Position numbers and translations under genes: made by a program. DNA of 64,000 bases from Longimicrobiales bacterium (GTDB lineage: Bacteria; Gemmatimonadota; Gemmatimonadetes; Longimicrobiales; Gaopeijiaceae). This document shows positions 1-64,000 of this stretch, one piece after another (the first letter of the stretch is position 1; every line of letters starts with the position of its first letter). Under the pieces are notes generated by a model. It searched no databases. It had not been told where the DNA came from and was given only the letters and a program-made list of their open reading frames with translations. The stretch lies in assembly GCA_965219445.1 (NCBI GenBank), contig CBDCNQ010000005.1, forward strand, positions 608,001 to 672,000, in the 5' to 3' direction.

Positions 1-1332
1 GGCGCTACTTCCCGCTCAAGTAGCGTAGTATGATCGTCCATTTCATCCCATGCTGTCCCATAATGTACCATAACTCGGGTTATATCAACGCTATACAGCA
101 CGTATGGACCGTGTTCACAGACTCCCTCTTGCGCCGATTCGTACCGTGTTGTACCATGGTGTATCCGTCGATATGTGATACACAAGTAGGACACCATACA
201 TGCGTAAACGACCGCTTACGGCTGTCTTCGTGGCACGGGTGACGACGCCGGGACGCTACGGCGACGGGGGGCGCGGCGGACTCGGGCTGTACCTCCGCGT
301 CCACCGAATGAAGTCGGGGCGCGTCTCCAAGTCCTGGGGCCAGCGCGTTCGAGCGGGAGGGAAGCCCACCAATCTCGGACTGGGCTCGTATCCGGTCGTG
401 ACGCTCAAGGAAGCGAGGGAGGAGGCGCTGGAGAACAGGCGCGCGCTCCATTGGGGCCACGATCCGAGAGCCGCCGGGGTTCCCACCTTCGAGGCGGCCG
501 TCGAGAAGGTGATCGTGATCCACTCGCCGACCTGGAAGAGCCCTTCCCGCATCGCCGGACAGTGGCGGCAGACGCTGAGGGACTACGCCCATCCGCGCAT
601 CGGCCGAAAGCGCGTGAGCGAGGTCGCGACGGCCGACGTGCTCGCGATCCTACAGCCCATCTGGTCAAGCAAGCCCGCAGCGGCGAGGGTCGTGCGTCAG
701 CGGATCGGCGCGGTGATGAAGTGGGCCGTCGCGAAGGGCTACCGGTCGGACAACCCGGCGGGTGACGCCATCGCCGCCGCGCTGCCGCGGAACGGCAACG
801 CCACCCGGCATCACCAGGCGCTCCCGCATGGCGAGGTGTCGGCGGCGCTGGTCAAGGTCCGCAACTCGGGGTCCCATGCCGGTGTCCGGCTGGCGCTCGA
901 GTTCATGGTCCTGACCGCGACTCGCTCGAACGAGGTCCGGGGCGCGACGTGGGACGAGTTCGATCACGATGTCTGGACCATTCCCGCCAGCCGCATGAAG
1001 GCGAAGCGCGAGCACCGGGTTCCCCTGTCGAGGCGGGCCTTGGAGATCCTTGAGGAAGCCCGGAAGCGCCACGACGACGGCGAGATCGTCTTCCGGGGCG
1101 CGAAGGGAGGAGGCATCAACGCCTCGCTGTTCAGCGGCTTGCTCCGGGGTCTCGGCATCGAGGGAACGCCTCACGGGATGAGGTCCTCGTTCCGCGACTG
1201 GTGTTCGGAGACGGGCGTGGCGCGCGAGGTGGCCGAAGCGGCGCTGGCCCATGTCGTGAAGAACAAGGTCGAGGCCGCCTACGCCCGTTCCGACCTGCTG
1301 GACCGGAGGCGCGAGGTCATGGAGGCCTGGGC
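1..1332 (+). repeat. Long direct repeat, copy 1 (copy 2 at 40580-41911); left end lies outside the window
   Basis: Offset 40579; ORF translations in the two copies are the same; first difference at 1333 vs 41912. Confidence 0.95.
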
Positions 1333-1384
1333 TGCGTACCTGGTCGGCGAGCGCCGGTCCGCTGAGGCCGATCCGGTCTGCTGA
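200..1384 (+). CDS. P4-like tyrosine integrase with arm-binding N-terminus
   Basis: GRYGDG..GLYL, LGLGSYP..LKEAREEA, TATRSNE, MKAKREHRVPL, HGMRSSFRDW, LAH, AAY. Confidence 0.93.
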   Translation: MRKRPLTAVFVARVTTPGRYGDGGRGGLGLYLRVHRMKSGRVSKSWGQRVRAGGKPTNLGLGSYPVVTLKEAREEALENRRALHWGHDPRAAGVPTFEAAVEKVIVIHSPTWKSPSRIAGQWRQTLRDYAHPRIGRKRVSEVATADVLAILQPIWSSKPAAARVVRQRIGAVMKWAVAKGYRSDNPAGDAIAAALPRNGNATRHHQALPHGEVSAALVKVRNSGSHAGVRLALEFMVLTATRSNEVRGATWDEFDHDVWTIPASRMKAKREHRVPLSRRALEILEEARKRHDDGEIVFRGAKGGGINASLFSGLLRGLGIEGTPHGMRSSFRDWCSETGVAREVAEAALAHVVKNKVEAAYARSDLLDRRREVMEAWAAYLVGERRSAEADPVC

Positions 1385-1427
1385 GGCGCTGGCTCATGAC
1401 CCGTTACCTGTCAGGAGCCAGCCTACC

Positions 1428-1957
1428 GGTCCTCCGGGATCGGCTCGCCGAGCTCGAGATCCCGTTCGAGACCGAGGAGAGCGAGGGCGGTGCGGGCAGC
1501 GAACTCAGGGAGCAGGTGGAGGCGATCGAGCGCTGGTACCTGAACGACTGGGTGGCACTCGATGCCAAGCTCCGCACCTCCATCGTGGAAGGCATCTCGG
1601 TCTTCCTGTCGCTGTTCGATCAGTCCGGCGTGGCCGGAGTGTTCTGTCCGCCGCCTCCGGAGCCGGATGAATCTACATCTATACATATAGGTGACGGTGC
1701 GCCCGGCGAGGACGCCGCGGCCGTCCGGCCCATGTCGGGCCCCCGCCGCCGGCTGCCGCCGCTCACGGAGCTGATCGAAGGGGGCCGGGTCGTGGCCCTC
1801 AACATGCCTGCGGGCGCGAACCCGGCGCTCGGCCGCGCCATCGGCGTGCTGCTCAAGAACGCCTGGATGCAGGCGCTGCTCCGGCGGCCCGCAGAGGCCG
1901 CCCGCCGGCCCGGACGCTACCTCCGGCCCGCAGTGTTCATCTGCGACGAGTACCAGT
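1428..1957 (+). pseudogene. Internal fragment of a VirD4/TraD-like type IV coupling protein
   Basis: LIEGGRVVALNMPAGANPALGRAIGVLLKNAW...PAVFICDEYQ (Walker B-like); coding character is lost after 1957. Confidence 0.65.
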
Positions 1958-2570
1958 CGGATGTGTTATGGATAATAACACCATGTGGCATAACAGTTTA
2001 TGGTGTCGCTTGTCCCCCGTCGATCACCCTTGAGATCACCCTTTTCGCGGCGGGTAGCGGAATCCCATGGAGCAGTTCCGTTCGCCGTTCGGTCGTTCGG
2101 CCGTCCTGTGGGACCCGGCCTCGTCCCATAGCGACTTCCGGCAACTCAAGTTCGACGGCGGCCGCATCTCGGGGGATGAGGCACGCTTCTCGAAGCGGTC
2201 GCTGCTCGCCGTGTTCCAGCCATCGAGGCTCCTCCGCGGCCGGGTGGAGCGAGGGTGCCGGGCCGCCGGGGCCGGTGGACCTCCCGAGGGCGGTCGGCGG
2301 ACGAAGCCCGTCAGTGCGGATGAGCGAGGGCTGGTGTGAGCTCTGCGACGACCGCTGGCAACTGACGATCGCACAGCATAAGGGTTCCACGTTCGTCGAT
2401 GTATCGTGCCCAGATGATGCCGTCCCGAACCCTTAGAGGCCGTCAGAGCCGACTTTTCGACGCCGGGAGGGGTCTAGGCCATCCGAAACCGGGGCAATTC
2501 TGAGGGCAATCCAGCGGCGAGCTCTAGGGGAGTACAGTAGCCGCGGGCTTTTTCCGACCGGGATGCAGAG

Positions 2571-3134
2571 TCAACAGTAGCCCTCGTTCACCCGCAGGTA
2601 CTGCAGGATGAACTCGTCTAGGATCTCCGACAGGCGCTCCTGCATAAGGTGGCGCGGGAGCCCATGCATACTCTCGAGCCTAAACACCCCATGCGGCGCA
2701 CTCATCCCGCTTGCGGGGTCGTAGAAAGTCTTCTCGAGAGTTACAACGCCGATTTGCACCACTACTCCATTCGTGAACGGCCCATTGCCAAACACCATGC
2801 TCACATTCAACCGGGGCAGCGTTGTTGGCTGGTAAGGGTCAGAGTCCCCCACGCCCGCATACAGCCTGGCTCCCCGTAGGCGGCTTTCCGCCAGCCTCGC
2901 GGCGCGCTCCCCGAGTATCCTCCATGCCGCTATTCTCTCGTCGTAGGAGCCTTCTATCGAGCGGTCCATCGCGGACACGTTGAGATACACCGGCGCGCAC
3001 TCGGTGAACAGCGCGAAGCGGGCGTGGTCGGCAGCCCTCGCAGCCATCGCAGCACGAATCTCCTCGACTGTCGTTTGGCCCGCCAGCGGCGCGGCGAGCG
3101 CAAGGATGGCCAGAGCGAGCAGGGATAGGCGCAT
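2571..3134 (-). CDS. Secreted hypothetical protein
   Basis: Signal peptide MRLSLLALAILALAAPLAG, GAGGAGG RBS, 187 aa. Confidence 0.75.
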   Translation of the reverse strand: MRLSLLALAILALAAPLAGQTTVEEIRAAMAARAADHARFALFTECAPVYLNVSAMDRSIEGSYDERIAAWRILGERAARLAESRLRGARLYAGVGDSDPYQPTTLPRLNVSMVFGNGPFTNGVVVQIGVVTLEKTFYDPASGMSAPHGVFRLESMHGLPRHLMQERLSEILDEFILQYLRVNEGYC

Positions 3135-3159
3135 GGGTTCTTTCCTCCTCGTGCCCGTC

Positions 3160-3375
3160 TCAGTCGGCTAGTCCTGCGGCAGGGAGAGCTCGGCAGGGCC
3201 GGGAACGCCGGACGTGGGCGCTATTTTCGCCTCGATCCGAGCGACCCGCTCCCGCAGGTCTCCTACGATGGGCTTCCAGTGCGGCTAGGCGAGCCTCGAT
3301 CCTGGCGTGACCCGTGAAGGTCAACCCCGCGAGCCCGACCCCTACCGGGATGATGGCGACGATTTCTCCGCTCAT
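3160..3375 (-). pseudogene. Small membrane-anchored coiled-coil protein, probably frameshifted
   Basis: MSGEIVAIIPVGVGLAGLTFTG then ARIEARLAALEA; tail looks out of frame. Confidence 0.35.
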
Positions 3376-3665
3376 GTTCAGATAGTAGCGGGCCAGTCGA
3401 GCAGGCACCATCTGGAGTCATAGACTGGTGCCAGGCTGCGGTGTCGGGGCCGCAGTCAGTGGACTGATCCAGACCTACGTGGGGAGAGGCTGGGGCTTGT
3501 GGATCCCGTATACGAAGCGTTCCGGGTGTTGGGACTACACCAAGCCGCGCTGGGTCAGCGATGCTTCCGGCTGAACGAAACGGCCAAAGCGAACGCGCAC
3601 CAACAACCCCCGGGCGTGTGCGTTCCCGGCCGCTGTGACGGCACCGCAGGCGCGGACTAACGTGC

Positions 3666-3730
3666 TTAAGCCAGCATACCCTTTGTACCCACAAAGGGGC
3701 TGGCGAGGGGCTCCGCCCCTTCGATCCCGA
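3666..3730 (-). other. oriT-like site (ColE1/MOB-P5 nic-like CTGGCTTA) with hairpins
   Basis: Minus strand GGGTATGCTGGCTTAA; the motif recurs across the island. Confidence 0.55.
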
Positions 3731-3962
3731 AGGACGCCCGCGCTCCGCTGCGGCGTGCGTGCTCGCCCAGCGGAGTACCGAAGGCCCGAATCACGGCAGG
3801 AGATCACGTAAGTCTAATCAGGACTGCACGATCTGCCACTCTTGCCGTTGGGCTATATCCGTTTCCGTCAGATCATGATGGCGGGAAAAACAGGGTTGAT
3901 CAGCGGGAATCCGGACTAGCTTAGAGTGCTCTTGTCGGCGGTCGAAGGATCATCGCGGCGGC

Positions 3963-4670
3963 CTACAAGGGAGAGGGTTCCCATGAGGACTGGTCCTCTT
4001 TCATCCGGTAGTGTGACACACGCGAGCCGACCAGACGCCCTGGGTCCAGTGGATGCTTGGCGAACGGGTTGTGGTACACAGCCAAAGCATACTCGGGGTC
4101 TCCTGCCGTGTCCGGTGATTCCGGCCCGGACAGACCGAAAGGAATCGCGACGCCATCGAAGAACTCGCGCAGCACGGCGATGCAGGACACCGATGTGTTC
4201 ATCTCGGGAGTCAGCTTCTTGCCGGGACCTGGTCGTTCGCGGATAGGAACGATAGGCGAGCCCTGATCTGTCGGAACGTAGTACTCGATGACATCCAGAC
4301 CGCGCATGGCGGTGAGCACGGCGTAGGGGTCGTCGTGTAGTGTGCATGGGGTACGGTTGTACACGACCACCATTCCCGGGTCAGACTGTCCAAGCGCCTT
4401 TAGCTGATTGTTGGCCTTCGGGATCACCTGACGCAGCCGATGTCCCGGTTTGCCGCCTAGCACGCCTGACCCCCTTCCTTGTGCTGCTTCCTGTTCCTCC
4501 GGATTCGGATCGAATTGCTTGACCTCCACTACGATACCAGCACTATCCCCCAACTGGAGGCGGAAATCGGGCACCTTGCTGCCCTCCGCCACGGAGTGCT
4601 CGTCAATCCTCTCGACCCGCCAGCCTTGAGACTTGCAGAAGCGGCGAAAAAGTTCTTCGGACTCGGTCAT
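3963..4670 (-). CDS. Hypothetical protein with PD-(D/E)XK nuclease-like motif
   Basis: E..F, KVPDF...VVEVK in the N-terminal third; 235 aa. Confidence 0.7.
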   Translation of the reverse strand: MTESEELFRRFCKSQGWRVERIDEHSVAEGSKVPDFRLQLGDSAGIVVEVKQFDPNPEEQEAAQGRGSGVLGGKPGHRLRQVIPKANNQLKALGQSDPGMVVVYNRTPCTLHDDPYAVLTAMRGLDVIEYYVPTDQGSPIVPIRERPGPGKKLTPEMNTSVSCIAVLREFFDGVAIPFGLSGPESPDTAGDPEYALAVYHNPFAKHPLDPGRLVGSRVSHYRMKEDQSSWEPSPL

Positions 4671-4848
4671 CCGGCGTTCTATCTTTCAAATGAAGTTTCG
4701 AGGAGCTCAAGAGATCAAAGATAAACAGGCCGGCCGCGTCCGCGAGTCGGGCGATCAGTCGCGCCCGGGACTGTGACCGCGATCCGCAGTCCGCCCGCCC
4801 TGAAGCCTGCGGGCTCGACGGCCTCGGTCGTTTGACCCTTCGCGCGCC

Positions 4849-7800
4849 CTATTGGGGAAGCGCTTGTTCCAGCAACTCGTAATCCGTCACGAGATCCAAC
4901 ACATCTCGCGCCTTTCCGGAAAACTGCATCGGAGCGAGTTGCTCTGTCACCAGCGCCGACCGCAACTGCAATCGGTCTACGGGAACACCTACGAAGTCCG
5001 CAAGCCGTTGGCGATTGGCTTCAAGAAACGAAACACGGTCGAGGTGCCTCTGCAATGGCGTGCGTTTCCCGTCAACAGTTCCGGCAGAGTACTCTTTCAA
5101 GCGCTCCCCGATCTCGCCGCAGGTGCGGTCGCAACGGAGGCTCTTGCACTCGACAGCGTACACCAGCCCGGTAGCCGGTTGCCATGCCAAGACATCCACA
5201 TCTCCGAGCGACTGGCCGCCTCCGAATCGCGTGAGCCTCACTTCCCCCTTCGTCTTCCACCGCAACTCGCCGAGCCGTTCGGCTACCCTGCGCGCGAACT
5301 CATGCCCATTCCTATCTGCCGCTCTTCCTATACAGGCGCCCATCTCTGGACTGTCAAAGAGGGTCCCTGGAAGTTCGCCGAATGCCGCTTGGTGTAGGTA
5401 GCGCAACGTCCCAGCAAGTATCGAAGGCACCACGGTCACGAAGGGATCGGCCTCCATCGACAATTGGACGAGCGGACGGCGCATGATGGACAGACGGCGG
5501 TTGTATCGCCACGGCCACCAGTCTCTTGCCCTGGCGTTGTCAGGATCATCCTCATTCCACCGAGATCTAGGAACAAGCGCAAATGCTTCGAATACACGCT
5601 CCGGATTCATCACGCCGACATGTCGTAGCCGCTGGACGACTTCGCTTCTCCTGAGCCGCAAATGGGCGCCGTTCGCCTCCAAGGCTTCCACCGTGAGTCG
5701 ATGGACAAACGTCCCGTACTGTTCTGGGCTCAGGCCAAACTCGGCGAGAAAGGCGGATGGGAACTCCGGGTCTGCCACTCCATCCTCGCCTGCGCTCATA
5801 CCGTCGACTTCGTCATCCGTCGCCGCATCCCGAAATGTTCGCTGCCAATGTTCGGTTATCAGCAGACCTGTCGCCGCTGCGGTTGACTCGTCGAATCCGA
5901 AGGAACCATTCGGGTGCATGACCGGCGGGTGCGTCGCTAAACCGTAGTGCAACGCGTCGCTTTGCCCGGCACATTCCAGAAGCGTCGCAACCTCCGCAAC
6001 CAGAAGGTCGAGGTCCGTCCCCGAGCAGGGTGATCCGGTACCGTACGGCGATGTGCACAGCGCCATCTCCGCAATGATCCGGCAAGCCAGACCGGCGGTA
6101 TCCCGGCGAAGGACGTGCTCGTTCGCGGCACCCCTGACCTGCGCATGGTCGTAGAGGGCGAGTTGCGCCGCCGTCGACCGCAGCCAATCCCGATGCTCCT
6201 TCCGGGCCGCGACGTAATTCAAGAGCGATCGTTCGATCACGCTTTCTCGGGAGAGATCGACGAGCCGCGATCTGATGCGCTGCCAAAGCTCAACCACCGC
6301 ATCATTGAGAAGCGCGACGGCACGGGCCGACGGAATGGGGCCTGGTTTGCCCTGGTATCCGGCCCGGCGCCCAAGCTCGAAACGGCTCCAAGCCCAATCT
6401 TCCGGCATCAAGAGGCGCAACTTCGGAAGCGCGGCAACGTCATAGATCGCATCTTCCGGCGTGCTGCTCGGTGTCATCTTGAGGAAACGGGCGCTTTCGG
6501 ATCCGACCATGTCGCCCACCCATTCCTCCAGGTCAGCATCGGAAACAGCCTGGTTGCCGCACAGCGAATCCACGCCTCGCACCAACGACTCAATCATCAG
6601 GCGGTCGCCGAGATTGCCCGCGCTTAGAAAGCAACGTAAGTACTGCGACGTGCAGTCGATGGCGATCCCTCCGCCTTCTACAGCCACCGCAGGTGCTACT
6701 GGTGCCTCCGGCATCTGAATGCCCCGTTGATCGAACGTCTCGATGTCTGGGAAACGGACCCTAATGGCTACAGGACCGGACGGCAGCGTGGTGTTCCGGT
6801 CTTCGAGCAGGGGGACCAAGCGGACCAGCCAGCCGAGGACCATCGCCAGAACGCCGAACGCGACATCGAGGTGCCATCCGGCTTCCGGAAGCTGGCTGCA
6901 TTGGACCCACCATGGTCGCGAGGCGGATTCTACGCAGGCCAGAGGTTCTCCGTGAGCCCAATGCCTGCGACTGAGGAATACCAGGCGACCCCGTGCCTCG
7001 TCGAAATATTCGCCTGTCGGATCGCGCTGGACATCCACCCATGAGTTGCCATCGGGACCCACCGAAGCGTGTCGATCGAGCGCAGTGCGCACCTTGTGGC
7101 GCAGCGGCAAGATAAAGTCGCTGTGCAGGAGCATCGGACCCGGGCTAAAGTTCTCCGGCACGAGCTCAAACCCAACGTGATCCGCGAAGGCCGCCAAGTT
7201 CAAGAAACCGCGCAGATTCGGAAAGACGACGCCCGCTGCTTCCAATTCGTCGACCATCTGGAGAAGCTTCCAGGCCCGCATCGCGGTGAAGTCCGTTTCG
7301 CTTCCCAAGAGCATGAAATCAGGCGCAGATATGCAAAGCTGATGCCAGCCGTCTGGAAGATCTCCCCATACCGGCGCAAACTCACGGCCGATGCCGCCAT
7401 GAACCAGCACCGTCAGGCCTCTCCGGCAACGGTCTTCGCGGGCAAGCTCAGCCGCCCGGTCATGGATTCTTTCCCAGACGGCGTCCTCAAGCCTGTGAAC
7501 GCTTGCTAGTCCCTCCCTGGCGATCTCCTCGAAATCATCGGGAACAAAGACTACATGGACATACGCGTCCTCATCGAAGGCTCCGACGAACTCCCTCATG
7601 CCATCGTCTGGATCACGCTCGAGCATCCTCACGTATTCGATGCCCCAGTCTGGCCTTCCCAATAGGAACGCCTCGATGAACTGCTCCAGGTGGCAGGTCG
7701 ATTGAAACAGCCGCAGGTCCCCCGCCGCTGTAGCCTGCTCAATCACGAAGCGCCTGATCGCTGCCCCGATGCCTGTCGGAAGCGCCACCGTCGTCTGGCC

Positions 7801-8568
7801 CCTGAACCGCACCAATGGCCATCGTTCCAACGCCGTGTGGCCGATCGACTGCCCGGCGAGCAACCGCGCATGCTCTCTTTGGAACAGGAACGGGTTGAGG
7901 TCCGCACGACGGACACCGATGGCGACCAACTCATCGTCACTGAAGCGGACATGACCATTCGATTCGGCCACCGCTGAAGCATTGACGGCAATCGTCTCCC
8001 TCGGCCTGCCTTTCGTGCGAGTATTCCGCGCAATCCCAGCGCGATCAGCAACCGCCTCGCTCACTCGCAGCAGGGCCATGACATGCCGCAGTGTTTGCAT
8101 CGCCCAAGGACGTTCATGGAGGTGGAGCAGCGCTTCGACGCAGGCCTGCACATGATCTGAGTTGTTTGGCCAGCGACCCCCGAACAACCGGGAGTTTCCC
8201 CACGTTCCCACGTTCGAGACGAAGACATCTTCGACGGGAACCTCAAGCTGACAAATGGGATCGTCCGAGACCATCCCGTTCAACCACTGCCGCAAGTGTC
8301 GCGGCCGGGGCTCCTTGTTCCCGCAGCAGGCCAGCGCCGCCAGATGGATCAAGGCTTCAATCCGGGCGGTCGCGCAGTGATTCTCCGGGCGGGTCAGCAG
8401 TCCGGCCAAGGGGGCCGCAACGAGAGGGAAGCTGAACTTCTCAAGACGCTTCAGCAGCCTGCCGAGGCGCGCGGCAATGCTTCTGATTTCGTGCAACTCA
8501 CCACTTGCTGCGTTCGCCATGAGTGCGGCGACTGCCTCGTCATGCGGATCGGGTGCAGTCTTTCTCAA
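4849..8568 (-). CDS. Large hypothetical protein with C-terminal NERD/PD-(D/E)XK-like nuclease domain
   Basis: 1239 aa ORF; GHEF..LGDVDVLAW..YAVECKS..H..R near C-terminus; start uncertain. Confidence 0.75.
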   Translation of the reverse strand: MRKTAPDPHDEAVAALMANAASGELHEIRSIAARLGRLLKRLEKFSFPLVAAPLAGLLTRPENHCATARIEALIHLAALACCGNKEPRPRHLRQWLNGMVSDDPICQLEVPVEDVFVSNVGTWGNSRLFGGRWPNNSDHVQACVEALLHLHERPWAMQTLRHVMALLRVSEAVADRAGIARNTRTKGRPRETIAVNASAVAESNGHVRFSDDELVAIGVRRADLNPFLFQREHARLLAGQSIGHTALERWPLVRFRGQTTVALPTGIGAAIRRFVIEQATAAGDLRLFQSTCHLEQFIEAFLLGRPDWGIEYVRMLERDPDDGMREFVGAFDEDAYVHVVFVPDDFEEIAREGLASVHRLEDAVWERIHDRAAELAREDRCRRGLTVLVHGGIGREFAPVWGDLPDGWHQLCISAPDFMLLGSETDFTAMRAWKLLQMVDELEAAGVVFPNLRGFLNLAAFADHVGFELVPENFSPGPMLLHSDFILPLRHKVRTALDRHASVGPDGNSWVDVQRDPTGEYFDEARGRLVFLSRRHWAHGEPLACVESASRPWWVQCSQLPEAGWHLDVAFGVLAMVLGWLVRLVPLLEDRNTTLPSGPVAIRVRFPDIETFDQRGIQMPEAPVAPAVAVEGGGIAIDCTSQYLRCFLSAGNLGDRLMIESLVRGVDSLCGNQAVSDADLEEWVGDMVGSESARFLKMTPSSTPEDAIYDVAALPKLRLLMPEDWAWSRFELGRRAGYQGKPGPIPSARAVALLNDAVVELWQRIRSRLVDLSRESVIERSLLNYVAARKEHRDWLRSTAAQLALYDHAQVRGAANEHVLRRDTAGLACRIIAEMALCTSPYGTGSPCSGTDLDLLVAEVATLLECAGQSDALHYGLATHPPVMHPNGSFGFDESTAAATGLLITEHWQRTFRDAATDDEVDGMSAGEDGVADPEFPSAFLAEFGLSPEQYGTFVHRLTVEALEANGAHLRLRRSEVVQRLRHVGVMNPERVFEAFALVPRSRWNEDDPDNARARDWWPWRYNRRLSIMRRPLVQLSMEADPFVTVVPSILAGTLRYLHQAAFGELPGTLFDSPEMGACIGRAADRNGHEFARRVAERLGELRWKTKGEVRLTRFGGGQSLGDVDVLAWQPATGLVYAVECKSLRCDRTCGEIGERLKEYSAGTVDGKRTPLQRHLDRVSFLEANRQRLADFVGVPVDRLQLRSALVTEQLAPMQFSGKARDVLDLVTDYELLEQALPQ

Positions 8569-8626
8569 GGAAGGTGTTTCGGTCAGTCAGAACTTGAAGT
8601 TGGCTGGCACGGGGACGGATGATCGT

Positions 8627-8908
8627 TCATACACACAAGGTAGTTGACGTACCGGTACCGAACGTGACGGAGGGTGCTGCCGAAGCGATTCCCTTTCGGG
8701 ACCGAAGTTGCAAGACCTCATCGCAGTTGACGCACCGATAACGTGGATGGTGCTTCTTGCCGGTGTACCTGAACACGTAGTCGCCATTGCCCAGGTCGTG
8801 GTATTCGTAGTTGCGCGGAGGCTTCTTGCGCCTCCTGGATCTTGAGATCCTGGCCGTTCTGAGGGGTCGCAGCACTGCGGCCAGGAGGGTCGCGACGGCC
8901 TCAATCAT
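8627..8908 (-). CDS. Small basic hypothetical protein with CxxC
   Basis: ATG 8908 just after the RM gene; RYRCVNCDE. Confidence 0.35.
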   Translation of the reverse strand: MIEAVATLLAAVLRPLRTARISRSRRRKKPPRNYEYHDLGNGDYVFRYTGKKHHPRYRCVNCDEVLQLRSRKGIASAAPSVTFGTGTSTTLCV

Positions 8909-11644
8909 TGGTTGGAGGAATAGGGTCACGGAGCGACCACCACGTCTGAATGACCAGCGGCGAGCGCGTTCATCCATGCGAGGGCCAGATCGCGGGACCG
9001 GTAGGTCCCATATGCGGCTGTCTCTTCGCGTTCGACGATGGGAAAGGTCGAGTAGATGTAGCGTATATCCTCCCGGTCCGTCACCCCGTACAGGTGGAAA
9101 TAGAGCGCATCCAGCTTGGCGCGGAGGTGGAGGCGCCTGCCGTCGTCCCAACGGAAGGGCGGCAGTACCTCACCCGCCTCGTCCACGTGGCCCAACTCGT
9201 GGGCAAACGGAGCCATGTCGTGTGCCGTATAGGAGAGTTCCAGCACGGCCTCGCGGACGATCTCCTGCGCCGTCTTGGGTCCGAAGCTCACGGCCCCGTA
9301 CCGCTCCGGTGGTACGACGGGAAGTTGCTCGACGATGAACCAGTTCAGATGCTGGCCCTGGATCTTCTGACGCGCCACGTAGTCGAATAGCACGGCGTTG
9401 AAGTTCGCCAAGAGGCACGTTACGTCGGCCCCGCCGTACCAGTCTGCCGAAACGATGGGGAGCGTGTTCCCTACTCCGGAGCCCGGTATCAGAGCGGCGA
9501 TCATCGAGCGAACGTTCGTTGGCGCGGTGACGTCCTTGAATCCCAGCAGGTATGAGGCTGTCGGGAACGACGTCTTGCCACGGAGCACCCAGTATTGCGG
9601 GTCGGGCAGCCAGTTCGGGTCCCGATGCTGCTCCGGGGTGGCCGGTTTCGGCTGGGCGGGGCGGTGAAGGTTCTTCGGGTTGATGACGATGCTGGCGGCC
9701 CGGTGGTCGAACGCCTGCACCATCTTGCCCTCGTAGAGCGGCACCCATTCGCCGGACCGGCTCTGGTATCGGTTGCCGCCGACCGGCCACGCGCCTTCCT
9801 TATCCTCCAGTTCCGACCGGGTGCGGAACTGGTCGGAGTCGTTGGTCATGTGGAACATCGTCGAGTACTTCACCGGCCACGCCTTCACGGCCTCGCCCGA
9901 CGAGCGGTCCACCAGCACCGGCAAGCGGTCGTAGATCGCCGTCGTGAGTTCCGCGTCGCGGCGCGAGCGGAAGATGGGAGCCGTGCCCGTGTTCGGATTG
10001 ACCCGGGCGAAGTCGGCGGCCGAGAGGGGGAAGCACCGCTCCGGGTCTCCGGTCTCCGAAACGTCTTGCAGAAAGAACGCACAGCGGGCCGGTTCATTCC
10101 CCGGTGCCGGGCTGGCGACGAAGGCGCAGAACTTGAACCGGCTGTCCACGTCTGGGAAGAAAGGCGGCACGTCGTAGCGCGTCCGCCGGTTCTCGAAATC
10201 GTAGAGGGCCTTGAGTCTGCCCTCGGTGGCCACGCTCTTGAAGAACGGGGCCGCCATCTTGTCCGACGCGATGCCGGACGGCACGAGCAGCCCGACCATG
10301 CCGTCGGGCTTGACGAGCGTCATGGCCCGTTCGACGAACAGCGAGTAAAGGTTCAGGTCGCCGCGTGCCAACAGCGGATAGCTGCCCGAGCCGCGGGCCA
10401 CCCGCGCGCCCGCGGCGGCTTGTTCGCTCGCAAGCTGGAAGTCCCCGGCCAACGGGTCTTTCGCCTTCTGGAGTTCGGCGATCATGCGTTTCCGGTCGGC
10501 AGCGCGGGGCGCCATGGCGATCTCGCGCCGGCGGGACGCGAACCATTCGACCTGCTGGAGCTTCATCCGGTCCCATGGCGGGTTGCCGATCACCGCGTCG
10601 AAGCCGCCGGTCAACTCCGCGGCTTCCCAGTCCGACCACACGCCGGGGAACGCCACCTGCCAGTTCAGGAAACGCTCACTGGCTACCAGTCCCAAGGCAT
10701 CCATCAGAAAGGGAAGGTCGGCATCCGACGAATCAGTTTGCTCCCCCTGGGCGACGCCCATCTGATCGCCGAACACACCATCCAACCATTTGAGAAACGC
10801 GGCCTTGACCTCACGCTTTCGGAGGCCCAGCCAGTCGAAGGCGTGAAGAAGCGACATGAAGGCGTGCAGGGGAGCGGTCATCTCCGAGACTTCGGCGAAG
10901 ATGTCGGCCGAACGGTGCGCCTCGGCGATCTCGGCGTCCGTCAACCCCTCTATGATCTGCATCGGCGCAGCCGCGCGCGTGGCCCGCACGAGCGTTCCCC
11001 TCAGGAACAGGCTGCTCTTCTCGTCCGTCCTGCGCACGGCGGGCTCCACCCACGCGCCGAACAGGCTGTCGCCGCAGCGGAGGTGATGATCCAGAAAGCT
11101 CAGCGGGGCGCCGACGGTGAACGTATGGAGCCACAGCGAGACCTTGGTCAGTTCCACCGCCATCGGATTCTTGTCCACTCCGTAGACGCAGCGCTTCAGC
11201 ACCATGCGGCGGACGATGTGCCGGTCGTCGAGTTGGGCCGGATCGAATGTCCAGCCCCTGTCCTCCGCGTTGTCCATGATCGTGTTGCGGATCCCGTCGA
11301 TCCGCTCCAGCAACGGCGAGAGGTATCCGTCCACGAGAGCTTCGGCCTCGGCCATCGCCTCGATAACGCGATCGGCAAGGTAGTCCACGAGGTTGACGAG
11401 GAAGTGTCCAGAGCCCATCGCCGGATCGCAGACCTTCAGCTCCAGCAGCTTCTCTGCCGGGTCTAGCCGCTTCAGGCGACCGATACGGTGGTCCTCCGGC
11501 ATCTTGTTTGACGCGATCTCCTCCACCTTGGCGGCGAAATGCTTCATGCGCGCGTCCGCCAGCGGCCCGACCGTCTCCCGCACGATCAGGTCAACCAGAT
11601 CGTCGGGCGTGTAGTAGCTGCCCGAGTCCTTGCGCGCGAACACG

Positions 11645-12821
<1,177 letters not shown>

Positions 12822-15041
12822 GACGGACGACGATGTTCCCGCCGTCGCGGACGACCTCCCGTTCGAGCAGCCGCTCGTAGATCGAGCCGAGTTGCTGAAC
12901 CCCGAGATCCCGGTAGTTGATGTACCGGCGCGTCGGGCCATTGCGCTCGAAAGACAGCGCGTCGATCACATCGGCCATCACCGCGTCACCCAGCCGAACG
13001 CGCGAAAGCAGGGGCGTGCGCTCCCGGTCGAACAGTCCACCGTTGTAGGGCGGCAAGCCGATGGAGGCGTCACCCGCATCAATGGCGCGGCACAGGTCGT
13101 CGAACGCCGACCAGTAGCGGGCCGCCGTGACCGAGAACACGTCGCCCTGGTCCTTCCGGCGGCCAATGCTACCGCGTACCTGCTCGCGGAGCGCGTAGTC
13201 GTCGTAGCGGCTGTCGCGGACGGGCAGGAGATCCCGGTCTTCGGCGTAGAGGACGAAGAGGAGCCTGTAGAGCAGGACCAGCGCCGTGTCCCGCACCTCG
13301 GGCAACGGGACCTCGGTGTCCGCCTCGGCGAGTGCCCGGACGAGGTCCGGGAACACGTTCTCGAAGACCAGCGCCGACAGACTGCCGGCGACCCGTTCCT
13401 GATGGAAGCGGCCTTCCTCGATCGCCCGTTCGTGAAACGTTCGCTCGTCGGCCGCGCCGGGAAGAAAGGCATCCCGCCGGAACACCAGCCAGAACACCTT
13501 CAGCCAGTGCGCCCTTTCATCCGTCCCGAGCACCTCCTGCCCGTCGTCCGGATACCCGAGGACCGCCGCCAGATCAAGCTCGAAGAACTGTTCGGCGACC
13601 GAGCGCGCGCCGGCGTAGTAGAGACGCCAGCGAGCGCCGTTCGTCAGGATGCCCCAACGGATCTTCCCAATGGTCAGGTCGTCGATGCGGCGGAGGTAGC
13701 GCAGCATCTGCGTCGAGGGCGCGGACTCCTCACCCCGCCGCCCGGAGCGACGGTCCAGCGGTCGAAGCCACCGTTTCGACTCGACGACCGCCAAGCCGTA
13801 CTCGTAGCGCTTCCATTCCTCGGCGAAGCGGTTCGCCCGGTCCTTCGAGGAGCCGTCGGCGAACAACAAGCCATCCGGCACGTCTTGGCGTCCGTGCGCC
13901 GAGAGGTTCTGCTGCCTGAGGCTGGCAGTCCAGCCGAGCCGCGCCAGCACCGGCCAGATCAGGTCATCCTCGGTCTGGCTCTCGTTGGGCGACAGATCCG
14001 TCGGGAACCGATTGAAGAGGCCACGCAACGCGGCTTCAAGGTCTGCGAGCCCCGCGTCGGCTACGTCCCGCCAGTCCGGAAGCTCGGCGATCGCTTCTCG
14101 AAGGAAGTCCTCGGCGAACAGGCTCCCCTCGAAGGGCCGGACCATCGTCATCCGTAACCTCCCAAGCCCAATAGCCCCGAGTCAGCTTGGCCCAGCAGTG
14201 CAGTCCTTAGTATTGTCGAATCCTCGTCTGACAGTGATCCGGCCGTGCATTCAAACTAGCTCCCGCCGCGCTCAAGCGCGCCTCCTCGAAGGCCCACCCG
14301 AGTCCGCGAGCGAAGCTCTGGCCCTACGCTCGTCGGGAGGTGATGGAGGTGCCGCTGGCGGAGGCCGAGTCGGCACCGGGACGGCGCTGGAACGCTTGGG
14401 AAGTGGCCCCGATTCACGGTGTTGACACAGCCGGAATCGGGCTTCTCCGTGTAGGGTGTGGAGACTCTTGTCCGGCGACAAACGGGGCCGGAAGAGCGGT
14501 ACGTGAGACCGGCGGTGTTGGCAGGTTCGACGCGAGCCGGCGCCCGCGCTGACAGCGGCACCCTGGTGCTCACAGCGGCTCTTCAGCGGTTCCACCGGGA
14601 TCGTCCACTCCCCGCCGCGCAAGTCGATTTCCTCTCAACGCCGCGCCTCGGACTAAAGGGCACGGCCAGCCAGGATGAAACCAATTGCGGATGAAATCCG
14701 TAAAGTATTGCCCTTCGGATCACCGAAGCGTGAAGGGCAGCACGACCAAACGAGGCGAAACGGAGGAGACGCGTAGTCAGGTTGATCCACCCCGCGGCCG
14801 AACTGATGCCCGTGTCCATCGACGGGGGCGTCGGCGTGATCAGTCGCCGCTCCGGTTTCTGGGGTACATGGACGGCCCGGCATCGCTGGCCTCCCATCTC
14901 ACCGCCGACCGCGCTTCGCGAGGCTTGTTGAACAGGTTCCCCGGAGCGCTCGCGGGGGTGCTCCGCCGCCGCGTGGGCGGCGGCCAGCGACGACCTTGGG
15001 ACAGGTCACCGCAGGGCTTGTCGGACGCCGCTAATGCCGGG

Positions 15042-15125
15042 GAGCCAGCATACCCCCTGGGGCCACGCTTCGCGGGTCCCCGAGCGGGGCTGGCGGGGGG
15101 CTGTGCCCCCCTCTGACCCCCCCAC
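15042..15125 (-). other. Degenerate oriT-like motif
   Basis: gagccagcatacccc-hairpin-ggggctggcgggggg; close match to 41994-42070. Confidence 0.45.
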
Positions 15126-16462
15126 CGGCAACGGCGCATCGTGAGCGCTGGACGCGCGAGCGAGGCGGAGCGTGCCGAGTGGCCCGCCAGGGCGCGCTCC
15201 CGCAAGCGGGCCGTCGAGGTCGTCGCCCACTTGATTGCCATCGAGCTGGCGCTCCGGGCGCTGCCCACCATCCGGAGCTCCGGTCACGATGGCATTACGT
15301 CTCTCTCGCGCGGCAGCAGCTCGGCCGGCCCGTCGAAACTTGATCGCCATGGACGCGGTAGTGCCTGCCGTGGAGCGTCCGACCGATTGGCCGACCAGCC
15401 GTTTGGACTCCGACTTAGCCGCCATCGTCATCCCCCATTCCATCTTGGAGGCGGACGTGGCAGCCGACCGGGTTGCGGGCGGAGCACGGCGGCAGCGCCG
15501 GGCAAGGAGTGCAGTTCGCCGGAGGCGGGTTGGACGGTAGCCTGCGCTCCGACTTGGAGCCGTACTGGAGTGTGCATGAGACAACGGAGGGTCAATGCAC
15601 ACTTTGGCTCTGCGGTGATGCACACCGGCTGGTCTGCTGATCCGCTGGCGCGGCAACGTCTTGCGGCTCCGCCGCGCGGTCGGCCGTGGCGTACTGGCCG
15701 CTCGGGCCGTGGAGGGGAGCGACCCCAGGGCCACAGGGGCTTGGTTCGGGCGTGGGGGCGTGCGCGCTTTCAAACGCCCGCCCCCGCCCCTGCTGGGGTC
15801 GCTCCCCTCGAAATATCCCTGCGGGAAGGCGGTTGGCCGCCGCTTCGACGGCGGCGATTCATCCGCGCGACGACCGCTCGTCCGTCGAGCCGAGGAGCAT
15901 CGGGCGGCGCCCGCGGCACCGTTCCCGGGCACGGCACGGGAAAACGGGCCGACAACAACGGACGCCGGGACGAGCGGGCTGGACGGCCCTTGGCATTCCC
16001 TCGCGCAGTAGTCCGTCTTCTCGAAGCGGCGCTCGATGGCCTTCCTGCAAGGACTGCTGGCTGGGAGCGACCCCGCAGCGGAGGGGACGATGGGGATGCA
16101 CATCGCCATCCTCCCCGATGCCGATCGAGGCATGCCGAGATGGGGGGTCGCTCCCATCCACGGCCAAGGAACGCGGATCGGCATCGGCGTTCCGCTGGCC
16201 GTGGTGCAACCGCAAGCGCGCAAGCGACATGGGGCAGCGGCGGCGTGTCCCATCGCAGGCGCGATTTCGTGTCCGGCCACCCCCAAAGTGCCATGGGCAC
16301 TCGTGGATCGGCATCGGGCGCACCGATTCGGGTCCGGGCCAACGCCTTCCGAGCGGCTGAACAGGGCGCAGGGCCGGCCGAGCCGCGACTGGCGGAGAAG
16401 CCCCGCCGACGCGACGTTTCAAACGCGCAGATCGTGCAGTCCATCATCGAAAAAGGAATCGA

Positions 16463-17626
16463 ATGATGGCACGCACGAAACGAGTCCGGCGCAGCTATGG
16501 CGCCGGCGAATGGGGCCGGAACCGGGTGAGGGTCTTCCCCGATCCCAAGACCGGCTTGTACCAGATCGAGTGGCGGGAGAACGGGCGCAGGCTCACGAGG
16601 TCGCTCAAGCACCGCGACTGGTCGCGGGCCAAGCGGCAGGCGGACGAATTCGCCGCAGGCTTCGCGGGGCCGGAGGTGAACGGGAGCGCGAAAGCCGAGC
16701 CCGAGCCGCTCAAGCTGGGCACGCTTTTTGACATCTACGGTGAAGAGGTGACGCCCACCAAGGCCGAGGGGACACAGCAGAGCGACAGGACCGCGACCGG
16801 GATGTTCCTCCAGTTCTTCGGCAGGGACCGCGACCCGTCCACACTCTCCCAGCGCGACTGGGACCGGTTCATCCGGGAGCGGCGCGCGGGAAGGATCGGC
16901 ATCTCGGGCAAGTCCGTGTCCAATCGGACGATCGCATGGGACCTGACGTTCCTGATGGCCGTGCTCAACTGGGCGGCGAGGTCGAGGGACGAGCGGGGCC
17001 GCCTGCTCCTCGACTCCAACCCGCTGAAGGGCCTCAGGAAGCCCAGGGAGAAGAACCCCACCCGGGTCGTCCTCACCGAACAGGAGTATCAGGCGTTGTT
17101 GAGGGTGTCCCGGGAGGTGGACTGGCGGTTCCATGTCGCGCTCGTACTCGCGCACGAGACCGGGCACCGCATCGGCGCCATCCGCAAGCTCCGGTGGTCC
17201 GATATCGACTCCGAGGGCGAAGCGGTGCGGTGGCGGGCGAAGCACGAGAAGACGGGCTACGAGCACACCACGCCCGTGACCGACGAGGCGTTGGCCGCTT
17301 TGGAGGAAGCGCGAGCGATGAGCGCCGGGACCGGGGACGGGCCGGTGCTGCCCGCCCCGACGGATGCCTCGCGGTGCGTGGGCCGGTCGCTGCCGAGCTT
17401 CTGGTGGCAGAGAGCCCAGAAGCTCGCGGCGCTGGAACCGAAGCGGGGCCGAGGCTGGCACTCGCTGAGGCGGAAATTCGCGTCCGACCTCATGGACCAG
17501 CCGCTCAAGGTGCTGTGCGAACTCGGCGGCTGGAAGACGGCCAAGACCGTCCTCCAGTGCTATCAGAGAGCCGACGAGGGACAGCTGAGGCAGGCGCTCG
17601 CGGACCGCCGGAGAGTTCGGGCCTGA
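16463..17626 (+). CDS. Tyrosine recombinase/integrase (XerC-like)
   Basis: HETGHR, KHEKTG, HSLRR, LGGW, CY catalytic set. Confidence 0.9.
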   Translation: MMARTKRVRRSYGAGEWGRNRVRVFPDPKTGLYQIEWRENGRRLTRSLKHRDWSRAKRQADEFAAGFAGPEVNGSAKAEPEPLKLGTLFDIYGEEVTPTKAEGTQQSDRTATGMFLQFFGRDRDPSTLSQRDWDRFIRERRAGRIGISGKSVSNRTIAWDLTFLMAVLNWAARSRDERGRLLLDSNPLKGLRKPREKNPTRVVLTEQEYQALLRVSREVDWRFHVALVLAHETGHRIGAIRKLRWSDIDSEGEAVRWRAKHEKTGYEHTTPVTDEALAALEEARAMSAGTGDGPVLPAPTDASRCVGRSLPSFWWQRAQKLAALEPKRGRGWHSLRRKFASDLMDQPLKVLCELGGWKTAKTVLQCYQRADEGQLRQALADRRRVRA

Positions 17627-17630
17627 TTCC

Positions 17631-17658
17631 CAATCGGCGGGAATCAATCGGCGGGAAT
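17631..17658 (+). repeat. Tandem 14-bp repeat CAATCGGCGGGAAT x2, possible integrase arm sites
   Basis: Immediately after the integrase stop codon. Confidence 0.55.
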
Positions 17659-18081
17659 GGCGTCGGCCGAATCCGTAAGTTCAATGATAACAACAGATCC
17701 GCACGGGAATGCGCATGCTCGCCCAGCGTGCGAGCCGTGTCCGGTCGCGCCCGATGGAGCCTGGCCATGCGGCTCCGCTCGCGCCTCAATGACCCAGCAC
17801 GGTCCACGTCAGCGACCGTGTCACCGCCTGCCGCCGCGGCCTCGTGCCGATAGGCGGCGTGCTCCGCCGAGCGTGGGCGCGAGCTGCGCCGGTGACGCTG
17901 AGGCGGTCCGCGGGGATCGCACCGGCGACGCGGTTCGCGATGGCGGCACCCACCGCTCGCTGCCCCGGCAGCGGCGCGGGAAGTTGGGGGTTCAAGGGGG
18001 ACGCAGTGTCCCCTTGGCCAGAGCGCAATAGTGCAGGAAATAGATCTTGTAATATAAGGTGCAACAACCTTCTGCTACAGT

Positions 18082-18116
18082 TGATATAAACTATTGTCGT
18101 ATAGTAGTTTATATCA
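18082..18116. promoter_or_regulatory. Perfect 12-bp inverted repeat upstream of fic; putative operator
   Basis: TGATATAAACTA-N11-TAGTTTATATCA in an AT-rich tract. Confidence 0.5.
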
Positions 18117-18168
18117 CAAATTAGGTTTGCACTTGACCAGGAAATAAATCCGTGCGACATTCTCTTTC

Positions 18169-19380
18169 ATGTCTGCGATCAAGTACGAACGACCAGAGAG
18201 TTGGATCCGCTACGAGGGTAGGCACCTCATTCGACAGTTGACGGACGCCAAGGCGGCTGTCATGTCGTTGTGCACGGTTCCCTATCAACGCCGATGGGTG
18301 GAAGCACTTCAAGAGATCGAACTGAAGCGGGAGGTGGCAGGAACTTCTCGTATCGAGGGTGCTGAGTTCACTGAAGGCGAACTCGATGCGGCCATGCAGG
18401 AGACGCCTGCCGAACTGTTGACGCGGTCACAGCGACAGGCACGCGCCGCAGTGGAAACTTATCGGTGGATTCCAAGCATTCCCTCTGATCGGCCTATTGA
18501 CGGCGATTTGATCAAGGAAATTCATCGGAAGATCGTGACCGGAGCGGATGATGACCGATGCGAGCCGGGTCGACTCCGAACAGCCGAGCAGAACGTTGTG
18601 TTTGGATTGCCTCGCCACCGAGGTGCGGAAGGCGGAACAGTTTGCGAGGATACGTTCGCGGACTTCACCCGGGCGATACGGCAGGAATATCGGGAACATG
18701 ATCCGATAATTCGGGCCATCGCGGCTCACTATCACCTAGCTGCCATGCATCCGTTTCTCGACGGCAACGGACGGACCGCGCGAGCGCTTGAGGCCTTGAT
18801 GCTCCAGCGCATCGGGTTACGTGATACGTCCTTTATTGCGATGTCGAATTACTACTACCACGAGCAAGCACAGTATCTAAGCACGCTCGCGGAAGTACGT
18901 AGAGCCGGGCATGACCTTACGGCTTTCCTCTCTTTCGCCCTCACGGGTGTTGCCCAACAGAGCCAGCAGCTGCTTTCCAGGATCCAGAGGGAAATTCAGA
19001 AGGAGTTGTATTTGAATCTGGCTCAGAGCCTGTACGCCCACCTCAAAACTCCGAAGAAGCGGGTTATAGCCGAACGTCAGCTTGAGATAATACGGGTGCT
19101 TCTACGGGGAGACGAAGAAGAGATCGACGTGAGGCATCTGCATCGGGAGACTGCGTTACACTATGCCAGCCTCAAGTTCCCGATTCGGGGTCTATGGCGC
19201 GACTTGACCAGCCTGTTGGCGCTAGAAGCAATTTCCGTGGAAAGGCCTGACGACGATAGAATTCTCATCAAGGCAAGGCTGGATTGGCCAACTAGAATGA
19301 CCGAGACAGACCTATTCAAAAGGCTCAAGGAGCTTCCGAAAGCTAAGACTAGCTTCGTTCACGAGGCCGACCGCCTCTAA
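18169..19380 (+). CDS. Fic-family protein with likely C-terminal HTH
   Basis: HPFLDGNGRTAR; TSRIEG inhibitory-type motif. Confidence 0.93.
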   Translation: MSAIKYERPESWIRYEGRHLIRQLTDAKAAVMSLCTVPYQRRWVEALQEIELKREVAGTSRIEGAEFTEGELDAAMQETPAELLTRSQRQARAAVETYRWIPSIPSDRPIDGDLIKEIHRKIVTGADDDRCEPGRLRTAEQNVVFGLPRHRGAEGGTVCEDTFADFTRAIRQEYREHDPIIRAIAAHYHLAAMHPFLDGNGRTARALEALMLQRIGLRDTSFIAMSNYYYHEQAQYLSTLAEVRRAGHDLTAFLSFALTGVAQQSQQLLSRIQREIQKELYLNLAQSLYAHLKTPKKRVIAERQLEIIRVLLRGDEEEIDVRHLHRETALHYASLKFPIRGLWRDLTSLLALEAISVERPDDDRILIKARLDWPTRMTETDLFKRLKELPKAKTSFVHEADRL

Positions 19381-19697
19381 CGCCACGCTCGACTGCCTCA
19401 GGGTGCTTTTCTTCGTGTCAATGGCCAGATGGAGTCGGGACAGCCATCATGCCCCTGCTCCCCCGTTTGCGGCGTGCTCCGCGGAGACGGCCCGGGAGGT
19501 GGGGGGCTCGCCCCCTGAACCCCCTTCCCGGAGGGCAGCCATATTGGGAATAGCCATCTCGTCCAGCCAAGTCCCATAACGCATATAACTGACTTGTTTA
19601 TATTGACTTATCACGATGCATAAGGATCTCTCCTGTCCCATACCGATCCGCTCCATACCCTTGCATCCGCTAATCTGTGGTGGATATATTGGTAGGT

Positions 19698-20912
19698 ATG
19701 ACACCCCCCAAGCGACCCCCGCAACGCAAGCCGCGCAGACGGCATCCCAACAACGCCCTGACGCCTGCCTTCGTGCGCAACGTGAGCCAGGCCGGACGCT
19801 ATTGTGACGGCCAGGGCCTCTATCTCGATGTGCGGCCCTCGGGCAGCCGGGGCTGGATCCAGCGCCTCACGATCCGCGGCCGCCGAACCGAGCTCGGGCT
19901 CGGCGGATTCCCCCTGGTCTCGCTGAAGGAAGCCCGAGAGAAGGCGTTCGCCAACCGGAAGCTCGCCCGCGAGCGAGGCGATCCCCTGTCGGAGAAGCGG
20001 CGGGTCGAGTCGACGCCCACCTTCGCGGACGCGACCCGGCAGGTCTGGAACCAGCTGCGGCCGGGCTGGCGCTCCCCCCAGCATGCGCAGCTCTGGCTGA
20101 GCAGCCTGGAGCGCTACGCTGTTCCTCGCATCGGGAAGATGCCAATTTCGGAGGTGACGAGCGCCGACGTGATCGAGATCCTCGCTCCGATCTGGCACGA
20201 CATGCCGCCCACGGCCCGGAAGTTGCGCCAGCGCATCCGCGCGGTCATGGAGTGGGCGGTGGCGATGGGTCTCAGGCCCGACAACCCGTGCGACCGGATC
20301 GGCCCGGTGCTCGGTTCGCAGGGGGGCGTCGTTCGACACATGCGGGCGTTGCCGCACGGCCAGGTGTCGGCGGCGATCGAGACGGTGCGGAGGTCGAACG
20401 CGCGGCCGGTCGTGAAGCTGGCATTCGAGTTCCTGGTGCTGACGGCGACACGCTCCGGCGAGGTGCGTGGGGCGCTCTGGACGGAGATCGACCGGGGCGA
20501 GGGTGCGTGGATCATCCCGGCCCGACGCACGAAGGCGGCGCGCGAGCACCGGGTCCCGCTGTGCCGGCGTGCGCTGGAGATCCTCGAGGAGGCGCGGGCG
20601 CTCGATCGCGGCAGCCCGCTCGTGTTTCCAGGCCTGCGCAGAAACCCCATTGCGACCACAGCGCTGTCGGAACTGCTCAGGGAGTTAAAGATCGCGGCTG
20701 TGCCGCACGGGTTCCGGTCGAGTTTCCGGGACTGGGCGGCCGAAGATACGGATCATCCCCGCGAGGTCGTGGAGGCGGCGCTGGCGCATGTCGTCCAGAA
20801 CAAGGTCGAGGCCGCCTATCGGCGCACGGACCTGTTCGACCGGCGGCGCCGACTCATGGAGGACTGGGCGAGCTACCTGGCTGGCGAGCGTCAAGAACCG
20901 AAGGGCACGTAG
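19698..20912 (+). CDS. P4-like tyrosine integrase
   Basis: GRYCDGQGLYL, TATRSGE, HGFRSSFRDW, LAH, AAY. Confidence 0.93.
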   Translation: MTPPKRPPQRKPRRRHPNNALTPAFVRNVSQAGRYCDGQGLYLDVRPSGSRGWIQRLTIRGRRTELGLGGFPLVSLKEAREKAFANRKLARERGDPLSEKRRVESTPTFADATRQVWNQLRPGWRSPQHAQLWLSSLERYAVPRIGKMPISEVTSADVIEILAPIWHDMPPTARKLRQRIRAVMEWAVAMGLRPDNPCDRIGPVLGSQGGVVRHMRALPHGQVSAAIETVRRSNARPVVKLAFEFLVLTATRSGEVRGALWTEIDRGEGAWIIPARRTKAAREHRVPLCRRALEILEEARALDRGSPLVFPGLRRNPIATTALSELLRELKIAAVPHGFRSSFRDWAAEDTDHPREVVEAALAHVVQNKVEAAYRRTDLFDRRRRLMEDWASYLAGERQEPKGT

Positions 20913-21035
20913 CTCCATCGCCACGGCCCATTCTAACACAGTTCGGGTGCGGTGATGTACACACTGGGCCGTGGGCGCCTTGGTGTGCCAGATCGGAGTG
21001 AGGATCTCGATCACGTCGGCGCGCGTGACCTCATC
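20908..21035 (-). pseudogene. Inverted internal fragment of a further P4-like integrase
   Basis: EVTRADVIEILTPIWHTKAPTA...VLEWAVAME matches the neighbouring integrases. Confidence 0.7.
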
Positions 21036-21244
21036 TGGACGGCGCACGCCTGACAACGAAGCACGAGCGACTCCTGCGGCTCGAAGAGACGCCAGGGAAC
21101 GGGATCCGCCGTACCGGAAAGCTCGCATCAGGTCGTCGACCACCAGTTAGGGAGCAACGCGGTGGAGCCGGGACCGTCTGGGATGATTCTGGGCCACTCT
21201 CTTTAGATGCCGAGGGTCATCTGTGGATGGGTCCCGCGACGAGT

Positions 21245-22300
21245 GGTCCGCATCGACCGTGTAACCTGTTTGGTTGGGAAGAATGAGGCTGGCAAATCCG
21301 CCTTGTTGGAAGCTTTGTACAAGCTGAATCCCGTAGACAGTACCGCCAGATTCGTCCAAGAGGACTACCCGCGGCGATTCGCGCTCACTGACGAAGGTAA
21401 GCAGAACCAAGAGTCAGCCGATGTTTTGACCACCACGTGGGACATTGAGAGCAAAGATTTTGGGATCATAAAGGACGAGCTACCAGAGGTCTCGCTGCTG
21501 GACAATTCCACTGTCACAATAAACAAAGGGTACGGTAACATTCGGTATTGGCGTGTTGCAGCAGATGAAAGTAAAACTGTTGATAACTTAATTCAGTCCG
21601 CACGATTTAATGCTTCTGAGAGAGCATCGGTAGGCAACGTTGATACTCTGATGCAGCTCGCCACCGCCTTGGAGGAAATCAGAGAACCGACGGAAAAACA
21701 TCAAGAACTGTTAGTACGCCTAAACGAAAGATATCAACAACGCTCTATAAGCTTAGCGGTGGCCAACGTTCTTAGTCGGGCATTACCAAAGTTTGTCTAC
21801 TTCCGAGACTACGAAAGACTTCCCGGAAAGGTTGCCATAAATGATCTTATAAGACGCGGACAACAAGACGACTTCACGTTCGAATTGCGAATTTTTCAGG
21901 CTCTCTTAGCACTAGTGAACAGTACCGCTGAGGAGATCGCTGACGCACATAAGTCCGAGCAACTCATCATGAAGTTGGAGGCGATATCCAATCGACTATC
22001 AGACGAGATTTTCGAGTACTGGAGTCAAAACAAACACCTACGAGTTGAGTTTCGATGTGATATGGCACGTAATCAAGACCCATCGCCATTTAATGACGGA
22101 TAATGGATCTTCAGTACCCGGATTGTGAACGAGAGGCATCGAGCGTCTGTCAATTTCGACGAACGCAGTAGTGGATTCATCTGGTTTTTCTCATTTCTGA
22201 TATGGTTCTCCCAGATGAAGGAGAACTACGCTGATAAATTGATAGTGTTACTAGATGAACCAGGTCTGACTCTTCACGGCAAGGCTCAACAAGACCTTTT
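21245..22300 (+). pseudogene. OLD/AAA_15-type ATP-dependent nuclease ATPase domain; internal stop and 3' truncation
   Basis: GKNEAGKS Walker A, ERSSGFIWFFSF, LLDEPG..LHG; TAA at 22101-22103 with the frame continuing; lower GC. Confidence 0.85.
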
Positions 22301-22328
22301 AGCGCCCCCTTTAGCGCCCCTTTTTAGC
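22298..22328 (+). repeat. TTTAGCGCCCC tandem repeats at the truncation point; att arm-like
   Basis: Two full copies and one partial copy exactly where the ATPase gene breaks. Confidence 0.5.
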
Positions 22329-22550
22329 GGAGGAGGCAGCGAGGATTCTGGGGAATGTTGGCCTCGCCTCTATCGGAGGTAGGTTGAGCGCGGTGATTTC
22401 TGTGAGACGCGCCCGGGAATTGGAAACTTCCGCCGCCTCCTTGCACCAGCACCGTCCGCGCCTGCGCGGCGACCGAGAGCCCGCGAGCTGGGGGGGGCCT
22501 GGATGAGGACAATGCTGGCGGCAGGACGCCCGACCTCTCGCGAGGGTGGA

Positions 22551-23774
22551 ATGAATGAAGTAAGCCATGCACCCGCTCCGCGCCGCAAGACCAAGCCCAA
22601 GGGCCGCCATCCGCACAAGCGGCTCTCGGCCGCGTTCGTGCCCTCCGCACCGCCGGGCAGATATTGCGACGGCAACGGGCTCTACCTCTTCGTCCAGCCG
22701 AGCGGAGCCCGAAGCTGGGTCCAGCGGCTCGTCATCCGCGGACGGCGGCGGGACTTCGGACTCGGAGGCGTGGCTCTGGTCTCGCTCGCCGAAGCACGGG
22801 AGAAGGCGCGGGCGAACCGCAAGCTGGCCCGCGAGGGCGGCGATCCGCTCGCCGAGAAGCGCCGCGCCCAAGGGATGCCGACGTTTGCCGAAGCCGCCGA
22901 GCGCGTCGTGGAGCAGAAGCGGTCCGGTTGGCGCAACCCGAGGCAGGCCCATGACTGGATGGCGAGCCTGAGGCGCTACGCATTCCCGCGCATCGGTCGG
23001 ACGCTCATCACGGAGGTGACGAGCGGCGACATGCTCGAGATCCTCGGTCCGATCTGGCACACGAGGGCACCCACGGCCCGCGTGCTGCGCCAGCGCATCC
23101 GCACGGTACTGGAGTGGGCCGTGGCGATGGAGTTCCGGACCGACAACCCCGCCGACCGCGTGGCGTCGTTCCTCGGGTCGCAGGAGACGATGGTGCGGCA
23201 CATGCGAGCCTTGCCGCATCGCGAGGTGGCGTCGGCGCTGGACAAGGTGTGGGCCTCGCATGCGATGCCGGTTTCCAAGCTGGCGTTCGAGTTCCTGGTG
23301 CTGACGGCGGCGAGATGGGGCGAGGTCCGTTGGGCCGAGTGGTCGGAGATCGACTTGGCGGAGGGAGTGTGGACGGTTCCAGAAGCGCGCATGAAGGCGA
23401 AGCGGGAGCACCGCGTGCCGTTGTGCCGCCGGGCGTTGGAGCTTCTCGAAGGGACGCGGAAGCGGGACGATAGGTCCGGTTCGTTGGTCTTCACGCGGAA
23501 GGGCGGCCAGCCGCTCGCCGACCGGCAGCTGCGCCAACTGCTCCAGCAGCAGGAGATCGCGGCCGTCCCGCACGGCTTCCGGTCTTCGTTCCGGGATTGG
23601 GCCGCCGAGGAAACGGACCATCCCCGCGAGGTGGTCGAGGCGGCGCTGGCGCACGTCGTCCAGAACAAGGTGGAGGCCGCGTACCGGCGCACGGACCTGT
23701 TCGAGCGGCGTCGTCGGCTCATGGATGACTGGGCGGAGTATCTCGCGGGCCGGAGAGCGGGCACCGAGACCTGA
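22551..23774 (+). CDS. P4-like tyrosine integrase
   Basis: GRYCDGNGLYL, TAARWGE, HGFRSSFRDW, AAY; start uncertain. Confidence 0.93.
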   Translation: MNEVSHAPAPRRKTKPKGRHPHKRLSAAFVPSAPPGRYCDGNGLYLFVQPSGARSWVQRLVIRGRRRDFGLGGVALVSLAEAREKARANRKLAREGGDPLAEKRRAQGMPTFAEAAERVVEQKRSGWRNPRQAHDWMASLRRYAFPRIGRTLITEVTSGDMLEILGPIWHTRAPTARVLRQRIRTVLEWAVAMEFRTDNPADRVASFLGSQETMVRHMRALPHREVASALDKVWASHAMPVSKLAFEFLVLTAARWGEVRWAEWSEIDLAEGVWTVPEARMKAKREHRVPLCRRALELLEGTRKRDDRSGSLVFTRKGGQPLADRQLRQLLQQQEIAAVPHGFRSSFRDWAAEETDHPREVVEAALAHVVQNKVEAAYRRTDLFERRRRLMDDWAEYLAGRRAGTET

Positions 23775-24082
23775 CCTTTACGTGCCTCCGCCTCCGCGAC
23801 GGGCTCAGAGGCCGTTTCGGGGCGGCTCAGGGGCATTTCGGGTTATCCTACGGGCCGTAGGATGGCCGAGGATCGACGATCGCCGGTCCCCGAGGGGTAC
23901 GGGTAGGGCGGAAAGCGGCGGCGCGGCAAAGGGCGCGGCCATCGCCAAGGAGTTGACGGGTCCCCCGTCGCCCTCCCCGTCCGTGAGGCTGACGACCGAG
24001 AGGCGGAGGAGCTTGCCCGCGACGGCTCGGCGGGCGTTGTTCCGGGCGGTGCCCGGACAGGCGTTGCGGAGGCGTCCGCAGG

Positions 24083-24180
24083 GCTGGCTTGAGCCACTCT
24101 TAGGTGGCTAAGCCAGCATACCCCGTGTGGGTACACGGGGCTGGCGAGGGGTGGCTCCGCTCCCCCCTTCGAACCCCCCT
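24083..24180 (-). other. oriT-like site within an inverted repeat
   Basis: gctggcttgagccac..gtggctaagccagc, then atacccc-hairpin-ggggctggcgagggg. Confidence 0.55.
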
Positions 24181-24274
24181 TCTATTCCGAGCTTGGGGCT
24201 CGGTTCGTGGGGCGGACGGCACACGTCGCCCTCCGCGTTGGACCGCCCCCGGCGGCTGGCTCTCGATGGCGAGA

Positions 24275-27127
24275 TCAGCGCCGGTTCCGTGCGAGCAGTT
24301 CGCGTAGCGCCACGTCGTCGGTGATGTCGCCGGACCAGCCGTAGGCGGCGGCCACGGCGGCGTCGAGTTGGGCATGCGCATCGGCGAGCCATTGCGGTCG
24401 CGCGTTGTAGAGGTTGGTCAGCGTCCGCTTCTTGAGCGCGGTCGCCGCCTTCTTGTCGCGCGGGATCGGGCGCGGGGGATAGCCTCGGACGGGTTCCGCG
24501 ACCCATTCGACCCACTCGGGCGGGTTGAGCCAGCGGTCTCGGAGTTCGACGAGCCGCCGAGCCGCCGAGGCAATGGCCCGGGCGCGTGGAGCGGCCTTGT
24601 AATCGCTGGCGGGGATGTCGGGCGAGAGTCCATCCGGGAAGGGGAAGGTCTCGAAGGTGGTCGTGGGCGTGTAGCGCGGATCGTTGCCCTTGCCAAGCCA
24701 AGTGCCCATGCGTAGCGACCAAGCCTCGTGGAACCGGCTGTGCAGGATGCCGAACGTGGCGTCGTCCTCGCGGGCGATGGCGATCAGGGCGCTGTCGGGG
24801 CAGATCCGGATGTCGAACCAGACGAAGAGGCGGTGTTTGGACACGCGCGGCGTGGCGATGTAGCGGGACAGGCCGCCAAGCGCCTCTCGAAGTTCCTGCC
24901 TCGGTCGAAGATGCCGCCACCACCGGAGACGGTGTTCTTCGATCCGGTTTCTCTGCCGCATCGGGTGGACGTGTTCGCGAATGTGCTGGAACGGAGACTC
25001 GTACAGGGTGGCGTCTCCCTCCTCCATCTCCCACCCGAAATCGACGATCCATTTGTCGGCGGGCCGCCGGGTAACGGCCATGCCATTCATCCACGGCTTG
25101 AGCACGTCCGAGTTGGGGCGGCCGTTGGGGTTCGCGGGCTCCCGCAGCCACTCGCGCGCCAAGTCTCCGGGAACGTCGAACGGCCCGCCCTTGGTGTCGC
25201 CCATGAAGGCCACGCCCGCGTTCCGGGCGAGCCGCCTCGCCTTGGTCAGGTCGATGCCTGCGCCTCCTCGTCGGGCCGTGAGGTCCGTGTAGATCTCGTC
25301 AACGGTCTCGCCGTCGAGGCGGCGGTCCGGCGCGAGTTCGCCGTCCGCCTCCGAGAAGCACACCAGCGAGACGCGGACGGCGGCACCGTCGATCACCCAC
25401 GGCTCGTCGCTCCACGCGTCGACGATCGGCCGACCGTGCGCTGCCCGTTCGAGCGCCCGGCGGTTCGCGCCGCCCCTGATCGAGTTGGTCGCGACCAAGC
25501 CGACCCGCTTCGAGGTCTTGCCGCCCAAGCGTTCACCGGCCTTCACGAACCAGTAGCAGACCAGATCGGCCTCGCGGGGCACCCGGCGCTCGTACACCCG
25601 GAACAGGGTCGATACGTATTCCTCGCCGAGGTTCGAGATGAGGAGCTTGCCGCCAAGGAAGGGCGGGTTGCCGATGACCACATCCGCCTCGGGCCACTCC
25701 GGTTCCCCGCCGTCGGCCGTCAGTATCGCGTCGCGGCACTCGATCGTTTCCAATGGGTCGAGGATCGGCTCCCGCGCGCCCGGAAACCCGTTCCTCCGCA
25801 TCCACTGGATCTCGCCGATCCACACCGACACCCGCGCCAGTTCCGCCGCGTAGGCGTTCAACTCGATCCCCTTCACGTTGGCGGGGCCGACCGAAGGGAA
25901 GCCGCGCTGGAGACCCAGCGCCTCGGCCTCCAACTGGACTTGGTGCTCCATGTCGTGGAGAGCGTGGAGCGCGAGGTAGAGGAAGTTGCCCGAGCCGCAG
26001 GCCGGGTCGAGCACGGTGAAGTTGCGCAGCCGTTCCAGAAACGTGCCGAGCGCGTTCTCCGCCTGCCTGCGGTTCCGCGTCTCCGCACCCTTTGACTTCG
26101 CGGAGTTCGCGCGCTTGATCCTCTTGGCAATCCCAGCTTTCGCGGTCTTCCACTCGGCCAGCAGGGGGCGAACGATCACCGGATCGATGATCCGCATGAT
26201 CTTGTCCCGGTCCGTGTAGTGCGCCCCGAGTTGCGAACGCTTGTCGGGGTCAAGGCCCCGCTCGAACAGCGTGCCCAGGATCGAGGGATCGATGCTGGAC
26301 CAGTCCAGTCCGGAGGCCGCCAGCGTCGTCTCGATCTGCCCCTTGTCCATGGGGAGGGCGGCATCGTCCTCGAACAGCCCGCCGTTGAACCAATCCACGT
26401 CCTCGAACCCGACCTCGCCCCCCGTGGACATCGCGCCGAACAGCTTCCGCGCCAAGTCCGCGAACTTCTCCGGCTCCCGGCGCGCCCGCCTCAGCATGCG
26501 GGTGAACATGTCGTTGGGGAGCAGGCCCACGTCCTCGGCGAACATGCAGAACACGAGGCGGTTCACGAAGTGCGCCACGTCCTCGGGGCCGTGGCCTTGG
26601 TCCCTGAGCGACTGCGCGAGCCGCGCGAAGTGCTTGGCAGCCCGTTCCGTCAGCGTCTGACGGGTCTCGCCCGGCCGCAGCCGCTCAGGGTCGGACATGG
26701 CCCACTTGAGCTTGTCGCGTACCGCGCCGTCCACGAGATCGTCAAGCGCGAACTCGTGCGTCTTGCTGACCGAGTTGGTCCAGTTCGTCCGGATCCGGAA
26801 CCGTCTCATGTCCGAGACGATCAGCAACGGCGGGTTCTCCAGCGCGAGCGCGTACTGCCGCAACTGGTCGAACGCGGCGTCGAGGTTCGCGTGCTTCCCC
26901 TTGTACTCCCAGGCGAAGCAGTGGCGCTTCCACACATCCGCCCAGCTCCCGCCGCCGGAGTCCTTCAGCGCGCCGCGCTCGAAGCAGTAGCGGTCCCCCT
27001 TGGGGTCCGCCTCCGCAGGGGTCGGTTCCCCGAGCAGCCGGCACAGGTCGATGAAGTGCTCCTGCGCCGCCGAGCGCTCCTTCAACTCCGACGCGTGCCA
27101 CTTCGCAATGAACTCGTTCGCGATCAC
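24275..27127 (-). CDS. MmeI-like (type IIL/IIG) restriction-modification enzyme / adenine methyltransferase
   Basis: ADVWK..FAWEYK, FNGGLF, GAHYT, LDPACGSGNFL, GNPPF, RTLTNLYN; 950 aa intact. Confidence 0.92.
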   Translation of the reverse strand: MIANEFIAKWHASELKERSAAQEHFIDLCRLLGEPTPAEADPKGDRYCFERGALKDSGGGSWADVWKRHCFAWEYKGKHANLDAAFDQLRQYALALENPPLLIVSDMRRFRIRTNWTNSVSKTHEFALDDLVDGAVRDKLKWAMSDPERLRPGETRQTLTERAAKHFARLAQSLRDQGHGPEDVAHFVNRLVFCMFAEDVGLLPNDMFTRMLRRARREPEKFADLARKLFGAMSTGGEVGFEDVDWFNGGLFEDDAALPMDKGQIETTLAASGLDWSSIDPSILGTLFERGLDPDKRSQLGAHYTDRDKIMRIIDPVIVRPLLAEWKTAKAGIAKRIKRANSAKSKGAETRNRRQAENALGTFLERLRNFTVLDPACGSGNFLYLALHALHDMEHQVQLEAEALGLQRGFPSVGPANVKGIELNAYAAELARVSVWIGEIQWMRRNGFPGAREPILDPLETIECRDAILTADGGEPEWPEADVVIGNPPFLGGKLLISNLGEEYVSTLFRVYERRVPREADLVCYWFVKAGERLGGKTSKRVGLVATNSIRGGANRRALERAAHGRPIVDAWSDEPWVIDGAAVRVSLVCFSEADGELAPDRRLDGETVDEIYTDLTARRGGAGIDLTKARRLARNAGVAFMGDTKGGPFDVPGDLAREWLREPANPNGRPNSDVLKPWMNGMAVTRRPADKWIVDFGWEMEEGDATLYESPFQHIREHVHPMRQRNRIEEHRLRWWRHLRPRQELREALGGLSRYIATPRVSKHRLFVWFDIRICPDSALIAIAREDDATFGILHSRFHEAWSLRMGTWLGKGNDPRYTPTTTFETFPFPDGLSPDIPASDYKAAPRARAIASAARRLVELRDRWLNPPEWVEWVAEPVRGYPPRPIPRDKKAATALKKRTLTNLYNARPQWLADAHAQLDAAVAAAYGWSGDITDDVALRELLARNRR

Positions 27128-27462
27128 CTCAACGACTCTCCGCTTGCGCTTCGCGGTTCACATGGGCCAACACGCCTCCCCTCGGGCGCTTGACGCAATG
27201 CCATGAATGTATCACCACTTGGGGGTGCGCCGGCGCGATCCCAACACCGCGGGAGGACCCAAGCGGACATGGCCGAGGCGGTACGAAGACGCGCCCGCCC
27301 CCCTACGACGGTGATCGACCGGAACCCGTCCTCGGGTCCAAAGTCCTCCGATGCGGTCGATTGGATTCCCGTTCGGGAAGGGGTAAGGAATGAGGTAAGC
27401 CAATCCTGTGTACACCCCGTAACATCAATAATGGTGGCTGTTTACGCTATATCCAGAGTAGA

Positions 27463-27655
27463 CACATCGTCAACATCCGCGGCAACAGCTACCGGATGCG
27501 TCACCACACCGAACTCTCCAAAGCCCTTCACTCGCCTCCTTCGGAGTCGAGCTCTTCACACCCAAGGCCGAGGAGAAGAAAACGAAAGGAGAACACGACG
27601 TCCTAGAGGCCCGTCACCTCCCTCCGAAGTGTGACATTTTCAACCGGCGTTGACA
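27463..27655 (+). mobile_element. istB: IS21-family remnant: istB 3' end plus right end
   Basis: HIVNIRGNSYRMR...stop 27606; terminus gtgacattttcaaccggcgttgaCA abuts a clipped CRISPR repeat. Confidence 0.75.
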
Positions 27656-29856
27656 CTCAACGCCTTTCGGCATCACAGAGGTTCTCACCAGGTCGCGTCC
27701 ATTCTGGACAACGAAGACGACATGTGCTCAACGCCTTTCGGCATCACAGAGGTTCTCACTCCCCAGCGGGTGACATTGTGCCCCTGCCAGATGTGGTGCT
27801 CAACGCCTTTCGGCATCACAGAGGTTCTCACGAGCTAGGATCAAAGGGTGAGTAAAAGAGAGGCGACGTACCTTTGCGCTGAGATTTAAACCAGCGAGCC
27901 CGGGTGACAGCCCGGGGAAAGGAACGTCGCCTCATGAGAGAGGATATCGCGGGACCCCGGGGTGCGTCCAGCAGGCCGATGTGGGAGACGCTCGAGGGGA
28001 TGGTTAGGGAGAAGGCGCAGGAGTTCATCCAACAGATCATGGAGGAGGAAGAGTCACGGGAGTTGTTAGGCCGGGAGAAGTCCGAGCGCAGGAGTACGGT
28101 GGACTCGGCCGAGGGCTACCGCAACGGATATGGCAAGCCGAGGCGGTTGGCGATGAGCTCGGGCACGATCACACTCCGACGCCCTCGGGTTCGGGGCGTC
28201 GAGGAGCGGTTCGAGAGTCGGGTGCTGCCGTTGTTCGCGAGACGGACGAAGGAGCTGGGCGCTCTGCTTCCGGAGCTGTATCTGCACGGACTGGCGGAGG
28301 GAGACTTCGAGCTGGCGATGCGGGGACTGCTAGGCGAGGGGGCCCCGCTGTCGAAGTCTTCGATCCGGAGACTGCGGCGGAGTTCGAGGAATGGAGCCAG
28401 CATCGCCTGGAGGTCCGTGAGGTCGTCTACGTATGGGCGGACGGGATCTACGTGAAGGCAGGGCTCGAGCGGGACAAGGCGGCGCTGCTGGTGGTGCTGG
28501 GCGCGATGCGAGACGGGACGAAGGAGGTGTTGGCCCTGAGATCGGGCTACCGAGAGTCGGTCGAGTCCTGGTCCGAGGTGTTGCGGGATCTGAAGGCACG
28601 CGGCATCGAGGTGCCCCGGCTTCTGATGGCGGACGGTAACGCGGCGATCTGGGGCGCAGTACGGCAGGTATGGCCTGAGGCGGGCGAGCAACGGTGCTGG
28701 AACCACAAGATGAGGAACGTGCTGGACCGGCTGCCGCAGCGGGAGCAGAGCGAGGCGAAGGATCTTCTCAAGGGCCGTGGTCTACGCACCGAGGCGGTCC
28801 GAGGCTGTGAAGGCCCGCGAAGTGTTCGCCAGGCGCTACAGGCCGTGGTATCCGAAGGCGGTGGACGTACTCGAGGACGACTGGGAGCGGATGGTGGCGT
28901 TCTACGACTTCCCCGAGGACCACTGGAAGCATCTACGCACGACGAACGTGGTCGAGAGCCCGTTCGCTGCGCTACGGCTCAGGACGACGGCGGCGAAGCG
29001 ATTCAAGCGGATCGAGAGCGCTACGGCGCTGATCTGGAAGTTGCTCTTGGTGGCCGAGAAGCGGTTCCGAAGGCTCGACGCTCCTCACCTCCTCAAGGAC
29101 GTGTTTGAAGGAAGGAAGTTCGAAGACGGAAAGCCCGTCTCAACCCAACAGCGGAAGAATGCCGCCTGATACGTTTACACACCTATTGACCCAACCTCGT
29201 TCTCACAGGAATGGCGTGTCCGGTGCGCGGACCAGTTCGGGTGCTCAACGCCTTTCGGCATCACAGAGGTTCTCACACGTCGTAGTACGCGATCACCATC
29301 CCCTCGTCGAGGTGCTCAACGCCTTTCGGCATCACAGAGGTTCTCACTTTCTACTGAACGGGTTGGTTGCGTCCCCGAAGTTGTGCTCAACGCCTTTCGG
29401 CATCACAGAGGTTCTCACCGGCACCCAGCGAGGAGGTGACCGTCCAGACGGCGTGCTCAACGCCTTTCGGCATCACAGAGGTTCTCACAGGAACCGGCTC
29501 CGACGCAAGCGCCAGCGAGTCTATGTGCTCAACGCCTTTCGGCATCACAGAGGTTCTCACAAGTGAACTCGGGGCATCTCTCCGTCGGCCGTAACATCAT
29601 GTGCTCAACGCCTTTCGGCATCACAGAGGTTCTCACCTCGATCCCCGGTGCAATATGCTGGCTCAGGCTGACTAGTGCTCAACGCCTTTCGGCATCACAG
29701 AGGTTCTCACGCTGCGGGGCGGCGGCGGCAACGAGTTCATCGGTGTGTGCTCAACGCCTTTCGGCATCACAGAGGTTCTCACATAGCCGTCGTAGCACCG
29801 TCGGGTCTCCTATCTGGCGTGTGCTCAATGCCTTTCGGCATCACAGAGGTTCTCAC
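27656..29856 (-). CRISPR. CRISPR array, 12 repeats / 11 spacers (34-40 nt); repeat GTGAGAACCTCTGTGATGCCGAAAGGCGTTGAGCAC; split by IS256
   Basis: Repeats start at 27656 (clipped 3 nt), 27724, 27796, 29241, 29312, 29383, 29453, 29525, 29601, 29675, 29747, 29821 (one variant base); orientation inferred from the cas side. Confidence 0.97.
27832..29198 (+). mobile_element. IS256-family element with frameshifted transposase and 8-bp TSD GTTCTCAC
   Basis: IRL gagctaggatcaaagggtgagtaaa, IRR tttacacacctattgacccaacctc; TSD 27824-27831 and 29199-29206; transposase split over three frames. Confidence 0.93.
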
Positions 29857-30060
29857 CGCTCTCGGCTGGACATAAGCGGGGGGCGGCTTTCCGGGGTGGT
29901 TTTCATGGACCTCATCTTGTGCGGGAAGGACCCGGTCCCAATGTCCTCTAGAGGATGACGGATCTTCCCGGAATTGCTTGGACATTCGCTTGTTCACGCA
30001 CCCGAGAGCGTGTAAATGCCAGAAGACACCGTTACATAGTGTCAATCGCCACACCCTTCG
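29857..30060 (-). promoter_or_regulatory. Probable CRISPR leader
   Basis: Non-coding tract between truncated cas4-cas1 and the first repeat. Confidence 0.5.
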
Positions 30061-30895
30061 ATACCCCCCCCTGGGATGTGAGCTGGACGTTGCCGTGTAA
30101 CACCATAGAGCTCACCTGCGCGATCGGAAGGTCCGTGACGATGCCATCGAGTGCCTGGACCCTCAGACATAGCGCGGCTCTTCCGACCCGCGATCCCGGC
30201 TCGGTGACATGCACTATCTGACGGTCATCGTCTGGAGGAGCCGGTAATGACCGATGGTCGGTCGGCCTTTCCTCATCCGGCAAGCAGACGCCAGAGAGGC
30301 TGCAATGCGTGCAGAGGTTGCGGTTCTCGGCTACCGGTGGGCGCCTTGAGGACGCGCTGAGCCTCCGCGCTTCGGCGATGGCTTTCCGCACGTCGTTACG
30401 GAGGTCATCTGTAACGGCTACGTGAACCCAGGCACTATCGCGTGCGTAGTGGATGCGTGCATGCCGAACGGAGGTCTTCCGAAGGTCCTCCAGAAGCATG
30501 GCATAGGCGCCGACCTGTAGTACGTCAGACGGCCACCCAGCGAGTCCGGCTTCGGTTCGTCTAGCTCTGCCACGCTTAACCTCGACAGGGATCAGATCCT
30601 CCTTCTCCGACCGAATGAAATCGACGCGCCCTTGGAGTCCCAAGCGGGCCGAAACGACGTGCATCGAATCTTTGTGCTTGCGCTCAAGTGAGGCATGGAG
30701 TTCTCGGCCCGCGTAGACGCGGGCGTTGGCCACTCGCTGCCCTTCGACATTCTCGAGATAGAATAGGCGAGGGCAGTAGGCGAGCGCGTGAAGAGCCATC
30801 ACGGGCACCAGTTCGACCGAATCTGCCGGTGGATTTGAGCGGAGCCCCTGGACCCCACTTCCTTCCCCCTCAACCTCCTGGCGTGAGGCGGACAT
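30032..30895 (-). pseudogene. cas4-cas1: Cas4-Cas1 fusion; Cas4 complete, Cas1 truncated after about 50 aa
   Basis: YCPR, GRVD..VEVKRG, QVGAY, CTHCSLSGVC; then VTEPGSRVGR..LHGNVQLTSQ ending at a G run. Confidence 0.88.
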
Positions 30896-31493
30896 AGTCT
30901 TCCTCGTTGAACGCGCGCTCCACAAGGCTGAATCGTCGAAGCCTGGTTGCGGACGGGTCTTCACAATCGACCCAGACGGGGAGGGTGAGCGACCCAGCTT
31001 CATGCGGGTGGAGCGAGACGCCTAGTGGTGGAGCAGTACGGCAGACTGCGATCTCGTCCACCAAGAACGTGCTCTCGCCTAGCGATAGTGCGCCGTACCG
31101 GTCCACGCCCTCAGGATGCTCTAGAGCGTCCCTGACGGAGCTCGAGAGGTCATGTACCGCATCGCCTTGCCTTACTGCGATCCACGCTTCGAGTCCGAGG
31201 ATCACCTCTTGGTAGTCGGGTCGGTAGCTGGCTATTCCGTGGTGCCGACCGCCGACCGGGTCGCGCCGGAGCTTCCGAAGCACGCGCGACGACTCACGGA
31301 CACGGTCCACCATGATCGCGATCCCAGTTCCTCGGTAGTCGGAGTGCGCTCCATCCGTGACACCACAAAGCGAAAGCAGCATTCCGAACACCGTGGCGGG
31401 CGGCGGGACCGGATATGTGTCCTGGTAGTCCCTCGACAGATGCGGACGAAACGAGACGATCGGAACGGACGCCCTGACGACAAACGCGTCCAT
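30870..31493 (-). CDS. cas5: Cas5 (DevS-like)
   Basis: VSFRP..TYPVPPPATVFGMLLSL; LSLGES. Confidence 0.92.
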   Translation of the reverse strand: MDAFVVRASVPIVSFRPHLSRDYQDTYPVPPPATVFGMLLSLCGVTDGAHSDYRGTGIAIMVDRVRESSRVLRKLRRDPVGGRHHGIASYRPDYQEVILGLEAWIAVRQGDAVHDLSSSVRDALEHPEGVDRYGALSLGESTFLVDEIAVCRTAPPLGVSLHPHEAGSLTLPVWVDCEDPSATRLRRFSLVERAFNEEDYVRLTPGG

Positions 31494-31495
31494 CC

Positions 31496-32344
31496 CTACA
31501 GTCCCAGGTCGCGCCGCAGTCTTGCCTCGGCTTCGTGAAAAGCATCCTTCACGCCCTCGGTGCAGGTGACGCCCGAGGCAGCGAGACTATCCCGCAGCGT
31601 AAGAGCTGCGGGACCCCCGACCACGACTTCGCTGCCATCGATGTCCCCCGAGCGAATGCGTGACAGGAGCGAATCGGCGGTGATCGTACCAAGCTCATCC
31701 TGCTCAAAGCAGTACATGAGCCGAGGAGCCGGGTCGTGCGTCCAGCGCAGCACAATTGCGTCGGGCGAGAAATCGTAGAGATAGCGGCTGTGGTTACCTG
31801 CCACCCGGTGAAGGTCGCGAATACTCTCCAGCGCATCGATGGCGCGCGTGCAATCCTCCAGGGCTTCAGGTGTGAGGGCGAACGAGTATTGGTAGCGCGT
31901 TGCGTGAATCTCGGTCCCGTAAGGGATCGGGTTGGTGTTCCCCGACGACTGCGCGCCGACCGCTGCCGCATTGAAGACGACGTCGCCCGGCCAGGGGCGA
32001 GTGCTGAGTGCGCGGGTGATTTCCAATCGCCCGCGACGCTTCACGGTCTCCTTGTCCGGCAACATGAAGCCCAGCAGGTCGTCGTCCAGGTACGACTTCC
32101 AATCCTCAAACTTCGGGTCCCTCCACTCGCTGCCGTCGGAGGCGATGCGCCGGTTTACGGTCTTGCCTGCTTCGGTGAACGCTTCGCGAATCGCATAGCG
32201 AATCGCCTCCGCGCTCACGGTCGTGAAAAGGCCATCGTCCTTGATGACCTTTTGCAACGTGGTCACGTTGCCGGCGTTCTCGCCCCGATTGTTGGACGCG
32301 ATCCCGTGTGGTGTCAGGACGGTACCAAAAAGATGGTGGGCCAT
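31496..32344 (-). CDS. cas7: Cas7 (DevR-like)
   Basis: NNRGE..TTLQK, TVSAEAIRYAIRE, DDDLLGFM, VAGNHSRYLYDFSP. Confidence 0.93.
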   Translation of the reverse strand: MAHHLFGTVLTPHGIASNNRGENAGNVTTLQKVIKDDGLFTTVSAEAIRYAIREAFTEAGKTVNRRIASDGSEWRDPKFEDWKSYLDDDLLGFMLPDKETVKRRGRLEITRALSTRPWPGDVVFNAAAVGAQSSGNTNPIPYGTEIHATRYQYSFALTPEALEDCTRAIDALESIRDLHRVAGNHSRYLYDFSPDAIVLRWTHDPAPRLMYCFEQDELGTITADSLLSRIRSGDIDGSEVVVGGPAALTLRDSLAASGVTCTEGVKDAFHEAEARLRRDLGL

Positions 32345-32390
32345 GGTGGATCTCCGCTCCTGGTTTCAGTTCTCGCTGGTTGCAGTTGCT

Positions 32391-33959
32391 CTACTCGACG
32401 TGCCCCGCCTCTTCGCCCTCTTCCTTCTCCGCCTTACCCTGGTAGGTCACTAAGGAGAACAGTGCGAGATCCCGAGCTCGACGCCATGTGGCAGGTGAGT
32501 CGATGAATGCCCAAATAGCCTGAGCGTTTTCCCGGAGCGTTTGGCTGCCTCCGGCGTCGGCAAAAAATCCCGCGAGCGCCGTCCGCAGGGTAGAGCGGGT
32601 ATTGGATCTCGAGAGCAATCGCCGGGAGGATTCGCGAAAGTCTTCCCATCGGTCCTGCACCGATCTTGCACCGCGCTTGGCGTATTCCGCTTCCTGTCCG
32701 AACCGGCGCGCCATCGCCTCATGCATGGCATAACGGAAAAGTCGATCTAGCTCTCGATTCGCGTCCATTGGCAACTCCTCCGCGATAGCGGTCAGGGCTC
32801 TTCGTTTGTAACCGACAAGTCGGAACCAGGCTCGTTCCTCCGACTCGTTCTTTTGGCTCAATTTCTTCACTTCCTCGCGATCTTCTTTCGGGATATCGAA
32901 TAGAGAATGGTACCAGTAGCGGCCATGCGCGAGGTTGGCCGAGATCCTGCCTCGCGGGGTCGGCACTGAGATGAAGTTACCTTCTCCGTCTTTTCGGGCC
33001 CGGTAACGGTTTGGCAGGTGTCGAAGGACCGTCTCGAACTCGTCTAGTTGTTCCATTCCAGGATGCAGCCGGCAGAAGCTTGAGCGGACCCTCTGCTGCC
33101 TATTCCATGCGACACGGCCAACCCTCAGAACCTCGAGTCCCCTGAGCACGAGATGCCGCTTCGCACTTTGGGTTCGATAGGCAACCGCGACTCCAAGTCC
33201 GGCGTCCTCAAGGCTCCGAACCTCCGCTTCCTTCCAGCCGATGCGCACAAGCGGACGCACCGATGCGAACGCTGCCAGGTCAGAGACGTCAGGAACCACA
33301 ATCACCCAAGAGAACTTCTGTGCTCTGAAGAAGAAGCACCCAATCGGAGCGAAGAAGAGAGGAATGGCCTGGATGGCCGAGCCGGTCCAAGACTTCTCAC
33401 CGCCGTGTCGTGCGGTCCCACCCGGCATGATGAACTGAGCGAACTCGACCCGCGATTTCGTCTCGCCATTCTGGTCGAAGAGTTCATTCCGGAAGGCGGA
33501 GACATATTTCAGTTTCGTCTTAGGCTCCCGGAATCGGACTTCGATGGACCTTTCGTCCTCGAACTCGACTCGCTTCCGTGTCCACGTCGTCTTCGACTGA
33601 GATTTCCCGTGCTGGAGAAACGTTGAGAGGATGCCATTGTTCTCTAGCAATCGGTCCGGGTAGGCATCTCTGGCGGAACCCCGGTGAACAGCGGGGAGGT
33701 AAAGCACCCCGAGCCCTTCCTGGCTAGTCGGCTGCCGAGTCTGCCAGGCGAACTCAATAAGCTTCACGAGCGCATCGCGAGGGGGCACGTCATCGGGCCA
33801 ACGAAGCACCACGACGTCGCTAGCGAAGGATGCCTCCAGCGGGGTCAAATCGACCTCCAGCCTACTCGCGGCATAGATCGAAGCAGCCATCGCTCCGATC
33901 CCGCATCGGTCGAATGCGGTGAGGCCAGGCTCTCCAACAGACCAGGTCAGTTCTGCCAT
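32391..33959 (-). CDS. cas8: Cas8 large subunit, Myxococcus-type (DevT-like)
   Basis: Between cas3 and cas7; TFLQH, PGG..RH, FAPIGC, VVPD, ISANLA..W, RDLALFSL. Confidence 0.85.
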   Translation of the reverse strand: MAELTWSVGEPGLTAFDRCGIGAMAASIYAASRLEVDLTPLEASFASDVVVLRWPDDVPPRDALVKLIEFAWQTRQPTSQEGLGVLYLPAVHRGSARDAYPDRLLENNGILSTFLQHGKSQSKTTWTRKRVEFEDERSIEVRFREPKTKLKYVSAFRNELFDQNGETKSRVEFAQFIMPGGTARHGGEKSWTGSAIQAIPLFFAPIGCFFFRAQKFSWVIVVPDVSDLAAFASVRPLVRIGWKEAEVRSLEDAGLGVAVAYRTQSAKRHLVLRGLEVLRVGRVAWNRQQRVRSSFCRLHPGMEQLDEFETVLRHLPNRYRARKDGEGNFISVPTPRGRISANLAHGRYWYHSLFDIPKEDREEVKKLSQKNESEERAWFRLVGYKRRALTAIAEELPMDANRELDRLFRYAMHEAMARRFGQEAEYAKRGARSVQDRWEDFRESSRRLLSRSNTRSTLRTALAGFFADAGGSQTLRENAQAIWAFIDSPATWRRARDLALFSLVTYQGKAEKEEGEEAGHVE

Positions 33960-36181
33960 CGTGCCCCCTTCATCGGGTCGTAGTGGATGCTCCCCTCCGG
34001 CGCCACAGCCATACCACGAAGACGGGGCCAGCGCCTGATGTCGTGGCTCTTGGGCACAAGCATCGGGATGGTGAGTCGGATCAGTTCGGCCCGCGTGACG
34101 CCGTTCCACGAGCTTGGAAGGTCCTCTTCTCGAACCACGGGGAACGAAACCGAGCCATCGCGCAGCATTCCAGGCTCGGTACCGGCAAGGTCATCCGGGC
34201 TGAGCAAGGGCATAAGGCGCTCCGCGTAGGAACCGTCCTGCATCCCGGCAAGCACATCCGCGAGGTTGCGCTGAGACAACTCCTGGTCATCCAGAGGCTC
34301 GAGCTCCTCCGCTGCCCGCAACAAGGCCTCCTTGTCGTACGGCTGCGGGTCCGGCGGCTCGACGATCAGCGCGGGGCAAGCTTTGTCCGGCTCTCGACAA
34401 CGACGGTTCAGGCGACCCAGCCGCTGCACGAGTGACGGGAATGGGGCCAACTCTGAGATCAAGAGGGTGGCGCTGATGTCGAGCGACATCTCGCACACCT
34501 GCGTGGCAGCCACGAATGCCGGGCCGGGGCTCCTAAAGAGCTCCAGCACTTCATCTTGGATGCGCACTCGGTCTTCGTACTTGAAACGACTGTGGTAGAG
34601 CCGGGCCCGCGGACCCCACTCTGGACCCAGACGGTCGAACGCCGCGGTCGCACGCGCGACCGTATTCGCGACATACAAGACTCTGCCCCCGCTCTTGCGG
34701 GCCTGTTCCATACGCCCGGGAACCTCTTCCGAGCGTACCCGAGCGACCCGGTAGCGCACCGCATTCTCCATGGCGGGTTCTCCCCGGATTGGCTCCAGCG
34801 CCTTGCCACACGCTTGTTCGATGGCAGCCCTGCGTGCATCGGAAAGGCTCGCGGTCATCACGAGGCAGGACGCTTGGGTGCAGCGAAGAAACGCGAGGAA
34901 CGCGCCGAAGAGGTGCTCGTCGTAGCTGTGCACCTCATCGAACACGAATGCTGACTGCGCGAAGACAGGGATGGCGGCAAGAGCGGGTCGCCAGCACGCG
35001 AGAAGTGAGAGCACCGAATCCACCGTACACGCCACGACCTTCTTTCCCCAGAGGTCCAACACATCGGCGACCCAAAGCGAATCCCGTTCATCATCCGCCG
35101 CACCGTTATCGAGGATCTGTTCGATGTCCGCCGATGCGCGGCTGTGCATGAGCGCACGCTCAAGGTCAGTCTGGGCGAGGAGGTAGTCTTGAAACCCGGC
35201 TGACGTCGTGCCAGTCGTGGGATAGCAGAACACGAGTCTCTGCCCGGCTGCGTGCCGCCGCCCCCACATGTAGGCGGCAAGAGTCTTTCCGTTGCCACAC
35301 CCGGCCTCGACGAGCGTCACCCGCTCGTCGGACGCCGCCACGATCTCCTGAAACGGGTAGGGTGAATGGTCTCCCAAGCGTGCATCCACGATCTGGTTGA
35401 GTTCACTAACAGTCAGTCCCTCGGAAAGCACGTGTTTGGCCCACCCGGCGGCACTGTCTCTCCCTCTGATCCGAGCCGAGCCGACCGTGTCCGCCGCGAT
35501 CAGAACCGCCTTGCAACAGGCAGCAAGCGGCACAAGCCGGCTCGGCACATCTTGCGGTTCCGCGCGCACAGCACCCTGCACGAACATGATGTATTCGAAG
35601 AGCAGATCCTCCCACACGGCTCTGGGGAGGTTGAGTCTGTCAGGCTCGGGAGTTGTCTCGGCCCCCGTGCAACTCGCGAGTTGCTGCCACAGGCGAGAGA
35701 GAGAGGGATGGTCGAGATACACGACCTCGTCACGCGGAGTCCGCGCCTCGGGTGCTGAAGGTGATGCGCGAACGTGATGACCCATCACAGCGGTGAGCAC
35801 AGCCGCCCTGGCACGAGTGTCGCGAAGCATGTGCCCGATCCAAGACCCTAGACCGTTAGGCTCCATGCACACGGCGACGGAAAGCGCCTCGTGCCTGAAC
35901 GGATGAATCTCGCGCACATCCTCCTGCATCTGGCGCTGGAATGATCCTCCGGCCTTCCCTACATCGTGTATCAGCGCGGCAATGCGGAGCAGCGATCCGA
36001 GTCGGGCCTCGTCCGTGTCGTCCAGCCCGAAGAACACCGCAAGCTGGGAACCGGTCGCGTCGACGATCGCTTCCGCGGAATCCGCCACTTCGACGCAGTG
36101 GTCGGTGATTGTGACAGTCTCTCCCGACACCGTGGGACGCGACTTGGCAAGGAGCACCGCGAAAGGATGGATCTCAGGCAT
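33947..36181 (-). CDS. cas3: Cas3 HD nuclease-helicase
   Basis: DH, HDVGK, GCGNGKT, DEVH, TAS, YHSRF, QRLGRLNR. Confidence 0.95.
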   Translation of the reverse strand: MPEIHPFAVLLAKSRPTVSGETVTITDHCVEVADSAEAIVDATGSQLAVFFGLDDTDEARLGSLLRIAALIHDVGKAGGSFQRQMQEDVREIHPFRHEALSVAVCMEPNGLGSWIGHMLRDTRARAAVLTAVMGHHVRASPSAPEARTPRDEVVYLDHPSLSRLWQQLASCTGAETTPEPDRLNLPRAVWEDLLFEYIMFVQGAVRAEPQDVPSRLVPLAACCKAVLIAADTVGSARIRGRDSAAGWAKHVLSEGLTVSELNQIVDARLGDHSPYPFQEIVAASDERVTLVEAGCGNGKTLAAYMWGRRHAAGQRLVFCYPTTGTTSAGFQDYLLAQTDLERALMHSRASADIEQILDNGAADDERDSLWVADVLDLWGKKVVACTVDSVLSLLACWRPALAAIPVFAQSAFVFDEVHSYDEHLFGAFLAFLRCTQASCLVMTASLSDARRAAIEQACGKALEPIRGEPAMENAVRYRVARVRSEEVPGRMEQARKSGGRVLYVANTVARATAAFDRLGPEWGPRARLYHSRFKYEDRVRIQDEVLELFRSPGPAFVAATQVCEMSLDISATLLISELAPFPSLVQRLGRLNRRCREPDKACPALIVEPPDPQPYDKEALLRAAEELEPLDDQELSQRNLADVLAGMQDGSYAERLMPLLSPDDLAGTEPGMLRDGSVSFPVVREEDLPSSWNGVTRAELIRLTIPMLVPKSHDIRRWPRLRGMAVAPEGSIHYDPMKGARWQN

Positions 36182-36785
36182 GCTTCGGACGAATCGGCAC
36201 GAAGACCCCTGCGCCCATCTTCCGCTTCCCACCAAGCCCGCATTCTTGGATGAGCACCGAATCCGCTTCGCTCAGACCCGACAGTCGCACCGAATAGCCA
36301 ACGACCGTGTAACCCTTCACATCCATTACGCGACGCTTCTTCACCCTTACTCGAGAGTCCTGCACACTCAGGACTTCGAGTTGACGCTTGCACGCCTCCG
36401 CAAATTGGTCCGACGCATCCTCAAACCCCTTGATCGTGACTAAACGCGAGAACAGGTGCGAGGCTGGCCGAAGGGGACGAATCTCGGGCACTCCCACTTG
36501 GTAGGCCCGTCCGCCAATGTCCAGTTGTTTCCCCGCCAGTGGGATGGCCAGTGCGATTTCGTCGGTCGGCAACCGCATCACTAGGCGGCTGCCATCGGAA
36601 AGGGCGAGCGCGCCGTTCCCCAAGGGTGTGCCGCGAACCGGATGGACACCCCAGTCAGAAGCCTCGTGGAGGGCCGCAAGGCGCCTTGAGATCGCGGCAA
36701 AAAGGAGGTAGCCGTGATCTACGGGTAGCTCGGTTCCCCTGAGCCGGAACGCTAGGTCAACGAATTGCGGCACGTGATTCACCAA
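36174..36785 (-). CDS. cas6: Cas6 (Myxococcus-type)
   Basis: LPVDHGYLL; C-terminal GLGGKRKMGAGVF. Confidence 0.92.
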   Translation of the reverse strand: MVNHVPQFVDLAFRLRGTELPVDHGYLLFAAISRRLAALHEASDWGVHPVRGTPLGNGALALSDGSRLVMRLPTDEIALAIPLAGKQLDIGGRAYQVGVPEIRPLRPASHLFSRLVTIKGFEDASDQFAEACKRQLEVLSVQDSRVRVKKRRVMDVKGYTVVGYSVRLSGLSEADSVLIQECGLGGKRKMGAGVFVPIRPKHA

Positions 36786-36893
36786 AGCGCGCGCTCTTTT
36801 TGATGAGGCGGTGGCCGGGAGGGTGGCCCACCGCTCTTGAACTCTTCCGGCAGCGCCACGTTCGCTATGATGACGACGGGACGGGGCGACTGA

Positions 36894-37184
36894 TCACACA
36901 GCAGCCGATATCCGCTCCACGTGGATCCGTCCAGCCTTCTTCATTGCCTGCGCTAGATCGTAGGCCGATTGAAGGCGATACCAAGTCTCGGCACCACCCC
37001 CAAACGCCTTGTCCAGGCGGATTGCCATTTCGGGAGATATGCCCGAACGGCAGTTGACAAGTTCCGAAAGCTGCTTGCGGCTGACCCCGAGCTTCTGCGC
37101 TGCCTCTGTCACACTGAGACCCAACGGCTCCAGACAATCATAGCGCACTGAAAGACCCGGATGAGGTGGATTCTTCATCGGCAC
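36894..37184 (-). CDS. higA: HigA antitoxin
   Basis: [25 protein letters not shown]. Confidence 0.92.
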
Positions 37185-37196
37185 GTCCCGATCCTC

Positions 37197-37475
37197 CTAA
37201 TGATAGTCAGTCAAGTCCACATTCCTAACGTCCCGCCCGTCGAAGCGGAAGACCACACGCCAGTTGGCGGATACCGTCACCGCCCAGTAGCCCGCGCGTT
37301 CACCTTTCAGTGAGTGGAGCCCAAAACCCGGCAAGTTCATGTCCTCAGGCTTGCCCGCCGCGTCCAAGCGGGCAAGGACACGCTCGACCTTGGTGACCAG
37401 TGTAGGCGCAATCCGCCTCCGGTCTCCCTTCTCGAACAAACGCTCGAGGCCTCTGTGGCGAAAGCCAAGTATCAT
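37197..37475 (-). CDS. higB: HigB/RelE-like toxin
   Basis: FRHRGLERLF, LHSLKG, VSANWRVVFRF, DYH. Confidence 0.92.
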   Translation of the reverse strand: MILGFRHRGLERLFEKGDRRRIAPTLVTKVERVLARLDAAGKPEDMNLPGFGLHSLKGERAGYWAVTVSANWRVVFRFDGRDVRNVDLTDYH

Positions 37476-37808
37476 GCATCAAACTGTAACCTACAACCTC
37501 TCAGGTGACAATACAACTCATGGTAGTTCCCGGACTCACCATTCCGGCCACTCCTTAGTGATCACAGTTACGGGCCGGAGCGACGCGGTCGCTGCTGCTG
37601 CCGATCACGACCGAGGCCACCCGCTGGTTCAAGCGGTCCTCCAGGAGCGGCTCAAGAACCCATTGGCGGAGGCTGGTCCGGCTCTAGTACGTGGCTGGAC
37701 CTCTTGGAATATCGCCTCGTTTCACGCGGTTGACACCGCCCGAATGGGGCTCCTCAATGTAGTGGTATGCAGATTTTGACGGCCCAGGGCTGCAGGCGTC
37801 GGTGGATG

Positions 37809-37935
37809 AGTTTGTTCGGCGCACGGGAGGCACGGGAGCCAGTTTGTTCGGCGCACGTAAGGCACGTAAGCCAGCCCACGCAGTGTTTAACACTGCGGTC
37901 TGGCAAGGGGATGCTCCGCCCCCCTTACACCCCCC
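37809..37935. repeat. Two 32-bp imperfect direct repeats running into an oriT-like motif
   Basis: agtttgttcggcgcacg..agcc at 37809 and 37841; taagccag-hairpin-ctggcaagggg from 37867. Confidence 0.55.
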
Positions 37936-38028
37936 AGCTTGCCGCGCCGCTGCCGCAGCAGCGGGCGGGCGGGGTGCGCCGCCCACCGAACCCCGCCGCC
38001 GGTGCGCCCGGCCCCGTGCTTGCGCTCC

Positions 38029-38802
38029 TTACGCGCGAAGTAGGTTTTGCGCCGTTCGGTCGCGCGGCGCGACGATGTAGCCATTTGCGTCTCCAATCAA
38101 CTCCCAGCCGAAGGGGTCATGCCACGCTAGCCACGCGGCAAGGGCGCATGTAAGCCCGTCGAGCGTGTCGTCGAGGCGTTTCAGGGCGGTGCCTCTCGCC
38201 ATCGCGGCGGTTTCTGGTGATAGGGCGTGCTCGACCTGGGGATTCTCTAGGACGCGGGGCGTCTCGCTTGCGATGAGTGTCCTCAAGTACTCCTGATACT
38301 GCCGCATGGCGTCCCGACGAAAACCGACGCTACGCCCAGTCTTGGGCTTGTAGGGAATCCGCTCGGCGATCTCGAAGAGGCGCACATGAATCGTGTGGGG
38401 ATAGACCTCGACCACGACGCGACCGTCGTGCTTTCCGCGGAGTAGTGCTTGCGGGTTACGGGTAAAGCCGCGCACCGCGAGCGCCTCACCGAGGCAGATG
38501 CCGGCCGTTCGTCCTTGCCTCACAGCGTAGTGCGCTTGATGAGGGGACGCCTTGTATCGTCCGAAGCGGCGCGCAATCTCTCTCTCTACCCACCGTTCGG
38601 CCGTATAGAGGACGGGCGCGTCGATCGCCACGATGGCCGATCCTTCAACCGCAGCTACCTCATCCGCGAGGCTCTCGACGCTGCGCACGTCGGCTCCGAT
38701 GCGCGTACAGATCAGGTCAGTTGGTGTTTCTCCCTCGAACCAACAGATGCCGGTTTCTTTGTGGCTCGTCCAGGCTAGGTCGAGGCCGATAAAGTTCGCC
38801 AT
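38029..38802 (-). CDS. DUF429 predicted nuclease (RNase H-like fold)
   Basis: FIGLDLAW, VAIDAP, VEVYPH, DDTLDGLTCA. Confidence 0.85.
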   Translation of the reverse strand: MANFIGLDLAWTSHKETGICWFEGETPTDLICTRIGADVRSVESLADEVAAVEGSAIVAIDAPVLYTAERWVEREIARRFGRYKASPHQAHYAVRQGRTAGICLGEALAVRGFTRNPQALLRGKHDGRVVVEVYPHTIHVRLFEIAERIPYKPKTGRSVGFRRDAMRQYQEYLRTLIASETPRVLENPQVEHALSPETAAMARGTALKRLDDTLDGLTCALAAWLAWHDPFGWELIGDANGYIVAPRDRTAQNLLRA

Positions 38803-38965
38803 TCGCAACCTTCTCCAATACGTTCGTGTGGCATCACCGCATAGCCGCTCATGTTGCCGCCGCTCTCCGACTCGCCGCCACAGCGCCAACCCCAGGTCGC
38901 CAGCACGTAGGAGTGGTCCCGGACTGCGGCGATCCACCACGCGGCTCGCCCGCGGGTCGCTGCAA

Positions 38966-39119
38966 CCTATGGCTTGCGACCTCCTGCCGGCGAGGTACGC
39001 CGCCCAGGCCGCCGGGACCGCGTGCGGGCAGCGCTCGGGTGCGGGCATTCGGCTTGAGCGGCACGCAAGGCATGACGGCGCTCTTCGGCCGCCAGGCGCT
39101 GAAACAGTGCTTCAGCCAT
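38966..39119 (-). pseudogene. AbiEii-like 5' stub joined to the 3' end of a P4-like integrase
   Basis: MAEALFQRLAAEERRHAL overlaps the antitoxin stop; then AAWAAYLAGRR, like the integrase C-termini. Confidence 0.5.
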
Positions 39120-39696
39120 GCGCCAGACGCGTGGTCAGCGGCTCCGCCATCCACACCGGCATGACGCCCCGCGCGACCGCAAGCTCCTCGAGGTCTTCCT
39201 CCGAGAGCTTGGGCAGGATCGCGTCGAGGCTGTCTTCGACCTCTTCGGGGCCGAGCCATGCCAGGGCACGGATCACCACTCCCGCCATCCTGTGCGGAGC
39301 CGCCAACTGCCAGCGCGGAGCGTGGCGCAGCTCGACGGGATGCTTGCCGAAGCGCAATCGCCGACTGCGGCCGGAGGTGAGATAGACCGAGCGGACGGGA
39401 TTCTGCGTCGTCAAACCAAGCCAGTTGGCCGCGCCGCCTCCGTTCGAGACGATCGTCTCGCCCCAGAGCTCCGAGAGCGCCAGGAGTGACTTCTCGGTGC
39501 CCGGCGCACACCGCCCCAAGCGGGTCTCGATCGGGCGCATGTAGACCCCTTGGCGGATCCGCATGAGCCGGCCTGAACGGGCCAGGCGAGAGAGCGCCTG
39601 ACCCACCGCGGCCCTTTGGCCGAGGTGAAGCAGGGCCGCCGGGCAGATCGGCGTGGCCTCGGCGTGTTCCATGATGCGCTCGGGCAGGCTCTTCAT
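39112..39696 (-). CDS. DUF6088/AbiEi-like type IV antitoxin
   Basis: ALSRL..GRLMRIRQGVY, AANWLGLTTQNP..VYLTSG. Confidence 0.85.
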   Translation of the reverse strand: MKSLPERIMEHAEATPICPAALLHLGQRAAVGQALSRLARSGRLMRIRQGVYMRPIETRLGRCAPGTEKSLLALSELWGETIVSNGGGAANWLGLTTQNPVRSVYLTSGRSRRLRFGKHPVELRHAPRWQLAAPHRMAGVVIRALAWLGPEEVEDSLDAILPKLSEEDLEELAVARGVMPVWMAEPLTTRLAHG

Positions 39697-40041
39697 GGCT
39701 TTCTCTCTCCGCGTCACAAATCGAGCCACAAAGTCCTGTTCGGAGCGACGCTCTCGAAGCCCTTGATCCGTTGCCGCGGCAGGCACGGCACGCCGCTCGG
39801 CGACCGCCCCGCGCCCCGGCATGTGAAACCTGTCACTTCCGTGTGGGCGACGCCAAGTCGGCCGTGCCCGGGCCGACGTCCCGGTCGAGCCCTAAGACCC
39901 TTGACGGGAACCTCTGGCGAGCACTGCGGAGGGTGTGTCTGCCATGCCACTGGCGGAGCCATCCAACAGCTCGTGTACCGTACTGGCTATCTCTAGCCGT
40001 TACAGTCATTTAGGAGATTTCCTAAGAGTTGACTTCCTTGC

Positions 40042-40602
40042 ATGCGGGTCTTCACCGTTGTGGCCATGGAGGCGCGGAAGCAGCAGTTCAAGTCGGCGGT
40101 GAGCGATGCGATCGTTCACCTCCAGGGAAGCGAAGAGGCGCTCGCGCCATTCGGCTGGACGGGAGAAAAGGCCGGGTGGATCGCGTTCGTCTGCCTCCAC
40201 AGCGGCGCGTTCACCCGCGTCCAGTGCGCGCGATTCCTCGATGCACACCCGGAACAGGTGCGGCGCGTCGTCCACGCGCTGATCGCGCAGGGCCTGGCCG
40301 CCGAGGACACCGTGCCCGGCATCCGGGGGATCGGCCGCGTGTGCCGCATCTTCTCCCGGCGGATCTACCGGGCGCTCGGAGCCGAGCACATCCGCCACCG
40401 CCGCGACGCCTCGCCCGCCGTACTCATGCGGTGCCTGCTCTCGCTCGACTACGTGATCGAGCATCCCGGCTTGCCTTGGCTGGCCACCGAAGCCGAGAAG
40501 GTCGCCGCGTTCGAGGCCCTCGGCATCGAGCGCCGGCTCCTGCCCTCGCGGCTCTACCGGGGAGCGGCCGGGAACCTCCGGCGCTACTTCCCGCTCAAGT
40601 AG
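40042..40602 (+). CDS. Hypothetical protein, possibly 3'-truncated at the integrase leader
   Basis: 186 aa coherent ORF; its 3' end also forms bases 1-23 of the window. Confidence 0.55.
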   Translation: MRVFTVVAMEARKQQFKSAVSDAIVHLQGSEEALAPFGWTGEKAGWIAFVCLHSGAFTRVQCARFLDAHPEQVRRVVHALIAQGLAAEDTVPGIRGIGRVCRIFSRRIYRALGAEHIRHRRDASPAVLMRCLLSLDYVIEHPGLPWLATEAEKVAAFEALGIERRLLPSRLYRGAAGNLRRYFPLK

Positions 40603-41911
40603 CGTAGTATGATCGTCCATTTCATCCCATGCTGTCCCATAATGTACCATAACTCGGGTTATATCAACGCTATACAGCACGTATGGACCGTGTTCACAGA
40701 CTCCCTCTTGCGCCGATTCGTACCGTGTTGTACCATGGTGTATCCGTCGATATGTGATACACAAGTAGGACACCATACATGCGTAAACGACCGCTTACGG
40801 CTGTCTTCGTGGCACGGGTGACGACGCCGGGACGCTACGGCGACGGGGGGCGCGGCGGACTCGGGCTGTACCTCCGCGTCCACCGAATGAAGTCGGGGCG
40901 CGTCTCCAAGTCCTGGGGCCAGCGCGTTCGAGCGGGAGGGAAGCCCACCAATCTCGGACTGGGCTCGTATCCGGTCGTGACGCTCAAGGAAGCGAGGGAG
41001 GAGGCGCTGGAGAACAGGCGCGCGCTCCATTGGGGCCACGATCCGAGAGCCGCCGGGGTTCCCACCTTCGAGGCGGCCGTCGAGAAGGTGATCGTGATCC
41101 ACTCGCCGACCTGGAAGAGCCCTTCCCGCATCGCCGGACAGTGGCGGCAGACGCTGAGGGACTACGCCCATCCGCGCATCGGCCGAAAGCGCGTGAGCGA
41201 GGTCGCGACGGCCGACGTGCTCGCGATCCTACAGCCCATCTGGTCAAGCAAGCCCGCAGCGGCGAGGGTCGTGCGTCAGCGGATCGGCGCGGTGATGAAG
41301 TGGGCCGTCGCGAAGGGCTACCGGTCGGACAACCCGGCGGGTGACGCCATCGCCGCCGCGCTGCCGCGGAACGGCAACGCCACCCGGCATCACCAGGCGC
41401 TCCCGCATGGCGAGGTGTCGGCGGCGCTGGTCAAGGTCCGCAACTCGGGGTCCCATGCCGGTGTCCGGCTGGCGCTCGAGTTCATGGTCCTGACCGCGAC
41501 TCGCTCGAACGAGGTCCGGGGCGCGACGTGGGACGAGTTCGATCACGATGTCTGGACCATTCCCGCCAGCCGCATGAAGGCGAAGCGCGAGCACCGGGTT
41601 CCCCTGTCGAGGCGGGCCTTGGAGATCCTTGAGGAAGCCCGGAAGCGCCACGACGACGGCGAGATCGTCTTCCGGGGCGCGAAGGGAGGAGGCATCAACG
41701 CCTCGCTGTTCAGCGGCTTGCTCCGGGGTCTCGGCATCGAGGGAACGCCTCACGGGATGAGGTCCTCGTTCCGCGACTGGTGTTCGGAGACGGGCGTGGC
41801 GCGCGAGGTGGCCGAAGCGGCGCTGGCCCATGTCGTGAAGAACAAGGTCGAGGCCGCCTACGCCCGTTCCGACCTGCTGGACCGGAGGCGCGAGGTCATG
41901 GAGGCCTGGGC
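40580..41911 (+). repeat. Long direct repeat, copy 2
   Basis: Matches 1-1332. Confidence 0.95.
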
Positions 41912-41963
41912 CGACTATCTCGCTGGCAAGCGTCGAGACCCGGAGGCCGAACCGATCCGTTGA
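40779..41963 (+). CDS. P4-like tyrosine integrase (second copy)
   Basis: Same as 200-1384 except within the last 16 aa. Confidence 0.93.
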   Translation: MRKRPLTAVFVARVTTPGRYGDGGRGGLGLYLRVHRMKSGRVSKSWGQRVRAGGKPTNLGLGSYPVVTLKEAREEALENRRALHWGHDPRAAGVPTFEAAVEKVIVIHSPTWKSPSRIAGQWRQTLRDYAHPRIGRKRVSEVATADVLAILQPIWSSKPAAARVVRQRIGAVMKWAVAKGYRSDNPAGDAIAAALPRNGNATRHHQALPHGEVSAALVKVRNSGSHAGVRLALEFMVLTATRSNEVRGATWDEFDHDVWTIPASRMKAKREHRVPLSRRALEILEEARKRHDDGEIVFRGAKGGGINASLFSGLLRGLGIEGTPHGMRSSFRDWCSETGVAREVAEAALAHVVKNKVEAAYARSDLLDRRREVMEAWADYLAGKRRDPEAEPIR

Positions 41964-41993
41964 GGCGCTGGCACATGACCGGTTAGAGGTCAT

Positions 41994-42115
41994 GAGCCAG
42001 CTTACCCTTTGGGGCCACGCTTCGCGGGTCCCCGGCAGGGGCTGGCGAGGGGCTGTGCCCCTTCGATCCCCCAGGGAGGCCCGCGCTCCGCTGCGGCGTG
42101 CGTGTTCGCCCAGCG
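41994..42115 (-). other. oriT-like motif
   Basis: gagccagcttaccc-hairpin-ggggctggcgagggg; tail shared with 3700-3772. Confidence 0.5.
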
Positions 42116-42540
42116 GCGGTCTGGTTCCGATCGTTGCCGATCGCTAGGAGCGGGTCGGTCGGATGGGACTTTCGGCGTTCGTTCGGATACCCTATCTTCG
42201 CCTCCAAAGAGACGCCCCCGGATAGTTCAGCCTTAACGGGATGCCTTGGTGACGACCGGCGAACCGCTCAGACAACGTAAGGCTCGTGGGGCCTTCTTGT
42301 TCAAGAATGAAAACGCGAAAGACCGGCGGTGGTTTATGAAACACGCGGCGGCCACCGCATTGGAGTCCGATCACGTCCAGACGGTAATAGTGATCGGAAG
42401 GAACATTGATCAAGACGACGCGGCCTATCACACTATCGCTCTATTCGGGGCTCCGGTGGACGCGCCCGATTAGCTTCGGACGTCCATCTGTCCAATGGGC
42501 GATGCCCTACCTCACAGGCCGATGGAGAGGTTAGAAGACA

Positions 42541-42601
42541 ATGTACGAAAAAGGGCAAACGGTATTTGTTGACTCCAACACGATGATCCAATTCGGTAAA
42601 T
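42541..42601 (+). pseudogene. 5' stub of a possible PIN-domain gene cut by IS3
   Basis: GGAGAGG RBS; MYEKGQTVFVDSNTMIQFGK resembles the PIN first-strand DxN motif. Confidence 0.4.
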
Positions 42602-44035
42602 TGAGGTGGTCCCGGTTTTTTGGACAGGTCGTTAAGGTGGATTCCAGAGCGGAAGAGGAGGCACCGAGATGGCCAGGAAGAGACGGCGGTTCACGGCGGA
42701 GTTCAAGGCACGGGTAGCGCTCGAGGCGCTGCGCGAGCGGGACAGCGTGCAGGCGATCGCGGCGCGGCACGAGCTTCATCCGAACCAGGTGACCACATGG
42801 AAGCGGCAGCTGCTCGAAGGGCTGCCGGAGGTGTTTGCCGGGGGCGCGGGCCGCAAGGCCGCCCTGGAGCACGAGGCGAAGATCCGGGACCTGCACGCCA
42901 AGATCGGGGAGCTCACGGTCGAGCGGGATTTTTTTCGGCGCGGGCTCAAGCGCTGAGCCGGGCGGAGCGGGGGCGGATGATCGAGCGGGACGGACCGCTG
43001 AGTCTTTCGAGGCAGTGCGCGCTGCTGGGCGTGAGCCGGTCGTCGCAGTACTACCGGCCGAAGGGGGAGAGCGCCGAGGACCTGGCGCTCATGCGGCGCA
43101 TGGACGGGCTCCACACGGCGTATCCGTTCTACGGGAGCCGGCAGCTGATGCGGCATCTGCGCCGCGAGGGCGTTGCCGCGGGCCGGCACCGGATCCGGCG
43201 GCTCATGCGCCTGATGGGGATGGAGGCGACCTACCGGCGGCCGCGCACGAGCGTGGCGAGTCCGGAGCACCGGGTCTTCCCCTATCTGCTGCGGGGCCTC
43301 ACGATCTCGCGGGCGGACCACGTGTGGTGCGCGGACATCACCTATGTCCCGGTGACGCAAGGGTTTTTCTACCTGGTGGCTGTGATGGACTGGGCGACCC
43401 GGCACGTGCTCGCCTGGCGGCTGTCGAACACGATGGACGCGTCGTTCTGCGTCCAGGCGCTGGACGACGCGCTGGGCTGGAGGGCTCCGGAGATCCTCAA
43501 TACGGATCAGGGCTCCCAGTTCACCAGCGAGGCGTTCGCCGACCGGGTGCTGGGTGCGGGCGTGCGCTTCTCGATGGACGGCCGGGGCCGCTTCCTCGAC
43601 AACATCTTCATCGAGCGGCTGTGGCGGTCGCTGAAGTACGAGGCGGTGTACCTCTACGAGCTCCGGGACGGGCCCGACGCCCAACGCATCATCGGCTCGT
43701 GGATCGACTTCTACAACGAAGCACGCCCGCACTCGTCGCTGGGCGGACGGACGCCGGGCGAGGCCTATCGCGAAGGCGCGGAGGTGTGGTGAGGACGATC
43801 CGGCGCGACGCCACCCAACCGGCGCAACGACGCCTGCGATCGTCACGGGATCTACGCGCGGCCCTTCCCTCCGTCTTCCCATCGGGAACCAGTCCCGACG
43901 GGAAGGCGGAGGTTATATTCAAACCGGGCTCGAAGGAGAACACCCAGCCTCAAGCGGGACCCCGAGGGCTTTGGAGACCATCGGAATCCACCTTAAGATC
44001 GCCCTCGGACTGTCCAACGAAGTAGGACCACCTCA
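42602..44035 (+). mobile_element. IS3-family element (orfA 42669-42956; orfB about 42930-43792; -1 frameshift at T run)
   Basis: TG..CA inverted ends tgaggtggtcc / ggaccacctca; WCADITY, NTDQGSQF, DNIFIERLWRSLKYE; no flanking TSD. Confidence 0.95.
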
Positions 44036-44805
44036 CGGTACACGACGCAAGAGTGATTGAAAGTGAGTTGATAACGAAGCCAGCAAGCACGTTGTTGATT
44101 CCACATCAAATGAAGAGCATATTGGCCAAAGGAAAAGCCAAAATGGAAGTCGAGATATCATATGACTATCCGATCGGGATGGAGCCGAAAACGAGGCAAT
44201 TTGAGATTGACGTCTACTTGTTTCACAGTGTCGCAGAGGATGGAGAAGAAGGGACGTGTATTGAGTTGATGTCATCAAGGGATTGGTCTAGAGTGATATT
44301 CCTTGGCATATAGGAATTGCAGCTGATCGCAGGGTGTACACACGGTAATCACCTGACACACGGCCTCGCCGACGTCAGGGTCTATACGGCTGGCTTGACC
44401 TCCTTTCTGGTCGGCTTCTTCCGGTTCCGGGCTGAAGACTTGGCCGGGATTCCTGCCTTGAAGACCTCGTAGGGCATCCGCCTCTCAATCCCATGACCGC
44501 GGTGGGGGCTGCAAAGTCCAGCCGGCTCTCCACTCCGCGACTCGGCCACCAGACTTCTTGCGAAAGGGACCGAAGCCGCTCGGAGCCCGAAAACGGGCTC
44601 CACAAAGGGGCTCGTCAGCCCTCTGGGGTGCATTCCACGACCTGAATGCATTCCTGTCGGCCCGATTTTCCGCAGCCTGCTAGAACCCGAGGCCGCGCCG
44701 AGCCCACCGAAAGACTTCCGCTGATCCTCGAGCGCCCAGCCGATTCCGCTGCCTAGAACCATTAGCGGCTCGGCCCATAATCCCGCTCTCGCCCACGCTG
44801 GCGCA

Positions 44806-45001
44806 TCAGCTCCAGCGCCCGCGTAACGTCTCGGCGAGTGTCCTGTAGTCCTGGGCCAAGTGCGTCACTTGCGCGCTGAGCTGTTCGACCTGCCGCCGCA
44901 AGGTCTCGACCTGCGCGGCGTGCTGCCGCTGCGCCTGCTCGTACTGCGCGGACGACGCCCGCAAGGCCTTCGTCAACTGCCGTTCTAACATACGCGGTCA
45001 T
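44806..45001 (-). pseudogene. MbeD-like protein with a 4-bp insertion near the start
   Basis: Removing 4 nt near 44990 gives MTALERQLTKAL and also restores the relaxase frame. Confidence 0.55.
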
Positions 45002-45010
45002 AGAGCTCCT

Positions 45011-45502
45011 TCACTCGTTCGACAGCTTCACGGCCGGCCGAGTGTCCACGGTCCAAGGCGGATAGGCAAGCGCGCCGGCCGGCAGCACCACGAATCGCTC
45101 CCCCTCGTCCCGAAGCGTGATCCTCCAGGTGGTCGCCTCGAGCCGCTCCAGGGTCCGGCGGGCCTCCTCGATCTCCAGGTCGAGGGCGGCCACCGTCTGG
45201 ATCCGGGCTTGGATGCGTGTCGACAGCCATTGCACCGTCGCCCAGCTCCCGCCGCAGATGCCGAGCCAGAGGCTCAGGCCGACGACCAGCGGCCGGAGCC
45301 AGGCCTTGAGCAGGAGCGTGTGCATCCGCCCGGTCGCCACCGCCGTATCGCGTTCGATGGTACGCAGCGCGTTGTTCGCAACGCGCCTGGAGTTCGCGCC
45401 GAGCCGCTCGAGCTCGCTCGTCGTCAGTTCCTCGATCGCCTGGCGTTCGCTCTCCAGCCGTCTCCGCAACCGCGCGGTCAAGTCGTTCGCGTTGGAAGTC
45501 AT
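45011..45502 (-). CDS. MbeB-like mobilisation protein overlapping the relaxase in another frame
   Basis: Coiled coil plus one TM segment (WLRPLVVGLSLWLGICGGSW); ColE1-like layout. Confidence 0.55.
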   Translation of the reverse strand: MTSNANDLTARLRRRLESERQAIEELTTSELERLGANSRRVANNALRTIERDTAVATGRMHTLLLKAWLRPLVVGLSLWLGICGGSWATVQWLSTRIQARIQTVAALDLEIEEARRTLERLEATTWRITLRDEGERFVVLPAGALAYPPWTVDTRPAVKLSNE

Positions 45503-46201
45503 GTGCGTACAGCTCTCCTTTCAGCCGCCACCGGTCTCCGGTCCTTGGATCAAGGGCCGTCAGGTAGTCCCTGCCCTGGCGCGGCACCTCCAGGCCCGCC
45601 TCCTGCAAGGCTGCGACGACATCGGCCTGGTTCTGTACGGTGCCGTGCTCGACACGCTGGAGCAGGTAGTCCCGGATCAGGTCGCGGGGGGAGGGCTCGA
45701 GCGCGAGGCCGGCCCGCAGCTGGGCCGCCTCGACATATGCGCGGTGCCCGGGTTGCTGCACCCGTGCCCGCGCCGGGTCATCCGGCCGGCTCCAGCCGTG
45801 TGCGGCGTTGAAGGCGTCGCGCAGCGGACCGAACGTCTTCTGCCAGCCCGGCGGCGCGATGTTGAGGCTCCGGCCGGTCTCGAGGTCGCAATCCGCCAAC
45901 GAAGACCCCGGCCAAGGACCTAGTGACGTCGCCGGCGCGACCGCCAAGCGGCATCAATTGGTCGCGGGAAAAGTATACCCTCTGGCGTTATAGTTCGGCG
46001 CCTTGCCGTCACGAGGGGAGGGGCCCTAGCCTGTGCTGCCGAGCTAGGATCAAAGGCATCATAGGGGCATGGCGACCGCTACCGGTACCGATCAGCAGCG
46101 AAGCAGCCCGAAGACGAAGAGGCGTTCTCCTCCGGGAACGGGTGCGCGTTCATCATTATTCGCGCAAGCAAGCAACCCAACCCGTCCTACCCAAGAGGAG
46201 G

Positions 46202-47263
46202 ATGCCCATGGAGAGGTATATCGGACTCGACGCACACGCGTCGAGCTGCACGCTGGGGATTGTAGGCCCCAGCGGCAAGCGCTTGGGCTCGCAGGTGGTG
46301 GAGACGAACGCGCGGGCGCTGATCGAGGTGCTGCGAGGGATTCCGAGGAACCGGCACTTATGCCTGGAAGAAGGGACGCTGTCGGGGTGGCTGTACGAGG
46401 TGCTGAAGCCGCACGTGGAGGAGCTGACGGTGGCGGGGGTCGGCAAGAGCCGGGGCCCGAAGACCGACAAGCTGGACGCGTTTGCCCTGGCGGAGAAGCT
46501 GCGGATCGGATCACTGGAGACGACGGTCTACAAGAACCGGGGCCAGTTCAGGCGGCTGGGGGAACGGGCGAAGAGCTACGACTTCTTGGTCGGCGACACG
46601 GTGCGGGTGAAGAACCGGCTCAAGAGCGTGCTGCGCTCGAGAGGAGTGGCCTACGGCGCGGGGCGCTCGGTCTACTTAAAGCGCGACCGGGAGGAGTGGT
46701 TGGCCAAGCTGCCGGAAGCGAGCAGGACGACGGCCGGGTTGCTGTACGAGGAGCACGACGCACTCGTGGCATTGAGGGCGAAGGCCGAGAAGGCGTTGCT
46801 GGCGGAAGCACGCAAGCATCGAGAGTGGCATGTGCTGAAGACGTGCCCGGGTCTGGGTCCGATCCGGACGGCGGAGCTCCTGCCGGTGGTGGTGACGCCG
46901 TACCGGTTCCAGAGCCGGAGCAGGTTCTGGGCGTACTGCGGACTGGGCGTCGTGATGCGGAGCTCGTCGGACTGGGTGCGGGGTCCGGGTGGGCGGTGGG
47001 TAAGGGAACCGGTACAGCAGACGCGGGGGCTGAATCGGAACTTCAACCACACGCTGAAGCGTGTGTTCAAGGGCGCAGCGACGACGGTGATCGGTCGGGC
47101 CGAGGACGAGCCCTTGTACCGCCACTACGAGCGACTCCTGGAGGGGGGCACGAAGCCGAATCTGGCGAAGCTGACGATCGCGCGTCAGCTCGCCTCGATC
47201 GTGCTAGCGGTGTGGCGCACGGGCGAAGCGTACGACCCCAAGAGACTGGAAGCGACGGAGTAA
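46202..47263 (+). CDS. IS110-family DEDD recombinase/transposase
   Basis: IGLDAH, LEEG, KTDKLDA, PGLGP, YCGL..RSS. Confidence 0.93.
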   Translation: MPMERYIGLDAHASSCTLGIVGPSGKRLGSQVVETNARALIEVLRGIPRNRHLCLEEGTLSGWLYEVLKPHVEELTVAGVGKSRGPKTDKLDAFALAEKLRIGSLETTVYKNRGQFRRLGERAKSYDFLVGDTVRVKNRLKSVLRSRGVAYGAGRSVYLKRDREEWLAKLPEASRTTAGLLYEEHDALVALRAKAEKALLAEARKHREWHVLKTCPGLGPIRTAELLPVVVTPYRFQSRSRFWAYCGLGVVMRSSSDWVRGPGGRWVREPVQQTRGLNRNFNHTLKRVFKGAATTVIGRAEDEPLYRHYERLLEGGTKPNLAKLTIARQLASIVLAVWRTGEAYDPKRLEATE

Positions 47264-47340
47264 ACCGGCCTGGGATCGGCGAGCGTGGGGTCGAAAGCGG
47301 TCACAACATGGGGTCCGACGAAACGGAAGCGAACCGGTTA

Positions 47341-47475
47341 CAGGGGACAGCATCCATACACACCGTGGGCCGGGGCAGAGAGCCCAAGCCCCCACTCAAA
47401 GGCTATGCACCCCTGGAGAGCCGAACGAAGCGATGGGCCACAGAGTCCCAGATAGAAGGATGGTTCCCGCTCCAG
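47341..47475 (+). ncRNA. Predicted bridge/seek RNA core (target loop and donor loop)
   Basis: CAGGGG/CCCCTG stem encloses TACACACC and TCAAAGG; a second stem encloses GATG and ATAGAAGG. Confidence 0.8.
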
Positions 47476-47748
47476 AGCGGAGAACGCGACGGCTGTGAAC
47501 GTCTTCCGGACTGCGATGCGGACCCTGCGAGCGCACCCCTCCCCACCCTGAGTCGTCGACCGGGCAATCCAAACCATGCGGACGCCGACGGTCAAAAAAT
47601 GAGCCGACGGCGCGTGGGGAAGGTGCGTCTTGACCGCCAGCCCCATAGAAGGGTGTGTAAAAAAAGAGGCGACGTACCTTTCCGCTAGGTAGTAAGAAGT
47701 TAACCAGCGAATCCCGGGTGAGCGCCCGGGGGAAAGGAACGATGCCTC

Positions 47749-48993
47749 GTGAGGAAGAATATGGTGGGACCCGAGAGTGAGTCCAGCACGCCGACGTGGG
47801 AGTGCTTGGAAGCGCTGGTTCGTGAGAAGGCCCAGGAGATGGTCCAGCGGATTCTGGAGGAGGAAGTGACGGAGTTGCTCGGCCGGGAGAAGTCGGAGCG
47901 GAAGACGGTCGTAGACCCGGCGCCAGGCTACCGCAACGGCTACGGCAAGGCTCGGCGGCTGGCGATGAGCTCGGGCACGATCATGCTCCGACGGCCCCGG
48001 GTTCGAGGCATTGAGGAGCGGTTCGAGAGTCGGGTGTTGCCGTTGTTCGCACGACGGACGAAGGAGGTGGGTGCTCTGCTTCCGGAGCTGTATCTGCACG
48101 GGCTGGCGGAGGGAGACTTCGAGCTGGCGATGCGGGGCCTGCTGGGCGAGGGGGCCCCGTTGTCGAAGTCTTCGATTTGGCGGCTGCGGGCGGGATGGAC
48201 AAGGAAATTCGAGGAATGGTCGAAGCGCTCGCTGGCCGACCGTGAGGTCGTCTACGTCTGGGCGGACGGGATCTACGTGAAGGCGGGGCTCGAGCGGGAC
48301 AAGGCAGCGCTGCTGGTGGTTCTCGGTGCGATGCGAGATGGTACGAAGGAGGTGTTGGCCCTGAGATCGGGCTACCGAGAGTCGGTCGAGTCCTGGTCCG
48401 AGGTGTTGCGGGATCTGAAGGCACGCGGCATCGAGGCGCCCCGGCTTTTGATGGCGGACGGCAACGCGGCGATCTGGGGCGCAGTACGGCAGGTATGGCC
48501 TGAGGCGGGCGAGCAACGGTGCTGGAACCACAAGATGAGGAACGTGCTGGACCGGCTGCCTCAGCGGGAGCAGAGCGAGGCGAAGGACCTTCTCAGGACC
48601 GTGGTCTACGCACCGAGGCGGTCCGAGGCGCTGAAGGCCCGTGAGGCGTTCGCCAGGCGCTACAGACCGTGGTATCCGAAGGCGGTGGATGTACTCGAGG
48701 ACGACTGGGAGCGGATGGTGGCGTTCTACGACTTCCCCGAGGACCACTGGAAGCATCTACGCACGACGAACGTGGTCGAGAGCCCCTTTGCCGCAGTACG
48801 GCTCAGGACAACGGCGGCGAAGCGCTTCAAGCGGGTCGAGAGCGCTACGGCGCTGATCTGGAAGCTGCTCTTGGTGGCGGAGAAGCGCTTCAGAAGGCTC
48901 GACGCTCCTCACCTCCTCAAGGACGTATTTGAAGGAAGAAAGTTCGAAGACGGAAAGCCCGTCTCAACCCAACAGCGGAAAAACGCCGCCTGA
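47749..48993 (+). CDS. IS256-family transposase, intact
   Basis: YRNGY, YVWADG, MADG, QRCWNH, RTTNVVES. Confidence 0.95.
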   Translation: MRKNMVGPESESSTPTWECLEALVREKAQEMVQRILEEEVTELLGREKSERKTVVDPAPGYRNGYGKARRLAMSSGTIMLRRPRVRGIEERFESRVLPLFARRTKEVGALLPELYLHGLAEGDFELAMRGLLGEGAPLSKSSIWRLRAGWTRKFEEWSKRSLADREVVYVWADGIYVKAGLERDKAALLVVLGAMRDGTKEVLALRSGYRESVESWSEVLRDLKARGIEAPRLLMADGNAAIWGAVRQVWPEAGEQRCWNHKMRNVLDRLPQREQSEAKDLLRTVVYAPRRSEALKAREAFARRYRPWYPKAVDVLEDDWERMVAFYDFPEDHWKHLRTTNVVESPFAAVRLRTTAAKRFKRVESATALIWKLLLVAEKRFRRLDAPHLLKDVFEGRKFEDGKPVSTQQRKNAA

Positions 48994-49153
48994 AACATTT
49001 ACACACCTATTGACCCAACCTCTTTCTCGTCATAGATGAAATCTCGTGACGAGCTGTGTCTCATGCCATGAAAAAAAACGGTGCCTGTCGGTCACGGCGA
49101 GCGCTCCTCCATTCCTCGTGATCTGCCTCGAAGGCAGCGGCGATCACGAGCGC

Positions 49154-49615
49154 TTACCGCCCCGGACGCTCCAGTTTACCTCGATGCAGCTCGTCGTAAA
49201 AGTCGAACATCTCCCGGTTGTAGTCCGGCTTCCGAGCCCCCTCGAACAGCTCGATGATCTCGAAGAGCATCTCGAGACGTTGAGCCATCGTAAGGTGACT
49301 CCTAAGATCCTCCGGCTCCAGAAACCCACGGTCGCAGAACTGCTGGGTTTTCCGGAAGTAGGACTTGATCAAGCGACGGGCGGCATTCGTGCGCTGCACG
49401 ATCAGTCGCCGCTCCTCTGGCAGGGCTCCCAAACGATCCAACTCGCGGAAAAGATCCGCCGCCCAGTCTCCATTCCCGCCACCACTCCACTGCCGGACGA
49501 GTCCGGCCGCCTGATAATACTCCTCCGACCAGAACTGGTCATGGAGATGGGAGATCAGCAGCGCGCGTTCGGTCGGTTCGGATCCTGCCACTTTCCCTCT
49601 AGAAGGCCATTGAGT
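49154..49615 (-). CDS. Hypothetical protein, 5' end uncertain
   Basis: Coherent C-terminal two-thirds of the 191-aa ORF. Confidence 0.35.
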   Translation of the reverse strand, partial: TQWPSRGKVAGSEPTERALLISHLHDQFWSEEYYQAAGLVRQWSGGGNGDWAADLFRELDRLGALPEERRLIVQRTNAARRLIKSYFRKTQQFCDRGFLEPEDLRSHLTMAQRLEMLFEIIELFEGARKPDYNREMFDFYDELHRGKLERPGR

Positions 49616-49844
49616 TAGGAACTCCGACAACGAGGCACCGCGGGAAGCGCCGACGGGGCCGTGGCACCGCAACTCATCAACATGTAACGTTACGTCAAAA
49701 ATGGTGGAGGGCACAGGGCCCGGAGACAAGAGCTGTTCCGAACGGGGGAGTGCTCAGCGTAGCCGGAGGCTGTAACGTGTCCCATCCCGAAAATCGCACC
49801 ATTCGCCGCCGGAGGCAGCCCTGCACCAGCGACTCCTGACAAGC

Positions 49845-50837
49845 TTGACACTCCTCGTGATGGCGGCCTGCGCCACCGAGCCTCCGGCCATGGTTGTCGG
49901 GGACGTGACCTTTGCCGAGACCGAGCTCCTTGGACTGAGTGATGCACGCCGTGCCCAGCTCGCGGGGATCACCGCGTTTGGGCTGGCCGTCGCGCGGGAG
50001 GAACTGCCTTCGAGCTTGGCTCCGATGCTCGAGCAAGCGAGAGACGCCGCGCTCCTGCGGCAGTTCGTAGCCGAAAAAGTCCTGGCTGAGACCGGGGTGG
50101 ATGATGAACAGCTCCGAGCCCACTACCTCACCAACCCCGTCCTCGAATTGACTGTGCGCCACGTCCTCTTCTTTTCAGAGCGCTGGCGCCCCAGCTCACA
50201 TCGGGAAGGCGCCCGGAGAAAGGCGGAGGCCGCCATCGTGCGCCTCGAGGCGGGGGAGCCGTTCGGGGAGGTGGCGGCAGCGCTTTCCGAAGAGCCGGGG
50301 GCCGAGGGCCGTCAGGGGTTGCTGCAGCCCGGGCGTGAGGGCTCTTGGGTCTCCGAATTTTGGAACGCCGCCCTTGCTTTGGAGCCGGGAGAGATCAGTC
50401 CGGTCACCGAAACACAGTACGGGTTTCACGTCCTCCACCTCGAGGACCGTCAAGTCGTTCCGTTCGAGGAGGCTCGTCCGGAGGTCGTGGCAAGGGTCTT
50501 CGCATTGATGGGGTACACGGAGGACGCGGTGGAGGGCGTCTCGATCGAGGACGCACGAGCTTCCACAATCGTGGTCGTCCCCGAGGCGGACCTGGCGGCC
50601 ATCACCCGAGATTTCGAGGATCGAACGCTTCAGTGGAGCGTAGCCCTGGGATTCGCTCCGGGTCTCACAGACGCCCAGGTGAAAGAGGCAGCTCGCGCGG
50701 CGCTGGGGGCTACCGAGCAACTTGCCACGATCGCCCGCGCCGAGCTGCGCGACGTGGCTCCCTTGCTCCGGGCGGCCTACCCAATCACCCTGAGGGAGGC
50801 CGGTGAGACCGAAACACTCGTACCACTCCGGCCGTAG
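49845..50837 (+). CDS. PpiC/parvulin-type peptidyl-prolyl isomerase, probable lipoprotein
   Basis: MAAC lipobox, VRHVL, ALSEEPG, ISPVTETQYGFHVL. Confidence 0.85.
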   Translation: MTLLVMAACATEPPAMVVGDVTFAETELLGLSDARRAQLAGITAFGLAVAREELPSSLAPMLEQARDAALLRQFVAEKVLAETGVDDEQLRAHYLTNPVLELTVRHVLFFSERWRPSSHREGARRKAEAAIVRLEAGEPFGEVAAALSEEPGAEGRQGLLQPGREGSWVSEFWNAALALEPGEISPVTETQYGFHVLHLEDRQVVPFEEARPEVVARVFALMGYTEDAVEGVSIEDARASTIVVVPEADLAAITRDFEDRTLQWSVALGFAPGLTDAQVKEAARAALGATEQLATIARAELRDVAPLLRAAYPITLREAGETETLVPLRP

Positions 50838-50845
50838 GAGAGAGA

Positions 50846-51517
50846 ATGACGGCACAGACCACACGAAAGATCACATTCTTGATTGGGTTCGCTGCCTACT
50901 TCAGCGCCATTTGGTATCTGTGGAACACTCCGGTCGTATACCCACTCAAGGTTTTCGTAGTCCTTCTCCACGAGATCAGCCATGCGGCGACGGCGGTCGC
51001 CACGGGTGGCACGATCGAACGAATTGTACTGGACCCCGATCAAGGCGGAGCCTGCTATTGCCCGGGGGGGAGTGCGTTTTTGACCCTTTCGGCGGGATAC
51101 CTCGGAAGCCTGGCTTGGGGCGGACTCCTGATCTCCGCTGGCCAGTTGAAACGTATCAACAGCCGATGGATCACGGGCGCGGTGGGCCTTCTCGTAATCA
51201 GCCTGACACTCGCCTACGTCCGTAGTACTTTCGGCTTCTGGTTCGGCCTCGCCTTCGGCTCCGTCCTCTTGATCGGGGCGCGCCGGCTCCCGGCCGCCGT
51301 CAACCAAGGAATCCTTCTGATGTTGGGCCTCACGAGTTGCCTCTACGCCATCCTCGACATCAAGAGTGACGTGCTCGATCGGCCGGAGCTCCGGTCGGAC
51401 GCCGCCATGCTCGGTGAACTCACGGGGATACATACCGTCGTGTGGGGCAGCCTGTGGATTACGGTGGCTGTCTTGGCTAGCGCGTGGCTATTCCAGTGGT
51501 CGTACCGACGAGCCTGA
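50846..51517 (+). CDS. M50B-family membrane metallopeptidase
   Basis: LHEISH, AGYLG, SDA; several TM segments. Confidence 0.88.
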   Translation: MTAQTTRKITFLIGFAAYFSAIWYLWNTPVVYPLKVFVVLLHEISHAATAVATGGTIERIVLDPDQGGACYCPGGSAFLTLSAGYLGSLAWGGLLISAGQLKRINSRWITGAVGLLVISLTLAYVRSTFGFWFGLAFGSVLLIGARRLPAAVNQGILLMLGLTSCLYAILDIKSDVLDRPELRSDAAMLGELTGIHTVVWGSLWITVAVLASAWLFQWSYRRA

Positions 51518-51870
51518 GTCGTACTATATGTAGTAGAAATGTAGTGGAAAACGGTAATTGAGGCGGGTGCCGGGTGGCGCCGAACCTCCCTTGATCTCAC
51601 CCACACTGAACGATACCTTGGCCTTGGCCGGGACACTGGCCTGGGCCGCTCTCAGCCTCCAGTGAGGGGGCAGGGAAGCGGACCGCGGGTCTGAGAGCCC
51701 GCCGGCGACAAGCCCAAAGTGAACTCGAGATTGAGGAGGTGATCAATTGTCTAGTCCAAGTAGTTTGCCCAACCTGGCGAGGGCAAGCGATCGCTGCTTC
51801 GGTATGTAGGAGCCGAAACGGCTTCGGCTGTCCGCACCGGTAGCGGCCTTCGCGCCGGGTTGCGGCAGAC

Positions 51871-51920
51871 AAAAAAAACGCGCCGTCGGGGGTGGTTACC
51901 CCGGCGGCGTGTTTCTCTTT
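51871..51920. terminator. Bidirectional intrinsic terminator
   Basis: A8, GC hairpin cgccgtcgggg/ccccggcggcg, T-rich tail. Confidence 0.75.
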
Positions 51921-51951
51921 CCCGGGTCCCCGGAAACGGATCCGGCCCTCG

Positions 51952-52530
51952 TCAGCCGAAGTAATCCGGCTCGTTCCCCACCTTCCACTTGATGTTGCAC
52001 CCGATACTGGGGCGTTGGTCCGAGGGAATGGACTCGCCCTTCAAGAGAGCCTCAACCGCAGCTCCGAGATCGGCTCCGGTGACCGGGACATCGTTGCCGG
52101 GCCGACTGCCGTCGAACTGCCCTCGGTACACGAGACGACGTTCGGCGTCGAACAGGAAGAAGTCCGGCGTGCAAGCCGCCTTGTAGGCCTTGGCAACCGA
52201 CTGGGTCTCATCGAAGAGATATGGGAACGTATACCCGAATTCGTCGACTTCACGGGCCATCGCTTCGGGGCCGTCCTGGGGAAACGCCTCGACGTCGTTG
52301 GAGCTGATGGCGACGACGGCCAAGCCCTGCCCCTGGTACCGCTTCGCGGATCGCGTCAGCTCTTCCCGTATGTGTTTCACGAACGGGCAGTGGTTGCACA
52401 TGAACACCACCAGTAGGCCGGGTGCGTCGGCGAAGTCACCGAGCACCACCGTTCGTCCACCCGGGCCCGGCAAAGCGAAGTCCGGAGCCGCCATACCCAG
52501 TGCCGCCATCGTCGACTCGGTGTTGGTCAT
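51952..52530 (-). CDS. Thioredoxin-family (AhpC/TSA-like) protein
   Basis: CNHCPFV, ACTPDFF, YRGQFD, SIGCNIKW. Confidence 0.92.
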   Translation of the reverse strand: MTNTESTMAALGMAAPDFALPGPGGRTVVLGDFADAPGLLVVFMCNHCPFVKHIREELTRSAKRYQGQGLAVVAISSNDVEAFPQDGPEAMAREVDEFGYTFPYLFDETQSVAKAYKAACTPDFFLFDAERRLVYRGQFDGSRPGNDVPVTGADLGAAVEALLKGESIPSDQRPSIGCNIKWKVGNEPDYFG

Positions 52531-52554
52531 TGATCCTCCATCTGAACTCTGGCT

Positions 52555-53040
52555 CTACCCCCTGCCGACCTCTAGCTGCTGGGGCAGCGTAACGAGATCG
52601 AGGACCTTGAAACGCCGCTCGCCCACGGGAAGCTCGATGGTCACCTCCTCGCCCTTACGTGCGCCCATGAGCCCTTGGCCGATCGGAGACGCCATGGAAA
52701 CCTGTTCGCCGTCCAGGTCCATGAAATCGCCGGCCACGATGGTGAAGTTGGACACTTCATCCACGGCTAAGTCGTGGATCTCGACACGAGACCCGAAGCC
52801 GACACGATCGGCGGGCATCGCATCCACATCGATCTTCGACAACTCCGATAAACGGTGAGTCAGATGCCCGATCCGGACCTGCACGAATTGCTGCCGTTCG
52901 AGGGCCGACTTGTACTCAGCGTTTTCCCTGAGGTCACCCAATTCCACAGCCTTCTCGATTCTTTGCGGAATGAGAACGTTGAGCTCGTGAGCGAGTTGCT
53001 CGATCTCCTGCCCGATCTTCTCCCGAATCTCGTCAAGCAT
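52555..53040 (-). CDS. greA: GreA/GreB elongation factor
   Basis: GDLRENAEY, SPIGQGL. Confidence 0.9.
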   Translation of the reverse strand: MLDEIREKIGQEIEQLAHELNVLIPQRIEKAVELGDLRENAEYKSALERQQFVQVRIGHLTHRLSELSKIDVDAMPADRVGFGSRVEIHDLAVDEVSNFTIVAGDFMDLDGEQVSMASPIGQGLMGARKGEEVTIELPVGERRFKVLDLVTLPQQLEVGRG

Positions 53041-53328
53041 AAGGGGCGGCCTTGGAGAACCTTTGTGAGTTGGGAGGCCCGAACGGGCGCAGCGATGGAC
53101 GTTTTCTCCTTCTCATCCACCAGGAAGGTGCGGCCTCGCCGGGTAAATTAGTCTTTTCGCGATCTCCAACAAGTGGCGCATTGAAGCGCTCGACGACGCG
53201 CATGCCGTCCGGGGGGAGGGACCCTAGCCGTCACCGCCTGCAGGTGGGTTTGGCTTGGGTAGGTCGGGCTTTTCTGCCGAACGGCGTAGAGCCCCCCCCA
53301 ACCGAGTGTCCGTCCCCTCAGAGACGTC

Positions 53329-53670
53329 CTATCCGACGGCCGGGCTCCCCGACTCCCCGGTGCGGATCCGGTAGCACTCGGCCAATTCTACCACGAAGAT
53401 CACACCATCTCCGAAGCTTCCGGTCCGCGCACCCCCGATGATCGCCTCCCGCGTGCGTTCCAGGAACTCGTCGTTCACGGCGATCTCCAGGCGGACCTTC
53501 TTTCGAAGTAGGATCTCGAACTCCGCGCCGCGGTAGGTCTCTGTATACCCGCCCTGCTGTCCAGCACCCTGGGCGTTGACGACCGACATTCTCCCAACGC
53601 CTACCTCAGTCAACGCCGTCTTCACGTCATGAAGAGCATGAGGCTGTATGTATGCGATTACGAGTTTCAT
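53329..53670 (-). CDS. glnK: P-II nitrogen regulator
   Basis: YRG T-loop, ARTG..GDG.IF; downstream of amt. Confidence 0.88.
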
Positions 53671-53704
53671 CAATTTGCTCCGTTCGTATTAAGCCAGGGG
53701 CTCG

Positions 53705-55009
53705 TCAGCGAGTGATCGTGATCTGGTAGTCGGGATACGCTTCCATATTGTGCTCCGCCAAGTCCAGCCCCCGGCGTTCGTCTGCCGCGGACACGCGGAG
53801 TCCCATCGTCGCCTTGACCAAGGAGAAGATGATAGACGCGGCCACGAGGCAGGTAGCACCGTATGCCAAGACCCCGATGAGTTGTGTGACGAACGAGTGG
53901 TCAGCGCCGAATATGCCCACAGCCAGCGTTCCCCAGATCCCGCACGTGAGGTGCACCGAGATTGCTCCGACCGGATCATCCATCTTGATTCGGTCGAAGA
54001 ACATCACCGAGAAGACCACCAGCACACCGGCAACCGATCCGATGATAACCGAGTCCATTGCGCTGACCACGTCCGCACCCGCGGTGATCCCCACGAGGCC
54101 GGCCAGCGCCCCGTTGAGAACCATCGACGCGTCGGGATACTTATGGACGGTCCAGGTCGTCAACATGGCCGAAACGATCCCCGCGCTGGCGGCAAGACAG
54201 GTCGTCACCAAGACCAGAGATACGAGCCCCGGATCAGCGCTGAGCACGGACCCGCCGTTGAAGCCGAACCAGCCGAGCCAGAGCAGGAACATCCCGATAG
54301 CGGCCAGGGGGATGTTGTGACCCGGGATCGGGTGAATGTCACCGTTCACGTACTTCCCGAGGCGGGGTCCAAGCAGGAACACACCGACCAGTGCGGCCCA
54401 TCCCCCGACCGAGTGCACGAGCGTCGACCCGGCGAAGTCGTAGAAGCCCATCTCGTCGAGCCATCCCCCCCCCCATTTCCAAGAGCCGACGAACGGGTAT
54501 ACCAGCCCTACATAAAGGGTGGCGAACACGAGGAATGAGGCCAGTCTGATGCGCTCGGCGACGGCCCCGGAGACGATCGTGGCCGCTGTCGCCGCGAACA
54601 TCCCCTGGAAAAGGAAGTCCGTCCAGTAGGTGTAACCCTCACTGTACTGCGAAGTGAGACCGGCGGCGTCCGTCCCGATGCCGAAGCCAGCGAACCCGAA
54701 GAAGCTCCCGATTGAAAACTCTCCAGGGTACATCAGGTTGAAGCCCACGATGGCGTAGGTGAGCAATCCGATCGCGATGATGCTCACGTTCTTGAACAGA
54801 ATGTTCACGGTGTTCTTCGACTGGGTCAGTCCTATCTCCAGGGTCGAAAACCCCAGGTGCATGATGAATACCAAGAAGGTGGCAACCATCATCCACGTGT
54901 TGTTGACCGTGAACATCGCGTCCGCCGCGGTTTGGGCCGCCGCCGGTACGGGCGCTACCGCTGCAAGAAGCAGCGGAAGAATCAGTAATGATTTACGTGA
55001 AAGTTGCAT
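53705..55009 (-). CDS. amt: Ammonium transporter
   Basis: DFAGSTLVH, GWFGFNGGS, DDPVGAISVH. Confidence 0.95.
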   Translation of the reverse strand: MQLSRKSLLILPLLLAAVAPVPAAAQTAADAMFTVNNTWMMVATFLVFIMHLGFSTLEIGLTQSKNTVNILFKNVSIIAIGLLTYAIVGFNLMYPGEFSIGSFFGFAGFGIGTDAAGLTSQYSEGYTYWTDFLFQGMFAATAATIVSGAVAERIRLASFLVFATLYVGLVYPFVGSWKWGGGWLDEMGFYDFAGSTLVHSVGGWAALVGVFLLGPRLGKYVNGDIHPIPGHNIPLAAIGMFLLWLGWFGFNGGSVLSADPGLVSLVLVTTCLAASAGIVSAMLTTWTVHKYPDASMVLNGALAGLVGITAGADVVSAMDSVIIGSVAGVLVVFSVMFFDRIKMDDPVGAISVHLTCGIWGTLAVGIFGADHSFVTQLIGVLAYGATCLVAASIIFSLVKATMGLRVSAADERRGLDLAEHNMEAYPDYQITITR

Positions 55010-55080
55010 GGGTGGTCTTTCCTCCATCCGGTCCCGTGGACAACTGCATGCGTTGAGACACGCTATAGGTTGCGCCGCTG

Positions 55081-55095
55081 GCAAAGCGTGTGCCA
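55081..55095 (-). promoter_or_regulatory. Sigma54 -24/-12 promoter
   Basis: TGGCAC-N5-TTGC. Confidence 0.85.
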
Positions 55096-55234
55096 GAATT
55101 CCAAAACCGGAGAAAACCCTTTATATGTAAGGAGTTTTTCGAACTTGGGGACTTCGGAGGATCGTTCTCTAACGCAGGGAAAATCCTACGCTGCGGTAGG
55201 ACCAGGAGGCGAACCCACAAGAATGTAAGGAGCC

Positions 55235-55460
55235 TGAAAACGCCCACCGCCAGGGTTCCCCAGATCCCGCACGTCGGATGCACCGAGATCGTTCCCACCG
55301 GATCGTCCATCTTCGGTTGAACAACATCACCGAGAAGGCCACGATCACACCGGCAACCGCTCCGATGATCGCCGAGCCCGTTACGCTGATCGCGTCCGCA
55401 CCCGTGGTGATCCCCACGAGGCCGGCCAGCGCCCCGTTGAAAGCCATCGATGCGTCGGGA
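55235..55460 (-). pseudogene. Internal amt fragment paralogous to 53915-54140
   Basis: NGALAGLVGIT..; DDPVGTISVH..CGIWGTLAVG with a frameshift. Confidence 0.85.
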
Positions 55461-55508
55461 TGCTATGGGAGACCCCATGCCGCAGCCTGCCTGTGCCCCT
55501 GACGTCCC

Positions 55509-55859
55509 CTAGCCCACTGGCGTGACCGCCGCCGTATCCCGATCCCCGGTTCGGATCCGGTGGACCTGATCCACCGGACACACGAAGATCTTCCCGTCTC
55601 CAACCTCGTCCGTGCGCGCAGAACGCAGGATCGCCTCCACGACCGTGTCAGTGAACCCGTCCGATACGCCGATGTCCAGCAGAACTTTCTCCTGCAGCTC
55701 CATCATGACCGTCGTTCCCCGGTAGGTCGCCACCGGAGTGGTCTCACCTCCGTGGCCCTGGACCCGGGACACAGTGATTCCCCGCACATCCGCCTGGAAT
55801 AGCGCCTTCATCACATCGTTCAGCTTTTCCGGGCGAATGATGGCCTTGATCAACTTCAT
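55509..55859 (-). CDS. glnK: P-II nitrogen regulator
   Basis: MKLIKAIIRPEKL, YRG, GDGKIF. Confidence 0.9.
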   Translation of the reverse strand: MKLIKAIIRPEKLNDVMKALFQADVRGITVSRVQGHGGETTPVATYRGTTVMMELQEKVLLDIGVSDGFTDTVVEAILRSARTDEVGDGKIFVCPVDQVHRIRTGDRDTAAVTPVG

Positions 55860-55883
55860 CTGGGTTTCCTCTCTGTGTGGGGT

Positions 55884-57296
55884 TCAGACTGTGTCCGAGT
55901 GCGCAGAAGCCGTGGAGGCCGTCGGCGGCGTGCTGGGCGAGGACTCCGCGCCCGACCCCCCATTCATCTCCTCGTCCAGGAGGAGGACGGCCCCGCCGCT
56001 ACTTGCGTACGCTTCCTCTCCGTGGTTCAGGAGGTCCATGCCACGGGCTTCCTCTTTCTCAGAAGGCCGAAGCGGGGCAACGAGTCCGATCACCTTCAGG
56101 ATGACGAAGGTCATGGCTCCGCAGTACACGGCGACGGCGAGAATGGCGACCACCTGTATGCCGACTTGGGCGGGATTGCCAAAAAGGAGCCCGTCGTACG
56201 CGCCGTTTATCGCGGCGCTGGCGAAGACCCCGGTGAGGATCGCGCCGCTGATGCCGCCTATCCCGTGCGCCGCGAACACGTCGAGGGAGTCATCCAGGCG
56301 GGTGCGCGTACGCCATTGAAGGACAAAGTAGCTGGGAACGGCCGAGATGGCGCCCAGCACGAGCGCATATGCCGGAGAGATGAACCCCGACGCCGGCGTG
56401 ATCGCCACCAATCCGACAACGATTGCGGTCGCTACGCCCACCGCGGTGACGTTCCCCGTACGGAAGTGATCCAGCAGCGCCCAGACGACGAGCGCCGCGG
56501 CGGGGGCCAGAAGAGTATTCACGAAGGCCAGCGCCGCGATGCCGTCCGAGGCAAGCGCGCTCCCACCATTGAATCCGAACCACCCGAACCAGAGGAGCCC
56601 CGCGCCAAGGAGCACAAATGGAACGTTGTGAGGCAGCAGTGCGGTTCGTGCGTACTCGTGTCGGCTTCCCAACACGAGGGCAGCCACGAGCGCGGCAACC
56701 CCCGCGTTCACATGCACGACCGTTCCGCCCGCGAAGTCCAGCGCGCCCAGCTCGCCCAACCATCCGCCACCCCAGACCCAGTGCGCTACGGGGGCATAGA
56801 CCACGAGGCCCCAGATCGCGATGAAGGCCACGTAAGGCACGAAGCGCATACGGCCGATCAGAGCGCCGGAAATGAGCGCCGCGGTGATGATGGCGAAAGT
56901 TGCCTGGAACGCCATGAAGAGTATGTGGGGGATCGTCCCGTTGGGCTCGGTACCGACTCCGCGCAGCATCGCCATCGAGAAGTCACCCACGAGCATGGTC
57001 CCGCCCCCGAAGGCGAGCGAGTACGCCAGCACCGCCCAGAGCACCGCTGACACGCCGAGCGCGACGAAGCTCATCATCATCGTGTTCAGGGCGTTCCTGG
57101 AGTTCACGAGGCCACCATAGAAAAAGGCGAGCCCCGGGGTCATGAGGAGAACCAGCGCCGTCGAGATCAGCATCCAACTAGTGTCGGCTCCCGAGATCGC
57201 GCCCTCCGCCTGGGCCGCCGCCGAAGCGGGCGCTACCGCCGCGTACAGCAGCGGAAGAACGAAAAGAATGACTAGTGATTTGCGTGAGAGCTGCAT
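55884..57296 (-). CDS. amtB: Ammonium transporter AmtB
   Basis: MTPGLAFFYGG, DFAGGTVVH, DDSLDVFAAH. Confidence 0.95.
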   Translation of the reverse strand: MQLSRKSLVILFVLPLLYAAVAPASAAAQAEGAISGADTSWMLISTALVLLMTPGLAFFYGGLVNSRNALNTMMMSFVALGVSAVLWAVLAYSLAFGGGTMLVGDFSMAMLRGVGTEPNGTIPHILFMAFQATFAIITAALISGALIGRMRFVPYVAFIAIWGLVVYAPVAHWVWGGGWLGELGALDFAGGTVVHVNAGVAALVAALVLGSRHEYARTALLPHNVPFVLLGAGLLWFGWFGFNGGSALASDGIAALAFVNTLLAPAAALVVWALLDHFRTGNVTAVGVATAIVVGLVAITPASGFISPAYALVLGAISAVPSYFVLQWRTRTRLDDSLDVFAAHGIGGISGAILTGVFASAAINGAYDGLLFGNPAQVGIQVVAILAVAVYCGAMTFVILKVIGLVAPLRPSEKEEARGMDLLNHGEEAYASSGGAVLLLDEEMNGGSGAESSPSTPPTASTASAHSDTV

Positions 57297-57374
57297 GGGT
57301 GGTCTTTCCTCCAGTCGGTCCCCGGGGCAACTGCATGCACCAAGACGCGCACGCAGCACATGCAACCGCCATTG

Positions 57375-57389
57375 GCAAGGCGTATGCCA
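57375..57389 (-). promoter_or_regulatory. Sigma54 -24/-12 promoter
   Basis: TGGCAT-N5-TTGC. Confidence 0.82.
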
Positions 57390-57538
57390 TGATACTCAAA
57401 ACTGGAGACAACCCTTTATTTATAAGGGGAATTCCCATTTTTGGGGGCTTCAGAGGAGCGTTTTAGGGACGGGAAATCCTACGCTGCGGTAGGACCAGGA
57501 GGTGAACCCACAAGAATGTAGGCACGAGTTCGGAGGGA

Positions 57539-59056
57539 TCAGGTCAATCCGTATTTCTCGACACGAAGGCCCATGATCCGCTCGGTAATGCCCAGCTGCC
57601 GGGCGGCGGCCGCGCGGTTGCCCTTTTTCACCTTGAGGGCGTCGATGATCAGCTCTTTTTCCAGCACGTCCAGCTGCACGTTGAGGGGTCCGGACCGCTC
57701 CTCGTCGACCTTGGCCATCTGAAGGCTGGGCGGGAGCAAGCGAGCGTGGATGACCGGTCCATCGGCAAGCAATACCGCCCGCTCGATGGCGTTCTCCAGC
57801 TCTCTGACATTTCCCGGCCAATGATAGGCCATGAAGAGATCGATCGCGGGCGTGGACAGCCGTACGATGGACCGCTCGTGCCTCCGCCCGTACTTCTCGA
57901 TGAAGTGATCCGCCAAGAGAATGATGTCGGTACGGCGCTCCCGCAGCGGCGGCACATGAATCGGAAACACGTTGAGGCGATAGTAGAGATCGGCCCGGAA
58001 CCGACCCACCTCCATGTCCCGCTCGAGGGGACGGTTGCTCGCCGCGACAACGCGGACGTCGGTCTTCAACACCGTACTGCTACCGACCCGCTCGAACTCC
58101 CGCTCCTGTAGGACCCGGAGAAGCCGGAGTTGGATCGCACCCGTGAGGTCACCGATTTCATCGAGGAAAATGGTTCCTCCCGACGCACGTTCGAACCGCC
58201 CCTCTCTCTGCTGCACCGCACCGCTGAAGGCACCTTTCTCGTGGCCGAAGAGTTCACTCTCGATGAGGCTCTCCGGAAGCGCAGCGCAGTTGACCCGTAC
58301 GAAGGGGCCCTCCGACCGTCGACTCCCGTAGTGAACCGCCTGCGCGATGAGTTCCTTTCCTGTGCCACTTTCACCCCGGATCAGCACCGTAGCATCGCTT
58401 TGGGCGACCTGGCCGATCATTTCGTACACCGGCGCCATTTCGCGCGAATTGCCCACGATGTTGGACGGCTGGTAACGGTCGGCAAGCTCCCTCCGCAGGC
58501 GCTGGTTCTCCTCCATCAACGCCTTCTCTTCCTCGTCGAACTGGCCGAGGCGTACGACGTGGGCAATGAGAGAGGCGAGGATCGAAAGGATGCGGATGTC
58601 CTCGTCGAAAGAGTTATCGAGCCTGTACGGCCGCTCGGCGCTCAGGGCCCCGATCGTCTCATTCCCAAGCCGAACCGGTACGCAGACGAAGGCCAACTCG
58701 CTCTCTGGGCGATCCTGTAAAGGACGAGTGCGGCCCAGGAAAAGCGGCTCGGCGGCGATGGAGGGTACGACAACGGGCTCGCCGGTCTGGACGACACGCC
58801 CCGTGATCCCCTCACCCAAGCGGTATCTCCCACGCTCTCGCTGGTCGGCGGAGAGGCCGATCGCCTCGTGAACCAAGATCTCGGAAGTCCGGCGGTTCAG
58901 GACGGTGAGCGTCGCGCACTCCACATCCATATGGCGTGAAAGTGCCTCGAGAATCGGCTTCATGGACGTACTCAAGTCCGAAGCCTCGTCGAGGACGGTG
59001 CTGGCTTCGTGAAGAAGCGACAGCGACCGGGATTGTCCGATGGAATTCGCCAACAT
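57539..59056 (-). CDS. NifA-like GAF-AAA+-HTH sigma54 activator
   Basis: [34 protein letters not shown], Fis-type HTH. Confidence 0.93.
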
Positions 59057-59305
59057 CGACCCTCTCCTACATACTAAAGCACGGACCGCAGAGCCCGCCT
59101 GCTCCCGGCTAACAACGGGGGCCCTCAGAGGGCCGAGCGGGTGTGAACGCATCAAGCTACATAAATGTAGGGGCTGGCGCACAGCGTGTGGGCGTGCATA
59201 GGGTCGACGGGGCCGTTACTCCCTATTAAAGGTAAGAGCGATAAAGGTAGGAGCGGGGCTGCTCGATCCAGTAATGGATCGGAGCAGCCCCGGCCAATGC
59301 TACCG

Positions 59306-59965
59306 TCAGTTGACGTCGATATCGAACGTATGGCTGATGCCAAAAACGATGGTGTGGTCATCGACATCGGGAGTTCCGAGGATATCGTCGGTGCTGTAGA
59401 TCCAAGACGCCGTTAAGTCGAAATCCCCTACCGATAGGACGTATCCGGCCTCGTAATACTCACCGTCATGGTTGGCCCCGTCAGCATCGTCACCGAACAT
59501 GCCGAAGGTGGCGTAGAGCCCTCTTTCTTCCACGGTGACGGCAAGGAACCAGTAATCATGGGCGTCAGGTTCTGTCCTATGGCTGCCGTAGGAAAACTCA
59601 CCGGAAAGCGGTCCGTAGCCAATGTTTAAGTTCCCCTCCAGGTAGGTGTTGTCGAAGGCGTCGTCCGTGTAGAAATACCCCGTGCCACCGACGCTGACGC
59701 TGAAGTCATCCACCTCATGGCCAACACCGGCGTAGACATCGACCTCGTTACCGGGTGCCACACCCGCCGCCCAAGTGCCCAGATATACTTTACTGACAGC
59801 CAAGTCTAGGCCCGCACTGGCGGAGGACGCCGCCTGAGGGATTCCGCGGTAGAGATAATCGGAGGCAAAGCCCACGTTCGCCGATAACTCCGCGTCCTGG
59901 GCTACGCCGACGAGCGGGGTAACCAAGGCGGCCACCAACACCACCGCACCTATGCTCAATTTCAT
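59306..59965 (-). CDS. TorF/Gcw_chp-family putative porin
   Basis: Signal peptide, SDYLYRG, GTWA, EVDVYAG. Confidence 0.8.
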   Translation of the reverse strand: MKLSIGAVVLVAALVTPLVGVAQDAELSANVGFASDYLYRGIPQAASSASAGLDLAVSKVYLGTWAAGVAPGNEVDVYAGVGHEVDDFSVSVGGTGYFYTDDAFDNTYLEGNLNIGYGPLSGEFSYGSHRTEPDAHDYWFLAVTVEERGLYATFGMFGDDADGANHDGEYYEAGYVLSVGDFDLTASWIYSTDDILGTPDVDDHTIVFGISHTFDIDVN

Positions 59966-60054
59966 TCGTTACTCTCCTCGAAACGTGATGGAGCGTAACG
60001 AGCGGCGACGTCCACCATTCGGGCTGCTCCAGAACCAATCGGAGCGACACAAAT

Positions 60055-60069
60055 GCGAGTCTCGTGCCA
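60055..60069 (-). promoter_or_regulatory. Sigma54 -24/-12 promoter
   Basis: TGGCAC-N5-TCGC, 90 bp upstream of the porin start. Confidence 0.7.
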
Positions 60070-60253
60070 AGAATCACAAACCCGAGGGCAAGACGTGTTA
60101 TCCAGTTGACGGACAACCACCTAGAGACATCGAGCCACAGAAAATGGGAACGTCTCCATCATACGAGACGGTGGGACGGTCGCTTTTTCCTACCAAAATG
60201 TAGGACTACTAAGGAGGCTACCAACTGCGTGACCCTCGGGCCTCGGCCCAGTT

Positions 60254-61567
60254 CTAGCGCAGGTCGCCCAAAACCTCCCGGAGCGTCCCCAAGACCTCGG
60301 CGGCCTGGGCCTCGGAAAACACCAGAGGTGGCCGGAGGCGAATGGACCGCGGTCCGCACGAGAGGATCGCGAGGCCTCGGTCCCAGCATCCCTGCACGAC
60401 CCGGCCACGCACGTCTCCGTCTGGCAAGTCGAAGGCCACCAGCAGCCCCCTACCCCGCACATTCGAGACGCTCTCGAATTCCCCGGCCAGGGCTTCCAGC
60501 CCCTCGTTGAGGGTGGCACCTACACGAGCGGCGTTTTCCAAAAGACCGTCCTCGTGGATGATCTCCAGGTAGCGAACACAACGGACCATGTCGGTGAGGT
60601 TACCCCCCCAAGTGGAGTTGATCCGGCTCGACACGTGGAAGACGTTTGACTCGATTTCGTCGATGCGCCGCGTGCTCATCATGCCGCAAACTTGTGTCTT
60701 CTTTCCGAATGAGATGAGGTCGGGCACGACGCCACTCTGTTCGTACGCCCACATCGTCCCGGTCGCGCCCAAACCCGTCTGAACCTCATCGAAGATCAGT
60801 AGCGCCTCATGCCGATCCGCGTATACCCTGAGCCTGGCGAAGAACTCGGGGCGAAAGTGATGGTCCCCACCCTCCGCCTGGATGGGCTCGATGAGGATTG
60901 CGGCTATGCCGTCCGGATCATGCTCGAAAGCGGATTCGATCTCGCCACATGCCGATTGCTCCTTGGCCGCAACGGCTTCTTCGTCTATCGGAAAGTCGAT
61001 ATACGGGCTGGAAATCCGTGGCCAGTCGAACTGCGGGAAATCATCCGTCTTGGTCGGATCCGTATTCGTGACCGAAAGCGTATAGCCAGTCCGGCCATGG
61101 AAGGCATCCCGGAAGTGGAGAATCTTGTCCGCTCCACCCGAGACGCCACGCGCCCGGTTCTTCTGAGCTTTCCAGTCGAAGGCCGCCTTCATGCTGTTCT
61201 CCACCGCGAGCCCACCACCAGCCACGAAAAAGAGGTATCGGAATTCGGCCGGAACGGCCAAATCTCGGAATGATTTGACGAAAGCCGCAAACTCCCGGGA
61301 GTAGGTATCACTGTTCGATGGATTTGACAGCGCCGCCGTCATCAGGGACTCCCGAAATCCCTCGTCCCTCAACTTGGGATGATTGTGACCCACCGGGAGG
61401 GTGGCGAAGTACCCATAGCAATCCAGATATTCCTTCCCTTCCAATGCATCGACGATGACCGCACCGTGGGACTTCTCGAGATCGATGACCAGGTGGAACC
61501 CGTCCACGAGGATGTTTTCCTTCAAGACCGGGAAGACCTCCTCGGCCGGGATTTCGACCCTGGGCAT
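60254..61567 (-). CDS. lat: L-lysine 6-aminotransferase (class III PLP)
   Basis: AFHGRTGY, EPIQAEGG, DEVQTG, FGKK, INSTWGG. Confidence 0.9.
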   Translation of the reverse strand: MPRVEIPAEEVFPVLKENILVDGFHLVIDLEKSHGAVIVDALEGKEYLDCYGYFATLPVGHNHPKLRDEGFRESLMTAALSNPSNSDTYSREFAAFVKSFRDLAVPAEFRYLFFVAGGGLAVENSMKAAFDWKAQKNRARGVSGGADKILHFRDAFHGRTGYTLSVTNTDPTKTDDFPQFDWPRISSPYIDFPIDEEAVAAKEQSACGEIESAFEHDPDGIAAILIEPIQAEGGDHHFRPEFFARLRVYADRHEALLIFDEVQTGLGATGTMWAYEQSGVVPDLISFGKKTQVCGMMSTRRIDEIESNVFHVSSRINSTWGGNLTDMVRCVRYLEIIHEDGLLENAARVGATLNEGLEALAGEFESVSNVRGRGLLVAFDLPDGDVRGRVVQGCWDRGLAILSCGPRSIRLRPPLVFSEAQAAEVLGTLREVLGDLR

Positions 61568-61857
61568 GTCGCTCTCCTTGGGCGATGAGTGTGTAACACA
61601 AGAGCAGCAAGTCCGAAGATGACGAGAACCCGAGGAGCGGGCAGGACTACGGAATCCGATGTCGGCAAGACACCGGCGCGCCGGGTTCAGTCCCGGCCGC
61701 GGTCGGGCGGAGCGAAGATTGCAGGTCGGGCATCGACGGGGCGTAATGTCATCGTGAAACGTAATGTAGTGTGGTTTTGTAAAAGTGTCTCTGGCAGGCT
61801 AGCCTCCGGGGATTCGGGAGCCCCAAGGGGCTTTCTTCCTCCGGCACGGAAATCTCA

Positions 61858-62709
61858 TTGACCACCACCACCCAAGCGCAGGACGAGCCCGAGACAGGTC
61901 CAGTTCTTCCGGGGCTCCTCGTGGATCCCAATTGGTTGGAGGACCAAATCGATGATGCGCATCTGCGGATCGCGGATCTCCGGGATCAGGACGCGTACGC
62001 CGGCGGGCACATCCCCGGGGCCGTCCAGTTGGATCTCGAAGACCTCGGTCGCAATCTGGACGGTTGCGACAACGTCCTATTGCCCCCCGCCGAGTTTGAG
62101 GGCGTCATCACACGACTCGGGATCTCCAACCAGGACACCGTTGTGGCGTACGACGACCACTGGGGCTTGCCGTCGGCCCGGCTCATCTGGGCCCTGCATC
62201 ACTACGGGAAGCGGGCGGCCGGCGTGCTGAACGGTGGTTGGGACCGATGGCAGGAGGAGGGGCGGCCCATGACAGTTGGGCTAACGTCATCCGGTCCGAC
62301 GGCAGGGGAAACGGACGCCTTCGAGGTGCGCCTGAACCCCGACCTGGCCGCCGATTACGAATGGATCGCCGCCGGTGTGGCTCGCGGAAACGCCGTCCTG
62401 CTGGACACGCGGTCGCCCGTCGAGTTCGATCAGGGGCACTTGCCCGGAGCAATATCCTGGGATTGGTTCAACGCAGTCCCCGACGGATCGTGGGACTGTT
62501 CCCGAGACGCAGGCGAGCTTCGGTCGGAGCTCATCGCGCTCGGAATGCGTCCGTCCGACGAGGTCGTCGTCTACTGTAGATCGGGAATGCGGGCGGCGCA
62601 CACCTACGTCGTGCTACGGAACGCCGGCTTCCCCCGAGTTCGGTTGTACGACGGTTCGTGGCAGGATTGGGACATGAGAGGCACGTCCGGCCGAGCTAGC
62701 GAGGGATGA
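61858..62709 (+). CDS. Two-domain rhodanese sulfurtransferase
   Basis: GHIPGA, YCRSGMRA, YDGSW. Confidence 0.92.
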   Translation: MTTTTQAQDEPETGPVLPGLLVDPNWLEDQIDDAHLRIADLRDQDAYAGGHIPGAVQLDLEDLGRNLDGCDNVLLPPAEFEGVITRLGISNQDTVVAYDDHWGLPSARLIWALHHYGKRAAGVLNGGWDRWQEEGRPMTVGLTSSGPTAGETDAFEVRLNPDLAADYEWIAAGVARGNAVLLDTRSPVEFDQGHLPGAISWDWFNAVPDGSWDCSRDAGELRSELIALGMRPSDEVVVYCRSGMRAAHTYVVLRNAGFPRVRLYDGSWQDWDMRGTSGRASEG

Positions 62710-63944
62710 CGGAGAAGAATGGCATGAAGACAACCGTGGGCCCCGCCGCGACCAAAAACTCGGCCCTCGCGCTGATCGCCTGGGCGACGGCGGCCGGGGT
62801 GTACCTGACGGCTCACGCTGTGGACACCGAGTTTTCAATGTTCTGGATGTTCGGGCTCGCGTTCGGATTCGTCCTTCAGCGAGGGCGTTTCTGCTTTGCG
62901 TCGGCATTCCGAGACATCTTCCTGCTGGGACACGCCCGCAACATGAAGGGGGTTCTCATGGGCCTCGCGGTGGGCGCCGTCGGGTTCGGGCTCATCATGG
63001 GCCGCCAGGTGCCCCGGACCTCTCTGGGCATCTATCCTCCCTCGGCCAACGTGCTGCCACTCGGAATCCACACGGTCTTCGGCGGGCTCCTATTCGGCGT
63101 AGGGATGGTGCTCGCCGGCGGATGCGTTTCAGGCAGCATCTACCGAATGGGAGAGGGATACGTAGCCTCTTGGGTGGCGTTCGCGGGGGTTACGGGTGGG
63201 CTGCTGTTATCGGCGCACACGTGGAATTGGTGGTGGGAAGCGCACATCGAGGCGGCTCCGCGCTTTTGGCTGCCTCACTTGGTGGGACACCCGGGAGCAC
63301 TGGTCGTCACGTTGCTGGCGCTGGCCGCCGTCTACGTGTGGGTCCTTTCGATCGAGCACCGAGCCGGCATGGTCGTCCCCTCGCTGCCGGAAGCCCGTCC
63401 ACAGCCCGAGAGCGTCGGCGAGGATCTCAAGTCGGCGGCGCGACGGTTGTTCGTGCAAGCCTGGCCCGTGCTTCCCGCGGGGGCCGTTCTGGGCGGCCTC
63501 AACGTTTTGCTCTTCATGACCCAAGAGCCCTGGGGCTTTACTGGAGAGGTGTCACGCTGGTCCATCGGGATGGCCTCGCTCGTCAACGCCGCGCCCGGAC
63601 CCCTGGCCGGCGTAGAGTCGCTGCCCGGCTGCGTTCTGGTGCCCTCGGACGGAAATTTCTTCAACCATATGCTTTTCCTGGTCGTGGGAATGTTCTTCGG
63701 CTCTTTCGCCGCCGCTCTCGGTGCCGGAGAATTCAAGCTTCGAGTTCCGAGGCGCCCTATGCGGTACGGTCAGTCACTCGGAGGCGGGGTGATCATGGGG
63801 TATGGTTCCGGAATCGGTATGGGATGCACCGTAGGGGCCTTCTTCTCGGCAATCCCGTCGCTGGCGGTGAACGGATGGGTGTTCGGGGGGTTCCTTGCGA
63901 TTGGCGCCTGGATCGGCACTTTGATCATTCAGAGAATCCAATAG
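62706..63944 (+). CDS. YeeE/YedE sulfur-compound transporter
   Basis: RFCF, GGCVSG, GCTVG motifs; multi-TM. Confidence 0.9.
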   Translation: MTEKNGMKTTVGPAATKNSALALIAWATAAGVYLTAHAVDTEFSMFWMFGLAFGFVLQRGRFCFASAFRDIFLLGHARNMKGVLMGLAVGAVGFGLIMGRQVPRTSLGIYPPSANVLPLGIHTVFGGLLFGVGMVLAGGCVSGSIYRMGEGYVASWVAFAGVTGGLLLSAHTWNWWWEAHIEAAPRFWLPHLVGHPGALVVTLLALAAVYVWVLSIEHRAGMVVPSLPEARPQPESVGEDLKSAARRLFVQAWPVLPAGAVLGGLNVLLFMTQEPWGFTGEVSRWSIGMASLVNAAPGPLAGVESLPGCVLVPSDGNFFNHMLFLVVGMFFGSFAAALGAGEFKLRVPRRPMRYGQSLGGGVIMGYGSGIGMGCTVGAFFSAIPSLAVNGWVFGGFLAIGAWIGTLIIQRIQ

Positions 63945-64000
63945 AGTGCGAGCCTGATGCACCGAGCAGAGCCCAGGTAAGCGATGAAGCGATGACGCCC

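What the first reader, a model, noticed from the sequence alone, without database searches (positions are those of the whole stretch)
46041..47661. IS1111-type element whose guide RNA appears programmed for the terminal inverted repeat of an IS256
Seen: removing 46057-47652 rebuilds the IS256 IRL gagctaggaTCAAAGGGTGTGTAaa. The 3' non-coding end has a stem (47341-47415) enclosing TCAAAGG (47396-47402, same as the left target half) and TACACACC (47357-47364, reverse complement of the right half). A second stem holds ATAGAAGG (47452-47459), the left half of the circle junction, and GATG (47432-47435), complementary to its right half. Known: IS110/IS1111 use bridge/seek RNAs, and IS4321/IS5075 target Tn21-family TIRs. 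Inference: an RNA-guided parasite of IS256 that would disable the host IS end. The other IS256 (27832) has GGTGAGTA, one mismatch to the guide, and is unoccupied.
Basis: partly seen in the sequence, partly recalled or inferred. Interest (0 to 1): 0.82.

Follow-up and report, generated by a model that had tools for sequence, protein, structure and literature searches.

The report
RNA-guided IS parasite of IS256 ends
A small jumping gene sits at one exact base inside the left end of another jumping gene (IS256) at 23 of its 24 places in this genome, and it likely finds that spot with a built-in guide RNA whose letters change in step with the landing site across relatives; the mechanism is known, but here every perfect site is filled and only altered, likely resistant, IS256 ends stay free.

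Summary
Confirmed, with two corrections. An IS1111-type element (46056-47651, 351-aa IS110 recombinase) splits the 25-bp left repeat (IRL) of an IS256. 23 of its 24 left junctions in this genome are at that base; the 24th matches the guide, not IS256. Its 3' RNA forms two conserved loops (12 of 26 pairs compensatory), and target-loop arms track the flanks across relatives (0 of 20,000 permutations). Corrections: the crossover core is AG (IS621's CT read on the other strand), and the GATG donor pairing is not supported. No intact target is empty here; all five free IRLs are altered within the 14-mer. In G061 a core-changed IS256 allele has spread to 8 empty copies. But four other genomes holding this guide keep intact empty ends (45 in one), so filling is not universal. 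The IS256 guide arose twice on the recombinase tree. That insertion disables IS256 is unproven: a half-IRL junction of the related ISCth4 still integrates in vitro. RNA guidance and TIR targeting (IS4321) are known; I found no IS256 target in print. The scan noted this element before on other DNA of this and other genomes.

The parts
46041..46055 (+). Outer 15 bp of the IS256 IRL: left target half, AG core at 46054-46055, and a predicted -10 box (TAGGAT, 46045-46050) of the IS256 circle-junction promoter
   Evidence: promoter by analogy with ISCth4/IS256 (PMC7780238), inferred
46056..47651 (+). IS1111-type element, 1596 bp, inserted without duplication other than the 2-bp core
   Evidence: boundary
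46056..46074 (+). Left end: predicted handshake bases GC, predicted -10 CATCAT (46057-46062), imperfect sub-terminal repeat (10 of 13 bases match the right end, counted by eye)
46208..47263 (+). IS110-family DEDD recombinase, 351 aa (D8, E54/55, D87, D90; serine run 252-254)
   Evidence: PF01548 and PF02371 above cut-off; NF033542 112 bits, below its 140 cut-off; residues located by motif, roles inferred
47341..47415 (+). Predicted target-binding loop of the bridge/seek RNA
47357..47366 (+). 5' arm TACACACC-GT: complementary to the right target half GGTGTGTA, then the core
47394..47403 (+). 3' arm ACTCAA-AG-GC: same letters as the left target half and core, then the predicted handshake GC
47416..47468 (+). 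Predicted donor-binding loop: 3' arm ATAGA-AG-GA (47452-47460) equals the element's right end; 5' arm more likely GAAGC (47427-47431) than GATG
47630..47651 (+). Right end: predicted -35 TTGACC (17 bp from CATCAT in a circle), sub-terminal repeat, second AG core
   Evidence: circle not observed
47652..47661 (+). Inner 10 bp of the IS256 IRL (right target half; TGTAAA sub-terminal motif)
   Evidence: motif in PMC7780238
47749..48993 (+). IS256-family transposase, 414 aa, intact
   Evidence: PF00872, NF033543 295 bits
48998..49022 (+). IS256 IRR, never occupied (29 exact copies of its 14-mer, all free); outward TTGACC at 49010-49015
27832..29198 (+). Second, frameshifted IS256 variant with an unoccupied GGTGAGTA end, inside a CRISPR array with an 8-bp duplication

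Best explanation
An IS1111-type element sits at one fixed base of the IS256 left repeat, and it likely gets there by bridge/seek-RNA-guided recombination, its target loop spelling that repeat. Shown: the site, the copy number, the conserved two-loop structure and the covariation of arms with flanks. Inferred from IS621/ISEc11: the element forms a circle whose joined ends make a TTGACC-17-CATCAT promoter; the RNA binds the recombinase; the target loop pairs both strands of (GA)TCAAAG|GGTGTGTA and the donor loop the circle junction; strands are exchanged at the AG core, which is IS621's CT core on the opposite strand, with the GC after the core in the 3' arm acting as handshake to the element's first two bases. 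Likely consequence (about 0.6): the insertion cuts the host's TGTAAA binding half and transposase gene off from the tip and from the junction -10 box, slowing IS256, so that IS256 ends changed at or beside the core are resistant and can keep spreading (about 0.55); some of those changes may be the recombinase's own repair footprints.
For: 23 of 24 left ends follow the IRL half; 21 of 25 right-end hits run straight into the inner half, 1 more does so across an intron-like insert. Hosts from 80% to 100% identical are occupied. The one off-target copy (C2:336726, ACTCAAAG|GTGTGAC) matches the 3' arm 8 of 8, better than IS256 does (6 of 8), and has no IS256; off-targets in G267 and G061 also read AG|GTGTG. 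0 of 29 IRRs, which share the right half only, are occupied. Covariation over 75 distinct rows: left 4.53 of 6 vs 2.87 permuted (38 rows), right 6.34 of 8 vs 4.20 (38 rows, best of two registers), 0 of 20,000; one row per guide 4.23 vs 1.88 (13) and 6.23 vs 3.75 (22). Arm position 11 is T in 72 of 75 and position 10 is C in 47 of 75, as for IS621's CT core (PMC11208158). Handshake letter equals the element's first base in 38 of 38 rows, though only 2 are not G. 54 of 55 pairs of elements in identical hosts differ (median 12 SNPs; 11 of 14 changed codons silent), favouring separate insertions. G000: 0 intact empty 14-mers, 5 of 5 free IRLs altered, 4 of them otherwise identical to an occupied host. 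G061: 5 occupied, 11 free full IRLs of which 10 are core-changed; the 8-copy TCAAATGG allele has 8-9 bp duplications in 5 of 7 and an open transposase frame in 7 of 7 that could be checked.
Against: No experiment; no RNA or circle seen. Intact empty targets coexist with this guide in G007 (5), G329 (5), G267 (1) and G063/G331 (45, beside one intact-looking element). Rows that do not fit: L122 has the IS256 guide but a GGATAG flank (2 of 6), L164 1 of 6, L059 3 of 6 and 2 of 8, L039 and L035 right flanks 1 and 2 of 8. The register of the 5' arm slips by one base among relatives and the test allowed two registers. In G267 guide and target both differ at one position in 3 copies but not to complementary letters. 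ISCth4 half-TIR junctions still integrate, so the host may not be disabled. Relatives are not independent, so the permutation figures overstate.
Confidence: 0.85

Rival explanations
1. Hitch-hiking: one or a few insertions were amplified because IS256 transposase moves the 3-kb composite as a unit, so the element is a passenger rather than a disabling parasite.
For: 7 of 19 occupied hosts with a findable IRR keep their own 8-9 bp duplication; ISCth4 needs only bp 1-14 of the left TIR at a junction; all 5 occupied G061 copies share an AG|AGTG form that is never found empty; among four G061 copies host and element distances ranked alike.
Against: 54 of 55 element pairs in identical G000 hosts differ; hosts of several lineages are occupied; the G061 congruence broke with a fifth copy (L284 has L038's element but a host differing at several columns) and hosts are mosaic; off-target copies show the element moves by itself. 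Gene conversion among copies could still hide some composite moves.
Confidence: 0.12
2. The altered free ends are unselected: repair footprints of the recombinase, old alleles or assembly errors, with no arms race.
For: In G000 each altered end is a single copy; TCGAAG carries the donor's base in register and TCAGAAG reads like flank plus the element's right end; GGTGAG also occurs in G062; TCAATAAG in G061 equals that genome's IRR letters; the assemblies show homopolymer indels.
Against: Three G000 hosts differ from occupied hosts only inside the 14-mer out of about 1,370 bp, which errors would not do; the G061 core-changed allele reached 8 sites with duplications and open frames while no exact target is free. 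Footprints and selection are not exclusive.
Confidence: 0.35
3. Targeting is by protein or DNA context (recruitment by IS256 transposase or an end structure) and the RNA match is incidental.
For: Only the left end is used, and intact sites stay empty in several genomes.
Against: Arms covary with flanks across unrelated targets; the off-target copy follows the guide and has no IS256; both arms by chance 1 of 20,000.
Confidence: 0.03
4. The cell benefits and keeps the element as a brake on IS256 bursts (domesticated control).
For: All intact ends are filled in G000 and G061; IS256 has hit this window's CRISPR array and copies have swapped flanks (10 of 28 left flanks match another copy's right flank).
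Against: The element is multi-copy, mobile and patchy (2 of 12 genomes in the genus); it lengthens each repeat to 3 kb; nothing tested shows a fixed, single, conserved locus.
Confidence: 0.08

Closest known systems
IS4321 / IS5075 (IS1111 group; Partridge and Hall 2003, seen only as a reference title and as one sentence in PMC3589745; the paper was not held)
   Same: IS1111-type element inserting at one position in the terminal inverted repeat of a DDE transposable element.
   Different: Target is the 25-bp left repeat of an IS256, not Tn21-family repeats; one end only; sequence kinship to IS4321 not tested.
ISEc11, ISKpn4, ISPa11, ISXne4 seekRNA systems (PMC11187229; passages, text parts 2-3, section 13)
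   Same: 3' non-coding RNA, top-strand match 5' of bottom-strand match, junction promoter, no duplication, natural reprogramming in relatives.
   Different: Different target; here a second loop matching the donor end covaries, and dozens of natural reprogrammings can be read.
IS621 bridge RNA (PMC11208160, PMC11208158, PMC13626964; passages)
   Same: Two internal loops for target and donor, 2-bp core with conserved second base, handshake dinucleotide after the core.
   Different: RNA lies after the gene; the mapping fits when the DNA is read on the opposite strand (AG = CT), my inference, not stated in the passages I read; donor 5' arm register unresolved.
ISEc21 (IS110 group; PMC11187229, passages)
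   Same: RNA-guided insertion into another IS.
   Different: ISEc21 hits the DDE codons of IS3-family transposase genes and has an upstream RNA.
ISCth4 / IS256 (PMC7780238, passages)
   Same: Host has TGTAAA sub-terminal motifs, 8-9 bp duplications, and -35/-10 boxes split between the ends.
   Different: No element inserted in its TIR is described in the passages seen.

Membership tests
IS110 family | DEDD RuvC-like domain plus C-terminal PF02371 domain | tested here: met
   PF01548 39.7 bits (cut-off 29), PF02371 32.4 (21.3); NF033542 112 bits, under its 140 cut-off
IS110 family | Catalytic serine in an SG/TG motif | tested here: inconclusive
   MRSSSD at 250-255 has serines but D where G is usual; not aligned to IS621
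IS110 family | Site- and orientation-specific insertion with no duplication beyond a short core | tested here: met
IS1111 group | Sub-terminal inverted repeats of 7-17 bp | tested here: met
   imperfect, 10 of 13 bases, a few bases in from each end (counted by eye)
IS1111 group | Long non-coding region after the gene, short one before | tested here: met
   388 bp vs 152 bp
IS1111 group | Top-strand guide 5' of bottom-strand guide | tested here: met
   47357-47364 then 47394-47401; covariation
IS1111 group | Circular intermediate with junction promoter | tested here: inconclusive
   TTGACC-17-CATCAT would form; no such joint in the genome or in contigs of 8 runs; contigs drop rare forms
IS1111 group | Transposase falls in the IS1111 clade of ISfinder elements | not tested
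   no reference set used; 351 aa is at the upper edge of the 330-350 range given in PMC11187229
Bridge/seek RNA systems | RNA is made, binds the recombinase and is needed for movement | not testable with these tools
   the one RNA run gave a contig over 46291-46576 only; no Rfam match
Bridge/seek RNA systems | Donor loop matches both halves of the circle junction | tested here: inconclusive
   3' arm tracks the right end (ATAGAAG, ATAGGAG, CTAGGAG, CTAGAAG, ATAGAAC); 5' arm cannot be tested, donor left end is nearly invariant
TIR-targeting IS (IS4321 habit) | Single position inside another element's terminal repeat | tested here: met
   23 of 24 in G000; same base in G007, G061, G063, G064, G267, G329 and L123
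IS256 family (host) | Mutator-type DDE transposase, TGTAAA in both repeats, 8-9 bp duplication | tested here: met

The most novel reading that the evidence does not exclude
A readable RNA-guided arms race between two insertion sequences: a bridge-RNA clade that mostly targets attC-like sites was reprogrammed twice to the IS256 left end, fills every perfect end in some genomes, and selects IS256 alleles changed at the 2-bp core that then resume spreading, with the recombinase's own repair footprints supplying some of the resistant ends.
Probability: 0.4. Interest if true: 0.72.

Novelty: new member of a known kind. Interest (0 to 1): 0.5.

Why it matters
The mechanism and the habit of targeting another element's end are known, so this is not a new kind of system. 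Its value is as an unusually legible natural data set: one compact recombinase clade with dozens of natural guide/target pairs, a core and handshake that map onto IS621, on- and off-target sites, and candidate resistant targets. It makes two open questions testable: whether IS1111-type RNAs follow the IS621 core/handshake rules in mirror image, and whether RNA-guided IS-on-IS insertion actually restrains the host element and selects escape alleles.

Tried and rejected
Composite co-divergence in G061: looked supported with four copies, failed with five. Hyper-parasite idea for G209's 77% relative, whose guide resembles the element's own left end: rejected, its sites are GCCATCATAG|GAGGGTTATGCG, attC-like by recalled consensus, and not in an IS110 end. 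Escape as a general rule: rejected, several genomes keep intact empty ends. Link between altered ends and rearranged flanks: 3 of 3 same-variant altered ends lack their own duplication, but so do about two thirds of occupied ones; not significant. Circle junctions: none listed in contigs of 8 runs; RNA run X20 holds a small share and shows nothing on the RNA region. Rfam: no match. CRISPR spacers: 0 of 10 match element or host. One search returned zero because my gap length was wrong (known positives missed); replaced. One search's tblastn used a wrong frame for the recombinase; corrected. My automatic end finder and donor-arm parser failed and were not used. The 64-row careful tree did not finish (quick tree only). 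Literature: searches listed no paper on an IS110/IS1111 element targeting IS256 ends; 'IS256' had 0 occurrences in PMC11208160, PMC11187229 and 10.64898/2026.08.14.744561. ISfinder, the target tables behind PMC11187229 and all supplements were not read and may record such a target.

Full report
Observation. The window holds an intact IS256 (46041-49022; transposase PF00872, NF033543 295 bits) whose left repeat is split by a 1596-bp element with an IS110-family recombinase (46208-47263; PF01548 + PF02371). The rebuilt repeat GAGCTAGGATCAAAGGGTGTGTAAA is the true free end: its 19-mer core is in 14 of 401 related genomes and absent from G000. Near-identical elements come from records titled Longimicrobiales (Gemmatimonadota) MAGs.

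Copies in this genome. BLAST of the ends gave 25 left hits, one a short 83% relative; of the other 24, 23 follow the IRL half and one (C2:336726) does not. Of 25 right hits, 21 run into the inner IRL half, one does so across a group II intron-like insert, one is the off-target copy, one is a partial tandem duplication and one is truncated. The off-target site ACTCAAAG|GTGTGAC matches the 3' arm at 8 of 8 bases, against 6 of 8 for IS256. No exact 14-bp target is empty; the five free IRLs read TCAGAAGGG, TCGAAGGG, TCAAGGG, TCAGAGGG and GGTGAGTA; 29 IRR 14-mers are all free. Four of the five free hosts are identical to an occupied host outside the target. Among 11 elements in identical hosts 54 of 55 pairs differ, median 12 SNPs, 11 of 14 changed codons silent, so most insertions look separate, though copies are mosaic.

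The RNA. Alone, the 3' end folds no better than shuffles (z -1.18). An alignment of 46 relatives (of 52 non-redundant candidates; I left out L031 and L047 as near-copies and L061, L087, L066, L056 and L092, and added the window) gives two stems each with an internal loop; 12 of 26 pairs show compensatory change, 96.1% of cells pair vs 84.5% in shuffles and at most 55% in slid controls (related sequences inflate the shuffle test). From 187 loci, after dropping 15 duplicates, those under 44% identity and those where the loop was not parsed, 87 remained, 75 distinct. Left arm vs left flank: 4.53 of 6 vs 2.87 permuted (38 rows); right arm vs right flank: 6.34 of 8 vs 4.20 (38 rows, best of two registers); 0 of 20,000 each; the gap persists with one row per guide. 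Misfits are L122, L164, L059, L140 (fits a third register) and the rearranged right ends of L035 and L039. L039 (95% identical) has the arm ATCACTAG and sits in an IRR-type end; G209's 77% relative has CATCATAG/TAGCCCCC and sits in CAT[C/G]ATAG|GAGGGTTA.

Mechanism. The crossover core is AG, making the element 46056-47651. Read on the other strand this is the CT core of IS621, whose T is nearly invariant and C less so (PMC11208158, passages); here the matching arm positions are T in 72 of 75 and C in 47 of 75. The next arm letter equals the element's first base in 38 of 38 rows (36 G, 2 A), as a handshake guide would; this rests on two informative rows. The first base right of the core is G in 30 of 38 rows, as the donor-loop handshake G would favour. 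The donor loop's 3' arm tracks the right end across relatives; its 5' arm is unresolved, with conserved GAAGC a better candidate than GATG. The joined ends would give TTGACC-17-CATCAT. These steps are inferred from IS621 and ISEc11; no circle or RNA was seen. One-base-slipped off-targets and ends that re-entered the element's own gene or RNA region (C5:1612737, L035, L281) fit reported half-match activity (10.64898/2026.08.31.748434; abstract and section 8 read).

Effect on IS256. The insertion falls between bp 15 and 16 of 25. In ISCth4 the transposase reads bp 7-11 and 14-25, and a junction promoter forms from both ends with a 5-6 bp spacer (PMC7780238, passages). Here IRR TTGACC and IRL TAGGAT would be 17 bp apart with a 6-bp spacer, and the insertion sits five bases after that -10, so a composite circle would be expected to transcribe the parasite first (inference). 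But the same paper shows junctions with only bp 1-14 of the left TIR still integrate, so slowing is likelier than a full block, and hitch-hiking is not excluded.

Other genomes. G061: 5 occupied, 1 off-target, 11 free full IRLs (8 TCAAATGG, 2 TCAATAAG, 1 diverged TCACAGGG), none exact; the 8-copy allele has 8-9 bp duplications in 5 of 7 and open frames in 7 of 7 checked. G064: 2 occupied, 2 altered free among 4 hits. Against saturation: G007 4 complete occupied, 5 intact 14-mers free; G329 6 elements, 5 intact free; G267 4 occupied, 1 intact free; G063 (same genome as G331) one intact-looking element and 45 intact free ends, 27 inspected singly; G062 (same as G279) another guide and 7 intact free ends.

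Origin. On a 31-protein tree the IS256-end guides fall in two places, the 95-100% cluster and L122/L123 (69-70%), each among GGATAG-guided relatives; one clade is rejected (p-AU 1e-66; I had seen the quick tree first). L123 sits at the same base of an IS256 about 76% identical to the others. Convergence or an old swap of the loop are both possible. The GGATAG|GAAATCCAAC sites resemble attC R'' by recalled consensus; not tested.

Comparison and verdict. Works like IS621/ISEc11; shares the habit of IS4321/IS5075 (title only) and ISEc21. Eight literature searches listed no IS256-end target; ISfinder and supplements were not seen. The scan's notes hold 16 findings with these words in at least 3 genomes; they are not independent support. 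New member of a known kind; interest 0.5, carried by the saturation, candidate resistant alleles, double origin and readable core/handshake rules.

Noticed in passing
window 27653-29856 and 30032-36785: CRISPR array of 12 repeats (36 bp) interrupted by the second IS256 with an 8-bp duplication of repeat sequence, beside type I cas genes (Cas4, DevR/Cas7, Cas3, Cas6). No spacer matches either element.
   Followed up: partly
G000 C5:1023334-1023423 (L294 2835-2924); G061 C1:2029691-2029748 (L295): Stand-alone pieces holding only the donor-binding loop, 86-89% identical, without recombinase or target loop, in different surroundings; both also appear as loose ends in contigs of runs X2, X5, X9 and X11. 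Remnants or free RNAs; ISPpu9 has separate ssr9 copies (PMC12288879, abstract in listing).
   Followed up: partly
G000 C4:1169767-1171669: A 1.9-kb insert with group II intron-like ends (by recalled consensus) sits in the inner IRL half three bases after the IS1111 element: three mobile elements nested in one 25-bp repeat.
   Followed up: no
window 46033-46040 and 49023-49030; genome-wide: The window's IS256 has no duplication of its own; its left 8-mer is the right flank of C4:199262 and its right 8-mer the left flank of C4:326810. 10 of 28 left flanks match another copy's right flank, pointing to rearrangements between copies.
   Followed up: partly
G000 C5:1612737-1613245; L035; L281: Partial tandem duplications where the right end joins at an AG core inside the element's own gene or RNA region.
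   Followed up: partly
G005 C1:448761-489098 and 2209163-2222451 (L006): A 40%-identical relative with 15 matches, many clustered, inserted at GGTCTAAC sites that look like integron attC ends.
   Followed up: no
G267 (L274, L276, L278): Three copies with the arm AACCAAAG sit in IRLs reading GGAACAAAG, while the copy with AATCAAAG sits in GGATCAAAG: guide and target differ at the same position but not to matching letters.
   Followed up: partly
window 22503-23774, 40779-41963, 42620-43792, 44985-45947: Two phage-type integrase genes, an IS3-family element and a broken mobilisation-like frame without Pfam hit around the locus: an island rich in mobile DNA.
   Followed up: no
L203 (G063 C15): IS256 left end with a tandem duplication of part of the IRL that includes the target.
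   Followed up: no
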